A program made the position numbers and the translations under genes. Below the pieces are notes generated by a model, which saw nothing but the letters and a program-made list of their open reading frames with translations, was not told the origin of the DNA and made no database searches. Shown here piece after piece: positions 1 to 64,000 of a stretch of 64,000 bases of DNA (positions within the stretch are counted from its first letter, which is position 1; each line of letters opens with the position of its first letter). Origin of the DNA: Verrucomicrobiota bacterium. Lineage in GTDB: Bacteria; Verrucomicrobiota; Verrucomicrobiia; Verrucomicrobiales; V1-33. The stretch spans positions 8,236 through 72,235 of the forward strand of contig JAZKFB010000001.1 of assembly GCA_040386695.1 (NCBI GenBank). The letters are read 5' to 3'.

Positions 1-102
1 GCTCACACTTTTCGCTTTTCCATGAGGACTTTCATGGACGAATCGAAACAGGGGAATTGATTTCCGTCCATCCCTTCTCCCCCTCTGTAGAAGCCGCCCC
101 GT

Positions 103-2580
103 ATGCAAAATCCGCTTTCCTGGTTCCGCTCGCTTTTTCCCTCCACCGGATTCATTTCCTCCAGCTACTCACCCTCCCCGCACCCGCCCGGCCGAAAGCA
201 GCCCGTCTCCGCGCTGCTTCTTCTGGCCGGAGTGCCCTGGCTGGCGGCGCTGACGCCGGCGGCCCACGCTGATCAGTCCGGAGACTTCATCTACACCAAG
301 AGCGGCGCAATCACCGGCTACACCGGTCCCGGGGGCGCGGTGGTGATTCCGGCAACCATCGCGGGCCTGACGATGCGGGCAATCGACAATGCCTTCACGA
401 ATAACACGGCGATCACCAGCGTCACGATCTCCGGCAACGTCACCTCCATCGGAGACTTCGCGTTCTCCGGCTGCACGGGCCTGACCGGCGTCACCATTCC
501 CGCCGGCGTCACCTCCATCGGATTCTATGCCTTCCAGGGCTGCACCGCCTTGTTGAATATGGAGGCGGCCCCGGGCAACACAGTTTACAAAAGTGCCGGA
601 GGTGTGTTGTTCAACCCGGAGGAAACCGTCCTTTGGCTGTATCCTGGAGGGAGAACGGGACCTTACATCATACCCGCCGGCGTCACTTCCATCGGAGAAA
701 CCGCGTTCTCCGGCTGCACGGGCCTGACCGGCGTCACCATCCCCGCCGGCGTCACCTCCATCGGATCCTATGCGTTTCACGGCTGCACCGCTTTGTTGAA
801 TATGGAGGCGGCCCCGGGCAACACAGCCTACAAAAGTGCGGGAGGTGTGTTGTTCAACGCGGAGGAAACCGTCCTTTGGCGGTATCCTGGAGGGAGAACG
901 GGACCTTACACCATCCCCGCCGGTGTCACCTCCATCGCAGGTCATGCGTTCTCCGGCTGCACAGGTCTGACCGGCGTCACCATCCCCGCCGGCGTCACCT
1001 CCATCGGATCCTATGCCTTCCAGGACTGCGACGCCTTGTTGAATATGGAGGTGGCCCCGGGCAACGCAGCCTACAAAAGTGTTGGGGGGGTATTGTTCAA
1101 CCCGAAGGAAACCGCCCTCCTGAACTACCCTGGAGGAAGAACGGGATCTTACACCATCCCCGCCGGCGTCACCTCCATCGGAGACGGAGCGTTCCACAGC
1201 TGCGGGGGTCTGACCGGCGTCACCATTCCCGCCAGCGTCACTTCCATCGGAGGCGAGGCGTTCTCCGGCTGCACGGGTCTGACCGGCGTCACCATCCCTG
1301 CTGGCGTCACTTTCATCGGATACTATGCGTTCTCCTACTGCACGGGTCTGACCGGCATTACCATCCCCGCTGGCATCACTTACATCGGAGGCGGGGCGTT
1401 CCAAGGCTGCACGGGCCTGACCGGCGTCACCATCCCCGGCAACGTCACCTTCATCGGAGACCATGCGTTCCAAGGCTGCACGGGCCTGACCGGCGTCACC
1501 ATCCTCGCCGGCGTCACTTCCATCGGAGGCTGGATGTTCTTTGGCTGCACGAGCCTGACCAGCGTCACCATTCCCGCCAGCGTCACTTCCATCGGAGGCT
1601 ATGCCTTTCACGGCTGCACCGCCTTGTTGAATATGGAGGTGGCCCCGGGCAACACAGTCTACAAAAGTGTTGGGGGGGTATTGTTCAACCCGGAGGAAAC
1701 CGACCTCCGGCGGTATCCCTCAGGGAGAACGGGACCTTACACCATCCCCGCCGGTGTCACCTCCATCGCAGGTTATGCGTTCTCCGGCTGCGCGGGCCTG
1801 ACCGGCGTCACCATCCCCGCCAGCGTCACTTCCATCGGAGGCTATGCCTTCCAGGGCTGCACCGCTTTGTTGAATATGGAGGTGGCCCCGGGCAACACAG
1901 TCTACAAAAGTGTTGGGGGGGTATTGTTCAACACGAAGGAAACCATCCTCCGGCAGTATCCTGAAGGGAGAACGGGACCTTACACCATCCCCGCCGGCGT
2001 CACCTCCATCGGAGGCGGAGCGTTCCACAACTGCGGGGGTCTGACCAGCATCACCATTTCCGCCAGCGTCACTTCCATCGGAGGCGAAGCGTTCCAATTC
2101 TGCTCACATCTGACAGGCGTCACCATTCCCTCCGGCGTCACCTCCATCGGACAGTATGCGTTCGGATACTGCCCAGGTCTGAAGGCGGTTCTTTTTGAGG
2201 GAAATGCTCCACAGAACTTTTTTAGTTCCGCCTTTGCGCAAATGCCCCCCGGATTCACCATTTCCTATTACGAAGGCGCTGTCGGCTTCACCTCGCCGAG
2301 ATGGAGAGGCTATGCGTCGGTCGCGGTGCCGAGACCGGTGGATGGCGGCGCATTCCGGGTGGAAAGTCTCACCCTCCAAAGCGGTGTGGCCATCCTGCGG
2401 GTGAGTGGCGGCAGGCGGGGCTGGACCTACACTCTTCAGCGCGGCGCGGATCTGAGCCCGGCCTTCTGGCAGTCCGTGGGCACTGTCGGCCCGGTGATAG
2501 CGGATGGCGCTCTGGAGTTGACGGACCCCGCGCCGCCTCAGTCACGTGCGTTTTACCGCGTTACGGGCCAGTCACCGTAA
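103..2580 (+). CDS. BspA-type leucine-rich-repeat surface protein with a signal peptide and a C-terminal beta-sandwich-like tail
   Basis: 825-aa ORF. The N-terminal hydrophobic segment ends in AAHA. There are many ~23-aa units GCTGLTGVTIPAGVTSIGxxAF and five ~80-aa super-repeats containing NME[AV]APGN..YKS.GGVLFN. The C-terminus reads WTYTLQRGADL...RAFYRV. Confidence 0.8.
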   Translation: MQNPLSWFRSLFPSTGFISSSYSPSPHPPGRKQPVSALLLLAGVPWLAALTPAAHADQSGDFIYTKSGAITGYTGPGGAVVIPATIAGLTMRAIDNAFTNNTAITSVTISGNVTSIGDFAFSGCTGLTGVTIPAGVTSIGFYAFQGCTALLNMEAAPGNTVYKSAGGVLFNPEETVLWLYPGGRTGPYIIPAGVTSIGETAFSGCTGLTGVTIPAGVTSIGSYAFHGCTALLNMEAAPGNTAYKSAGGVLFNAEETVLWRYPGGRTGPYTIPAGVTSIAGHAFSGCTGLTGVTIPAGVTSIGSYAFQDCDALLNMEVAPGNAAYKSVGGVLFNPKETALLNYPGGRTGSYTIPAGVTSIGDGAFHSCGGLTGVTIPASVTSIGGEAFSGCTGLTGVTIPAGVTFIGYYAFSYCTGLTGITIPAGITYIGGGAFQGCTGLTGVTIPGNVTFIGDHAFQGCTGLTGVTILAGVTSIGGWMFFGCTSLTSVTIPASVTSIGGYAFHGCTALLNMEVAPGNTVYKSVGGVLFNPEETDLRRYPSGRTGPYTIPAGVTSIAGYAFSGCAGLTGVTIPASVTSIGGYAFQGCTALLNMEVAPGNTVYKSVGGVLFNTKETILRQYPEGRTGPYTIPAGVTSIGGGAFHNCGGLTSITISASVTSIGGEAFQFCSHLTGVTIPSGVTSIGQYAFGYCPGLKAVLFEGNAPQNFFSSAFAQMPPGFTISYYEGAVGFTSPRWRGYASVAVPRPVDGGAFRVESLTLQSGVAILRVSGGRRGWTYTLQRGADLSPAFWQSVGTVGPVIADGALELTDPAPPQSRAFYRVTGQSP

Positions 2581-3468
2581 AGTTTTCCCCGCGCCTGTTC
2601 CCAATCCGCTTTAAGGAGGAAATCAGGCAGGGAGATTTTCGCCTGCCCCACCATCTTCTCTCCCTGCGGCGTCGGGGAAAGGCCTCCCGGGCGCGCCCCG
2701 CAGCCCCGGGGCCGCTCACCGGCCCGCACGGAGAGGGGAAGGCGGTGCCGTTTCCTGGAGGTTCTCCAAACTCCGAAAATCCCGGCCCTTCTTCCGTTCC
2801 GAACCGGATAAGCCCATGACCGGTTCCTCGTGGCCGGAAGTGGCTCACGGAAATTTTGACCTGCTCCCCGCGTGAGGATCGCTCCGGCGCGGCGCGGCCA
2901 ATTTTACAGCCCGGTTCCCATCGTGGCTCCGCCGGGCTGCGGCGTGGCCATTGTCCGGCCGGGAGGAAATGCGCCGGGCGTGGCGGTTCCCGCACAGCCT
3001 GAAAGACCCGCGGCAGCCAGCACGGACAGAAAAATTCGCTTCAGCATCCGGCGGATTAACACGGGTTCCTTAAATTTCACCATATTCCGGCCCTTTGAAG
3101 CTCCCCGCTCCCGCCAGCCCGGGAGCGTCCCTCAAGGAGACGCGCCGCCGCTTTCTCCCTGCCCGGGAAAAACGGCGCAAACTTGGGTCACCGGACGGGC
3201 AAACCCCGGTACCGAATAATTCCCCTTATTGGAACAAATCTGAAATTGATTGGTAGATTTGAATATTATTGTGCTTTGCGTTGGAATGCTCCGTTGCGAA
3301 GCTGTGCGGCGTGGTTCCAAGGCGAATTTCCGTGGCAACGGCCCCCCTGCCCCACTCTCCCGCAGGATCAGGAATGGAGGATCCCTCGAATTTAGTTTCA
3401 GATGTTGCAATTATTTCAGATATCCCGCACTGTTTACGGGACCTAGCTCGACTGAACCGTTTTCCTTT

Positions 3469-3900
3469 ATGAGTTCAACCACCCTGATTCCCACCCTCGA
3501 GGAAGCGGCACTTGCACGGAACTCCACCCAGGCGCTGGATGGCATCTCTCTCACGGGAGGCGGCAGTATCCGGCTTGAGACGGGGGGCCAGGCGGTGGAG
3601 GTTCCCGCAAAACTCCTCAGCCTCCTCCGGGATGCCTTGGCAAGCATGGCTAAAGGTCAAAGTATCAGTCTGATATCCCTTGGGGAGGAGGTCACTCCTC
3701 AGGAGGCAGCCGCTCTGCTTAAAGTCTCCCGCCCTTTCGCCGCCCGCCTTTTCGACCAGGGCTTCATCCCCAGCCGCCGGGTGGGGACCCATCGCCGCGC
3801 CCTGGCCTCGGATGTGATGACGTACAGGGAAAAGGAAAAGGCTGCACGACTGGAGGCTTTGGATGAGCTGACGGCAGAGGCGCAGCGGCTTGGACTGTGA
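3469..3900 (+). CDS. HTH (excisionase/MerR-like) antitoxin candidate
   Basis: ATG at 3469 (MSSTTLIPTLEE...). The C-terminal half contains an HTH-like segment (VTPQEAAALLKVSRPFAARLFDQG). Its stop overlaps the start of the downstream PIN gene (GTGA at 3897-3900). Confidence 0.6.
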   Translation: MSSTTLIPTLEEAALARNSTQALDGISLTGGGSIRLETGGQAVEVPAKLLSLLRDALASMAKGQSISLISLGEEVTPQEAAALLKVSRPFAARLFDQGFIPSRRVGTHRRALASDVMTYREKEKAARLEALDELTAEAQRLGL

Positions 3901-4475
3901 CTATGGGATTCCCGCCTGTTGTTCTCCTTGATGCCTGCGTGCTTTATCCAGCCGCTCTGCGGGATCTTTTGATGCGGCTGGCCGTGCATGACCTGATCGC
4001 GGCCCGGTGGTCGGAAAAAATCCATGAGGAATGGATGACCGCAGTCCTCCGCACCCGCCCGGATCTTCAGCTTCACCAGCTTGAGCGCACCCGGCGGCTG
4101 ATGGATCTCCATGCCGGCGATTGCCTGGTGACGGACTACGTGAAACACATGGAGGGAATGATTCTACCGGATATGAATGACCGGCATGTCCTGGCGGCGG
4201 CCATTGAATGCGGAGCGGAGGCGGTTGTCTCCTGGAATGTGAGTGATTTTCCGAAAACAGCTCTGGATCCTCACTCCCTTGACCTTTGGACTCCCGATGA
4301 CCTGATGTCCCGGTTGGCGGTGGCACAGCCCGATTCACTTATTCAGGTCATGCGCGAGCACCGCGCCAGCCTGAAAAACCCTCCCGCCTCAGTAGCCGAG
4401 TATTTGGAAATACTGAAGAACCAGAAATTGAGCTGTCTCTGTGACATCGCCGCCGCTCGGATCGGAGAATTATAG
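3897..4475 (+). CDS. PIN-domain toxin (VapC-like)
   Basis: 192 aa. It has N-terminal VLLDACVLYP with an acidic residue, a central DMNDRHVLAAAIECGA motif typical of PIN proteins, and VSWNVSDF. It is translationally coupled to the upstream HTH gene. Confidence 0.65.
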   Translation: MTMGFPPVVLLDACVLYPAALRDLLMRLAVHDLIAARWSEKIHEEWMTAVLRTRPDLQLHQLERTRRLMDLHAGDCLVTDYVKHMEGMILPDMNDRHVLAAAIECGAEAVVSWNVSDFPKTALDPHSLDLWTPDDLMSRLAVAQPDSLIQVMREHRASLKNPPASVAEYLEILKNQKLSCLCDIAAARIGEL

Positions 4476-4534
4476 ACTGGTGCCCGGCCTCGGAGGCTGA
4501 AAATCTCCACAAATTGATTTCATCGCGCCAAAAG

Positions 4535-5837
4535 CATACTTGCATACTCACATACTGAATGCAAATTTCCAACTTTTCCCTTTACTGCATACCACCGTTA
4601 AGTATTCTGGTATGCAAGTATGATCATCACTCTTTGTAATCAGAAGGGCGGAGCTGGAAAAACCACCCTCACGCTTCTGCTGGCAATGGCCTTGGAGGAC
4701 GTTGGACGCCGCGTGGCGGTGATCGACAGAGACCCGCAGGCAACCTCCAGCCGTGCCATTGCCAACTTGAACGCCAATGGCCTCAGCAAAATTGAGGTGC
4801 TGTCCTCTGCCGCAGATCACGATGTCACTTTTATCGACACCGCTCCCCGCTTGAATGAGTCTCTGGGCCGTTCCATTGCCGAGAGCAGCCGCGTGATTTT
4901 GGTCTCCTCCCCCTCCCCGGCGGATCTCTGGAGCACTCAGGAGAGCCGGGATTTTGTCTTGCGACATCTATCCCCCGGGGCCAAAACAGCCATTCTCTTC
5001 AACAGCGTGGTCAAAGGTTCCCGGATTTCCCGTGACTTGGAAGTGCTGGCGGGGCATATCCAGCTCCCCGCCCTGCGAAACTGCACGGTGCGCCGACAAT
5101 GCTACCAGTACGCCATTCTGCAGGGCTGGGGGGCATTGAAGTCCGTTGAACGGGACGAAATCAAAAGTGCCGCACTCGAAATCGGGACGATGTGACTGGA
5201 CCGGGCTCTGGAAAGCCATCATAGCTTAAATCAGGGGATCACATGATTTGACGGTCGCACCCTGTCCAGCCTACTATGCCCCCAAGCAAATACCAAAAAG
5301 GAACGCTTAAGGGAACGCTCCGCCAAGCCTTAAATCCCGCCGACAGCATACTTGCACACTGGGACGCTATCTGAGATCCCCGATCGCCGCCTTCAAGATT
5401 TAGCTCTCATCGCTCAAGATTTCCAATTGCCTACCTGCACACTTTGCATTTTTACGCAATTTGCGTTTCGAATAGACCGAATTTATGACCGGTATGGGCA
5501 CCGGCATCCTTTCAATTTTCCGCACCCCAGGGAAGGCACACTTGCATACTTGCCTGTTTTATTTTAGTATGCAATTAATGGGATTCACTTTAAATCCGGG
5601 TCGTCGATTTTCCCCGTGTCTCCCAGCGGATACGTCAGCACTGTAACCATGAACCATCAGCATACTTGCATACCTTCCCCTTTGGGCAGAGGAGTCCGTA
5701 AATCTTGTACTTGCACACCAGCATACTCTAATTCCTTCCGACACAAACAAAATCATTCGAGCGCCTGCGCACACTTGCATACTTTTCATTTTTATGGCAT
5801 TCCCTTGGGAAATCCAAGATTCCGCATACTTGCACAC
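4535..5837. repeat. Centromere-like (parS/parC) repeat set, consensus CAYACTTGCAYAC
   Basis: Copies are at 4535-4547, 4610-4622 (inverted, overlapping the parA ATG), 5347-5359, 5537-5549, 5661-5673, 5770-5782 and 5825-5837. Degenerate copies are at 5431-5442 and 5706-5718. Confidence 0.6.
4620..5195 (+). CDS. parA: Small ParA partition ATPase (type Ib-like, no N-terminal HTH)
   Basis: Deviant Walker A in MIITLCNQKGGAGKTTLT; the protein is 191 aa. It is flanked by repeated CAYACTTGCAYAC motifs, one of which overlaps the start codon. Confidence 0.85.
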   Translation: MIITLCNQKGGAGKTTLTLLLAMALEDVGRRVAVIDRDPQATSSRAIANLNANGLSKIEVLSSAADHDVTFIDTAPRLNESLGRSIAESSRVILVSSPSPADLWSTQESRDFVLRHLSPGAKTAILFNSVVKGSRISRDLEVLAGHIQLPALRNCTVRRQCYQYAILQGWGALKSVERDEIKSAALEIGTM

Positions 5838-5847
5838 TTTTTAAATT

Positions 5848-6330
5848 ATGGCCAAGAAACCGGACCCACTCAACGACCTTCTGGCCAGGAGCTTCTCATC
5901 TCCCTCCAAGGCCATAATCCCCGAGGCTATTGCTCCAGTACCAGAGGAGGATCGCGTGGGGACTCAGCCAACGCTTCGGCCTGAAAGCCGGGAAAGCGAA
6001 TCCAAACAGGGCAGGGCAGGGGAAACGGGGCCTACGGAAGAAAATTCACCTGAAATTCCTGATTCACCAACCGCGGTCAAATCGGAAAGTCCATATCCCG
6101 TGCCCGATTTTGACGGTGTGAAGAAAACCACCGTCAGCTTTTACGCGACCGAGCAGGCTCACGTGGACGAGATTTTGGACATGCTTCTCAAAAGCCGCCG
6201 CCACCGGGGAGGCTTTTCGGATGCGGTGAAAATCGCCCTCCGCCTCTGTCCTAAAACGCCTGAGGAAATAGGGAAAGCCTGGGACTCCGCCCGTGCTGCG
6301 GACAAGCGCACCCAGAAGGGTAAATCCTGA
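5848..6330 (+). CDS. Putative centromere-binding partner of ParA (ParG/RHH-like C-terminus, disordered N-terminus)
   Basis: 160 aa, immediately after the last repeat copy. The C-terminal KKTTVSFYATEQAHVDEILDMLLKS looks like a beta-strand plus helix of a ribbon-helix-helix fold. The assignment is positional and structural guesswork. Confidence 0.4.
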   Translation: MAKKPDPLNDLLARSFSSPSKAIIPEAIAPVPEEDRVGTQPTLRPESRESESKQGRAGETGPTEENSPEIPDSPTAVKSESPYPVPDFDGVKKTTVSFYATEQAHVDEILDMLLKSRRHRGGFSDAVKIALRLCPKTPEEIGKAWDSARAADKRTQKGKS

Positions 6331-6405
6331 GCCCAGGAACGTTATCTGCATACTGATTGAGAGTGTGCAAAAATCGCCAGGGCCCCGAACGCTGACATTG
6401 AAGGT

Positions 6406-6469
6406 TTTCTGCTGAAAGGAACGTGCCTCCCGGGAGCAGTGGTCTGTTTCTGCTGAAAAGAACGTGCCT
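6406..6469. repeat. Pair of 23-bp direct repeats upstream of the iterons
   Basis: TTTCTGCTGAAAGGAACGTGCCT at 6406-6428 and TTTCTGCTGAAAAGAACGTGCCT at 6447-6469 (22/23 identical, 41 bp apart). Confidence 0.7.
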
Positions 6470-6514
6470 GCTTTCATCGAAAGCCTACTCTTGCCAAGAG
6501 CTCTGAGACCCGGC

Positions 6515-6671
6515 ATCGTCCCTGGCATCAGGAATCTGTCTGAGTATCGTCCTTTTCATCAGAAATCACATGACGAGTATCGTCCTTTTCATCAGGAAAC
6601 ATCGTCCTTTTCATCAGGGCATTTTGACGCAGCACGTCCTTTTCATCAGGAAACATCGTCCTTTTCATCAG
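6515..6671. repeat. Replication-origin iterons (17-mer ATCGTCCTTTTCATCAG)
   Basis: Copies start at 6546, 6579, 6601, 6633 (CACG variant) and 6655. A degenerate copy is at 6515. Spacings of 31/33/22/32/22 bp are multiples of about 11 bp. An AT-rich tract follows at 6672-6730 and repA lies directly downstream. Confidence 0.75.
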
Positions 6672-6831
6672 AAAATTTTCTATAACTCGTTGATTATCAA
6701 CACTCATTCCCAACATAACTCTTAACTTGTTTGTTTCTAAACAATCAACAACAACAGGACTCTTTTCGAAACCGAGGCCGAAAACCGGTTTTTCGAAGGG
6801 TGGTGTTGTTCTTTCTGGAAAGGATCTTGAA

Positions 6832-8325
6832 ATGAAGAATGGCTCCAAATCAGACACTGATGCGCTTCAGCAGCAACTTCCCGGGTTTGGCGGGATGGTA
6901 TCAGAGTATCAGGAAGGGAAGGATGAACTTAATCTCGCCGAATTCCCCATAGCCGCGCTCAGCAACCGGGTGGATCAGGACACGAAGACCATTGTTTTCG
7001 AGGATTCGACGCGCGATAATTCGACGGGGGAAATCATCGCCAGAAGCCTGACGATCACGGCCAGCGATGCTTTTGGACTACCCACGGCTTCAGATGATGA
7101 AGTTCTGCTGGGGCTCATCCAGATCACGAGGCAACAGGGGTTTCGAAGTCCCAAGATTTACTTCACTCCCTACCAGTTGCTAAGAGTTCTCCGATGGCCT
7201 CCGACCACCAAAAATTATCATCGGATTCACGATGCCCTGAACCGTTGGCTGGGAGTGAGCCTCTACTACGACAACGCCTGGCGGGACAAAAGTACCGGAC
7301 AATGGGTGAATCAGAAATTCCATTTTCTGGACAATGTCTGGATTTTCAGGCCGGGGCAGCCGCAGATCGACGGGCCCGCCGGATATTCCCACATCAAGTG
7401 GAACGAGGTGATTTTCCGCAGCTTCCAGTCGGGCAATATCAAGGCTCTCGATTTTCAGGTTTGGAGTTCGCTGACGACCGCCATTGCCAAACGCATGTAC
7501 CGCTTCCTCGATAAGCGGTTTTACCATCGCTCAAAACTCACCTTCCATCTGGAAAAATTCGCTTTTCACAAGCTGGGGCTGCCCCGCTCGTATGGCGACA
7601 TGGCTCAAGTGAAACGCCGTCTCACGCCTGCGGTGGAGGAGCTGGAGAAGGCGGGATTTTTGAAGGAATGTCCGTCAAGCGACCGCTTCACCAAGAGGCT
7701 GGGAGTGTGGGAAATTCACTTTGAGCGGGGCAGGAAGTCCGAGGAGCCGGACCTAGACGATGAAGCTCAGACATTGCTGGCCATTGAGGTGGAGGATCTG
7801 ACTCCCACTGAAGGCCGTCTTGTCGGCCACGGAGTGACGAAGAGTCAGGCCCGGAAGCTGGCTTCCGAGTTTGATGATGCGGAGGTCAACGATCAGGTGG
7901 ACGCTTTGGAATATTTGCTCTCGAAGGGACAAACGATCCCTGACAATCGAGGAGGCTGGCTGGTTAAGGCCATCACGGAGCGATATACTCCGCCCCGGGG
8001 CTTCAAAACGAAAAAACAGGTGGAAATGGAGCTGCGGCAAAAAGAGGAGAAAACGAAATCGAAGGTGGAATCCAAGAAACGCCGCGAAAGCAAAAAAAAC
8101 TCCGAGGTGGCGGTGGAAGAAGATAAGCAAAACAGAGAGGCCAAAATGGTGGCTGCTTATCTGGAGGGCCTGCCTGAAACCCAGCGGCGCGAAGTGGAAA
8201 TGGCGGCCCTTAAATCGTCTCCACTGACGCGGGGCAGACTCGGAGCGGGAGAAACGGGAGCTTTACTTCGTGAAACAATTATCCGTTCATACGTGCTAGA
8301 ATTGATTGAAGGGCAGCCCGCATGA
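6832..8325 (+). CDS. repA: Plasmid replication initiator (Replication initiator protein A / RPA family-like)
   Basis: ATG at 6832 preceded by GGAAAGGA. The N-terminal ELNLAEFPIAALSNR motif is characteristic of RepA initiators. The C-terminal region is lysine/glutamate-rich. Iterons lie immediately upstream. Confidence 0.8.
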   Translation: MKNGSKSDTDALQQQLPGFGGMVSEYQEGKDELNLAEFPIAALSNRVDQDTKTIVFEDSTRDNSTGEIIARSLTITASDAFGLPTASDDEVLLGLIQITRQQGFRSPKIYFTPYQLLRVLRWPPTTKNYHRIHDALNRWLGVSLYYDNAWRDKSTGQWVNQKFHFLDNVWIFRPGQPQIDGPAGYSHIKWNEVIFRSFQSGNIKALDFQVWSSLTTAIAKRMYRFLDKRFYHRSKLTFHLEKFAFHKLGLPRSYGDMAQVKRRLTPAVEELEKAGFLKECPSSDRFTKRLGVWEIHFERGRKSEEPDLDDEAQTLLAIEVEDLTPTEGRLVGHGVTKSQARKLASEFDDAEVNDQVDALEYLLSKGQTIPDNRGGWLVKAITERYTPPRGFKTKKQVEMELRQKEEKTKSKVESKKRRESKKNSEVAVEEDKQNREAKMVAAYLEGLPETQRREVEMAALKSSPLTRGRLGAGETGALLRETIIRSYVLELIEGQPA

Positions 8326-8344
8326 GCCGGTGTAATGGCCTCTT

Positions 8345-8689
8345 TCAAAATTGGTGTTCTTCAAGCTCGGCCCCACCAAATTCCTTCCCCGGCTCGACTC
8401 TGACGATTCTGGAGACGTGCGGGAGGCCGGGCTCGGGGAACGCGGTGGCCTCCACGGACTCGACGGTGTTGCGCTGGAGGTCCAGGAGGAGGGAAAACAG
8501 GCGCTCGCCTTCAATTTGCAGCTGGGTTTCGCCGAAGTGGCAGATGAGCAGGGTTTCGCCGGTGCCGAGTTCGAAGGAGCCGGCGTGAATGTAGGGCAGG
8601 ACCAGCCAGGGGCCGTCGGTGAGGGCGAAGCGGATGCAGGGGGCCTCCATGCCCTTGGTGAAGATGGTGACGGACGGGGCGGGTTTCAT
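8345..8689 (-). CDS. Hypothetical protein translationally coupled to the relaxase
   Basis: 114-aa ORF starting MKPAPSVTIF. Its ATG overlaps the relaxase stop (ATGA at 8686-8689). No recognisable motif. Confidence 0.5.
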   Translation of the reverse strand: MKPAPSVTIFTKGMEAPCIRFALTDGPWLVLPYIHAGSFELGTGETLLICHFGETQLQIEGERLFSLLLDLQRNTVESVEATAFPEPGLPHVSRIVRVEPGKEFGGAELEEHQF

Positions 8690-11600
8690 GAGGAGTGGAC
8701 GCGGAGGGATGGGGGTTTGGCGCGGAGCCGCAGTTTGGCGGCCGCCCAGCGCAGGGCGGTGGAAAGGCGTTTTTGGGGTGAGCGGAGGGCGCGGCTGCGG
8801 ATTCGGGAGGGGGTGGGCGATGGAGAGGGCAGGGGAGGGGGAAGTTTTTGCGCCCGCTCCTCTACGGGTTTCCAGACAGTGGGGGCGGCCTTTTCGGCGA
8901 GTTCGAGGGCGGACAGCTTGGCCCGCTCGCGGGCGGCGGTTTCGCGGAACAGGCCGATGCTTTCGACGAGGACCTCCAGCCGGTCGACGTGGCGGGTGAA
9001 ACCGACATGGACGTCGCGGCGGCTGCCCATGGCGGTGAGGGAGCGGTTGTCCTCGATCCACAGGACGTGCTTTCCCTTGGCTCCCTGGGCTTTGTCCACG
9101 GTGAGGACATCGCCCTGGGCGAGGCGGCCGTCGGTGGCGGCGAGTTTCAGGCCGGAGTCGAAGGTGAGCCGGTTTCCGGTGATGCCGGTGAGGCGGTGGC
9201 GGGAGTTGCGCTCGTGGGTTTTCCCGGCAACTTTAATTTTTTCGGTGAGGACCAGGAAGGCTCCAGGGGAGCGCTCAATGGAGGTTTTCTCAAAAATTTC
9301 GGTGACGCGGTCCAGGCTGAGGCGGGCGGTGAGGGTGCCGGTTTGGATTCTGACGGTGCCGTTGGTGACGGAGACCACGCGGGAAAGGCGGGTGCGGCCC
9401 TGATGTTCAAAAGCGACGGTCTGGCCCGCGTGGTACGACTGGGAGGAGCGCATCTCCGGCGGCGTGAGGCCGAGGGGTTTGAGAGTGTCGATAATCGCGG
9501 TCGGCAGACCGGGACTGGCCTCCATGCGCTGGCGGTGGATTTCCTGGGAAATCGCCGAGCAGAGGCGGTGGACGGAGGAAAAGAGCAGGAGGTCCTGACC
9601 AGCGGCCCTAGCTTCCAGCGCTTTGCGGGCGGCCATGCCGATGGCTTCCATCGGTTCGGCCTGTTTCAGATCGCCGCGCTGCTCAAAGCGGTCGAGGGCG
9701 GTCTGGAACCGGGCGGGATCGCCGGAGGACAGATCGGCGGCAAGCTGTTTGTCCTCGCCGCCGCGCTGGCGGCGGCTGATGGCCGCGCGCTCCACTTTCA
9801 TGCCAAGGCCGAGGCGCTCCTGAAGCGCCACGAGCGGGGAGCCGCGCCCGACGGCCAATTTCTGTTCGGTGTCGCCCTGGAAAATGAGACGGGCTCCGGT
9901 TTCGCGGGCGAGCCGCGCGAGGGCGGCGGCGGTGGGCGTGTCGAGAAGCCCGGCCTCGTCGACAAAGATGTCGGCTTTCGCCAGGGAGGCCCTGAATTCC
10001 GGATTGCTGCGGACGCGCTGAAGCAGATGAGCCACCGTGTTGGCTTCCGCAAACGCCGCCGCGACCGCCGTCCTGCCGTCCGCCGTGAGGCGCGGAGCCT
10101 CGGCGCGCATGGTGACGCGGGACTGCTCGCCGTAGGGAGCCGTCAGAATGACCGGCCGCCCGGCGGCGAGGGAGTCGCTGACGAGCATCTCCATGCAGAA
10201 GGTTTTGCCCACGCCCGCCCCGCCCCGGATGTTGAGGAACTGGTCCGGCGAGGTGGAAACGTAGCGGTGAATGCCCCCGAACTGCCGCAGCCATGTCTCC
10301 GCCTGCGCCTGGCTGAGGGTTTCACCCTTTCGGGCCGCCGCCGCGAGGATTTCCAAAATCCGCTCCGGGGTGGCGGTCAGGGCAGCGGGAGGGCGGTAGG
10401 ACTGCGGGGAAACGGCGGGAGTCCGCGCCCCGAATCCGGCCTGAACGTCGGCGAGGAGCCGCAGCTCCTGGTTGACGAGCGCCCGGGTGGTGACGAGATC
10501 GGCGCCGCTTTCGCGCCCCGCGATGCCCATGCGGCCGATGACCAGCCGGGGATCGGACCGCAGCAGAGCCGCGAATTCCTGATTGGTGACCGCGCCCGGC
10601 GCGAGGCGGGCGGCGCTGCCGATCAGCTCATCCAGCCGGATGACGGCCTCATGATCAAAGGCGGCGGCCAAGGCCTGATTGAGGACGACGGGAAGATCCA
10701 CCGAAGGCCGCGCGGGTGCGGCACCCGGCGCCGGAACCGCGACATTCAGCCCGGCCTTCTGAAGCCGGGCTCCGGTGTTGGCGGTGAGGGTGGCGGCGGA
10801 GATTTCCGTTTTCGGCGGGCGGGTCAGCAAAACAGCCGTCTCCTCTGCCGGCAGATCCGCCATGGGCCGGGCATCGGCCGGGCCCAGCAGCTTTTTCATC
10901 TCCGCGTAGCTCTCCAGGAGGTGCGGTTTGCCGCGCTCCCGGAGCCCGTCCATCACCGTGCCCAGCGCCTTCGCGCTGTGTCCCTCCCGCAGCAGCTGCC
11001 GGGCGGCCGCGACCTGCCGATGGCGGATGCTGAACAGCTCGACGGCCTCCACAGGCACCTCGCGCAGACCAAAGCCATTTTGGGCGACCTCGACATTGTA
11101 ACCGAGGGAGGCGGCGCGGGCGGCAAGATTGTTGTGGATGCGGGCGTCCAGGGTTTTGCGCAGTTCCAGCATGTCCCCGTAATGCAGAGCCAGCAGTTCC
11201 TGCCGCTCACTGTCCCAGGTCATGTTGCCGATGAGGCCATGGACATGGAAGTTGGGATCATTGGTCCGGCTGGTCTCATGCTGGAAGAGCGCCGCCATGA
11301 AGTTCCCCGTGGGCCGCGTCACGTCGGCATTGGCCAGATTGCCGCGGCGGTCCCGGACAGCGGCGGCGGATTCGAACCACCTCAGCTCCTCCGTCACCGC
11401 CTCCATGATGCAGGTTTTGAGGCGGTCATCCAGAGCGGCGGCCACCGACACCGGTTTCGGGGCCGTGTAGGTGAATTCCGTGTAAAGCAGTTCGCTGCTA
11501 CGCGCGCGTTTCAGACGGGCCGGGTCAATCTGATGACCGCCCGATGTTCCGGCCTCCCTCAGGTCCCCGCCCAGCCAGGATTCGAAATCCTTTTGGGAAA

Positions 11601-11757
11601 CCGCCGCCCCATCCAAGCCCACCATCGCCGCCAGACTGCCCACCCAGACGCCCTGCTTCGGATCCCCCGCCGCGATGAAATAATCCGCCGTGGCCAGATG
11701 AGTTTTGAAGTAGGCCAGCGCCCCGGCCTTGTTGGTGCAGGTGGTTTTGGAGACCAT
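8686..11757 (-). CDS. traI: MobF-family conjugative relaxase/helicase (TraI/TrwC-like)
   Basis: The N-terminal relaxase domain carries the histidine triad HETSRTNDPNFHVHGLI. A central P-loop, RGGAGVGKTF (AAA_30-type helicase), is followed by DEAGLLD. About 1020 aa. MVSKTT (11757) is preferred as the start over 11796. Confidence 0.9.
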   Translation of the reverse strand: MVSKTTCTNKAGALAYFKTHLATADYFIAAGDPKQGVWVGSLAAMVGLDGAAVSQKDFESWLGGDLREAGTSGGHQIDPARLKRARSSELLYTEFTYTAPKPVSVAAALDDRLKTCIMEAVTEELRWFESAAAVRDRRGNLANADVTRPTGNFMAALFQHETSRTNDPNFHVHGLIGNMTWDSERQELLALHYGDMLELRKTLDARIHNNLAARAASLGYNVEVAQNGFGLREVPVEAVELFSIRHRQVAAARQLLREGHSAKALGTVMDGLRERGKPHLLESYAEMKKLLGPADARPMADLPAEETAVLLTRPPKTEISAATLTANTGARLQKAGLNVAVPAPGAAPARPSVDLPVVLNQALAAAFDHEAVIRLDELIGSAARLAPGAVTNQEFAALLRSDPRLVIGRMGIAGRESGADLVTTRALVNQELRLLADVQAGFGARTPAVSPQSYRPPAALTATPERILEILAAAARKGETLSQAQAETWLRQFGGIHRYVSTSPDQFLNIRGGAGVGKTFCMEMLVSDSLAAGRPVILTAPYGEQSRVTMRAEAPRLTADGRTAVAAAFAEANTVAHLLQRVRSNPEFRASLAKADIFVDEAGLLDTPTAAALARLARETGARLIFQGDTEQKLAVGRGSPLVALQERLGLGMKVERAAISRRQRGGEDKQLAADLSSGDPARFQTALDRFEQRGDLKQAEPMEAIGMAARKALEARAAGQDLLLFSSVHRLCSAISQEIHRQRMEASPGLPTAIIDTLKPLGLTPPEMRSSQSYHAGQTVAFEHQGRTRLSRVVSVTNGTVRIQTGTLTARLSLDRVTEIFEKTSIERSPGAFLVLTEKIKVAGKTHERNSRHRLTGITGNRLTFDSGLKLAATDGRLAQGDVLTVDKAQGAKGKHVLWIEDNRSLTAMGSRRDVHVGFTRHVDRLEVLVESIGLFRETAARERAKLSALELAEKAAPTVWKPVEERAQKLPPPLPSPSPTPSRIRSRALRSPQKRLSTALRWAAAKLRLRAKPPSLRVHSS

Positions 11758-11960
11758 GAAGTCCCTGACCGTCAACGGGTTCCGGCAAAACCGCAAGTCC
11801 GGCCGCTGAAAAATAATTGATCACACATGTCCCTAAGACTGAAGTCTTGGTTCGTGTATTGGGAACAAGCGGAAACAAAATGTTCCACAAAATGCCGCAA
11901 TGGCACGGATTTCACACAGCAGGGTTGAAATTGCGGAAAATCCCGGAATAATACGGCATC
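11758..11960. promoter_or_regulatory. Divergent intergenic region; candidate oriT/promoter region
   Basis: 203 bp of relatively AT-rich sequence between the relaxase (-) and a small HTH gene (+). It holds short inverted repeats: AAGACT-GA-AGTCTT near 11836 and CCGCAAT/ATTGCGG near 11895/11928. No nic consensus was recognised. Confidence 0.3.
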
Positions 11961-12371
11961 ATGCGGAAACAAAACTCCGACTCAAAATCACCTCCGCCCT
12001 CCGGCGGGCGGCGCAATCATTCCCGCTTCGCGCCCCTGTATGAGGAAATCTGCCGACTCCGCGCGAAAAGGCTCACCTGGCAGGAAATCGCGGAGAAACT
12101 CAGCCTTCGTGAGGGAGTGAAACTGAACCGCACCGCTCTGTGGAAAATGTGGGACAACCGCCAGCGCGGCGCGGTGCGGGAGGAGTTCATGCCGCCGGAG
12201 CCGCAGGTTTCCCCCCTCCCGGCCCCCCGCCGGGGCCTGTCCTCAGGAGGACCCGATTCGGCCCAAAATCCTGAAGTCGCGGACGAATCCCTGGGCATCA
12301 CTCCGGAGCAGCCCGAAAAGGTCATCCTCAAAGTGCGGTCCCGGAAATCCGGAGTTCCTCCGCTTCTTTGA
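11961..12371 (+). CDS. Small HTH-like protein (possible relaxosome accessory protein or regulator)
   Basis: 136 aa. LTWQEIAEKLSLREGVKLNRTALWKMW resembles an HTH. It is divergent from the relaxase, and its 3' end overlaps the convergent T4CP gene by 44 nt. Confidence 0.4.
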   Translation: MRKQNSDSKSPPPSGGRRNHSRFAPLYEEICRLRAKRLTWQEIAEKLSLREGVKLNRTALWKMWDNRQRGAVREEFMPPEPQVSPLPAPRRGLSSGGPDSAQNPEVADESLGITPEQPEKVILKVRSRKSGVPPLL

Positions 12372-13833
12372 CACTCCTCTCCGCCGAAGGCCGGGCGGGC
12401 ACCGGCGGCATTGCGCCCCGGAGAGGGTCGCAGACCGGCAGACACAGTTTGCGGCGCAACCGCTTATTGGCGTGGTAAAGATGGCAGCGGTGATTCGGCA
12501 GCCCGGTGATGTCCTGGGCTTTGAGAATATGCTCCTCGTGCGGAGTGCGCGAGATCGAGCTTTTGCCGCCGTTGAAACCGCGGGTCACTTTCTGAATCTC
12601 CCGTTTTCCGATGAAGTTGGCGGAGATTTCCGCGCTCTCAAAAGTCGGGGCCGAAAAAATCAGCCGGTTGCGCAGCTGGGCGAGAGTGACAATGGCGGTG
12701 TCCTTTCCCAGCGTGGGGTAACAGGAGGTGTGGTCCTGCATGGCGATCACGACGGCGCAGCGCGCGGCCCGCAGACGGTCCAGAAAGCGGTAATCCCCCC
12801 ACGCTCCGGAGCGCAGGCTGTGCTGGGCCTCATCCAGCCACAGGCACAGGACATTGGCCGCCGCCACATTCTCCCGGTCATAGCGCAGGAGGGCGAACTG
12901 ATAGAACAGATGCTTCAGCAGCGCGTTCAGAGCGTAGCGCTCCTGCGGAAAACGCTGGGGCAGGGAAAGGCAGAGAATTTTGCCGTCATCCAGATCCTGG
13001 AAGGCGAAGTCATTCGGCGCTTCGCCCGCGAAAACCGTCGCCACCTCCGGCGTCTGGAAGGGACGCAGCACATTGAGCAAAGTCCCCGTGACTCCCCCGA
13101 ACTGGTCCCCGGGCATGGCCAGAAATTTGTTCTGAAAATGGGAATGCAGGGCAGGGGCCTCCGGGTGCTTGCTCTGAAGGAGCTTTTGAACCATCGCGGC
13201 CGTCGCCGCCGCATCCGTAAGGACTGGATAAATACTTTGCAGGGTGACCGGCTCCTCAAGAACCCGCAGCGCGTGCATGGCCTGCGCGCTGTGGAGAGCG
13301 GCCTGTTCCCTGAAAAACTTTCCGTGCTGGGACTTATCGCCGCCGGAGGCGATTTCGGCGATGGCGAAGCCGAGGGTTTCGAAAGTGAAGGCCGGGTCCG
13401 CCAGCACATTGTAGCGCTTTCCGCCCTCGCCGGTCCGCAGAACGGTCACATCCTCCTCCCGGCCCGCCGCCGCCATGATGCCCCGAAGCTCCCTTTCGGA
13501 ATTGCCTTTGTTGTCGAGCCAGAGGCCTCCCCAGTCCGGCTGATGCTGATTCAGATTGTGAACCAGAAAATTGAGGGCGTTGGTTTTGCCGCTGCCAATG
13601 CCGCCGGTGACCAGCCAGTTCTGACAACCCTCCTCGACCGTCCAGCGCTCTCCGCAAAACTCCCACATGAGACTCCCTTTCTGAGCCGGGGGACGATAGC
13701 GCAAAGCGCATCCCAGCCCGCCCAGCAGCGCGCAGCCCGCCGCGCCGTAAAAATTCCACGGCTCCGGCAGCCGCTGCCACACCATCCAGCCGCCCACTCC
13801 GGCAATGGTCAGAGACAATGCGGGCACGCTCAT
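12328..13833 (-). CDS. traG: Type IV coupling protein (TraG/VirD4-like)
   Basis: 501 aa with N-terminal TM segments. Walker A is TGGIGSGKTN and Walker B-like is LCLWLDEAQ. A 4-nt overlap links it to the upstream gene. Confidence 0.8.
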   Translation of the reverse strand: MSVPALSLTIAGVGGWMVWQRLPEPWNFYGAAGCALLGGLGCALRYRPPAQKGSLMWEFCGERWTVEEGCQNWLVTGGIGSGKTNALNFLVHNLNQHQPDWGGLWLDNKGNSERELRGIMAAAGREEDVTVLRTGEGGKRYNVLADPAFTFETLGFAIAEIASGGDKSQHGKFFREQAALHSAQAMHALRVLEEPVTLQSIYPVLTDAAATAAMVQKLLQSKHPEAPALHSHFQNKFLAMPGDQFGGVTGTLLNVLRPFQTPEVATVFAGEAPNDFAFQDLDDGKILCLSLPQRFPQERYALNALLKHLFYQFALLRYDRENVAAANVLCLWLDEAQHSLRSGAWGDYRFLDRLRAARCAVVIAMQDHTSCYPTLGKDTAIVTLAQLRNRLIFSAPTFESAEISANFIGKREIQKVTRGFNGGKSSISRTPHEEHILKAQDITGLPNHRCHLYHANKRLRRKLCLPVCDPLRGAMPPVPARPSAERSVKEAEELRISGTAL

Positions 13834-14432
13834 CGCGGATCATGGACGGATGGCTCCAGCAGCACGATGGCCTGACCGGCGGCATTCAAAAATGCTTCGC
13901 GCGGGTGACTGGTTCCGCCATCGACAGCCAGGGTGAGCACCGTTTTCCCGGCCTCATCGCGGGCGGCGTAAAAGCGGAGTTCGCCGCCGGTGGCGCGCAG
14001 CGTCTCCACCAGCTCCGCCGTTTGGGCATACTGGGTGGCCAGGGAGACGGCCCTGGTTTCAAAGCGGGACTTGAAAAACACAAAGCTGCCGCAGGCTCCC
14101 GCTCCGGCGACAATGAGACCCACGGCCAGTCCCACCGGAGTCGGCCTGGTTCTCCTGCTTTTCACTGTCCACGCTGCTTCGGTCCGTGGAACCGGTCCCC
14201 GCTGCGGAACGGCCGCGGCGCTCCGAATACAGTCCGCGCAGTCCTTGATGAGCGCCGCGCTTTGAGCCACGGAACGTGCCGTGCCATTGGCCACCAGAGC
14301 GAAGACCACAGGGAAACTCATCTCGTCCCCCTGGCTGAGGCTGTCGAAGGCTTTGGCAATGCGCTCGCGCTCCTGCGGATCAGTCACTCCGGCCAGGATG
14401 GCGTTCAGCGCAGGGTTGGACTCCACGCTCAA
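13830..14432 (-). CDS. Hypothetical single-pass membrane protein in the DNA-transfer operon
   Basis: 200 aa with one hydrophobic segment (VGLAVGLIVAGAGACGSFVFF). It has 4-nt overlaps with both neighbours. Confidence 0.5.
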   Translation of the reverse strand: MSVESNPALNAILAGVTDPQERERIAKAFDSLSQGDEMSFPVVFALVANGTARSVAQSAALIKDCADCIRSAAAVPQRGPVPRTEAAWTVKSRRTRPTPVGLAVGLIVAGAGACGSFVFFKSRFETRAVSLATQYAQTAELVETLRATGGELRFYAARDEAGKTVLTLAVDGGTSHPREAFLNAAGQAIVLLEPSVHDPR

Positions 14433-15262
14433 AGGTCGTAAGGGTTGACAGCCACTGTCAGCGTGGGTTTTGGCATCCGGAGAACACGATGCTGAATGAG
14501 AGCCGGGTCCGGCAAAAGAAGGCTGGCGTGATCCTCGAATTGTGAAAACACCGCGTTGAGCCAGGCCCGCAGCTCGTGCCTGCTGGCGCTGTTGAGCAGG
14601 GGCAGAGCCTCCTCAAACGTAAGCGCCCGGCGCGCGGTTTTCCCCGCCGCATCCAGATGCCCCATGGTGTAGGCGGTGACCGCGCCCAGATGGACATGGC
14701 CCGCGCCGGGTATCAGTTCTGGAATTTTACTGCCGGTGAAAACCCCGGATTTGAAACGTGCGGGATTGGTGACAATGAGATAATCAGCCTCGTTCCCAAG
14801 TTCGGTTATGATCCTGTGAGCTGAAAGCATTCCCGCCCGTTCGTCGGAGGCGAAAATGGGCACTGTCAGGCGCACGCCACGTTCCGCCAGGGTTTGCAGA
14901 GCGCCAAATTCCCGGATGGCCGTGAGAATCATATCCGTGGCCTGGGCGGGAAAATCCACGATTTCCAAAGGAGCCTGTCCGACAGCATCGAGCATGGGCA
15001 GCAGGTCCTCCTTCTGACGGAAGGGCAGGGCCACAATCTCATCACCATACCACCCGGAAAGCGTGCGGTGCTCCCCGTCGGCATCAATCGCGGCGGAGGC
15101 GACTCCCGCATAATCGGCCCACGAAAGGAGCGCCTGGGCGAGGGTGCTTTTGCCGATGCGGCCCAGACTTTGAAGCGGCGCGATCAGTCGGGTTCTGACA
15201 GGCGGCGGATCAGGCGGCATGGGAGGAATCGGAGTGGGGGAGGGGGATTTTTTGATGCTCAT
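14429..15262 (-). CDS. ParA/MinD-like P-loop protein (TraL-like position)
   Basis: Degenerate P-loop LQSLGRIGKSTLAQALL. It sits first in the operon with the T4CP. The start is ambiguous (15313, 15262 or 15220); the longer forms overlap the LysR 3' end. Confidence 0.55.
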   Translation of the reverse strand: MSIKKSPSPTPIPPMPPDPPPVRTRLIAPLQSLGRIGKSTLAQALLSWADYAGVASAAIDADGEHRTLSGWYGDEIVALPFRQKEDLLPMLDAVGQAPLEIVDFPAQATDMILTAIREFGALQTLAERGVRLTVPIFASDERAGMLSAHRIITELGNEADYLIVTNPARFKSGVFTGSKIPELIPGAGHVHLGAVTAYTMGHLDAAGKTARRALTFEEALPLLNSASRHELRAWLNAVFSQFEDHASLLLPDPALIQHRVLRMPKPTLTVAVNPYDL

Positions 15263-16187
15263 TAAGGGCGGATGGGGGGCTGGGCCGGGTCGAAAAACCG
15301 AAGGACCGGGCAACTTTCAGGAACTCCTGCCGGAATCCCCGGAGGAATTCCCGGACAGCGGGGCGGCGCTCCCCGCGTCTTACCGCCGCGCAGCAGGGGA
15401 CCTGCCAGGACAGCGGATGGAAGTCCGCTCCGGCATGGGGAATTTTGTTGGCGGTGGCTGGAAGCAGCCCGACCCGGTGGGAAGATCCCACCATGATCAG
15501 GAGAGCGCTTTTGCCCGCAGCGGTGGCCGTGAAATTGGGTTCAAAACCCGCCTTACCGCAGGCGGCGGTCATGCAGGCCGTCTGTCCGGGCCAAACCTCA
15601 TCACACAGCCTGACAAATTCCTCCTTCCGCAAATCCTTCAGATCAAAGTTGGTTCCCGCCAATGGATGGGTGCTGGAAACCACGGCGCACAGAGGAATGG
15701 AGCCCAGGTCGAAGAGATCCACATCACGGGAAAGCTCCGGCCAGGGATGACCCACGATGGCCACATCCAGCTCCTCCCTCACCAGAGCGGAAGCCTGATC
15801 CCGCAGACTCATCTCGTGGAGCCGCACCCGCACGGTTTTGTTTCTCCGCCGGAACCGCGCCAGCGCGCCCGTCAGGGACAGATGGAGCAGGCCGGGAAGA
15901 AATCCGATGTTGAGCACCGTCCGCTGTGGCTCCCCTGCGCGACGTATTTCCGACTTCAGCCGTTCCGTGTCCTTCACCAGTTTGTCGGCTTTCGGCAGCA
16001 ATTCCCGCCCTGCCGCCGTCAGGCTCAGGGGAGGCGTGCGGTCAAAGAGCGTCACCTCCAGATCACGTTCCAGCCGCTGGATATGCCGGGTCAGAGCGGC
16101 TCCCGACATATGCAGCCGGGTGGCGGCGCGTGAAAAGTTAAGAGTGTCGGCCAAGGCCAGAAATTCGGTGAGGGACTGAAACTCCAT
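15210..16187 (-). CDS. LysR-family transcriptional regulator
   Basis: MEFQSLTEFLALADTLNFSRAATRLHMSGAALTRHIQRLERDLEVTLFDR is a canonical LysR HTH. The remaining ~300 aa have a substrate-binding-type C-terminal domain. Confidence 0.85.
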   Translation of the reverse strand: MEFQSLTEFLALADTLNFSRAATRLHMSGAALTRHIQRLERDLEVTLFDRTPPLSLTAAGRELLPKADKLVKDTERLKSEIRRAGEPQRTVLNIGFLPGLLHLSLTGALARFRRRNKTVRVRLHEMSLRDQASALVREELDVAIVGHPWPELSRDVDLFDLGSIPLCAVVSSTHPLAGTNFDLKDLRKEEFVRLCDEVWPGQTACMTAACGKAGFEPNFTATAAGKSALLIMVGSSHRVGLLPATANKIPHAGADFHPLSWQVPCCAAVRRGERRPAVREFLRGFRQEFLKVARSFGFSTRPSPPSALNEHQKIPLPHSDSSHAA

Positions 16188-16393
16188 AAGGGTGATAATG
16201 AAAACGGCCGACAGGAATTGAAGCATGCGCTGCCGGGATCGTATTTGTCCCACAAGCTGTAAAAACGTTCAATTGCGAATTCCGCAACGCGCCTTGCACA
16301 AAGAGCAATGGGCGGAAGCTCGGACGAGGATTAGTTGATATCCAGTCACTTACGGGATTTTTCACCACCCGGCAGCGTTCAAATAACTATTCC

Positions 16394-16675
16394 ATGTCAA
16401 ACCTCATTTTTTCCCCTTTTCTGGCCCAGGCGGCAGCCAACGGATTTGTGAGCGGACTGTCCAAAGCACTGGGTCTGATCATGCTGATCGGTTTTGTGTA
16501 CGGGGTCATCAAAATCATCGGCGGAGCCGCCAACTACAACCGTGACCCGGACGGGGCCAAGCAGAGCATCGTGGCCGGTCTGCTCATCGCCGGGTCAGTG
16601 GCTATCATGTTCGCGCTCTTCGCCGCATTCGGCGTCGACGTGGCGGGACTGACTCCGGACACCTCGGGATTCTGA
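16394..16675 (+). CDS. TrbC/VirB2-like pilin
   Basis: 93 aa with two hydrophobic helices separated by a short polar loop. It is the first gene of the T4SS operon. Confidence 0.6.
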   Translation: MSNLIFSPFLAQAAANGFVSGLSKALGLIMLIGFVYGVIKIIGGAANYNRDPDGAKQSIVAGLLIAGSVAIMFALFAAFGVDVAGLTPDTSGF

Positions 16676-16709
16676 CAGGCAACCGCCGAATCCTCCTTCC
16701 GCCGCCATC

Positions 16710-17075
16710 ATGTCAGGAAGAAAAGACCCCGTGCTGACCGTCGTCGAGACGAACAGCGCCGACGATTCCAAGGGCATCGCCTTCGGGCTTTCGGGAAATT
16801 TGTTCCTGCCGGTGGCCGCCTCCGCCGTCGTTTCGCTGGGCCTGGTTACCATCCTCCTGTGGAAACACGCCACGTCCGTCCCCGTGGCGATTTTTGCGGG
16901 AAGCGTCCCTCTCCTGGCCACTCTGGCCATTGTGATCGGTTTTTTCCAGAACAGGCCACCGCATTACGCGGCCGACCTTCTGGAAAGCCTGACCACGGAC
17001 GAATCCTTCGTCCGTCACCCCTTCGCCCAGCCTCCTCACCCGGCGAAACGGAGCATCCTCAAAACCCAAAACTGA
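16710..17075 (+). CDS. TrbD/VirB3-like membrane protein
   Basis: 121 aa with two TM segments, immediately upstream of VirB4 (4-nt gap). The assignment is positional. Confidence 0.55.
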   Translation: MSGRKDPVLTVVETNSADDSKGIAFGLSGNLFLPVAASAVVSLGLVTILLWKHATSVPVAIFAGSVPLLATLAIVIGFFQNRPPHYAADLLESLTTDESFVRHPFAQPPHPAKRSILKTQN

Positions 17076-17078
17076 ATC

Positions 17079-19811
17079 ATGGTTTCCGCCCCCAACGGCT
17101 ATTTCTACCGGGACCTCGTGTGGTATGATCTGCCGCGTGGGGACGCGCTTCTGGTGAAGGGATTCCGGATCGCGCTGCAGGATGTTTCCGGAGCCGGGGT
17201 GGACCTCCTCAATGATTTTCACTCCGCGATGAGCAACCTGCTTTTCGCGCTGCCGGACGGTCTGCACATGCAGAGCCAGTGGAGGGTGACCAGCGATTAC
17301 CGCGACGCGCTGGGACCTTATAAACAGCGCACTCACGCTGCCGCCTCCAATGAATGGTCGAGGTTTTCGCGTGAGGAGATTTTCTTCCGCCTGACGGAGC
17401 AGATGGAGCGCGGTCAGCTGCGGCGTGAGGAGCACATTCTGTGGTTCTCCAAACACGTGCCCACCCCGCTGGGCCGGGCGCTTTCGACCGCAGGCTCGGT
17501 GGAGAGGCACGTCGCCATGCTGGCGGAACGGGAAAATGCGGCCTTCAGCAATCTGCACCGGGCTTTGCAGCAGAGCTTTGGATCATTCGGGCAGGTGACG
17601 CCTCTGGATGAATCCGAGAACTTCCTGAACTGCCGCAACTTCCTCAATCCCTCGCTCCGCAATCAGGCCCGCGAGGCCGCGTTGCGGGAGTTTGATCCGG
17701 AGGCCTCCATCCAGGACCTGACCTTCCGGAGCGACGGCATCGCGCTTCAGGACGGGCATGCGAGCTTCCATTTCGCGGGGCACTACCACACGCTCTTTGT
17801 CATCTCCCGCTGGCCCGCGCGGGTGCGCCCGCTGGACATTCTCGCCATCACGCGTCTGCCGTTCAATGACTACGTCATCACGACGAACGTGATCCCCAAA
17901 AACACCCGCGAGGAAATCAGCCGGGAGGAAAAACTGATTGAGCGGCTGGAGGGCGATTTTCAGTCCGGGCGCAAACGCCACCTGCTCACCGCCAAGCAGC
18001 GGAAGGAACAGAAAGTGGATCAGCTGGCGGGCGGCTACACGCGGCTCTTCTCCACGCTGCAGATCGTGAGGGTCTGGGACCGGACTTTGGATGGTCTCAT
18101 CACCAAGTGCGAAATGATGAAGGCGGCCATCTCCGATCTCGGGGCGCAGTATTACCACGTCACAAGGGGCAGCACGGCGCGGAATTTGTTCATGCAGACC
18201 TGGCCGGGTTTTACCCGGAGCAAGTATCGCGGGTATGATCTTGAGGCCAGCAATCACTCGCTGGCGGCGCTGCTGCCGTTTTCCAGCACCTTCACAGGAC
18301 AGCTGGCGGAGGCGGAGGCCCTTTTCCATGGATCCTCACGGAATGTGGTGGGCCTGAAAACCTTCGCGGGAGCCACGCCGCAGCACATGCTGGTTCTGGG
18401 CGGCACGGGCGCGGGAAAGAGCGTTTTCATGAACGCCCTGCTTTCCCAGACGGAGCCGGACTATCACCGCACGGTCATTATCGAGGAGGGATTCAGCTAC
18501 GCCATTTATACCCGGACGCTGGGAGCCGAGCCCATTGTGCTTCAGCTCGACGGGGAACTTACCGTCAATTATCTCGACACCAACGGCCTTCCTCTGACCC
18601 ATCACCACATCGGCACCGTCGCTGCCCTGTGCCTTCAGATGGCGGGCGTGTCCGGCAGCGCGGACGTGAACAAACTGCGTCTGGGGCAGATCGGCGAATA
18701 CATCAATCAGGCTTATGGCGACGCCGCTGAGGACTGGCTGATGGCTCATCCGGAAAAACAGGAAAACCTTCAGAGGCTCGGCTTTGCGCTGGAGAAATGG
18801 CGCGCCGGTCACATGCCCGGAGGCAGCACCTTCCTCGACACCTGGCTCGATTTCCGCCATGCCCTGCGGGAAACCCCGGAAGCGGCGGAGCAATTTTTAT
18901 CGGCTGCCGACCCGGGGGAGATTCTGGCCTGGGCGAAGACCCGGGATGGCGAAACGGTCTGCCGTCACCTCATCTTCGCGGAATGGAGCCATGAGGATTA
19001 CGCGAGCCTCACCCACAGCACCATTTACATGGCCCTGCGGTATTCGCCGATGCCGCACCACGACCGCCGGGAAATCAACTGGCTGGCCGACATGCTGGGC
19101 ATCTGGACACGGGAAACCGGTCAACGGGGCAAGTTCTTTGATGGCGTTTCCAACATCGATCTGAATCAGCGGGTGCTGCATTTCGAGCTGTCGCTCATTC
19201 CGGAAAGCGCGGCGGACTTCAAAGCCGCGGCCGGGTTTCTGCTCAACAACGTCGTGCGGCACGCCATCATGACGGACCCGCGCGGCTGGCGGAAGCGCAT
19301 CATTTTCGAGGAGGCGCCGAGGTTCTTCAATGTGCCCGGCGGCGAGGAGATCGTGGCCGCCTCCTACGCGACCTACCGTAAATACTCGACATGGCTGGTG
19401 GCTGTGGCCCAGCAGCTTTCGCAGATTCCGGAGAAGCTGCGGCCCGTGCTGATCGGGAACTCGCAAATCAAGATCATCTTCCGCCAAAAGTCGACCACCG
19501 ATCTTGAGCTGCTGGCGGAGGAGCTGCGGATGCCCGCCGTGACGGTGGACACCATCCGCAACTATCCCTCGCCCGAGCATCTTCCGGCCTCCGACCGTTA
19601 TTCCGCCTGCACTTACTGGAGCGAGCAGGCGGGCCGCCCGGTCAACGGCACCATCCGCGTCTATGCCTGTCCGGAGATGCTGTATCTGGCCTCCTCCGAT
19701 GGTGACCTCCACGAGGAGCGAGCCCGCGCCCTCAAAGCCTGGCCCAGCGTGGTCCAAGGAATCCTTGAGGAGGTGGCGCGCCGCCAAAGCCGTGTCCCGC
19801 AATCCGTATGA
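17079..19811 (+). CDS. trbE: TrbE/VirB4 T4SS ATPase
   Basis: 910 aa. Walker A is LVLGGTGAGKS and Walker B is RKRIIFEEAPRF. Confidence 0.9.
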   Translation: MVSAPNGYFYRDLVWYDLPRGDALLVKGFRIALQDVSGAGVDLLNDFHSAMSNLLFALPDGLHMQSQWRVTSDYRDALGPYKQRTHAAASNEWSRFSREEIFFRLTEQMERGQLRREEHILWFSKHVPTPLGRALSTAGSVERHVAMLAERENAAFSNLHRALQQSFGSFGQVTPLDESENFLNCRNFLNPSLRNQAREAALREFDPEASIQDLTFRSDGIALQDGHASFHFAGHYHTLFVISRWPARVRPLDILAITRLPFNDYVITTNVIPKNTREEISREEKLIERLEGDFQSGRKRHLLTAKQRKEQKVDQLAGGYTRLFSTLQIVRVWDRTLDGLITKCEMMKAAISDLGAQYYHVTRGSTARNLFMQTWPGFTRSKYRGYDLEASNHSLAALLPFSSTFTGQLAEAEALFHGSSRNVVGLKTFAGATPQHMLVLGGTGAGKSVFMNALLSQTEPDYHRTVIIEEGFSYAIYTRTLGAEPIVLQLDGELTVNYLDTNGLPLTHHHIGTVAALCLQMAGVSGSADVNKLRLGQIGEYINQAYGDAAEDWLMAHPEKQENLQRLGFALEKWRAGHMPGGSTFLDTWLDFRHALRETPEAAEQFLSAADPGEILAWAKTRDGETVCRHLIFAEWSHEDYASLTHSTIYMALRYSPMPHHDRREINWLADMLGIWTRETGQRGKFFDGVSNIDLNQRVLHFELSLIPESAADFKAAAGFLLNNVVRHAIMTDPRGWRKRIIFEEAPRFFNVPGGEEIVAASYATYRKYSTWLVAVAQQLSQIPEKLRPVLIGNSQIKIIFRQKSTTDLELLAEELRMPAVTVDTIRNYPSPEHLPASDRYSACTYWSEQAGRPVNGTIRVYACPEMLYLASSDGDLHEERARALKAWPSVVQGILEEVARRQSRVPQSV

Positions 19812-20233
19812 ATATCCCAGTCCTCGCCGCCGCCTGCGGTTTCTTTCTTATTGCCGGTCTGTCCTCCTGCGCCACCGCCCGGAAAGGCCTGACGTATGTT
19901 GCGGGCGCGGGGGCGGGAGCCGCCGCCGGTTATCATTTTTCGGATGGTGATCCGCTCTGGACAGCCGCTGGTGCCGTGGGCGGGACCGCGCTGGCCGCCG
20001 GAGCCAACGCCCTCGGCGATGCTGAGGTCCAAAAGGCCAAAGACGAGGGCTACGCGGCAGGGCAGGGGGACGCGGTCCGCCAGCATTACTGGATGCTGCA
20101 GCGCAACCAGCAGAACAGCCGCGAGGCCGAATACGGCACCGAGAACACCTACAACATCACCATTCCGCCCGGGACGGACGCCTACGGAGTCCGTCGTGTG
20201 GCGCGGGACGCCACAGTCAGAATCATTGAATAA
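19808..20233 (+). CDS. Glycine-zipper lipoprotein
   Basis: Lipobox LIAGLSSC. The protein has G/A-rich zippers (GAGAGAAAGY, AAGAVGGTALAAGANALG). Its start overlaps the trbE stop (ATGA). Confidence 0.6.
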   Translation: MNIPVLAAACGFFLIAGLSSCATARKGLTYVAGAGAGAAAGYHFSDGDPLWTAAGAVGGTALAAGANALGDAEVQKAKDEGYAAGQGDAVRQHYWMLQRNQQNSREAEYGTENTYNITIPPGTDAYGVRRVARDATVRIIE

Positions 20234-20249
20234 CATTTTTGTCCCCACC

Positions 20250-21059
20250 ATGAAAAAGCCTCTTCCCGTCATCACATTTCTGGCCTCTCTGGCCTTCACA
20301 TCCACCACCAGCCGTGCGACCGGCATTCCCGTGGTGGACGCCCTGCACGTCAGCGTGTCGGAGGTGAACTGGATTCAGAATCTCTCGCAGTGGTTCACCT
20401 CCGCCGCCAACCAGGTGGAGCAGATCGGAAATCAGGTCCAGCAGATCCGGCAGATGGTGGATTACCTGGAGAGATATGGGAACCCTCAGGATCTGGCCGG
20501 ACAGCTGGGAATGGAAAAGATCCAGCAGCTCGGGGAACTGACCGCCGCGGGCGACAGCTACCGCGACATGGTTGACCATGCCGACGGGACTTACGCGCTG
20601 CGGCGCACGGCGGAGGGAATATTCAGAAAACTGCCGGACCGGATGGCGGACGGCACCGCACTCAACCTCGATCCTGACGCCTTCCGGAAATTTGCCCTCC
20701 ATGGCCAACTGACCGATTCCTACTACCAGCGCTCGGGCGACCTGAAAACAGCGCGGGAGGAAATCCGCGCTGAAATTGAACGCACCCTCAAGGAGGTGGA
20801 CAGCGCCTCCACGGATGCCGAAGTCGCCCGCGCCACTGCCAAACTCACCGGCCTTTCCGCGCAGCAGGAGCAGCTGAGCCGCGAGGAGGCGCTGGCCGCC
20901 GCCCAGTCCACCGTCGCCGCCAACGACATCACCATCAACAATCAGGCCCGCAGACAGGCCGCCGCCACAGCCTACGATCAGGAGCACGACAAGGCCATGA
21001 AGGCGGCGACGCGCTTTACAGTTCCTGAGCCGAAAAGCGCCGGAGCCATCCCGGAGTGA
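20250..21059 (+). CDS. trbJ: TrbJ/VirB5-like protein
   Basis: A signal peptide is followed by ATGIPVVDALHV and a coiled-coil-rich body. It sits between VirB4 and VirB6. Confidence 0.7.
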   Translation: MKKPLPVITFLASLAFTSTTSRATGIPVVDALHVSVSEVNWIQNLSQWFTSAANQVEQIGNQVQQIRQMVDYLERYGNPQDLAGQLGMEKIQQLGELTAAGDSYRDMVDHADGTYALRRTAEGIFRKLPDRMADGTALNLDPDAFRKFALHGQLTDSYYQRSGDLKTAREEIRAEIERTLKEVDSASTDAEVARATAKLTGLSAQQEQLSREEALAAAQSTVAANDITINNQARRQAAATAYDQEHDKAMKAATRFTVPEPKSAGAIPE

Positions 21060-21078
21060 GATTATCCCCCAGTTCATT

Positions 21079-21285
21079 ATGAAATTGTTATTGATTTGTT
21101 CCGCTGGAATCCTTGGCTTCGCGGCCTGTGACGGAAAAAACGAGCGTCCGGCCGAAAGCGTGAAGGATGCCGCCAGTAAACGGCTTGAGGCGGCAAAAAA
21201 GTTTGACCGCGAGCACGATCAGGCGATGAAGGAAGCCACCAAATTCAAGGTTCCTGAGCCGAAACCCGCCGGTCCTATCCGATAA
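21079..21285 (+). CDS. Small lipoprotein in the TrbK (entry-exclusion) position
   Basis: 68 aa with lipobox GFAAC. It lies between trbJ and trbL, as in RP4. Its C-terminal 27 aa are homologous to the TrbJ C-terminal tail. Confidence 0.5.
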   Translation: MKLLLICSAGILGFAACDGKNERPAESVKDAASKRLEAAKKFDREHDQAMKEATKFKVPEPKPAGPIR

Positions 21286-21318
21286 GGGAAGGATTCATCG
21301 GCATCCAAAAACACTGTC

Positions 21319-22688
21319 ATGATTGCGGAAATCGGGATCAATCCGGGGGAATTATGGGGCCGGATCATGGCGTTCTTCAGTGACTTCGACGCCATGTTTC
21401 CCGGCTTCCGGGCGGTGATCTCGCAGGCGCGGATCCCGTTTTATTCCATCGCCTTTGTCCTCCTTGTCTACCGGCTGGTGCGGATTCTCAGCGGTCCGGG
21501 AACGTCCGCGGCGGGTAATCTGCGGGCCGTCGCGCAGGCTGCCGCATTCACTGGCCTCGTAGCCTTCTGCGTCCCCGCCGTGCAGACCATGCAGACGGCT
21601 TTTGATTCACTGGCCACCCAGGTGGGCTATGAGGGTTCCCCAAAGGTGCTGGAGGAGAAAAAGGAGGAGGTGCTCACCCAGCTCAATCACGGCACCCTGG
21701 AACAGCAGAAGGGCGGCAGCACGGTTCGCTCTATTACATTTTCCATCCCGGCGAGGCGGTCCAGGATGGCGCGGACGGAGTTGTCAACGCTTTCTATGGC
21801 GCGGTGGTCCAGCTGGTGATGTTTGTGTGCACGCTGCTTTTCAAGCTGGCCTCGCTCATCATGTGGGCGTTCTGGCTCGCGCAGCAGTTTTTGCTTTTGT
21901 TCAACAGCATCTTCCTCCCGGCTTTCGTGGCCATGCTCGCGGTGGGCGGACTGAGTGGTCTCGGATCACGTTATGTCATGGGCCTGGTCGGCCTGCTCGC
22001 CTGGCCGCTGGGCTGGGCGTTCATCAATGCCGGGACCTCCGCCATGCTGGAATCGGTCGGTGAAACCCTGCAAAATTCCCAAGGCTGGGAAGTGGGAGCT
22101 TATTTGTGGGCCGTGGCCATCTGCATGATCATTCCGTTCTGGATCATCATCGGCTACGCGGTCGCTCCGTTTGTCATCCAGCGCATGGTCACGAGCGGCG
22201 GCAATGCCGCCCAGGGAATGTTCAGCGCCATGGGACGGGCGGCGGTAAACACCGCCTCCCTGGCCACCGGTCAAGGCTTGTTATCGGCCTCCACCCCCCG
22301 CAACATTACAGGCACAGGAACAGGGGGCGGGAATGATGCCGGAGACGGAGGAGGAGGCCGGAGTAATGCCGGAGGCTCCGTTCCGCATCCTCCCGGCGGG
22401 ATGAACGGCGGTGGTTCGCTGGCGGGAACCCGTCAGGCTGACCCATCCGCCCGTCCAGGCGGACAAGGCGGCACTTCCGCCGGGGCGGAGCCGGAATCGG
22501 ACGCCGTTTCCGCCGCCGCCGCCCGGCGGGGAGCCTCCATGGCTGCCGCCGCTGAAGAATCCTCCGGGGCAGGATCCCCGCCGCCTCCAGTTCTGGATTC
22601 CGCCGGAGAGGATATTTCCGACCGGCTCACGAATTCCTCGCGGAGAGCCAGAGCGGCTCTTTCCTCAACCCCGGTCCCCGCAGCCTAA
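21319..22688 (+). CDS. trbL: TrbL/VirB6-like polytopic membrane protein, split across two frames near 21.72 kb
   Basis: Two ORFs (21319-21819 and 21804-22688) both have multi-TM character. The sensible reading switches from frame 1 to frame 0 around 21715-21725. The G/P/A-rich C-terminal tail is typical of TrbL. Confidence 0.6.
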
Positions 22689-22718
22689 CCCGCCTAGCCG
22701 TTTCTCCGGCCAATTCCC

Positions 22719-23519
22719 ATGCCCTCCGTGATCTCCGAGCCAGAGCCTGAATCCATCCCCGTTCCTCACCGGCGGCCGGACAAACCGCGTCCTCCCCGCG
22801 AACTGATGAGCCGTTTCCGCGACCGCCGTCTGCTGGCTTTGCTGGTGGTCCTGCTGATTATCACCAACGCTCTCGTGCCCATGGCACTGGTGTGGATGCT
22901 TTACCGTGAGCAGATCGTGGTCGTCGCCGATGAGCAGGGCAACATGGTGATCGGCCCGGGAATGGATTTTCCGGACGCCTCCAGGCTCCATTCCATGGCC
23001 GGGCTCATGGCCACCAAGTCGCTGCTGGAGCGCAATCCCACGGGCTTTGACACTCCGGAAATGGTCCGCAACATGTTCATGCGCGACGCCTTCAAAAAGG
23101 CCCAGATCGAAATCACCGCCGCCATGCCGGAGCTGGGCCGCAGGGAGATTCATCAGAAGGTGGAGATTTCCAGCGTTGACGTGACCGGCGTCAGGCAGGC
23201 GGGTTCCGTGCAGGTTTATTACATCAAAACCACCGGTCAAATTATCCGCAACGGGCGGCTGGAGGGCACCGCGATTCAGGAGGCGGATAACTTTTCCATC
23301 CAGTACGAAATGTGGCGCAATCCGCGACTCACCCGCAACGGACGTTATCCGCTGGTGGTGACCAATTACCGCTATCTCCAGCTTGAACCCGCCAGCCCCG
23401 CGACCACCCGGCCGGCGGAAAACCACACTCCGGAAGATCCCGGCCCGGTTGAAAGTCCCGCCACCGTGTCCGGAACGGCAGCGGCAGCCGCGGAGAAAAA
23501 CGAGGAGGAGCAGCCATGA
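22719..23519 (+). CDS. trbF: TrbF/VirB8-like bitopic protein
   Basis: 266 aa with a single TM (LLALLVVLLIITNALVPMALVWML) followed by a periplasmic domain. The position in the operon fits. Confidence 0.65.
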   Translation: MPSVISEPEPESIPVPHRRPDKPRPPRELMSRFRDRRLLALLVVLLIITNALVPMALVWMLYREQIVVVADEQGNMVIGPGMDFPDASRLHSMAGLMATKSLLERNPTGFDTPEMVRNMFMRDAFKKAQIEITAAMPELGRREIHQKVEISSVDVTGVRQAGSVQVYYIKTTGQIIRNGRLEGTAIQEADNFSIQYEMWRNPRLTRNGRYPLVVTNYRYLQLEPASPATTRPAENHTPEDPGPVESPATVSGTAAAAAEKNEEEQP

Positions 23520-24553
23520 GGAGCAGCCTTCCTTTTCTCCTGATGGTCGGCATCGCGGGGGTGCTTTCCGCGCGGAATGCGGAAGTGAACTCCGTTCCCT
23601 CGTTTTCCATTCCGGAAGCAGCTGATGATCCGGCGGCCGCTGATCCGCCGCCGTCCGCGCCAACGCCAGCGGTGGAACCGGAAAAGTCAGGGAAGCCAGG
23701 CGCTCCCGTGATCGCCACGCGGATTCTGGACCCGCAGTCCGTGATCGCCATTCCCACAGCACCCGGCATCACCACGACATTGCAGTTCCCGGAGGCCATT
23801 CAGGGCATTGATGGCGTCGGCCTGTCGTCCAAGGCGGAGGACGGCGTTCTCTACACCATCAGCCATTCGCCGGGCACAAGCATTCTCAGTTTTTCGCCGA
23901 CTTCGCCGGAAGCGCGCACCAATATAAATGTGGTGGTTCACGGCCAGGTTTACGTCTTCGTGCTGGCCGTCAATCCCGACACCGCGCTCTTCAAGCTCAC
24001 GCTGGAGAATCCTCCACCTCCGCCGCCCGATCCCCAGGCGTTCCCCGCCCCTCCCGAGCACCGGCAAAGTCTGGGTGTTTCACCGACAAAACTGATGGGA
24101 CTGATGGACAAGTGCAAAGCCTATGCCGCCCTGCGGCACGACAGTCCGGCCCACGTCGCGGATATCCGGCAGGGCAAAGGACCCTGGAAACCCACCGTGC
24201 TGGACGGCGCGGTCATCACGCCCATGGAGATTTACCGCAAAGGGGAATGGGACGCTCTGGTGATGCGACTGAGCATCCGCAACCCTTCCAGAACGCCGCT
24301 GTTTTATGACCCCGAAAGCCTGCTGGCGGGCGTCGGTCCGCAAAGCTTCCGGCCCGTTCTGACCGATGCCTCCGGCAGGGTTGGCCCGAATTCGCAGGAT
24401 GAAGCCTGGATGGTGATTCAGGGCGACGGGGCGCAGGGGACCAACAATCTGGATACCGATAACGAATTTCAGATCAGCTTCCAGAAAGTCGCGGAAGGAC
24501 AAATCACGTCTCCGCCCGGCACTGCGGACGCCAGCCTGTTTTCCGGAAAATAG
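23516..24553 (+). CDS. trbG: TrbG/VirB9-like outer-membrane core component
   Basis: 345 aa with a signal peptide. Its start overlaps the trbF stop. The position directly before VirB10 fits. Confidence 0.7.
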   Translation: MRSSLPFLLMVGIAGVLSARNAEVNSVPSFSIPEAADDPAAADPPPSAPTPAVEPEKSGKPGAPVIATRILDPQSVIAIPTAPGITTTLQFPEAIQGIDGVGLSSKAEDGVLYTISHSPGTSILSFSPTSPEARTNINVVVHGQVYVFVLAVNPDTALFKLTLENPPPPPPDPQAFPAPPEHRQSLGVSPTKLMGLMDKCKAYAALRHDSPAHVADIRQGKGPWKPTVLDGAVITPMEIYRKGEWDALVMRLSIRNPSRTPLFYDPESLLAGVGPQSFRPVLTDASGRVGPNSQDEAWMVIQGDGAQGTNNLDTDNEFQISFQKVAEGQITSPPGTADASLFSGK

Positions 24554-24556
24554 CTC

Positions 24557-25861
24557 ATGAATCCCCGCCACATCATTTCCTTTTTCAAGACCCGGAACGG
24601 GATGCTCATCCTCTTCGCCACCGGGCTTCTGACGGCTCTCGGGGTGGCCAGCACCTACACTCAAAAATCCAAAGCGGAGGCGGCGGTCAAGCGCGGGGCC
24701 AAAACCACGGCTCCCCTGTCCGAAGTGCGGCCCGCCGCTCTGGAAACGGACAGCTACACTCTCCGCCGGAATTATGCTCCGGCCAGTTTCGGAGATGGAG
24801 GAAGCCAGCGGCGCATCATCGTGCAGCAGGCGGAGGAGAAGGCCAGACGCTCGGCGGTTTCAAAACAGAAACCGAAGCAGCCTGTAAAGCCGCCGCCCAT
24901 TCAGTTTCTCCGCCTGTCCGGCAATGATGCGCGGGAAAACACTCCTGTGGCGCTTGTTTCCCCAGGCGGAAAAAACGAGGAGCTGTTTCCCGAACTGAAG
25001 AGCGATTTCGCGCCCTACGGCCGACTTCTGCGCGCAAAACTGGTCACGACCGTGGATTCCAGCAACATGGCCACGCCGGTCATCGGCCTGGTCACGCATG
25101 ATCTGTATTGGAACAACCGGCTGCTCATTCCCGCGAATTCCGAAATTCACGCCACGGCGGTGCCCGACCGCGTGCGCAACCGGATCGAGGTGAACGGCAA
25201 ATGGGTGGTGATCCTCGCGCCGGGCGGCATGTATCCGGCCAGTTCGGAACTCATTCTCCAGGGGCTGGCGCTGGACATGGATCTGGATGCCAAAGACGAC
25301 CGCTTCGGCCTCAGCGATGGCAGCGCCGGGCTGCGCGGGACGATCCTGACCAACGAGAACACCCGGGACACGGTCAAACTCTTCGCGGCCACCTTTCTCG
25401 CGGGAACCTCCGAGGGCCTGACGGACCGGCAGACCAATGCTTTTGGAACCTCCCAGGTCATCCCCTCCCTCAAAAGCGGAGCGCTGCAGGGCTCGCGCGA
25501 GATCATGGAGAAATACGCCTCGCGCATCATGGAACTGATCGAGCGGGATGGAGCCTACGTCCGGGTGCCATCCGGCAAACAGTTTTATCTCTACATCAGG
25601 GAAACCCTTCAGCTTTCCAAAGCCAGGCTGGGAGCCACGCTTGCCTCGAACGCCCTGACCTCCTCCGAACCCGTGCTCTCCGCCGCGCGCGCCGACTGGG
25701 AGCAGGCCAAGCAGGCGGAACTCGACGCCCGCCGCGCCGCCGTCATCCAGCAGATGACTGAACAGACCCAGCGGATTCAAAACATGAAGCCGCAGTCCGG
25801 CGGCTCCACCTCCACCTCACCCAAACCGGCGGCGGCCACCGGTTCCCCCGCCATCCGCTGA
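24557..25861 (+). CDS. trbI: TrbI/VirB10-like core component
   Basis: 434 aa with an N-terminal TM and a proline/lysine-rich linker. The C-terminal domain carries LLIPANSEIHATAV...RIEVNGKWVVILAPGG...GLSDGSAGLRGTI, resembling the VirB10 barrel. Confidence 0.75.
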   Translation: MNPRHIISFFKTRNGMLILFATGLLTALGVASTYTQKSKAEAAVKRGAKTTAPLSEVRPAALETDSYTLRRNYAPASFGDGGSQRRIIVQQAEEKARRSAVSKQKPKQPVKPPPIQFLRLSGNDARENTPVALVSPGGKNEELFPELKSDFAPYGRLLRAKLVTTVDSSNMATPVIGLVTHDLYWNNRLLIPANSEIHATAVPDRVRNRIEVNGKWVVILAPGGMYPASSELILQGLALDMDLDAKDDRFGLSDGSAGLRGTILTNENTRDTVKLFAATFLAGTSEGLTDRQTNAFGTSQVIPSLKSGALQGSREIMEKYASRIMELIERDGAYVRVPSGKQFYLYIRETLQLSKARLGATLASNALTSSEPVLSAARADWEQAKQAELDARRAAVIQQMTEQTQRIQNMKPQSGGSTSTSPKPAAATGSPAIR

Positions 25862-25877
25862 CCGCCTTTTTTGTCCT

Positions 25878-26606
25878 ATGCGAATTCCCCCTCTTGCCAT
25901 TATCGCGCCCCTGTTTGCCGCCGTAGCGGCGCTGCCCTCCTGCACCGCGGTGAAACCCGAGGCGGCCGCTCCGCCGCCGAAATATGGTTTCATTGAGAAC
26001 GTCCCCATGGAATCCACGGCAAATGTTCAGCGTTCCGCTGATATCCGCGCCTATCCGGTGGGCCGGTATGTGGACGCGGCCAACAGGGATGTCCTGCACG
26101 AGCGGCACATCATTTACCGCCGTGAGCGGCCCGAGCAGTGGAGACTCAACAGCGATAAGAGTTCAGGCATCCTGCTGGGTCCCACGGTCGGTCTGCGCAA
26201 TCCGGTGGCCATGACCAACCCGCCACCGCAGGCCCTCACCGCTGAACTGAACAAACAGCGGCTCATCACCCGCCAGCTTCTGGAAATCCAGGAGCGCGCC
26301 AGCTCCGGCGACGAACGCGCGCAGGCACTGCTCAGCCAGGCGGCGGCGATGAAAGACAATCAGGATAAGCTGGTCGCCCTCATTCAAAGCCACAACACCC
26401 GTCTCGATATCATGCAGCGGCAACTTGACGGCATCCGGGTTCCACCCCCTGGACTCTCCACCGTCGATTCATCCGTGCCGTCACGCCCTGCGGAACCTTC
26501 CCGTCCGGCCAGGCCCAAGCCTGAATCCTCCGGCGGCTCCAAGCCGGAAATCCCCACGGGCGACCTTGAAAAGCCCGGCCTCACGCTGCCCCTCCTGCGC
26601 CGCTGA
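25878..26606 (+). CDS. Lipoprotein with a coiled-coil and a proline-rich tail
   Basis: Lipobox AALPSC; 242 aa. It is tightly packed between trbI and the AAA+ gene. Confidence 0.55.
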   Translation: MRIPPLAIIAPLFAAVAALPSCTAVKPEAAAPPPKYGFIENVPMESTANVQRSADIRAYPVGRYVDAANRDVLHERHIIYRRERPEQWRLNSDKSSGILLGPTVGLRNPVAMTNPPPQALTAELNKQRLITRQLLEIQERASSGDERAQALLSQAAAMKDNQDKLVALIQSHNTRLDIMQRQLDGIRVPPPGLSTVDSSVPSRPAEPSRPARPKPESSGGSKPEIPTGDLEKPGLTLPLLRR

Positions 26607-26608
26607 AA

Positions 26609-35900: not shown

Positions 35901-36037
35901 GCTTGCCTGGGCTCCCAGGCTTCAGTGGTCCGGCCGGCTTCCAGCGCGGCATCGATCTGTCCCAGCCATCCCCGCCCGCGGCCGCGGCCCGCGAGGGAAT
36001 TCCCTGAGGGGTTTTCGTGCGGCGGCTGCCCTGTCAT
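32972..36037 (-). CDS. Membrane Ser/Thr protein kinase with a large extracytoplasmic TPR-like domain
   Basis: Hanks kinase motifs are GRGGMAAVY, AVK, HRDLKPSNILL, DFGLA and APE. One TM (LALLMSAAGVILLCLWGW) sits near residue 450, followed by ~550 aa of helical-repeat sequence. Confidence 0.9.
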   Translation of the reverse strand: MTGQPPHENPSGNSLAGRGRGRGWLGQIDAALEAGRTTEAWEPRQAGHLTDLLPAYRILSFLGRGGMAAVYLAEEKNSGQEFAVKLLPPELGEIPGLAARFRREARLLEGLTHPHIIRLHDTGETAEGHLFYVMEHVRGEDLARQMARSKPGLGEAVAILRQICEGVSHAHALGILHRDLKPSNILLGSGNLVKVGDFGLAVQEKPGNATRLTASGMAVGTLEYAAPEQLRGEPGTVASDIFSLGVIAYEMFTGVLPKGSFDAPSRQRRTVDPGFDSVILRALHPDPFRRQASVAEFQDGLAAAHETALLAGSIEVLGAEQAQVLEKIYKDAIETVPEALRHFVEDKLLTLSGYRESRTMEEALAQEGVTREAIDDLIARRLLRLEHRWGGERVEISHDLLALAVQASRDLRRAAAAEFQAAQRERALRRAGQRKLALLMSAAGVILLCLWGWSQHREARLRAVAENAARRHLTAMLEVSTGPMTDQLEQLGRLAVFDSLDAAAERALAEYAPQTRDQTFPIIEARYWDSRGMRLAARGRREEAQRAFITARARWRDQGQVMSSVLSGIKAAEQQWHQGLADAMDKTLAETRPDSMPPGKESRVMDTMLEVAAGRALELHGRLNEAVLKLSTAAALTESLAVDPDLSVFVTTALLTTRVSALSALAQARLDCGDFPGAESAVSCSIEAVRLLRQREPGNFRNAELEARALMLMVKIAGAQDNRDIQESHLLAQTAFTSSLCVRDPANVVWRGLLAASIGQKGQAMLGAGHPGEALGDLEAAARTMMEVAETDPTNEMWQWDAAGYLLQTGYALEDLGQNAEAEPFYRKAIERMIPFANSPDSPSAARLYGLSAAIGNLGDCLKRQKRFTDAAAYYQTWVDRAAAGTEPIWTFIAAIAGHEIAGMERVPSRIADAVARHRAVLQLWGRFFSSIRESDRPQPGWAWRHRPAAACTETAQDALRSSDPEAARAGLEMAREALKVFFPESVKGLFAYPAKDEAARSALVSLLTGKLPATPASGNP

Positions 36038-36214
36038 GCGAGAGGCGCTCCCGCCGTGGCCGGATACCTTCCGGCCAAGGGAATGATTTTATTCTGACTA
36101 TTCCTATCGCCATCTGGTTCAGCCCGTGCTCCATATAAAATCCCTGTGCCCATACCCGGCCCGGATCTCCGGGCCGGCTCTTTCCATCCTCGCACCGTTT
36201 CCCGGATTCGAATC

Positions 36215-37888
36215 ATGAGAAATTGGCTTTTAATATTCAATTTTGGCATACTTCTCACCTCCAGCGCCACCGCGCAGGTGCCGCAATACATCTTGGAGCT
36301 GGGATTAAGAAATAGCAATCTCACCTTGAAAATCACCGGATTTCCGGAACAGGGGCGGAACCCGCAGATTCACTGGCAGGACGGAAAAACATATCCTTTC
36401 ACCAAACGCGCCGACTCCCTGCGGTGGACCGCCAACCTTCCCCCGCCCAATGATCTTCAGATCGCTCTGGGGGCGCTTTCCAAAAGCCGGTCGGAGAAAA
36501 CAGTGACTCTCTGGAATGGACACTCCCCTCTCAGGGTGAATGTCCCTGGGAGGACGATTCCCCTGCCGGCGAACCTGCCCATCACCCTCAGCGCCGTGGA
36601 TATGGCGGCGGTTGTTCAAACGAACGAACGGGATCTTCCGGTTCTTCCGGACAGATCTTTAGTCATTACCCACCGATATGTGCTGGATCATCCTACCGAG
36701 ACTTTTGATCCTTATTCCCTCATCAAACCGCGCGGCATGCCCAGGGGCCGGAGCGATGGGGCATGGTCCTTTCCACACATCCTGTCAAAACTGCTGAAGC
36801 AGAATTACAACCCGGACACCACCCCGGAAGCCGTGAAGGCAAACGCGAAGTTCGCCAAAGTCCTTTCCGCTTTCGCCGGCCAGTGGGAGGCGAAGAATGC
36901 GTTGGGAATTCCTGCCGATAAACAATTTCTCCAAGAGGTGGTGCAGCCGTGGCGGGATAAAAGCGCGCTTCTACAGTATCCATCGGGCCAGCTGGCTCCG
37001 CACCTCGCGCCTCTCCGGCTGCTGGCTATCGTGAACCGCATTGATCTCCGCGAGAATTTTGCCTTTGGAGGAGCCAGCGGCGGCGTGCCGTCCAACGCCG
37101 GCAGACTGCACTTTGTTTTCGGTTTCATCTCCCCGGATGGCCAGGCGCTGGAGGGGCGGCTGATTGTGGAAATCCGTGTGAAAAAGAAAGGGGAGCAGGA
37201 GCTTTGGAAGTGGGCGCGGCAATGGCAGGACCTGACCAAAGAATGGCCCCTCAAGACGAAAATTCCCTCCGAAAATTACATTAGGGCTCTGAAAAAGCTC
37301 ACGGAGGACGTTCTTGATCATTCGGGTGCCCTCTCCAGCATCCGGACAAATGAGAAAGTGGACAGCCTTACGCCCCCATGGGATATGCGAGAATTTGTCC
37401 TCAATCCACAAAGCAAAGTTCTGGATTCCGCACGTCTCACCCAAACTCCCGATAGAAAAAACTTTTCCGCCGGACAAATGTGGCTTGAAAAATTTTGCGC
37501 CGGGCCTCAGGCGGACGACCTCATTAAAAGGGGTGCCTACAGGCTTCCTGATAACATTCTGGCTCCCATCACCTCAGCGGACAATGAACAGCTTAAATTC
37601 AAAGCAGGCAGTGAAAGCCGCCGCCATCTCATCGCCTTGAACACCTGTAATGGATGCCATGGCCCGGAAGCTAAACTGACCGTAAGCGGCATTCCTGATG
37701 ACCGGTTCTTCAGCCACATCAGCCATCCCGGCAAACCGGGGCCGGTGACTTTATCCGACTTTCTGATGAAGACGGACATGGAGCGGCGGAGAGCCTCGCT
37801 GACCGCGCTTCTGCTCCCCTCCAAAACGCTCCGGACCCTTTGGGATCTGACATCCGCGGGAGGCTCCATGTCAGGATCCGGTCACTGA
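36215..37888 (+). CDS. Secreted protein of unknown family with a single C-terminal CxxCH motif (paralogue A)
   Basis: Signal peptide MRNWLLIFNFGILLTSSATAQ. Blocks shared with 41303-42556 are LRLLAIVNRIDL, GRLHFVFGF, IRTNE, WDMREFVL and LNTCNGCHG. Confidence 0.6.
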   Translation: MRNWLLIFNFGILLTSSATAQVPQYILELGLRNSNLTLKITGFPEQGRNPQIHWQDGKTYPFTKRADSLRWTANLPPPNDLQIALGALSKSRSEKTVTLWNGHSPLRVNVPGRTIPLPANLPITLSAVDMAAVVQTNERDLPVLPDRSLVITHRYVLDHPTETFDPYSLIKPRGMPRGRSDGAWSFPHILSKLLKQNYNPDTTPEAVKANAKFAKVLSAFAGQWEAKNALGIPADKQFLQEVVQPWRDKSALLQYPSGQLAPHLAPLRLLAIVNRIDLRENFAFGGASGGVPSNAGRLHFVFGFISPDGQALEGRLIVEIRVKKKGEQELWKWARQWQDLTKEWPLKTKIPSENYIRALKKLTEDVLDHSGALSSIRTNEKVDSLTPPWDMREFVLNPQSKVLDSARLTQTPDRKNFSAGQMWLEKFCAGPQADDLIKRGAYRLPDNILAPITSADNEQLKFKAGSESRRHLIALNTCNGCHGPEAKLTVSGIPDDRFFSHISHPGKPGPVTLSDFLMKTDMERRRASLTALLLPSKTLRTLWDLTSAGGSMSGSGH

Positions 37889-38017
37889 GAACGCCCGCCC
37901 GCCCGGGCTCTCCGCCTCCCCGAGGAAAACAGACCTCATGGAGCGGGTCCTTCCGCGCGTGCCGGAGTCCCGGCGGGCCAGACCACGCGGCTAATGGGGC
38001 TAGCTGCGGAGCGTAAC

Positions 38018-39460
38018 TCAGGCTCCATGAAGGGTCACCAGCCTTTTCTCCGCTTTGCTCCTCCGGTGCGGATCCAGGCTTTCGCACTCCACAGCCGTGG
38101 ACAGATGCCGTTTGGCCAGCTCCTCCCAAGGCTGGGGATTCCTCATCTGCCGGGAGCGCACGCGGGCGCTGGCCGAGCATCCCAGGGCATAATGCGCGGC
38201 GGCCGCATCCGGCCCCGAAGGATGCGGGACCGCCAATTTTTTCAAACTGGCCATTTCCAGAGGCCGAACCCTTGCACTGCGGTAAAAAAACGCGCGCGCT
38301 GCCTGCTTCATCAGCGTCTTCTGTCCGGTGATCTCGCTGAAAGCCGCTTTGGTGTCCGCCTGAAAGGGCAAAACCCGCACCTCTAGGGTATTGGACCTCA
38401 GTCTCCTTCCGAGGGACACGTCAAAGGTGGCCCACAGACGGTGCTTGCCAATATGCCGGAAAGTGTAGCCGCCCGCCTGGCCAAAGATGCTGAGATCCTT
38501 GGTGATGGTCTCGCCTGGCTGAAGAACCAATGGCGGAGGAGACCCGCAAAAGCGCGTGGTGGGCCGGTAGCGGCGCCTTTCCCCGCTGGGCTCCTCAATC
38601 CAAAGGGTGAAACTGCCGTAGCCCGGATGCAGTTCATCCGGAACCGGAGCGCTCCTCGCCGCCGACTCATTGAGGCGCAATGAGATCAGAAGTTCTACCG
38701 GCGAAAACGCCCAGAAATCAGGCACCGGCATGCTGATCTCAAAATGCCAGCGCTTTCCTCCGCCCCGGACCCCCGGACGCGCTCCTCCATCCGCCGCGCT
38801 GTCGATCCCAAAATTTTCAAAAGCGCTCCCGCCTGGCTGCACCGCCCCATCCGACGAGCACTGGCTGAGCCAATCCTTCTGAAAGGGAAGGAACTGATAG
38901 GCGGGAAGATCCGGCGAAGCATCCAGATTACTGGTGTTTAAAAAGCACAGGTCCGGTTCCCAATGGTGCAGATTGAAAAGGTGTCCAAGCTCATGGACGC
39001 TGGTGAAGGCCACCTGATCAAGGTATTCCCCAGGACTGCGGATTTTCCCGATGGCATCCAAAAACACCGCGCAGCCCTCCCGGGGAGAGCCCCCCTGGCC
39101 GCCCTGCTGCCAGACATCAAAATCCCCATCAAACATGAATCCGAAAAGGCCTTTCCGCGGAGCATACACATTCGAGAACAAAAGCCCCAGATGGCTCACA
39201 GGGCCTCCGCTTGGATTGCCCGTCAGCTGGACGAGGGCCTCCTGAAGGATCCTCTCGTCCACACTGATGTATTCCGGGCTGAAAGGCGTGCTCAAGGCGC
39301 TGGCATCCCCCGTCAGCGAGATGTCCATATTGGAGGCATGGAGAAAAATCTCCTCCAGAGTGCTCCTGCCACCCTCGGGATCCGGGACCATCATCGGATG
39401 ATCCGGCAATCCATGGGAAATCATTCCCACCTGTCCCCATCTGCACGATAACTGGATCAT
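38018..39460 (-). CDS. Metzincin-motif zinc metallopeptidase-like protein, no obvious signal peptide
   Basis: SVHELGHLFNLHH fits HExxHxxxxxH. 480 aa. It is the last gene of a five-gene minus-strand cluster. Confidence 0.55.
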   Translation of the reverse strand: MIQLSCRWGQVGMISHGLPDHPMMVPDPEGGRSTLEEIFLHASNMDISLTGDASALSTPFSPEYISVDERILQEALVQLTGNPSGGPVSHLGLLFSNVYAPRKGLFGFMFDGDFDVWQQGGQGGSPREGCAVFLDAIGKIRSPGEYLDQVAFTSVHELGHLFNLHHWEPDLCFLNTSNLDASPDLPAYQFLPFQKDWLSQCSSDGAVQPGGSAFENFGIDSAADGGARPGVRGGGKRWHFEISMPVPDFWAFSPVELLISLRLNESAARSAPVPDELHPGYGSFTLWIEEPSGERRRYRPTTRFCGSPPPLVLQPGETITKDLSIFGQAGGYTFRHIGKHRLWATFDVSLGRRLRSNTLEVRVLPFQADTKAAFSEITGQKTLMKQAARAFFYRSARVRPLEMASLKKLAVPHPSGPDAAAAHYALGCSASARVRSRQMRNPQPWEELAKRHLSTAVECESLDPHRRSKAEKRLVTLHGA

Positions 39461-39513
39461 AATTTATGTCTGGATTGCCTAAGTTTGTGGATCTCATCCC
39501 GCCAGCCGACCGG

Positions 39514-40656
39514 TCATTTGACCTCTACGAGACGGGTTTTGGACTGGTTGCCTCCGTTTCCGACTCTGAAGCTGATCTTCACGCGGTACAGTCCTGCCGG
39601 AGTGGTGTCTTTGCGTTTAATAAACAGGCCATGTCCTTCTGAGGCCGACCGAAGTTCGAACAGATCGCTCACCTCCTCATCAGGGGAATCCTCCCGCGCC
39701 ACTTGGCACTCCCTCAGATTGACCACCGCCCTCTGGTCCATGAAAACCGTAGCCCCGGGACTTAGCCGGATCCTTGGCTCCGGATCATCAGACTTCGCCG
39801 CCGTTCCTCCTGTGCCGGTCCCGTCCCCGGCCGGAGCCGATGGCGCCTTGACCGTTTGAAACCGGATTTGCCGCTGCCCGCCGCCGGAGCCCCCATCCCG
39901 CAGCTTGAAATTCATGGGTTCTAGGCGCACTCCCCCGGTGAATGGATCCTCGACAATACGGTAGATGACCGGTCCTGCCGCCAGCCCCCGGAGGCTTCCG
40001 CCAGAGCTTCCGCCCGTTGTTAGCCCGGGATCATCAAATCTCCCCGCCTCCTTTTTGGCGAAAGTTTCCTGCAGCGCGGCTTTCTCCACCTCCCGCTTCG
40101 CGGCGGTCAGAGCGACTTGAGCGCTGGCTGCCAGCTCCTGGTTGCCGCTCAGCTGCGCGGACTTCAAATCCTGCTCCGCAAACTTCACCTGTTGCGCGGC
40201 GGTTTTGACAGCCTGTTCTTTTGCTCTGAGATCGGTATTGGCGGCATTGGCCGCTTCGCGCCTGGCACTTCGGTTCTCTCCGGCCGAGGTGGCCATCTGC
40301 TCGCCGACTTTTCCAGCGGACTCCAGTAACTTGGAGGCCACGGCCGTGCTGTCCTGACTCAGCTCCACCTTGGTAAGCAGCATCTTGGCGTCACGCGCGA
40401 TATCCGCTTTGTGTTTTGCCATGAAGCTCCAGCTGTTCACAGCATACTCATGCTCCATGTCCGGGATCAGCTCGACACTGTAAATGATCTTCCCGTCCGG
40501 AGCAGGCTTTCCCACAACCACCGGCATGGGGAGATAATAACGCAGTCCCCGCGGATTGCTCCCGGGAGTGACTTTGGTCACCCCAACATGGCTGACACAG
40601 CCGGAAAGCAGGCAGGCCGCCAGAATTGGAATGAAAGGCAGGAATACTCTTTTCAC
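39514..40656 (-). CDS. Lipoprotein with a central coiled-coil and a Gly-rich C-terminal half (lipoprotein 2)
   Basis: A GTG start at 40656 gives MKRVFLPFIPILAACLLSGC (lipobox), 1 nt after the upstream stop. The N-terminal domain is paralogous to that of 40658-41194 (RGLRYYLP...ELIPD). Confidence 0.6.
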   Translation of the reverse strand: MKRVFLPFIPILAACLLSGCVSHVGVTKVTPGSNPRGLRYYLPMPVVVGKPAPDGKIIYSVELIPDMEHEYAVNSWSFMAKHKADIARDAKMLLTKVELSQDSTAVASKLLESAGKVGEQMATSAGENRSARREAANAANTDLRAKEQAVKTAAQQVKFAEQDLKSAQLSGNQELAASAQVALTAAKREVEKAALQETFAKKEAGRFDDPGLTTGGSSGGSLRGLAAGPVIYRIVEDPFTGGVRLEPMNFKLRDGGSGGGQRQIRFQTVKAPSAPAGDGTGTGGTAAKSDDPEPRIRLSPGATVFMDQRAVVNLRECQVAREDSPDEEVSDLFELRSASEGHGLFIKRKDTTPAGLYRVKISFRVGNGGNQSKTRLVEVK

Positions 40657-40657
40657 T

Positions 40658-41194
40658 TTAGTAAATCGTGTTGTGGAAAGGCTCAAAACCGGCATCGCCC
40701 AGCAATTCCCAGGTGTTACCATTCTGTTTGATTTTAAAAATATAAACTTTTGGCGCCGCGTTGCCCCCGTCGGCCGCCCGCTGAGCGGAGGGATCGTCAA
40801 AGGCCTGCGCCTTCACCGCCGCCGCCGCGACCTTGGTGGCCGCGTCCAGGAAAGCCGAGGGCACCGCAGTCCCGTCTCCTTCCGAAACTCCCTCAGTGAG
40901 AACTCCTTCGGAAAAAGTGAACTTGGAGGTATTGCTGGCCAGAAATTGGAAAGGATGCGCCTCCCTCAGCTTGGTGAGGTCCGGAAGATACTTCAGGGAG
41001 CTTTCAAGTCCGCCATTTCCGTCCGTCTGCACAACCAGATAGGGTGAGATGTCGTAATAACGGAAACCCCGTGCTTTCTTGTCAGCGGCCGCGTCAAGAG
41101 CCCGGTGAGAGACTCCCGAGCATCCGGCGCAAAGTACCCCACAGAGAAGAAGGGCGGTCCAGTTTCCAAGGGCAAATAAAGGTGGTTCAGGCAT
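40658..41194 (-). CDS. Lipoprotein (lipoprotein 1)
   Basis: Lipobox VLCAGC; 178 aa. The RGFRYYDISPYLVV...KYLPD block is shared with the downstream lipoprotein. Confidence 0.6.
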   Translation of the reverse strand: MPEPPLFALGNWTALLLCGVLCAGCSGVSHRALDAAADKKARGFRYYDISPYLVVQTDGNGGLESSLKYLPDLTKLREAHPFQFLASNTSKFTFSEGVLTEGVSEGDGTAVPSAFLDAATKVAAAAVKAQAFDDPSAQRAADGGNAAPKVYIFKIKQNGNTWELLGDAGFEPFHNTIY

Positions 41195-41302
41195 GGTGGG
41201 ATAAGATGATGGTTTGGATATTCAAGCTGGCGTTTCCAAGGTTCCGGGACTGGCTTACGGACTGGGCCGGTCAGTCCGCTTTCCCGGAACGGAAACCAGA
41301 TT

Positions 41303-42556
41303 TCAATGGACGCGCGCCGCCCGGGCGATGAGGCTGGCTTTCAGCTCCGGATCATCGGCCGCGCTGGGGCCTCTGAGAAATTCCTTCAACAACGACTCCC
41401 GGATACCCATCTCATTGTGCGCCGTGCCGGCCTGGCCCGGCAGCCGGTGCGCTAAATTTATCTGCCCCGTGAGAAAGTCCGATAAATTTGGCGCCCTCAC
41501 GCCTATGTGCTGAAATGGTGTTCCGGTGTCCCCGGCATGGCAGCCACTGCAGGTGTTGAAGGACACTATAAATCCGGCGCGCTGCAAACGCTCCGGCTGA
41601 TCTCCCGGAAAAATTTTCCAGGTGAACCCGAGATTCGGTACGCGCGCCGTGGCTCCCGCAAGCTGCGGTGGAAATTCCACCTCCGCACCCTGTAGGATCG
41701 GATCGGTTTTCAGCTCCACAAATTGTCGGAGTTTATCGCTTCCCGCGAAATCGGCGGACGGGGTTAGGCCCACTTTTTCCTGCTCAAGACTCCTCTTTCC
41801 CCCATGAAAATGAAACTCCCGGAGTTCCCAGATGGCTGGCGCGGGACCAGAAGGCTGGATAATTTCATTTGTCCGCACCTGATTCAACATGCCATGCGCC
41901 GAAAAACGGCCCGTGATTTCAGCCAAAGCATCCAGATAATCTTGGTTGAAATCAGTGAATGAGCCGAGCCGATGCCAGTCAGCCGCCCACTGCTGGAGGT
42001 TTTCTTGGGAGGAGTCGCCTGGCAGCCGGTATTCAAAAATCAGCGTGAAAGGCTCAGGGTTGGACCCATTCTTCATAACTTCATAAATGAAGCGTCCCTC
42101 TCCCAGCTTAACGGGCAGTCGGCTTCGGTCATTATGCGGAAATTTTGTCAGATCCAGCCGGTTCACTACGGCGATCAGCCGGATACGATCCTCTTTCCAC
42201 GCCGAACGCAGAGCGGCCGCGACCCAGGACCGGGCGGTAAAAGCGCTGGCCGTCTCCGGAACTGTGGTATTTTTCTCCCATGTTGCAAACCACGCTTCCG
42301 CAAACTGCTCCACATCCGCCGCCGTGCCGTCCGGGTTGTTCCCCGCGATACGCCTCAAAACTTCCTTGATATGCCATGGACCGTTTTTCCCCGCTCTGGG
42401 CGATTCCATCACCGCGGAATCCGTGATGAACAATTCCTTTTTCGGAACGACTCTGACATCCGTATCCGCCAAAGCCCCCGCCACGCTCAAAACGCCCGGT
42501 ATCAGCAGGAGGCTCAGCAATTTTTGATGTTTTTTCATGGGATTGTATGTTTTCAT
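41303..42556 (-). CDS. Secreted protein of unknown family with a single C-terminal CxxCH motif (paralogue B)
   Basis: Signal peptide ...LLIPGVLSVAGALA. Blocks IRLIAVVNRLDL, GEGRFIYEV, VRTNEI, WELREFHF and FNTCSGCHAGD align with 36215-37888. Confidence 0.6.
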   Translation of the reverse strand: MKTYNPMKKHQKLLSLLLIPGVLSVAGALADTDVRVVPKKELFITDSAVMESPRAGKNGPWHIKEVLRRIAGNNPDGTAADVEQFAEAWFATWEKNTTVPETASAFTARSWVAAALRSAWKEDRIRLIAVVNRLDLTKFPHNDRSRLPVKLGEGRFIYEVMKNGSNPEPFTLIFEYRLPGDSSQENLQQWAADWHRLGSFTDFNQDYLDALAEITGRFSAHGMLNQVRTNEIIQPSGPAPAIWELREFHFHGGKRSLEQEKVGLTPSADFAGSDKLRQFVELKTDPILQGAEVEFPPQLAGATARVPNLGFTWKIFPGDQPERLQRAGFIVSFNTCSGCHAGDTGTPFQHIGVRAPNLSDFLTGQINLAHRLPGQAGTAHNEMGIRESLLKEFLRGPSAADDPELKASLIARAARVH

Positions 42557-42576
42557 GCTTTGAATGGCGCATCACG

Positions 42577-43026
42577 CTAACTAGCATTGCGTGCCGCTAA
42601 TTTTTTATCCTCCGCTTCCGCCCCCCGGATCTCCCGGACATTGCGCACATAGACAAGAGCCTCTTTCCAGAAGGCCGATCCGCTGCTCGCGAAGACGCCC
42701 ATCACCACCACAATACTGCAGGCGGACACCCTGTCGGACTGCAGGGCCGGAAACAAACTGAGAATGGCCGGGCTCGCCAGGCTGGCGGTGAGGATACCCG
42801 AGCCAATGGCGATCAGCTGCACCTTGGCCTTTCGTTTCTCCTCCTTTTTCTCCGCCGCCTTGGCGGCATCGCCATCTGGCTGAGCTGCCGTCCCCGCAGC
42901 AGCGGCAGGGACGGGAGCCCCCGCGGCCAGTCCGGTCAGATTTCTCACGATTTCCACCAGACGCTCCGACGCAATACTGATCGCGATCAGAATGGACACG
43001 GCGGCGGTAAGATTGGTTGTATCCAT
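42577..43026 (-). CDS. Small membrane protein (about 3 TM) with a charged A/K/E linker
   Basis: 149 aa. Hydrophobic segments are AAVSILIAISIA, LIAIGSGILTASLASPAILSLF and ACSIVVVMGVFASSGSAF. It is the first gene of the cluster and ends 21 nt upstream of the next start. Confidence 0.5.
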   Translation of the reverse strand: MDTTNLTAAVSILIAISIASERLVEIVRNLTGLAAGAPVPAAAAGTAAQPDGDAAKAAEKKEEKRKAKVQLIAIGSGILTASLASPAILSLFPALQSDRVSACSIVVVMGVFASSGSAFWKEALVYVRNVREIRGAEAEDKKLAARNAS

Positions 43027-43416
43027 AAAATGGTGATGACTGCGGTATTATTTATGCTATTTTGCCGGACCCGCCAAGGTTCCCAGCAGAATTTTATTAC
43101 AATCACTTCAAGTCATTCACACGAACACCTGCAACGTCAGAAGCATGGAAAATTTTGTCAATTTCATATAAAATATCCTTTGTAGATTTAAGGCCGTTTC
43201 CGCGGAAGTCATGCCGCACGGTTTCATTTAACAGCTACTACCGGGATTGCTCTTTTTTGTGACTGAAGAAAATAATATTTTTGCCGGAATGCCGGGTGTG
43301 GCACGCATGGGTGAAACAGCGGATCTGGCTAAATGGATGCTTCATGAGCGTCTTCGACACTGATTACGGGGTTGGGCGTCCTCATTCCGGAAGCCCGGCA
43401 CCCCAATCCCCTGACT
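43027..43416 (-). promoter_or_regulatory. AT-rich upstream region of the five-gene cluster
   Basis: About 390 bp, markedly more AT-rich than its surroundings, lying between the cluster start and the Tn3-family IR. No promoter motif could be assigned with confidence. Confidence 0.3.
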
Positions 43417-46400
43417 GGGTCCTCAGGGAAAACGGAATAAATCGTACGCTAAGGGCTGAAGCCGGGCCTGAGTGGCCGCAATTTACCCGCTCTGTCCTTG
43501 GAAAGTGCGGGCCAGAGATAATCACCGCTCAGATTGATGTGTTCTCAGCCCAGCGGGGACGGATATTGCAGAAGCTGGTCATCATCAGCGGCATCTTTCC
43601 TGCTGAGGGATTCGATGCAGCGCTGCAGGTAGGTGGTGTTCCAGAGGACGATGGCGGCGATGACGAGGCTGAGATCGCTGGCGCGGTGACGCTGCTGGTC
43701 GAAGCTGCGGTCCCGGATTTCGCCGAGGCGGTGGAAGAAGACTGCCCGCGCCAGGGCGTTGCGGGCCTCGCCTTTGTTGAGTCCGGCATGGCGCGCCGGC
43801 GCAGTTCCGTGCTTTGCAGCCACGTGAGAATGAAAATGGTGCGCTCGATCCGCCCGAGTTCGCGCAGCGCCAGAGCGAGCCCGTTTTGCCGGGGGTAGGC
43901 GGCCAGCTTCCGGAGAATGAGTGAGGCGGTGACTGTGCCCTGCCGGATGGAGGGGGCCAGGCGCAGCAGGTCCTCCCAGTTGGCTTTAAGGTGGGACAGG
44001 TTGATTTTCCCTCCGATCAGGGATTTCAGGGCGGGATAGTCCGCCTCCGGCCTGGGCACAAAGAGGCGGGTCTCGTTCAGGTCCCGGATACGCGGGGCAA
44101 ACTTGAACCCAAGGAGGTGCATCATGCCGAAAACATGGTCGGTGAACCCGGCGGTGTCGGTGTAGTGCTCCTCGATGCGCAGATCGGACTCATGATAGAG
44201 AAGCCCGTCGAGGACATAGGTGGCATCCCGCACGCCGACATTGACCACTGTGGTGCTGAAGGGAGAATACTGGTCCGAGAGGTGGGTGTAAAACATCCGT
44301 CCGGGATCGGAGCCATACTTCGGATTGACGTGTCCGGTGCTCTCAGCGCGTCCGCCGGATTTGAACCGCTGGCCGTCTGATGAGGACGTGGTGCCGTCGC
44401 CCCAGTGGCGGCGAAGGGATGCCGGAGCTGGGCATTGACCAAGTCAGCCAGCGCGGCCGCATAAGTGTCATCGCGGATGTGCCATGCCTGCATCCATGAG
44501 AGCTGGGAATAGGGAATGCCCGGACTGGAGGCCGCCATTTTCACGAGTCCGAGATTGATGGCGTCGGCCAGAATAGCGGTGAGGAGGAGCGCTTTGTCTT
44601 TGACCGGTTCCCCGGTTTTCAGGTGCGTGAACTGCCGGGTGAAGCCCGTCCAAGCGTCAACCTCCAGGAGCAGTTCCGTGATTTTGATGTGCGGCAGCAG
44701 GGCCGCCGTCCGGTCGATCAGCTCCTGGGCGGCGGGGGGAACAACCGCGTCCAGCGGAGTCATTTTAAGCCCGGCTTCGGTGATGATGGCGTCCGGCAGA
44801 TTATTGGTCAGAGCCAGCCCGTTCACGATTTCAAACTGCTCCTCCAGCAGGGTGGTCCGCTCTCTGATCCAGTCGTCCCCGTCGGTTTTCACGGACAGCG
44901 GAATGGTGCCTGTTTTCCTCAGCTCCCCGAAAGCCGGAGCGGGAATGAGGTAATCCTCAAAGTCCTTGAACTGGCGTGAGCCTTTGACCCAGATGTCGCC
45001 CGAGCGCAGGGCGTTTTTCAGTTCGCACAAAGCGCAGAGCTCGTAGTTGCGCCTGGTCCGTGCGCACCAGCTTTTCCCAGCGCTTTCTGATGAAGGCCGT
45101 GGGCGCGCCCGCAGGCAGCTCTTTTAAAGACCCAGCATGAAGCGCCTGAATTTGCTCCACAGCCTCCAGCACCGGCCGGCCGGCGGGAGCGGCTTTGAAC
45201 TGAAGTGCTTCCAGCATAGCGGGCGCATAACGGCGGATGGTCGGCCAGCTCTCCGCCAGCAGGTGGAGGAAATCGAACTCCTCCGGCTGGGAAAGTTTGC
45301 CGGTCTCCGCGACACCGGCCGCGAACTCCTCCCATGGCATCACGTTCTCAATGGCCGCGAAGGCATCGCCTCCCTCCGCCTTCGCTTTCACCAGCGCGCG
45401 GCCGATCTTTCCATAAAGCAGAAGCTGGTCGTTGATCCGGCGGCCGGACTGCTGGAAACGCTGCTGATGTTTGTGGCGGGCCGCATTGAGCAGCCTGCCG
45501 ATGATGCGGTCGTGAAGATCAATGATCTGGTCGATCACCGTGGCCGTGCCCTCGACAGCCAGAGCCACTAGGGTGGCATATTTCCGCTGAGGCTCATACT
45601 TTCCAAGGTCCCGCGAAGTCATCTGCCCGCCCTCACGCGCCATCTTCAGCAGGCGGTTCTGATGAATCCGACGGTCCAGACCATCCGGAAGCCCCAGAGA
45701 CTGAAATTCCCGGAGCCGGTCAATGTGCTCCATCATCTGGCGCGAATTGGGCTTCAGAGGGGACTGGCGCAGCCATGTGATCCACGTCAGACGGGTGCCC
45801 GGTTTCACCCTCAGCCACGCGTCCAGCCTCTCCTGCTGAGCTGTGGAGAGTGAATCCGCAAGAAGGGCACAAACTCTCCGATTGGCCTCGGTGATGGATG
45901 ACGCGCAGAGCCGGTCCAGCACTTCCACCGGAGGAGCAGCCACTTTAAGACGCCGCCATTCCTCCATGGCTTTGGCCGCCAGCAGAGCCCCTTTGTCCGT
46001 CCGCATGGCGAGCGCGCACAAAAACGACCTCGAACGCCGGAAATCACTGAGCCTGAAGGGCGTGAGCTCCAGCCAGGACCGGAGTTCCACCAGATGCTCC
46101 CGGCGGGTCTGTGCCCGGGAGGCATAAGACAGCCAGCAGGAGGTATCGATCCGGAGCTGACGCCCAACCCATTGGATCACGGTATCGCTGACCTCCCTCC
46201 CCGCCTCCAGTCCCCGCCCCGGAAACCGGAGCAGGCAAAGCTGCACCGCAAAGCCCAGCCGGTTGGCCTCGCCCCGCCTCTGCCGGATGAGGGAGAGATC
46301 CCTTTCGCTGAAGGAATAATGTCTGGCGAGCTCCTCCTCCGTTGCGGGTGGAGACATCAAATCTGAACGCTCGGCGGGGGTCAGGAGAGATTTACGGGGC

Positions 46401-46503
46401 ATTTTCCTCCGCTACCCCATGCGGAAACTCCCCTAAACAGAGTCTGCACCCCGGGCGTGGAGCCTTAGCGTGCAATTTTTTCCTTTTTCTGTGATCACCC
46501 CCC
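43417..46503. mobile_element. Minimal Tn3-family element (IR-tnpA-IR, no resolvase or cargo), decayed
   Basis: The left IR at 43417-43454 is GGGTCCTCAGGGAAAACGGAATAAATCGTACGCTAAGG. The right IR, read on the reverse strand, is GGGGGGTGATCACAGAAAAAGGAAAAAATTGCACGCTAAGG and ends at 46503. The two IRs are about 29/38 identical and both resemble Tn21. No 5-bp target duplication is evident. Confidence 0.8.
43449..46402 (-). pseudogene. tnpA: Tn3-family transposase, multiply disrupted
   Basis: The N-terminus is MPRKSLLTPAERSDL...RLGFAVQLCLLRF. The reading frame jumps at about 45.0, 44.2 and 43.8 kb. TGG has become TGA at 43545-47, inside SPLG(W)[11 protein letters not shown]. The reconstructed frame stops at a TAG inside the IR (43449-51), as in Tn21-type elements. 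Confidence 0.85.
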
Positions 46504-46566
46504 ATTGGACCAGTCGCCGGCAACGGGAACCAGTGATTGGCCCCCGCGCGGCGGAGATCATGATTC

Positions 46567-49500
46567 TCAGCCACCGGGTGTTGTCAGGGAAAACCGCAGA
46601 CGCAGAAACCGCGAGGGACTCTCCCCTGCGGGCACAGTGTCCCGGAAGGTGACGAATTTAAAACCGGAAGGCGCGGGGACTGCGCCGGCGGGGACGGGGA
46701 CCGCAGGGGCGGGAGTCCAGACAGATCCTCCGTTCCCGCTCTCCGCGGACAGAATGGCCTCCTCCGCCTGGGTGCTGATCCGCCATGTGGCAGTAAGAAA
46801 ACGCGCTCCGCCGCCGCCGCCGGCCGCTTCCGTCAGATGCACTGCGGCGGGCTGCCTGAGTCCCGTATTTCCGTCCGCAAGAACCGGCACGCCTCCGAAG
46901 ACGTATTCCTCCAGATTGCTCAGACCATCGCCATCAGCGTCCGCCTGCGGAAGAGTTTCCGGCAGATCGCGCGCGGCCCCGCCCTCAGCGGAGGAGCGTG
47001 AGGCCAAAGCAAAATATCGGTCCTGCCAGGCATTCCAGGTCAGAGGCGCGGCGAACCCCGCCGGAGCGCCGCTCCAGAAGCCGCCGGTGGTCCAGCTGGC
47101 GGGGAAACCGGGGTCGGGCGCGGCGGCCGGATTCCTCAGCACCAGCGCCGGCCCGCTCCCGTCCGCCGCTGCGGGCCAGGGGGCGGCATCATCGTAGCCA
47201 AAGGCCAGAACCGTGTCCGGCAGATCATCCGCGTCCGGTCCGTCCGCGCCCGTGAAGCGCAGGAACTCCCCGGCGTTGTCCAGCTTCCCGCTGTAAGCTC
47301 CGGCCACGCGGGCGGCGGCATCCGTGCCGTAGCGGCGGCGGAAGGCTTCCGCGTTTTTCACCAGCAGCACGGACTGGCCGGGGCTGAGCGTTCCGATGCG
47401 GCTCTGCGCGAAATCGAAGGTGATGCCCTCCGCAGCCCGCAGAGCGCTAAGGTCCACATTCCGGGAGCCAATGGCGGTGAGCTCGATAAATTCAAAATCA
47501 TCGGCATCATCAAATCCCTCCGCAGCCTCTTCCGCTGATGATCCGGGAGGATGGTAAAGAAGCTGGCTCAGCACCAGATTCCCTGCGGCGGCGGGTACGG
47601 GCGGGGAGGCGAAATCAGCCTCCGTCAGGGCGCTCCATTCGCCGGTGGAGGCATTCCGAACCCGCGCCTTCACGGTGACGGCGGGCAGGGCGGACAGGTC
47701 CAGGGCGGTGGTGTGAACCTGCGCGGTGGCCGACACTTCGCCTCCAAAGGCCCGCGGGTCCGTGTTGTCGAGCGTGAAATAAATAACGCTTCCGGCCGGA
47801 ACGGAGGGGGGAACGGCCAGACTGAGTTTTTCCCCCGGATCCAGCGCTCCGCCGTGATGGCTCAGCACCGGAGGCTCGGTGGATGGCCAGAGGCCATGGC
47901 GCCTGAAAATCCCGGTTCCGGAGACGCCCGCGCCGCCGAAGAGATGGCTGCGCCGTCCGCCGGAGGCCCGGACCCAGTTCGTCCAGAAGCTTTGATTCAC
48001 CGCCTGCCCGTGCGTGAACTGCAGCAGCGGCTGGAAGGCCGCGACCAGCGCATTCTTTTCCCTGACAAGACTGGATCCGGTCAAATCCCGGTCATCCAGC
48101 GCGCCGCCGTTGAAGAAATGCCGCTGGATGCGGTCGGCAAAACGAAGCCTCGCCTCCGCGCTGGCATTGATGGCGCGGAAGAGCGCGGGCAGACTGCCGT
48201 TCAGGCTTTTCAGATCGCTCTGGATCGTGTCAAAACTGACCGGTTTATTCGTGTTGTGCGCGAAGCTGATTTCGGAATCCCACAGGTACAGTCTCCAGCG
48301 GCCCTCCAGCCGGCGCTCGCGGGCGGCGACCCAGTTGTTGTTCGGCCAGTCGCCCTGCGCCGTGTAGGTGTTGATCAGGAAATAATCGATGATCTCATCC
48401 AGATCGATGGCGGCCATCGCCGCGTCATAGTGCGCCCGCTGCGCCAGATTTTTGGTCAGCGCGGCCATCATTGATTTCCAGCTGTCGGTGTCGCCGTCCT
48501 CCACGGCGTCGCGGATGATGATGTCCCAGTCCGGACCGCCGCCGTGATGCTGCTGAAAGAAGGAGGTCCGGTAACGCTCCACGGTGTTGTAGAATCCTTT
48601 GTAGATTCCGTTGATGTAAAGAGTGTTCAGCACCCCTTTGGAGACCGGATGCCCCATGCGGATAAAGGTGCGGCGGATAAGCTCGTCCTTGATGAAGGGA
48701 TTCTGGATATCATTCTTCCCGGCGCGGGCCCTCAGATTATCGAAGGTCCGGACAGGATAATCCTCCCCGAAAACCGGATACTTCAGCTCCTCCGCGCCAT
48801 AATCCCCGCGGAAGAGAATATTCCAGCTGGGCTTTTCCACGGGCAGCGGGGCAAAGGGGGACTCCGCCGTGCGCTGGAGCTGCAGGCGCGGACGGCTGTA
48901 AGGGCTGCTGGCCAGACGCAGGCCCGCCGCCTCCTTAAAACCCGGGCGGCCATCTCCGGGATACCATTCCACAAAAATGGAGCGCTCATACGGGCGTCCC
49001 TGCATGAGGGCGATGTTGTAGTCGTCCGTGCGGGTGGAGACCCAGAGATCCGCGGGGTAGGCGCCGCCCTGGATGGCGGCGATGCCGAAGGGTTTATAAA
49101 AATCCCGTCCCGGGTCCCCCGTGAAAAGCAGCGCCGTCGCCGTGCGCAGCCGGGGATCCTGATCGATCAGATAGGTGGCGGAACTGGTTTCCGAGGGCAC
49201 GGCCTCCCTGAGAAAAGCCCGGGCGCGCAGCGCGTGGCCGGTTTTCGCCGTCAGGGGATTCAGTGTCAGGGGCGCGGTGTAAAGCGCGCCCCTGTCCGCC
49301 CGGGGCTCCGTGCCGTCCAGTGTATAGCGGATTTCCGCGCCGGGCGTGGCGCTGGCCAGGGTCACGGTCCGCGCTCCGCTGTAAAATCCGCCGGGCGGTG
49401 AGAGCACCGGTGCCACCGCTTTGAGCGCGAACGATGGCCCCGTATTGACGGCTCCCGGCGTGGGCACGCTGAAAAAGACGTGTCCGCCGGATTCTGAAAC

Positions 49501-50574
49501 CCCATAGCTGTGAAAAGCGTCCTGAGGCGGATAGGCCAGGCTGTTCCGCAGCGCGCCGGCCGGGTCGAAAAGCAGCACCTCCTCGCCGCCCCGGCTCAGC
49601 TTGAAGGAGGCGTGCAGGTATTTGAGACCCGGCAGCGCGTTGTTCTCATCGCAGAGGACCAGCAGCCGCTCTCCGGGCGCGATCACCGTGTTTTCCGGAA
49701 AGCGCCACTGACCCGGCTTTGCGGGATCATCGGTCAGCGTCCAGCCGGCCAGGGAAACGGCGGCGGCTCCGGTGTTGTGCAGTTCGATCCAGTCCGCGAA
49801 GGGCGGAAAATCAGGAAAGGGCGCGGCTTCCCCGGGCTCGCCCTGAGTGTTGGGGACGGGTGGAAGATTCGGTTCAAAAATCCCGCCCGAGGGCTCGCCG
49901 CGGGTGGCGTGGAAAGCCCAGGTGTCCCCCCGGATCACCGGCGTTTCCGCCCCGGCGGCTCCGGGGCTGAGTTCCAGCGAGGCATCAAAACGCAGGTTTC
50001 CCTTCGCATCCCTGGAGTAGTTATGCACCTGAAACGCCAGAAGGTTCTCCCCCTCTTTCAGCAGTCCGTCCAGGCCGGTGAGGGTGAATGTCTGCGCCAC
50101 CGAGGCGCTGGTGGCTTCCGTGAAGGCCGTGTGATCCGCCCCCGCGAAATAACCCTTCGGACCCAGCCGGGCGCGGGCGATTTCCCTTCCGTTCAGATAG
50201 GCGGCAAAACCGTCGTTGTACTGCACGGAGAGCTTCAGGGTGGCCGACGAGGCCGCGCCGGCGGACAGGGTGAAGGTTTTCCGGGCATACAGCGAGGGCG
50301 TGATGCCGTTCATTCCAACCGCCAGATCGGTGGCCAGACCCGTGAAGCCGAACCCGAGCGGCGCTTTGCCGGAGGCCCAGGCCGCTGCCGGAAACTCCGC
50401 GTCATACCAGACCGGGCCGGTCCCCGCCACCGTCCGTCCTTTTTCATCCTGCCGCAGCAGGCGCTCCGAGGGCGCGGCGTGAAGCTCACTGATCACCACC
50501 TGCGCGCCCGCCGGCAGAGCGTGGGCTGGAATAAGAAAAGCCATCGCCGCGGCGGACGGAATAAAACGGTTCAT
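46567..50574 (-). CDS. Giant secreted protein with lamin-tail (LTD) domains, a CotH kinase-like domain and chitobiase-C-like modules
   Basis: A signal peptide is followed by VVISELHAAP (LTD). WIELHNTGAAAVSLAGWTLTDD is a second LTD. GAEIRYTLDGTEP and VIYFTLDNTDP are the chitobiase-C-like modules. The CotH-like block is IKDELIRRTFIRMGHPVSKGVLNTLYINGIYKGFYNTVERY. DDFEFIELTAIGSRNVDLS is a third LTD, and a DADGDGLSNLEEY motif is also present. Confidence 0.75.
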   Translation of the reverse strand: MNRFIPSAAAMAFLIPAHALPAGAQVVISELHAAPSERLLRQDEKGRTVAGTGPVWYDAEFPAAAWASGKAPLGFGFTGLATDLAVGMNGITPSLYARKTFTLSAGAASSATLKLSVQYNDGFAAYLNGREIARARLGPKGYFAGADHTAFTEATSASVAQTFTLTGLDGLLKEGENLLAFQVHNYSRDAKGNLRFDASLELSPGAAGAETPVIRGDTWAFHATRGEPSGGIFEPNLPPVPNTQGEPGEAAPFPDFPPFADWIELHNTGAAAVSLAGWTLTDDPAKPGQWRFPENTVIAPGERLLVLCDENNALPGLKYLHASFKLSRGGEEVLLFDPAGALRNSLAYPPQDAFHSYGVSESGGHVFFSVPTPGAVNTGPSFALKAVAPVLSPPGGFYSGARTVTLASATPGAEIRYTLDGTEPRADRGALYTAPLTLNPLTAKTGHALRARAFLREAVPSETSSATYLIDQDPRLRTATALLFTGDPGRDFYKPFGIAAIQGGAYPADLWVSTRTDDYNIALMQGRPYERSIFVEWYPGDGRPGFKEAAGLRLASSPYSRPRLQLQRTAESPFAPLPVEKPSWNILFRGDYGAEELKYPVFGEDYPVRTFDNLRARAGKNDIQNPFIKDELIRRTFIRMGHPVSKGVLNTLYINGIYKGFYNTVERYRTSFFQQHHGGGPDWDIIIRDAVEDGDTDSWKSMMAALTKNLAQRAHYDAAMAAIDLDEIIDYFLINTYTAQGDWPNNNWVAARERRLEGRWRLYLWDSEISFAHNTNKPVSFDTIQSDLKSLNGSLPALFRAINASAEARLRFADRIQRHFFNGGALDDRDLTGSSLVREKNALVAAFQPLLQFTHGQAVNQSFWTNWVRASGGRRSHLFGGAGVSGTGIFRRHGLWPSTEPPVLSHHGGALDPGEKLSLAVPPSVPAGSVIYFTLDNTDPRAFGGEVSATAQVHTTALDLSALPAVTVKARVRNASTGEWSALTEADFASPPVPAAAGNLVLSQLLYHPPGSSAEEAAEGFDDADDFEFIELTAIGSRNVDLSALRAAEGITFDFAQSRIGTLSPGQSVLLVKNAEAFRRRYGTDAAARVAGAYSGKLDNAGEFLRFTGADGPDADDLPDTVLAFGYDDAAPWPAAADGSGPALVLRNPAAAPDPGFPASWTTGGFWSGAPAGFAAPLTWNAWQDRYFALASRSSAEGGAARDLPETLPQADADGDGLSNLEEYVFGGVPVLADGNTGLRQPAAVHLTEAAGGGGGARFLTATWRISTQAEEAILSAESGNGGSVWTPAPAVPVPAGAVPAPSGFKFVTFRDTVPAGESPSRFLRLRFSLTTPGG

Positions 50575-51228
50575 GTTGTCTTGTTATGGGTAGGAAAGGT
50601 TTAAAAAATGGACGATGGGGAGAGAGCGGAGGCACACGCCCCCTTTTCTTTGTTTCCCCCAAAGGATCAGCCGCGGGGCTGGAGGACAGCCGGAAGGACC
50701 GCGGTGGCGGTGTCCGGGCCTCCGTGGCCGGAGGACGGTGGTGTGGAAAGCTTTCGCCACTCCCCGCAGCCCACCGGCAGGGAGATGGCGAACCGGTTTC
50801 CGGAAACAGCCGGAAGCCGGAGAATGGCGGGGCTCAAAAGTGCAGGACGGCGGGAGCCCGAAAAATTAAACAAGGGGGTGAAAATCATGACAGGAAATCC
50901 ATGGTACGGAAACTCCCGGAGGAGCGGATGCGGGGCATCCCCTATGGAGGAAATGCTTTTCCCGACGGATTTCCGCAGGTGCGGTGGTTCCTGTTACTCC
51001 GCCTGTCAGCGGTCATATCCGGGGGATGCGGGGAGAGATAAAAGTGTTTTTCAGGAACACAAGTAATATCCCACTGATTTTGTATGATTTTCATTGACCG
51101 AGCCGGATCCCTGTTTGAAAGGTGACCTCCAAGGGCTGACCGCCGCGCGTGGCGGAAGCGTTGTTTGTTGGCTGCGGAACCACCGGAGACCGCAGCGGTT
51201 TACCGGCCTCGGAAGAGGCTGTCCCTTT

Positions 51229-53169
51229 ATGAAACTCAGCATTCCCTCAATCACTCTGAAACGTGCCCCGCGCCGCGGCATTCCCGCCATGCTCCTGCTG
51301 GCCTTTTATGCCCCGCTTCAGGCCGGGGCGGCAGATCCCGCGGGGGCCGTCAAAAAACCCAATATTCTGCTGATTGTGGCCGATGATCTCGGCTACGGCG
51401 AGACCGGTTTCCAGGGATTCGCCAAAGACATCCCCACACCGCATCTGGACAGCATCGCCCGGAACGGCACGCGTTTCACCAGTGGCTACGTCAGCGGCCC
51501 CTACTGCAGCCCCACGCGGGCGGCACTGCTCACGGGGCGTTATCAGCAGCGTTTCGGTCACGAATTCAATCCCGGCCCGCCGGTGACCGCCGGGCAGAGT
51601 GCAGGCCTGCCGCTGGAGGAGAAAACCATTGGTGACCGGCTGAAAGCCGCCGGTTACGCCACCGGCTGGTTCGGGAAATCCCATCTGGGAAACACCCCGG
51701 AGTTTCATCCGCTGAAACGCGGATTTGACGCCTTCTACGGATTCCTCGGCGGGGCGCATTCCTATCTGAAAACCGGCGACGGCGTGAACGCCATCCTGCG
51801 CGGCACCGAGCCGGTGCGGGACAGCGGATATCTGACCGAGGCCTTTGGCCGGGAGACGGTGAGCTTCATCGAAAGCCGCAAAGATCAGCCCTGGTTTGTG
51901 TATCTGGCCTTCAATGCCGTGCATTCCCCGCTGGAGACCACGGAGAAATACGAAAGCCGCTTTGCCGGCATCAAGGACGGGAAACGCCGCAAATTCGCCG
52001 CTCTGCTCTCCGCTCTGGATGACGCCGCGGGCTCTGTCCTGACAAAAATCCGGGAACTCGGACAGGAGGAGAACACGCTCGTTTTTTTCTTCAGCGACAA
52101 CGGCGGCCCCACGGCGCAGATCACCTCCGGCAACGGCCCGCTGCGCGGCTTCAAGGCCCAGACCTGGGAGGGCGGCGTGCGCGTGCCCTTCGCCGTGCAG
52201 TGGAAAGGGCATATTCCCGCCGGCAAAACAGACGACCGCCCGGTGATCCAGCTGGACGTCCTGCCCACGGCTCTGGCCGCCGCCGGAGTGGAGAAGCCGG
52301 AGAAAATCGATGGTGTGAATCTGCTGCCCTATCTGAGCGGGGAAAAAGCAGAGGCTCCGCATGAGGCGCTTTACTGGCGCTTCGGCCAGCAGCTCGCCGT
52401 GCGCCAGGGCGACTGGAAGCTGGTGAAAGCCCCTGAGGGCGGTGGGCTGGACGGGGCGAACAACGCCGCCGGCCCCGCCACTGCGGAGGGCGCGCAGCTT
52501 TACAATCTGGCGGCGGACATTGGGGAGAAAACCAATCTGGCGGACAGGGAACCCGGGAAACTGAAGGAGTTAACCACGCTTTGGAATGAGTGGAACAAAG
52601 GACTCACCGCACCCAGGTGGCGTCCCGGTCCCGGCCGCAATAACCGGAACAGCGGCGCGGACGCCAAAGCGGATACGGTCTCCGCTCCCGCGGGAGCGGA
52701 AACAGCGGTATCCGCAGCTTGTCCGTGGAAAGCCGGTGACAGCGTGGACGGAAAAGCCGCACCGCAGGTGGCAGGGCGGGGGCTGCGCCTTTCCGCCGAG
52801 ATTGAAGCCCGGGCTTCCGATGGCGTGATTGTGGCCCAGGGGGCGAAAGTAAATGGTTATGCGCTGTATCTGAAGGACGGAAAACTGGCGCTCGCGGTGC
52901 GCGCCGCCTCCAGTCTGAGCACGGTGGCCGCCACGGGAGTCCTGCCCGCCGGCCGGCAGAAGGTGGAGGCCCTGGTGGAGCCGGACGGCGCGGTGACGCT
53001 GCTGCTGAACGGCAAAAAAATCGGTGAGGGAAAACTTCCGCAACTGATCGCCCGCCAGCCCGGCGAGGGTCTGACCGTCGGCGGAGACGGTCATGGAGCA
53101 GTGGGGGAATATGATGCGCCAAACACCTTCCAGGGGATTGTGGAAAACGTGACCGTCAGTCTGCGCTGA
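51229..53169 (+). CDS. Arylsulfatase (formylglycine type) with a C-terminal LamG-like domain
   Basis: The signal peptide starts at MKLSIPS. Motifs include DDLGYGE, the sulfatase signature CSPTRAALLTGR and GKSHLG. A C-terminal extension of about 200 aa follows. Confidence 0.9.
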   Translation: MKLSIPSITLKRAPRRGIPAMLLLAFYAPLQAGAADPAGAVKKPNILLIVADDLGYGETGFQGFAKDIPTPHLDSIARNGTRFTSGYVSGPYCSPTRAALLTGRYQQRFGHEFNPGPPVTAGQSAGLPLEEKTIGDRLKAAGYATGWFGKSHLGNTPEFHPLKRGFDAFYGFLGGAHSYLKTGDGVNAILRGTEPVRDSGYLTEAFGRETVSFIESRKDQPWFVYLAFNAVHSPLETTEKYESRFAGIKDGKRRKFAALLSALDDAAGSVLTKIRELGQEENTLVFFFSDNGGPTAQITSGNGPLRGFKAQTWEGGVRVPFAVQWKGHIPAGKTDDRPVIQLDVLPTALAAAGVEKPEKIDGVNLLPYLSGEKAEAPHEALYWRFGQQLAVRQGDWKLVKAPEGGGLDGANNAAGPATAEGAQLYNLAADIGEKTNLADREPGKLKELTTLWNEWNKGLTAPRWRPGPGRNNRNSGADAKADTVSAPAGAETAVSAACPWKAGDSVDGKAAPQVAGRGLRLSAEIEARASDGVIVAQGAKVNGYALYLKDGKLALAVRAASSLSTVAATGVLPAGRQKVEALVEPDGAVTLLLNGKKIGEGKLPQLIARQPGEGLTVGGDGHGAVGEYDAPNTFQGIVENVTVSLR

Positions 53170-53186
53170 ACAGTTCATTTCCACTG

Positions 53187-53227
53187 CACGGCTGACGGCG
53201 TGAGGAAGCTCCCGCGTGTCAGCCGTG
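53187..53227 (+). terminator. Hairpin after the sulfatase gene
   Basis: CACGGCTGAC-(21 nt)-GTCAGCCGTG forms a perfect 10-bp stem, followed by the T-rich CCATGCCTGTTTCTTCC. Confidence 0.35.
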
Positions 53228-53332
53228 CCATGCCTGTTTCTTCCGGCGGGCATGGGGTGGCCACCGCCGTCCGGGATGCCCGGAAACTCCACTTCCGGAA
53301 TAACGGAGTTCCGGTTTAAAAAATTGAAACCG

Positions 53333-53698
53333 ATGAACGATTACAGCTGCCGGAATCACAGCATGAGTTTTTACCTGCGGGAGCATCTCAGGAAAAAACT
53401 GCACGCCTTCATGGGCGGCCGACTGCTGGCCCTCGGATTGGCCGTCCGGGTGGTTTCGGCCGTTCTGGTGCCTGTCATGACCGGCGCGCTGCTGGTTCAC
53501 CTGCCCAACGGCTGGATGTTCACCGCCCCGGGCGGAGGCTGGGAATATCCCGCTTTTCTTATCGCGTCTCTCGCCGCCCAGTTTTTCCTTGCAGGCGGTG
53601 CTTTCGCTTTGGGATCAGCGGGGGAGAAAGCCAAAGTGAGGTGTGGTGGATTTCCGAACCGCCCTGAAAATGTGTTATTCTGGACTCAGGCGGCCTAA
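53333..53698 (+). CDS. DoxX-family membrane protein, apparently only the C-terminal half
   Basis: [33 protein letters not shown]...GGWEYPAFL matches the distal DoxX helices. The usual N-terminal helices are not present. The start is uncertain. Confidence 0.45.
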
Positions 53699-53700
53699 TA

Positions 53701-54216
53701 CTACAGTTGGAGATATTTCAAAGCTTTCCTCCGCCTGAAATGAAAATACCTGGCCATGCTCTGATGATCCGCGCGCCAGTTGAGCCAGTGAACGAACCTT
53801 TCCACCGGGGAGGGACGCGCATGGAACAGACGGGAAAGAAGCCTGCGCACTTCCTGCACGCTCACCCGGACTGCTCCCGCCGCTTTTTTTAAACTCCGCC
53901 AGAGAGGATGGCTTCCGGCTTTTCTCCGGTGCCGGCGGTGGCGGGAAGATCTTTGAGCGCGAAATGACCAGCGCGGCATGGGCCATCATGGCCAGAGTGA
54001 TGTGCCGGTGCCATCGCACCTCATAATGATCCAGCCCCATCTCCCCCTTCGCGCTCTCAAAGCACTCCTCAATGCGCCAGCGGCCTCCACCGCCTCCTCA
54101 AGTTTCGCTGTTCTCCGGCAGAGTATGCCACCTCCGAAGGATCAGAAATGCCCCGCCTGAAAAGCACACGCCTGGACCATATTCTGTCATAAGGATGATT
54201 CACATCCATCCACGCC
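53701..54216 (-). pseudogene. IS701-family transposase, C-terminal part (frameshifted)
   Basis: [36 protein letters not shown] is present. The C-terminal [10 protein letters not shown]...[22 protein letters not shown] lies in another frame, and its stop is inside the terminal IR. Confidence 0.7.
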
Positions 54217-55704
54217 GGGTGTGACCGGTTAGTGATGTGCTCTCAAAAAATCACGTGTCTGTGAAACCTCCGGTTGTACCGGCGCGATCAGGGGACGACA
54301 GGTGGCCATGCCTTCAAAGCCTTCCGCTCCTGCGCGCACCGTGACCCTTCCCGACGGTTCGCTGGGGATGCATTTCATCGTGAAGATTCCTCCGAAGGAA
54401 TCCATATCCAGCGCCCGGAATTTTGAGAAGGACGCCCAGGCCGCCGCCGCACAGGTGGGGCTGGCCCTCATGGAGTACGGACTGGCCGTCTTCGACACCG
54501 GCGGGGAGCCCGCGGAGCTCTGCGGCGCGGTCTTCAGCTCCAAAGGCCGGCAGCCCGAAGCCTATCAGACCAGTTTTGGGCCGATCACCCTTTCCCGCCA
54601 CGTTTATCAATCCTCCAAAGCCGGCAAAACCTTTGCGCCCTTCGAGGAGCGCGCCCGCATCATCGGATTGAGCATGCCGCTTTTCGCCGCCGCCGTGGGC
54701 GCCAAATACAGCGAGACCGGAGGGCGCGCCGTGCAATGTGATCCGGCCGAGCACCATGTGCGTCCTGTGTCCTTGGATTTCATTCAGAAACTGGCCGGGG
54801 AGGTGGCGTCCGTGGCTCTGCGCAGGGAGCCCTACTGGCGTTATGAGACTGTGACGCCCCCGGAGCAGGCCCCATCATCGCCCTGGGCTATGACGGCACC
54901 TGCGCGCAGACCTGCGACGAGGGCTGGAAACAGGTCATGGTGGGCACCATGACTCTTTATGACAGCGCGGGCGGCCCCCTCGAAACCCTTCACCTTGCCA
55001 ACGCCCCGGAGGATGGAAAAGCCACCTTTTTGTCCCGCATGGACCGGGAGGTGGCCACACTCAAAACCCGTTATCCCGAAGCCCTGTGGGTGGCCGTCAG
55101 CGGCGGAGCCTCCGACCTGCGCCCGGAGCTGGAAAAACACTGTGGGCGATTTCTGGCATGCCGCGGGATATGTCGCCGCCGCCGGTCCGGCCATGACGGC
55201 CGGCACCGGAGCGCATGGCGCAATCACCGCCCCGCAATGGATTGATCAGGCCCTGCACCGGCTCAAAACGGAGGAGGGCGGAGCCGCGAAACTCCTCGCG
55301 GGTATGGAGCGCCAGCTGGACAATGGTCCTGTCCTGACCGGTGCGGAGCGCACGGAGCTCAGCCGCGCCGCCGGATACATCGGCAATAACCTGGACCGTA
55401 TGGACTATGCCGCCGCCGTGCGCGAAAAGCTGCCCATCGGCAGCGGCATCACGGAGGCCGCCTGCAAAACCATCGTCAAGGCGCGGCTCTGCGGCGGGGA
55501 CATGCGCTGGCATTTGGAGAGCATGCAAAAAGTGCTCTGCCTGCGGGCATTGCGGCGCAGCTCCAACCGCTGGGACCAGTTCTGGCAGCGGCTTGACCGT
55601 CAGGGCTACTGAGGAATCCCCCATCCAGAATGACAGCAGACTGACATTCAATCACTTTGGAAAAAACAGCCCAGCTACATCACTAACCGGTCACACCCAG
55701 GCTT
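54217..55704. mobile_element. ISKra4-family-like IS inserted into the IS701 transposase gene
   Basis: Perfect 22-bp IRs GGGTGTGACCGGTTAGTGATGT lie at 54217-54238 and 55677-55698 (inverted). A 9-bp direct duplication, ATCCACGCC, is at 54208-54216 and 55705-55713. Confidence 0.75.
54302..55612 (+). pseudogene. ISKra4-like transposase with two frame changes
   Basis: The frame changes 2->1 near 54865 and 1->2 near 55148. The C-terminal PIGSGITEAACKTIVKARLCGGDMRWHLESMQKVLCLRALRRSSNRWDQFW is typical of the family. Confidence 0.7.
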
Positions 55705-56505
55705 ATCCACGCCCAGTCATAAAGGCGGGGCCCTTTTGACCCTGTGCCCGCGCTGATCCTCCGCCATGCGCCCGGGTTCAGGCCGCTGACCTTTATTTTT
55801 CCGTGATTGAGAGTCACATACTCATTGGAGGGAACGGCAAAAACATAAGCCTGACGCATCTCCTCCAGCCGCAACCGGAGCTTTCCGTCATGGCCGTAAG
55901 CCTCGTCCGCCGTGATCCAGTCCGGTTTGAACCCGGAGCGCAGGATTCGGTCGATCATTTTCCCGGCCATCTGTGGCTTTGTCAGAAAAACGGTCTCATC
56001 CGGGATGCCCGCCGCGCGGCGGCGCTCCCTGTCCTCCGCCCACGCCGCCGGGAGATAAAGCCCCCGGTCAATCAGAGTGTGCCCCTCGGGCGTGGCCCAT
56101 GCGGCGAAAACGCCAATCTGTGAGTTCTCAATCCGTCCCGCCGTACTGGCGCGCGACCCCTGCGGATTTGTCCCCCTTCTTCAGAAATCCGGTCTCATCG
56201 AGAATCAGTATCCCGCGCTCCCCCAGCGCCCTCCTCACACGCTGCTGATGCTCATCAAGGACCGCCTCCACGTTCCACAGCGCGCGTCCGAGCAGATGCT
56301 GAAAGGCATAGGGCGTCGCCCGGCCCTCGGCCTCCGACATCTGCCAGGAGGTTTTGCGCTCCACCCCGCTCAGAAGCGCCCGCAGGTAGTCCCCCGCCGC
56401 TCTGGCGGCCTCGGACCGTGAAAAGTGCCTGCCCAGCTCCGTTGAAAGCGTTTCAAAATCAAGGCTGAGGCGCCCGCTGCTGTTGTTGAATTCATCAATG
56501 GTCAT
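55705..56505 (-). pseudogene. IS701-family transposase, N-terminal part (frameshifted)
   Basis: Motifs include RKTSWQMSEAEGRATPYAFQHLL, ILILDETGFLKKGDKSAGVARQYGGT and WITADEAYGHDGKLR. The frame breaks between 55970 and 56128. Confidence 0.7.
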
Positions 56506-56569
56506 GGCTGTGATGTCTCCTGCCGCACAAGGAAATCACAACTTTTTACATCTGCAACTGTAGCAATAA

Positions 56570-56713
56570 ATGTCCTTCAGTCAATGCCCCAACCGGCGCA
56601 TCCCTGATATCGGCACCCTGCGCCGTGAGACCGAAGCATGGGAAGCGGAGCGCAATAACCGTGCCACCGCTGACGCCCGGATTAAACTGAAACCCCTGTA
56701 TCCGAAATTATAA
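56570..56713 (+). pseudogene. C-terminal stub of another IS630-type transposase
   Basis: The translation ..QCPNRRIPDIGTLRRETEAWEAERNNRATADARIKLKPLYPKL* resembles the conserved tail (…RRIPD…AW…RN…W.FT..DARIKLK.LYP). It has an internal gap and begins exactly at the IS701 end. Confidence 0.5.
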
Positions 56714-56803
56714 ATGTTATGAGATACCAGAGAGAAGCAAGAACCGTAAATCCGTTATATATCGGAATTTTTAGTGCCAAACTGCAACTTACCGTTTTCC
56801 CGC

Positions 56804-57469
56804 TCATCCTGGTTCTGTCCAGCCACGCTGGCGGGCGGAGGCGATAAGTTCAGCGATGTTGTGGGCATTGAGTTTGGTCATGAGGTTGCCGCGGTGAAAC
56901 TCCACCGTGCGGGTGCTCAGGCCCATAAGTTCCGCGATCTCGCGGTTGTTCCGCCGGGCCAGCACGAAAGCCATGACCTGCTGCTCACGCCGGGAAAGAA
57001 TCTTTCCCACTCCTTCGGAGTTCGCTCCATCCTGGTCCATGGTGGCGCGGAATTTTGGAGAATACCAATGGCCGCCGGCGGCGACTTTTCTCAGCGCGGT
57101 GGCCAGCAGTTCGGGGCTGGCCTCCTTTTCCAGGTAGCCTTCCGCGCCGGATTCGCGGATCCGGGTCAGAGTCAGGGCATCCATGAGCGAGGAGACCACC
57201 AGAGTGCGGAGCTGCGGCCACAGCTGCCGCGCGGCGCGCATGAATTCCAGGCCGTCCATTCCCGGCAGCTGAAAATCGACCAGCGCCACGTGCGGCCGGG
57301 CCTCCAGCACCCGCGCCATGGCCTCCTCGCCGGACTTTGCGGAGACTACGACGACAAATTCCGGCAGCCCGCCCAGCCAGTGCTCAAAAAAGGCTTTCAT
57401 CATTCCCTGGTCCTCAATGATGAGAGTCCGGAAAAGAGGAGGCTCCTGATTCTCATTGCCGGCGGTCAT
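56804..57469 (-). CDS. NarL/FixJ-type response regulator (REC plus LuxR HTH)
   Basis: The receiver domain carries LIIEDQ and VALVDFQLPGMDG. The C-terminal LSRREQQVMAFVLARRNNREIAELMGLSTRTVEFHRGNLMTKL is the LuxR-type HTH. Confidence 0.9.
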   Translation of the reverse strand: MTAGNENQEPPLFRTLIIEDQGMMKAFFEHWLGGLPEFVVVVSAKSGEEAMARVLEARPHVALVDFQLPGMDGLEFMRAARQLWPQLRTLVVSSLMDALTLTRIRESGAEGYLEKEASPELLATALRKVAAGGHWYSPKFRATMDQDGANSEGVGKILSRREQQVMAFVLARRNNREIAELMGLSTRTVEFHRGNLMTKLNAHNIAELIASARQRGWTEPG

Positions 57470-59435
57470 GTGTTATTTCGGTTCTGATATTGAAATGCCT
57501 TATCCCGGAAACGGCGGTCAATGTGAAGGCAAATTCCGTTTCCCCGCCGGTATCCGTTTCCGCTTCCAGCCGGATGCCCAGAGCCTGACAGATTTCCCGG
57601 CACAATCTCAACCCCATGCCGCCCGCGGCTGTCAACGGGCCATCCTTGCCGGCGGCCATCCTTGCGGCCACCTCCGCGGACAGGGCGGGCCCGTCGTTGC
57701 CCACCGCGAAGCGCACCCCGTGGGCCGTTTCCCGCGCGCGCAGCGTGACACGGCCGCAGGCGAATTTCAGAGCGTTGTCCAGAAGATTGCGGACCAGGGT
57801 CTGCACCAGCACCAGGTCGGTCATCACCTGAATTCCCTCAGGGGCATCCAGCAGAAGCTCCACGCCGCTGTTTTCCGCCTGCGCCTGATGCAGCGCCACG
57901 GCGGGGGCCATCAGCGAATGGGCGCTGCAGGTGACGGGAGCCGTCTTTCCGGCACTCAGCCGGGACCAGAGGACCAGGTCCTCTATCAGCAGCAGCAGCG
58001 CCCGGCTGGTGCGGGTGACCTCCCGGGAATAATGGCCCTCCGCCAGGTCCGAGGAGCGCATGAGTCCCGTGAGCGGGCCCCGCAGGTCGTGTCCGATCAC
58101 CGTCAGGATCCGGTCCTTGTCCGCATTGGCGGCCCGGAGTTCGCGGGTCCGTTCGCGGACCTCCTCCTCCAGCTCATCAGCATAGGTCTCCTCAATCATG
58201 CGGCGCTGTTCGGTTTCCTCGATCAGCTGTTTCTGGGCCCGGGCGAAACGTTCCGCGACCGCAAGGGAAAGCGTCAGCATTTCCAGGGCGGATCCGATCA
58301 TCAGTCCCCGCATGCCCAGATCGCGTAGCAGGGAGTTCCAGAACCACACGGTCACCATGGGCAGGGATCCCGCGAATAGACAGCCGAAGGAGATCAGGAA
58401 AAAACGCGCCTGCCACACGCCTGCCCGCCACGCCGCCAGCGACAGGGCCAGCAGACCCGCATGAGTCACGGCCACCGTCAGGGTTGTCAGCTTCAGCAGC
58501 GAAAGCCATGGCGCGGTGATCACCATCGCTACGGTCAGGACGAGCAGCGCCACGCTCCAGCGCTTCAGCCATTTGGCAGCATGTGGAAAACGGGATTCCA
58601 CCTCCAGAAAAACACGCGCGAACTGCATGAGGAAAACCCCATTCAGCGCCATGGCCAGGGTCAGCGTGGTTTCCAGCAGGGGCGATCCGATGGCGAATCC
58701 CATCGCCGGCAGATGCGCGCGGGCCAGGACCATGAATGCCGCCGCGCAGCCGAGATACAGCGTATAAAAGCCGAGGTCCGCCTGGCGCAGTCGCAGCCAC
58801 AGGAGGATATTGTAACCGAGGAGCGCCAGCAGGCAGCCCAGATAAATGCCCTCCGCCAGACTCGCGCGCAGCCTGGCCGCATGGAATGATTTCCCGTCCG
58901 GCCACCAGACAGGCCGGGCGAACGCGGACACATGGTCGTCGATGCGGAGAAAAATCTCCAGCCTGTCCCGGGCCGGAACCGTGAGGGACCACGCGACCTC
59001 GCGTCCCGAAAGCGCTTTCTCATCCGCCGGCACTTTCTCACCCGAGAGCGAATGACGGAGGCCTTTCCCGCTGGTCACCCATGCGTCCGCGCGGTCCGCA
59101 AAAAAATCATCATTCTCCAGCACCCCCTCCATCGGGGTGTCATCCGGATTATTCAGGATGATCCGCAGCCATAAAACCTCGCGGGAGCGGGATAAAAGAT
59201 ACCGCTCCCCGGACCACGGCCGCCATATTTCCGGAGGCAGCCTCCCGGCCTCCTCCACAGTGAAGTTTCTGTCCCTGTCGGTGAGATACGACACCGTGGA
59301 ACCGCGGGTTCCCGGCAGAAGAGCCATGCCTGTCCGGTCTCCCGCAAACACCAGCAGCAGCCAGCCGAGAATCCCCATCACCAGCATTGGCACCGCCAAC
59401 ATTGGCAGCCAGTGGAGCGGGCGCTGAAAACTCAT
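57453..59435 (-). CDS. Sensor histidine kinase with a 7TMR-DISM-like extracellular domain and a 7-TM region
   Basis: An N-terminal TM and a ~170-aa periplasmic domain are followed by about 7 hydrophobic helices. The H-box is VIGHDLRGPLTGL and the ATP-lid is GGMGLRLCREI. It overlaps the response-regulator gene by 17 nt. Confidence 0.85.
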   Translation of the reverse strand: MSFQRPLHWLPMLAVPMLVMGILGWLLLVFAGDRTGMALLPGTRGSTVSYLTDRDRNFTVEEAGRLPPEIWRPWSGERYLLSRSREVLWLRIILNNPDDTPMEGVLENDDFFADRADAWVTSGKGLRHSLSGEKVPADEKALSGREVAWSLTVPARDRLEIFLRIDDHVSAFARPVWWPDGKSFHAARLRASLAEGIYLGCLLALLGYNILLWLRLRQADLGFYTLYLGCAAAFMVLARAHLPAMGFAIGSPLLETTLTLAMALNGVFLMQFARVFLEVESRFPHAAKWLKRWSVALLVLTVAMVITAPWLSLLKLTTLTVAVTHAGLLALSLAAWRAGVWQARFFLISFGCLFAGSLPMVTVWFWNSLLRDLGMRGLMIGSALEMLTLSLAVAERFARAQKQLIEETEQRRMIEETYADELEEEVRERTRELRAANADKDRILTVIGHDLRGPLTGLMRSSDLAEGHYSREVTRTSRALLLLIEDLVLWSRLSAGKTAPVTCSAHSLMAPAVALHQAQAENSGVELLLDAPEGIQVMTDLVLVQTLVRNLLDNALKFACGRVTLRARETAHGVRFAVGNDGPALSAEVAARMAAGKDGPLTAAGGMGLRLCREICQALGIRLEAETDTGGETEFAFTLTAVSGIRHFNIRTEITHDRRQ

Positions 59436-59857
59436 GCTTCAGCCTTCCCGGTTTCATGATCAGCGCAAGCCTCACGTGTTCCTGAATTCCCCGCAAATAC
59501 TACTGGCCCGTGGTGATGGCATTCAGCGGCGGAAGCAATGAATGGTTTTTGCGGGATGAATATAATCTCATCGGGAAAGCTCAGCAACTCCGCCTGTCCG
59601 TGTTTTTCGGCATAAGTGCCTGACCCCGTAATGATTACGTGGTTTTAGGAATAAGGCAAACTTGCGCCTGAGTGTTTAATCTGAAAAATGGGCATCTTAA
59701 ATCATCGCTCCGTTTGCGGCTGCTTCAGTTAAAAAATTATTACCATAAGTTAATGACGGAGCATTGTTTGATTTTTAAATTTAACTTAAAGATTTATACA
59801 GTTTTGAAATTCGTGAATTCGGTGACGCATTTTTTGAATGATGTTAAAATTCTTCTG

Positions 59858-60682
59858 ATGGTTTCAATAATATTAATAACTATTATTGAATCACGGGCCT
59901 TTCCTCCCGCGCCTTACTACACTGTTTATGGCATGGTGCGGGATCAGACGGGACAGGTGCTGAGCGCGCAGGGCGTCGAGCTGCTGTTGCTGAAGGGCAC
60001 CACCGTCGTTTCCCGTTCGCCGGTGGGCAGTGTGGCGGGGCTGGACCAGAACTATCAGCTGAGCATGCGGCTGGACACCAACCGCAGCAACACCCAGTTT
60101 TACACGGAAAACGCGCTGGCGGCCGGCGGCATTTACAATCTGGCCGTGGAGATGAACGGTCAGCGCTTTTATCCCATTGAGGTGCAGGGCCCGGCGCTCA
60201 CCACGGGCAAGGGCGGCGAACGGGTGCGGCTGGATCTGAACCTCGGCGAGGACACGGATCACGATGGTCTGCCGGATGCCTGGGAGCAGTGGCAGCTGTA
60301 TCAGGCCGGGTATCTTCCCGGAAACAGCGGCTGGGACCTCCGCCTGCTTTCCCGGAACGGGGACTTTGACCATGACGGCGTGAGCGACTGGATGGAATAT
60401 GTGGCCGGGACTTTCGCCGGTGACGCCACCGAGCGCTTTGATCTCGCGATCAGGGAGAAAACCGCGGATTTTGTGCGGCTGGAGTTTTACGCCATCACCG
60501 GCAAAACCTACACCATCGAGCGCAGCACGGACCTGAAGACGTGGACACGCGCTGCCTTCAGCCTCAGCGCCACCGCCGCCAAATCCGAAACCTTGACGGC
60601 CCCCGCCGTCGCCACGCGGCCGGTCTTTGTGGCTCCGGCCAGTCCCGTCACTCCGGAATTTTACCGCCTTACCGTCCGATGA
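59858..60682 (+). CDS. Secreted hypothetical protein with a TSP3-like Asp motif and a C-terminal beta-sandwich-like tail
   Basis: The start MVSIILITII is preferred. Motifs include DTDHDGLPDAWEQW and DFDHDGVSDWMEY. The tail is KTYTIERSTDLKTW...PEFYRLTV. An AT-rich leader lies upstream. Confidence 0.5.
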   Translation: MVSIILITIIESRAFPPAPYYTVYGMVRDQTGQVLSAQGVELLLLKGTTVVSRSPVGSVAGLDQNYQLSMRLDTNRSNTQFYTENALAAGGIYNLAVEMNGQRFYPIEVQGPALTTGKGGERVRLDLNLGEDTDHDGLPDAWEQWQLYQAGYLPGNSGWDLRLLSRNGDFDHDGVSDWMEYVAGTFAGDATERFDLAIREKTADFVRLEFYAITGKTYTIERSTDLKTWTRAAFSLSATAAKSETLTAPAVATRPVFVAPASPVTPEFYRLTVR

Positions 60683-62667
60683 ACCCGCGCCTTCGTTTTT
60701 TCCGCCCGGCCCTGTGCCTGCTCCTGCTGCCGCCCGCCGCGGCGCATGCCCAGTGGCGGTCCGCCAGCTACACGCTCAAAAGTGGTTGGAACTCGCTTTA
60801 TCTGCCGGGCGACGCCAGCCATATCACCCTTGATGAGAAGTTTGAAAGCAATGAGGAGGTGCTTGAGGTCTGGCGCTGGAATCCCAACCCCACGCAGGTC
60901 CAGTTCACCACCTCGCCGCTGATCCCCAGCGCGGGCACACCGGAATGGAGCGTGTGGATCAAAGGCTTTCCCGCAGCCTCCACTCTTACCTCCATGACCG
61001 GCCCGGGGGCGTATCTGGTGAAATGCGGCGGCGAGGCGGATTCGGAGAGCACGGTGTCCCTGACCTTCCATCCGGTGCCGCCCTCCACTGTCTGGGTCCG
61101 CAACGGCGCGAATTTTCTTGGCTTTCCCGCCGCCGGTGATGCGGCCACCGCACCGCTGTTCCGTGATTATTTCGCGACCTTTCCGGCAGCCATTGCCCCC
61201 GGCAGCAAAATTTACAAATACGTTGGCGGTGACCTGAATCCCGCCAATCCGCTCCAGGTCTTCTCCACCGGCACCGAGCGCCTGGACCGTAATCAGGCCT
61301 ACTGGTTTGAATCCGAGGTGGTGGGGAATTTTTACGCGCCGCTGGAGATCTCGTCCTCCGTTCCCGGAGGCCTTGAATTCGGCCGTGACGTCTCCGCGGT
61401 CGTCGTGAGACTGCGCAACCGCACCAATGCCGTGGTCACAGTGACTCTTGCGCCCGTGGCCAGCGACCCGGTGCCGGCCGGCCAGACCGCCATCGCCGAC
61501 CCGGCGCCGCTCACTCTCCGGAAGCTGAATCCCGTGACGCTGGTGCAGGAGGAGACACCGGTGACGGCCTCATGGACGGAAACCATCGGCCCCCAGAGCA
61601 CCGTGGAGTTGAGCTTCGGGGTCAACCGCGCCGATCCCTCCATGACCGGAGCGGCTGTGGGCGCCTGGTTCGCCTCCCTTCTGAAAATCACGGACAGCGG
61701 CGGCATGACCGAGGCCTGGCTGCCGGCCAACGCCCTGAGATCCTCGCTCTCCGGACTGTGGCTTGGCGATATCGCCGTGACCAACGTCGGCAGCAGGGTG
61801 TCGAATCCCGCCCAGGCCCAAGCCACTGTCAGTGACGGCCAGGTCACCTATGTCAGCATCACCGGCACCGGGGGTTTCGGCTATACGGATCCCCCCGCGG
61901 TGACCATCGCGGCGCCCGCTGGAGATTCGGCGGCCACCGCCAAGGCCACCGCAGTTGTGTCCAACGGCTCCGTCGCCCGCATCAACGTCACCAATGGCGG
62001 CAGTGGTTACGCCGTCGCCTCGCCCAAAGTTGTCATCGCCCCGCCGCCTCCTTTGGCGGGCACGGCGGTGAAGGAGCCGTTCCCGCTGCGCGCCATCCTG
62101 CATGTGGCGGACAACGGCACCGTCAGCCTGCTTTCCCAGGTTTTCATGGGGCCGCTCGCGGCGGCGCCCAGCGCGGTCGGCCTCTGCACCCGGGAGGCTC
62201 TGCTGACGCAGGACTCCAAAGCCGGAGCCCGCCGCCTAGTGGCCGCCCATCTGCCGCTGGATCAGGTCATCACCGCCGGCAACGGCACGGTCAGCGTGCC
62301 GGGCGTTCTGATCAGAACGATCCAGACAGCCTACGACGACGCCACCAATCCGTTCGTGCACCAGTACCACCCGGATCATGACAACCTGAATGCCCGCTTT
62401 CAGCCCATCCCGCTGCCATCGGGCGCGACCGGCACCACCGCCAGGATCTCCGACGGGGTGGAGGCTCCGGCCATCACCCGCACCTGCACTTTCACTTTCA
62501 CATCCTCACCTCCCGCCAGCAGCAGCGCCCTCCCCAGCGCCTGGGGCAGCAGCGTCATTGGCGGGACCTACAGCGAGACTATCACCGGGGTGTATAAAAA
62601 CACAATTCAGGTGAACGGAACCTTCGAACTCCGCCGCGTCTCCGAAATCGGGGTCCTCATCCAGTAG
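60679..62667 (+). CDS. Secreted hypothetical protein (662 aa)
   Basis: ATGA overlap with the upstream stop. Signal peptide MNPRLRFFRPALCLLLLPPAAAHA. It contains an internal duplicated GG(F/S)GY...P.V.IA module. Confidence 0.5.
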   Translation: MNPRLRFFRPALCLLLLPPAAAHAQWRSASYTLKSGWNSLYLPGDASHITLDEKFESNEEVLEVWRWNPNPTQVQFTTSPLIPSAGTPEWSVWIKGFPAASTLTSMTGPGAYLVKCGGEADSESTVSLTFHPVPPSTVWVRNGANFLGFPAAGDAATAPLFRDYFATFPAAIAPGSKIYKYVGGDLNPANPLQVFSTGTERLDRNQAYWFESEVVGNFYAPLEISSSVPGGLEFGRDVSAVVVRLRNRTNAVVTVTLAPVASDPVPAGQTAIADPAPLTLRKLNPVTLVQEETPVTASWTETIGPQSTVELSFGVNRADPSMTGAAVGAWFASLLKITDSGGMTEAWLPANALRSSLSGLWLGDIAVTNVGSRVSNPAQAQATVSDGQVTYVSITGTGGFGYTDPPAVTIAAPAGDSAATAKATAVVSNGSVARINVTNGGSGYAVASPKVVIAPPPPLAGTAVKEPFPLRAILHVADNGTVSLLSQVFMGPLAAAPSAVGLCTREALLTQDSKAGARRLVAAHLPLDQVITAGNGTVSVPGVLIRTIQTAYDDATNPFVHQYHPDHDNLNARFQPIPLPSGATGTTARISDGVEAPAITRTCTFTFTSSPPASSSALPSAWGSSVIGGTYSETITGVYKNTIQVNGTFELRRVSEIGVLIQ

Positions 62668-62771
62668 TCCGCCGCCGCCCGTCCCCGCTTCCCCATTTTA
62701 GTCAATTCCTGAAACCGCACCTGGTTCATTCCCTCCTTCCCCAGCTTCAGCCGCACGCCCCGAAAAACTTC

Positions 62772-64000
62772 ATGAAACGCACCGCCCTTCTCCTTTTCCT
62801 CCTTCCCCTGACCCCGGCTCTCCTGCAGGCCCAGGTGTCTGTTCCCCTCATCATGAGTTATCAGGGCCGGGTCACGGACTCGGCGGGCGTGGGGCTGGGA
62901 ACAGGCACGCCGGTGAACCGCAAGATCATTTTCCGTCTTTACACCGCCTCCACGGGCACCTCGCCGATCTGGACCGAGGAACAGACAGTGACCATCGCCG
63001 ATGGCGAGTTCAGCGTGCTGCTCGGGCAGGGGATCCCGGCCAGCGGCACTGCGGCAAGTGATCCGCGTCCGGCGCTGGACACTGTTTTTGGAAAATTAGG
63101 TTCGGACCGCTATCTCGGCATCACGGTGGATGGCGGTGACGGTGTCATCAACGTCTCGGACACCGAGCTGACGCCCCGCCAGCGCCTGGCCACCACCGCC
63201 TACGCTCTGCGCGCGGCCACGGTCGACTCCATCGCCACCGGCACGGACCTGCAGCTCAATGGCGGTGCCAACTACGGCATGGGGTGGTACGGCGCCGGCC
63301 GCACCTTCAGTGGGGTCACGGTGGACGGCCCGGTGCTTTACGGCGCGGGGGGTGGTGCTCTGGGAGTGGTCAACGGCGCCGTGCAGACCTCCGTGCTGCG
63401 CTGGGACGCCAATGGCAAGGTCGGCATCGGCACCGGCGCGGCCAACCTCTCCACCCCGACCAGCACCAAACTTGTCCTCCAAGGGGATGAGACCGCCACC
63501 CCCGCGCAGCAGCTGAGCATCCGGGGGAACGCGGATCCCAACAAGCGCCTGAACATCGGTTATAACACCAACAACAACTTTGGATCCATCCAGTCCTGGA
63601 GTGCCGCCTCCACAGCCAGCTCTTTTCTGATCAATCCCTCGGGCGGCAATGTCGGTATCAATACCTCTAGTCCCGCCGCCCAGCTGGATGTGAATGGCAG
63701 CCTGAAAGCGGGCAGCTTTAACTCGACCGGTCTGCTCACGGCGGCCGGCGGCATCAGCACCACAGCATTGAGCAGCTCCACGGGACTGATCAGCGCCACG
63801 GGAAATTTCAACACCACGGGAAAGATCAGCACCGATAATGAACTCCAGGCGGTCAACTCGGTTCTGGCGGGCGGCGCGTCGGGTTTCCGCTTCACGAGCG
63901 GCGACAACGACGGTGGATTGTTCTCCCCTTCGGATGGCGTGGTGCTGATCAAAACGAATGCTGTCGAGCGGCTGAATCTTTCCACCGCCGGCGCCACGCT
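62772..64000 (+). CDS. Tail-fibre-like repeat protein, 3'-truncated by the window edge
   Basis: The frame is open from the ATG at 62772 to the window end. Signal peptide MKRTALLLFLLPLTPALLQAQ. The N-terminal module is MSYQGRVTD...FRLY...IWTEEQTVTIADGEFSVLLG. GNVGINTSSPAAQLDVNGS is typical of tail-fibre-like proteins. It is not in the ORF track because no stop codon is reached. Confidence 0.6.
   Translation, partial: MKRTALLLFLLPLTPALLQAQVSVPLIMSYQGRVTDSAGVGLGTGTPVNRKIIFRLYTASTGTSPIWTEEQTVTIADGEFSVLLGQGIPASGTAASDPRPALDTVFGKLGSDRYLGITVDGGDGVINVSDTELTPRQRLATTAYALRAATVDSIATGTDLQLNGGANYGMGWYGAGRTFSGVTVDGPVLYGAGGGALGVVNGAVQTSVLRWDANGKVGIGTGAANLSTPTSTKLVLQGDETATPAQQLSIRGNADPNKRLNIGYNTNNNFGSIQSWSAASTASSFLINPSGGNVGINTSSPAAQLDVNGSLKAGSFNSTGLLTAAGGISTTALSSSTGLISATGNFNTTGKISTDNELQAVNSVLAGGASGFRFTSGDNDGGLFSPSDGVVLIKTNAVERLNLSTAGAT

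Follow-up and report, generated by a model that had tools for sequence, protein, structure and literature searches.

The six genes of the cluster are real, yet they do not constitute one module: the set splits into a C-D-E triad, a B/F family and an accessory gene, A. The C-D-E cassette is previously undescribed and occurs in at least eight bacterial phyla, in many cases adjacent to known anti-phage genes. Our tentative reading, which we place a little short of an even chance, is of a composite locus on ICE or conjugative cargo, the C-D-E core of which is mobile and is a candidate conflict cassette, most likely one for anti-phage or anti-mobile-element defence.

Organization of the locus

The window, meaning the whole stretch of 64,000 nucleotides that was analyzed, contains the cluster and its flanking genes in the following arrangement.

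32972-36037, minus strand: Ser/Thr kinase with TPR repeats, 1021 aa; divergent from F; Pkinase E = 2.7e-44
36215-37888, plus strand: F, 557 aa paralogue of B; one CNGCH (37646-37660); ends in His; convergent with E
38018-39460, minus strand: E, 480 aa metzincin-like zinc protease (predicted) without signal peptide; HELGHLFNLHH at aa 156-166 (38963-38995)
39514-40656, minus strand: D, 380 aa lipoprotein, paralogue of C; GTG start; lipobox LSGC (40597-40608)
40658-41194, minus strand: C, 178 aa lipoprotein; lipobox CAGC (41120-41131); first gene of the triad
41303-42556, minus strand: B, 417 aa; Sec-type N terminus; one CSGCH at aa 336-340 (41537-41551); last codon His (41306-41308)
42577-43026, minus strand: A, 149 aa with three hydrophobic segments; opens the cluster
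43529-46402, minus strand: Tn3-family transposase, broken over three frames; boundary of the cluster

The coordinates, start codons and motifs given for all six genes in the initial annotation were each confirmed at the level of the open reading frame. In the order A-B-C-D-E the intergenic gaps are 20, 108, 1 and 53 nt, and the GTG of D lies exactly 1 nt past the TAA stop codon of C. The genes had been described as uncharacterized and this held, as no significant model match was obtained for any of the six proteins in Pfam, NCBIfam, PADLOC or PHROGs.

The placement of the cluster on a conjugative element was supported by TrbI, CagX/VirB9-like, TraG-like ATPase and RepA-like genes at 6.7-25.9 kb of the window, and the cluster is flanked by T4SS genes on one side and on the other by the decayed Tn3 transposase, in which DUF4158 and DDE_Tnp_Tn3 are spread over the ORFs 44957-46402, 44122-45030 and 43529-44296. 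An ECF/STK signaling pair had also been reported next to the cluster; the Ser/Thr kinase is present at 32972-36037, but an ECF sigma factor was not found. The kinase domain matches the PADLOC models PD-T4-6, mad6 and Stk2, which represents generic Hanks-kinase similarity.

The hydrophobic segments of A were located by hydropathy at aa 6, 71 and 100, and the protein gave only holin and ribosomal-P matches, none of them significant (PHROG holin E = 0.16). Across all fetched loci only one homologue of A was found, in Prosthecobacter (L023), directly upstream of the C gene of that locus. A is a rare accessory and would be a small inner-membrane protein of the same verrucomicrobial lineage as the E-linked B and F proteins.

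C, D and E recur as a unit

C-like and D-like ORFs were found directly upstream of the E-like ORF, in the same order, in 36 of the 39 full-length E loci. The genes are back to back, with stop-to-stop spacing equal to gene length and frequent 4-nt overlaps. These loci span Pseudomonadota, Verrucomicrobiota, Planctomycetota, Acidobacteriota, Bacteroidota, Myxococcota, Nitrospinota and Syntrophales, and the hosts include Pseudomonas, Janthinobacterium, Cupriavidus, Flavobacterium, Caulobacter, Sphingomonas, Planctomycetota and Nitrospinaceae. The genes around the triad vary between loci, and no fourth gene family was present in more than three of them. The triad is rare and patchy, with a pattern scan returning ~ 40 full-length matches in 185,579 species genomes, while the E family accounts for 329 clusters at 50% identity (E ≤ 1e-30) out of 1.84 billion representatives. 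Plasmid, phage, IMG/VR and E. coli collections did not contain the triad.

The CxxCH proteins B and F

The relationship between B and F that had been noted by eye was recovered by BLASTP (24% identity, E = 2e-17), and F aligns with the B family. The N terminus of F is signal-peptide-like (MRNWLLIFNFGILLTSSATAQ). All 91 B homologues are annotated as hypothetical. Conservation of the CxxCH motif was complete, with exactly one C-x-G-C-H in each of the 82 aligned family members; the C-terminal residue is His in 80 of these, and the residue at +10 from the motif His is H in 70, Q in nine and M in three. B itself contains only two Cys. An AF2 model of B (pLDDT 92, pTM 0.90) gave no Foldseek match in the PDB, cytochrome fold included, and the predicted B/F fold resembles no solved structure. 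Weak class-I cytochrome c similarity was present around the motif. B and F are members of a large family of exported proteins, each most likely with one covalently bound haem c, the motif being the sole reason for proposing haem binding by B; a candidate axial-ligand position (H/M/Q) and the C-terminal His are conserved in the family.

The initial annotation had viewed the six genes as one self-contained periplasmic or outer-membrane module, here taken as a redox/metal module around the two CxxCH proteins, and several observations are in keeping with this: A-B-C-D-E are tight and co-directional, B adjoins E-type proteases in two loci (L005 and L171), and a contig with a 55%-identical B homologue has the gene order 134 aa, 414 aa, ≥ 152 aa, matched by size only. 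However, the 80 metagenome loci retrieved with B had no C, D or E relative nearby, and when five earlier B loci were rescanned L005 alone was positive (L001, L003 and L004 had no such relative). Conversely, B is missing from the 36 triad loci, 35 of which also lack A. Co-localization in other genomes is therefore a property of C-D-E only; B and F are independent of it and an A-like gene occurs in one other locus. In the E tree, the E′ proteins that accompany B are a sister clade of recent origin within a single verrucomicrobial lineage, and E is predicted to be cytosolic (see below). The six-gene module is largely refuted by these co-occurrence data and is considered very improbable. B is normally standalone, joins E-type proteases in one verrucomicrobial lineage only, and is a lineage-specific addition to the triad operon. 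B and F lie outside the core; they would have been recruited beside E-type proteases in that lineage.

E is predicted to be a cytosolic metzincin

Residues H156, E157, H160, N163, H166, G107, M109, F110 and R127 are invariant in all 56 E-family members, so that conservation of the HExxH residues extends to the whole HExxHxxNxxH zinc motif, and a hydrophobic residue, usually Met, is found at +8 from the third His. The AF2 model of E (pLDDT 91.8, pTM 0.91) comprises a catalytic domain (aa ~ 1-215), an Ig/FnIII-like β-sandwich (~ 236-365) and a helical domain (~ 371-479). Foldseek matched the model to archaemetzincin 2x7m (prob 1.0, TMt 0.55), OgpA and PAPP-A, and the sandwich domain to GH3 FnIII, Spo0M and RbmA; the predicted fold is that of an archaemetzincin-like catalytic domain with the Ig-like sandwich and the helical domain behind it. 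With the family profile, matches were obtained to the zinc site of ADAMTS-1/4 (E = 9e-6) and to archaemetzincin (E = 3e-4), and the distant matches to E include a bona fide archaemetzincin with the motif HELGHLFNLFH (HELGHLFNLFHC). These data suggest that E would be a catalytically intact, metzincin-type zinc endopeptidase nearest to the archaemetzincins.

E had been counted among envelope proteins. No signal peptide was identified, and the first residues form a core β-strand of the catalytic domain; E is therefore predicted to be cytosolic. Actinobacterial E-like proteins are standalone and likewise have no signal.

C and D are paralogous lipoproteins

The kinship of C and D, first recognized from a shared N-terminal domain, was upheld by BLASTP (E = 9e-9) and by alignment of the family profiles (hhalign probability 99.6%, E = 1e-24 over 123 columns). 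The lipobox of C recurs in nearly every member and is followed in C by a G-[FI]-R-Y-Y N-domain. D consists of a C-like N-domain, a helical/coiled-coil insert of ~ 115 aa, a C-like β motif and a C-terminal Ig-like domain; its helical part gave weak coiled-coil matches and its C-terminal part weak Ig-like matches. C matched nothing in Pfam or the PDB and D matched no Pfam family. Neither protein has a C-terminal TM segment. Both would be exported and lipid-anchored, with sorting to the outer membrane expected from the +2 rule, and they probably form a heteromer via the shared N-domain, to which D would contribute a long helical hairpin and the Ig-like domain.

It could be that the genes make up a phage-lysis-like or type-10-like export cassette, in which A is a holin, C and D are spanin-like lipoproteins and E is released cargo or a wall peptidase. 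The three TM segments and insignificant holin match of A, the long coiled coil of lipoprotein D and the lack of a signal peptide in E would fit. This is nevertheless highly doubtful, given that A is missing from 35 of the 36 triad loci, that C and D lack both a C-terminal TM segment and an embedded Rz/Rz1 arrangement, that the E fold is that of a metzincin and not of a muramidase or LAS peptidase, and that no relatives were found in the phage or IMG/VR collections.

Genomic neighborhood of the triad

The 130 nearest triad neighbors (two genes per side) matched 76 PADLOC families, while the 130 nearest neighbors of B-family genes, used as a control, matched three, all weakly; the tally counts models and not proteins, such that nine cyclase models may correspond to one protein, and the control loci come from other taxa and shorter contigs. 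The matches included KwaA (4e-72), KwaB (7.5e-124) and a CBASS cyclase (1e-131), together with PDC-S48, PDC-S31, mad2/3/8 and MTase/REase. Individual triads lie directly after Tra/Trb genes with transposases adjacent (L169), next to prophage genes (L170), with a resolvase and a type I RM system nearby (L168), and flanked by a STAND NTPase and a cNMP-TIR protein (L007, from Pseudomonas frederiksbergensis, where the complete triad occupies 8294-11389). The E tree intermixes phyla. This genomic company points to conflict or defence in place of the redox or metal function suggested earlier.

On the defence reading, E would be a proteolytic effector with its noncatalytic domains acting as sensor or regulator, and C and D, putatively linked physically to E, would serve on the envelope side in sensing or in exclusion of incoming DNA or phage. 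Against this, the topology poses a genuine difficulty, as an exported C/D pair is combined with a cytosolic E and no conserved membrane-spanning partner; the PADLOC models match none of the proteins themselves, and several of the triads have ordinary genes around them.

Those ordinary settings, namely an RND efflux operon (L172) and neighbors from housekeeping Pfam families (ribF, nrdD and transporter genes), would suit an accessory operon for a nonconflict envelope function, such as regulated proteolysis or lipoprotein/envelope homeostasis, as would the fact that two of the three triad products are lipoproteins. The rarity and patchiness of the triad, the mixing of phyla in the E phylogeny, and the ICE, prophage-adjacent and defence-island settings argue the other way, and this explanation is judged improbable.

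The topology is accounted for directly if E is an antibacterial or secreted metzincin that leaves the cell through a non-Sec system whose genes lie elsewhere (T6SS, T1SS or a comparable one), with C and D as periplasmic inhibitors guarding the producer and its kin: a signal-less metzincin is then tightly co-translated with exported lipoproteins. Toxin-immunity modules likewise inhabit variable islands and ICEs, and T6SS are common in Pseudomonas, Janthinobacterium, Cupriavidus and Flavobacterium. However, per-gene Pfam annotation of six loci showed no VgrG, Hcp, PAAR, T1SS or RTX features, the 25 Pfam families listed for the 130 neighbors likewise included none, and E begins at its catalytic domain with no known trafficking domain. 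The hosts also include Caulobacter, Sphingomonas, Planctomycetota and Nitrospinaceae, the actinobacterial E-like proteins are standalone and signal-less, two strictly kept paralogous immunity genes about as conserved as the toxin would be atypical, and it is anti-phage genes for which the neighbors are enriched. Such a delivered protease is unlikely, though it carries roughly a one-in-five weight in our assessment.

Comparison with known systems

Archaemetzincins (MEROPS M54) and ADAMTS share with E the HExxHxx[G/N]xxH zinc site (HELGHLFNLHH in E, HELGHVFNMPH in ADAMTS-1/4), and archaemetzincins resemble E in their catalytic fold (2x7m, prob 1.0); the hydrophobic residue at +8 from the third His, usually Met, is a further point of likeness. 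E differs in scoring under the family thresholds (Pfam 12.5 vs 24.4 bits, NCBIfam 20 vs 145 bits), in lacking the Cys4 second zinc site, in its added Ig-like and helical domains, and in its operon linkage to two lipoproteins. B and F resemble class I c-type cytochromes in the invariant CxxCH, Sec export, a helix before the motif as in c552/c555, and conserved H/M/Q at the candidate distal-ligand position. Unlike these, they carry an unrelated N-terminal domain of ~ 330 aa and a near-invariant C-terminal His (80/82), and have no Pfam cytochrome match; per-domain E-values reach only 0.06-0.6.

The Lit protease, CapP, Borvo CHAT and bacterial gasdermin proteases are protease-based abortive-infection or defence effectors. 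The likeness to E is by analogy and not homology, consisting of a cytosolic HExxH or other protease as proposed effector and a defence-island location; the triad has no sequence or PADLOC match to them and, to our knowledge, none of these systems has an exported lipoprotein pair. Serralysin AprA-AprI/Inh and T6SS effector-immunity pairs with lipoprotein immunity also place a signal-less metzincin or effector beside Sec-exported partners, but the triad was seen with no T1SS/T6SS genes, RTX repeats or trafficking domains; it has two paralogous partners upstream of E and neighbors enriched in anti-phage genes.

Kiwa and Zorya share with the triad the idea of an envelope component coupled to a cytosolic effector, but rely on integral proteins of the inner membrane that extend into the cytoplasm, whereas C and D are TM-less lipoproteins with no homology to them. 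A Kiwa system is an actual neighbor of one triad locus. Finally, C and D resemble the superinfection-exclusion and surface-exclusion lipoproteins Llp, Cor and TraT, which are small, are carried by mobile elements and counter incoming phage or plasmid at the envelope. Each of these is encoded by a lone gene unaccompanied by a protease, and homology of C or D to them was not detected.

The six genes and their setting

The six open reading frames, whose coordinates agree exactly with those in the initial annotation, comprise a minus-strand cluster of five genes (A to E) and a plus-strand gene, F, that is convergent with E:

42577-43026, minus strand: A, 149 aa, three hydrophobic segments
41303-42556, minus strand: B, 417 aa, signal-peptide-like N terminus, one CSGCH motif, two Cys in total
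40658-41194, minus strand: C, 178 aa, lipobox CAGC
39514-40656, minus strand: D, 380 aa, GTG start 1 nt past the TAA stop of C, lipobox LSGC
38018-39460, minus strand: E, 480 aa, HELGHLFNLHH motif
36215-37888, plus strand: F, 557 aa, one CNGCH motif

The intergenic gaps, in the order A-B-C-D-E, are 20, 108, 1 and 53 nt, and scans for promoters and terminators gave results no better than those obtained with shuffled sequence. As publicly annotated in the source MAG, E is 458 aa long and begins at residue 23, and B is 411 aa long and begins at residue 7. Both of the paralogies proposed from inspection were recovered: B and F are 24% identical (E = 2e-17), and C and D have an N-terminal domain in common (BLASTP E = 9e-9; family profiles, probability 99.6%, E = 1e-24). 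The genes had been described as uncharacterised, and indeed none of the six proteins significantly matched Pfam, NCBIfam, PADLOC or PHROGs, with zero matches in PADLOC-DB v2 at E ≤ 1. The sole hint from a curated model was a sub-threshold archaemetzincin/M54 match around the HExxH motif of E.

The cluster is located downstream of T4SS/conjugation genes, and the main features of its surroundings in the window are as follows:

6727-8325: RepA-like protein
17079-19811: TraG/VirB4-like ATPase
23516-24553: CagX/VirB9-like protein
24557-25861: TrbI/VirB10
26609-27607, plus strand: ClpB-like AAA_2 ATPase, immediately following the T4SS genes
32972-36037, minus strand: Ser/Thr kinase, 1021 aa, C-terminal TPR repeats, divergent from F
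43529-46402, minus strand: Tn3-family transposase (DUF4158 and DDE_Tnp_Tn3), broken across three frames that overlap

The window belongs to an integrative/conjugative element or plasmid-like region, the genes at 6727-25861 bearing out the conjugative setting first proposed for the cluster, and no tRNA genes were found in it. The Tn3 transposase, a decayed copy, forms a boundary of the cluster, and the GC content of the cluster is slightly lower (0.57-0.60) than that of neighbouring 2-kb windows (0.61-0.66). The ClpB-like ATPase matched the PADLOC models PDC-M37B (1e-19) and Dodola DolB (1e-15) through its AAA domain only, which is a generic similarity, and the 242-aa ORF upstream of it gave no DolA-like hit. 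The kinase domain matched the PD-T4-6, mad6 and Stk2 models, again a generic Hanks-kinase similarity. An ECF sigma factor had been named as the partner of this kinase; none was found near it, and the candidate ORFs there proved not to be sigma factors. Two further proteins encoded in the window, an 825-aa BspA-type leucine-rich-repeat protein (103-2580, plus strand) and a 1335-aa secreted protein with Lamin-tail, CHB_HEX_C and CotH domains (46567-50574, minus strand), are unrelated to the finding.

C, D and E form a recurring unit

C-D-E is a conserved, tightly coupled and horizontally mobile unit. A full-length relative of E was present at 39 loci, collected from homologues of E and by an E-profile search across 185,579 species genomes, and in 36 of them a C-like and a D-like ORF lie immediately upstream of E, on the same strand and in the order C, D, E. 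The stop-to-stop distances within this triad equal the gene lengths, and start/stop overlaps of 4 nt are common at both junctions, which suggests translational coupling. The hosts include alpha-, beta- and gamma-Proteobacteria, Verrucomicrobiota, Planctomycetota, Acidobacteriota, Bacteroidota, Myxococcota, Nitrospinaceae and Syntrophales, and these phyla are intermixed in the E tree. Mirror-tree correlations between C, D and E were moderate (Pearson 0.55-0.67) and add little beyond co-transfer. No further gene family common to more than three triad loci was found, and the neighbourhoods are not conserved. The E family is rare yet diverse, with 329 clusters (50% identity) at E ≤ 1e-30 among 1.84 billion representatives. 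Neither E nor B had a match in plasmid and phage collections, E had none in IMG/VR, and no triad DNA was matched in E. coli genomes. One triad locus (L042) stands on a contig labelled as uncultured Bifidobacterium; its C and D proteins bear lipoboxes and the E encoded there clusters with a Limisphaerales (Verrucomicrobiota) sequence, and the contig is probably mis-binned.

The six genes had been interpreted as one self-contained module, and this was rejected on the co-occurrence data. Relatives of C, D and E were absent from the vicinity of B in three B-homologue loci inspected by gene look-up and in all 80 metagenome loci fetched with B (0/80), and of five earlier B loci re-examined in the same scan only one (L005) contained such a relative. 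In L005 and in a second contig, L171, an E-type protease (E') directly follows B, with no intervening C or D. The E' proteins are a sister clade to the E of the window, inside a verrucomicrobial clade of the E tree, and the link between B and E is therefore lineage-specific. An A-like gene was found at one other locus only, directly upstream of C in Prosthecobacter (1/36 triad loci). Thus only C, D and E recur together, while B is independent and A is rare: a neighbourhood search with B as the query placed a C, D or E relative near it at L005 only, but the three co-localise in 36 of the 39 E loci. The original observation was sound and its interpretation held in part, and a redox module of all six genes is very improbable. 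A lysis-like export cassette with spanin-like lipoproteins seems equally remote, as an A-like protein accompanies so few triads, C and D are without a TM segment, and relatives are absent from the phage and IMG/VR collections.

The L171 contig also carries the closest homologue of C (66% identity, tblastn). In the region at 477-4260 the gene order is B, an E paralogue, a 470-aa Ferritin-like (PF12902) protein, a 261-aa unknown protein and C, and the E paralogue has Glu as its third zinc ligand (HELGHVFNLQE).

E is a remote relative of the archaemetzincins

An AlphaFold2 model of E (pLDDT 91.8, pTM 0.91) was compared with known structures using Foldseek. Residues ~1-215 form a metzincin-type catalytic domain, for which the matches were archaemetzincin 2x7m (prob 1.0, TMt 0.55), OgpA 6z2o and PAPP-A; an Ig/FnIII-like sandwich (residues ~236-365) and a helical domain (residues ~371-479) follow. 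When viral structures were searched, only Ig-like domains and weak matrixins were returned. The E family profile matched the zinc site of ADAMTS-1/4 (HELGHVFNMPH, E = 9e-6) and the archaemetzincins (E = 3e-4), and ADAMTS-1/4, like E, have Asn at the Gly position of HExxHxxGxxH/D.

The HExxHxxNxxH motif was present in 56/56 aligned members of the E family and in 39 of 41 locus-derived sequences. H156, E157, H160, N163 and H166, together with G107, M109, F110 and R127, occur in all 56 aligned sequences, so that the HExxH residues are indeed conserved among homologues. The alignment points to an intact metzincin active site having been retained, and the invariance of the zinc-site residues indicates that selection keeps E catalytically competent. 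The Met-turn position, 174, is occupied by Met in 37/56 sequences and by Leu in 18/56, the E of the window having Leu.

Profile and structure searches recovered an archaemetzincin-like fold, but the curated family cut-offs were missed: E scored 12.5 bits against Pfam PF07998 (cut-off 24.4) and 20 bits against NCBIfam NF033823 (cut-off 145). In addition, the second structural zinc site of archaemetzincins (Cx4C...CxxC) is absent from the E family alignment, whereas the 191-aa Desulfobacterales relative, a true archaemetzincin with HELGHLFNLFHC that was among the distant E hits, does possess it. Since both the curated score and the Cys4 site fail, E should not be filed as a member of M54; it is a remote, sub-threshold archaemetzincin relative with a new architecture.

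E lacks a signal peptide, and its residues 2-11 form a conserved core strand. The database start at residue 23 is consequently too short, and the 480-aa start is supported. Distant E-like proteins were also observed in Actinobacteria (L050, L052, L054-L057, L063, L071, L072, L084, L086 (Streptomyces); L049 (Egibacteraceae)). These are standalone, signal-less proteins of around 900 aa (~690-1070 aa) with variable neighbours, in which hemopexin-like N-terminal repeats accompany the protease, sandwich and helical core and the zinc site reads HELGHVFN[ML]xH.

C and D are paralogous predicted lipoproteins

C and D bear predicted lipoprotein signals. The lipobox that ends a lipoprotein signal peptide has the form [LVI][ASTVI][GAS]C, and a regular-expression search found a lipobox-like motif in 34/36 ORFs of the C family and 31/36 of the D family, and the lipobox Cys is invariant in both alignments. 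It is followed in C and D by G-[IF]-R-Y-[YF]. The residue at +2 is Ala, Ser, Val or Thr and never Asp, which by the E. coli +2 rule suggests sorting to the outer membrane. D corresponds to C with a helical/coiled-coil insertion of ~115 aa and a C-terminal Ig-like domain. Searches of all C- and D-family members against Pfam gave only scattered weak matches (for example DUF4831, E = 0.018, in three members), the profiles matched nothing meaningful in the PDB, and all database relatives of C and D are labelled hypothetical.

The B/F family

The B/F family is large and dominated by soil sequences: a metagenome scan confirmed at least 432 relatives among the first 600 pattern matches, and hosts include Verrucomicrobiota, Myxococcota (Sandaracinus, Sorangium, Corallococcus) and Thermoanaerobaculia. 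The CxxCH motif is conserved among homologues, with exactly one C-[SN]-G-C-H in each of 82 aligned members, and His is the very last residue in 80 of them. Position +10 from the motif His is occupied by H (70), Q (9) or M (3), and R133, D135, R228, R246 and R386 are invariant. The N termini are signal-peptide-like or carry lipoboxes (34/82), some low-GC members having lipoprotein-type N termini, and He_PIG or LamG domains occur in some members.

The AlphaFold2 model of B (pLDDT 92, pTM 0.90) had no match in the PDB by Foldseek (best E = 0.46). Pfam and NCBIfam gave no recognised cytochrome c domain, and the family profile showed only a weak likeness to class-I cytochromes c in the PDB around the motif (c552/c555, per-domain E = 0.06-0.6). 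The early suggestion that B and F could be mono-haem c-type proteins is thus matched by an invariant motif but not by any cytochrome family or fold. The most economical reading is that B and F are exported mono-haem c proteins, with putative haem attachment at this motif, and a new catalytic or binding domain.

A recurrent neighbour of B was considered as a functional partner and rejected, because it is a PAS-histidine-kinase hybrid present in multiple copies in closely related contigs. Elsewhere, a RoxA-like di-haem cytochrome c adjoins a B homologue (L001, 8077-9810), and in Sandaracinus a 102-aa protein with CTCH is encoded just upstream of B (L003, 9051-9359). These two proteins may be redox partners of B in some lineages.

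The triad is found among defence genes and mobile elements

Mobile elements and defence genes accompany the triad, which is not so for B. In Pseudomonas (L007) the triad is flanked by a 1658-aa STAND-like NTPase and a cNMP-binding TIR protein, and in Sphingomonas (L168) a resolvase and a type I restriction enzyme are nearby. At L169 it follows Tra/Trb conjugation genes directly and is itself followed by transposases and an M78-UvrD-PDDEXK protein, while at L170 it adjoins prophage terminase and portal genes and at L172 an RND efflux operon. The 130 nearest genes (two per side at the 36 triad loci) matched 76 PADLOC families, as against three, all weak, for an equal-sized control of the 130 nearest genes of B-family loci, PADLOC models rather than proteins being counted and the control loci coming from other taxa. 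The matches near the triad include KwaA, KwaB, a CBASS cyclase (1e-131), PDC-S48, PDC-S31, MADS mad2/3/8 and restriction-modification, and the size of the contrast with the control also sets the triad apart from the B family. Alongside such neighbours, an envelope role of the triad outside any conflict is considered improbable.

Within 10 kb, tRNA or tmRNA genes were present at 7/39 loci, which is not above expectation. At three loci a tRNA gene is within ~600 nt of the triad (L032, 11408-11483, Gly-ccc; L033, 3908-3980, Arg-ccg; L038, 7308-7392, Leu-cag), an arrangement compatible with insertion at tRNA hot spots.

It could be that E is a delivered or secreted protease and that C and D are its periplasmic inhibitor or immunity proteins. 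Such an arrangement would place all three partners without a topological conflict, and it would parallel AprA-AprI and T6SS effector-immunity pairs. However, linkage to secretion systems was not found: vgrG/hcp/PAAR genes, ABC/MFP/OMF genes and RTX or trafficking domains were all missing from the six triad loci with per-gene Pfam annotation, and there were no secretion-system families among the best 25 of 91 Pfam families of the triad neighbours, a cut that weak hits could have escaped. It also fits poorly with the host range, with the anti-phage nature of the neighbours and with the actinobacterial relatives, which stand alone and have no signal peptide, and we consider this explanation unlikely.

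Discussion

We infer the function of the triad from its context, and our tentative preference is for a conflict or defence cassette. E would then be a proteolytic effector, with the sandwich and helical domains as its sensor or regulator, and C and D might act together as a periplasmic heteromer that detects invaders or keeps them out. The weak point of a defence role is topology, as no conserved membrane-spanning component connects C and D, predicted to be exported, with E, predicted to be cytosolic. One speculative solution is that the paralogous lipoprotein pair signals the condition of the envelope, or of protein export, and that the cytosolic metzincin responds. For example, a phage or incoming element that perturbed Sec, Lol or the proton-motive force could cause unexported lipoprotein precursors to accumulate, and these, by binding to E through its sandwich and helical domains, would switch on an abortive-infection protease. 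That C-D-E is a new class of envelope-coupled immune system and that, independently, B/F is a new haem-c fold with the C-terminal His as a ligand is, taken together, a doubtful proposition. Predicted exported partners and a predicted cytosolic protease pose a testable puzzle about relay from envelope to cytoplasm, and the triad could be cloned from culturable sources (Pseudomonas frederiksbergensis, Sphingomonas, Janthinobacterium, Flavobacterium piscis).

Real and uncharacterised, the finding is chiefly of value in that it defines the B/F family and C-D-E as a minimal cassette, six vague unknowns having become two sharply defined families and such a cassette. B/F is a candidate new haem enzyme, in that a confident model without a solved-structure match is combined with an invariant CxGCH and a C-terminal His. 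By their sequences, C, D and B/F fall outside curated families and the triad outside the PADLOC systems. No description of the triad or its component families was found in full-text literature searches, and, with no PADLOC match either, the cassette lies outside every described system compared. If it is a defence system, the triad would add an unannotated three-gene cassette spread over at least eight phyla and would give the enigmatic archaemetzincin lineage its first biological context in bacteria. Its combination of a putative archaemetzincin-like effector with an exported lipoprotein pair would then stand apart, as one without a counterpart among the described systems.
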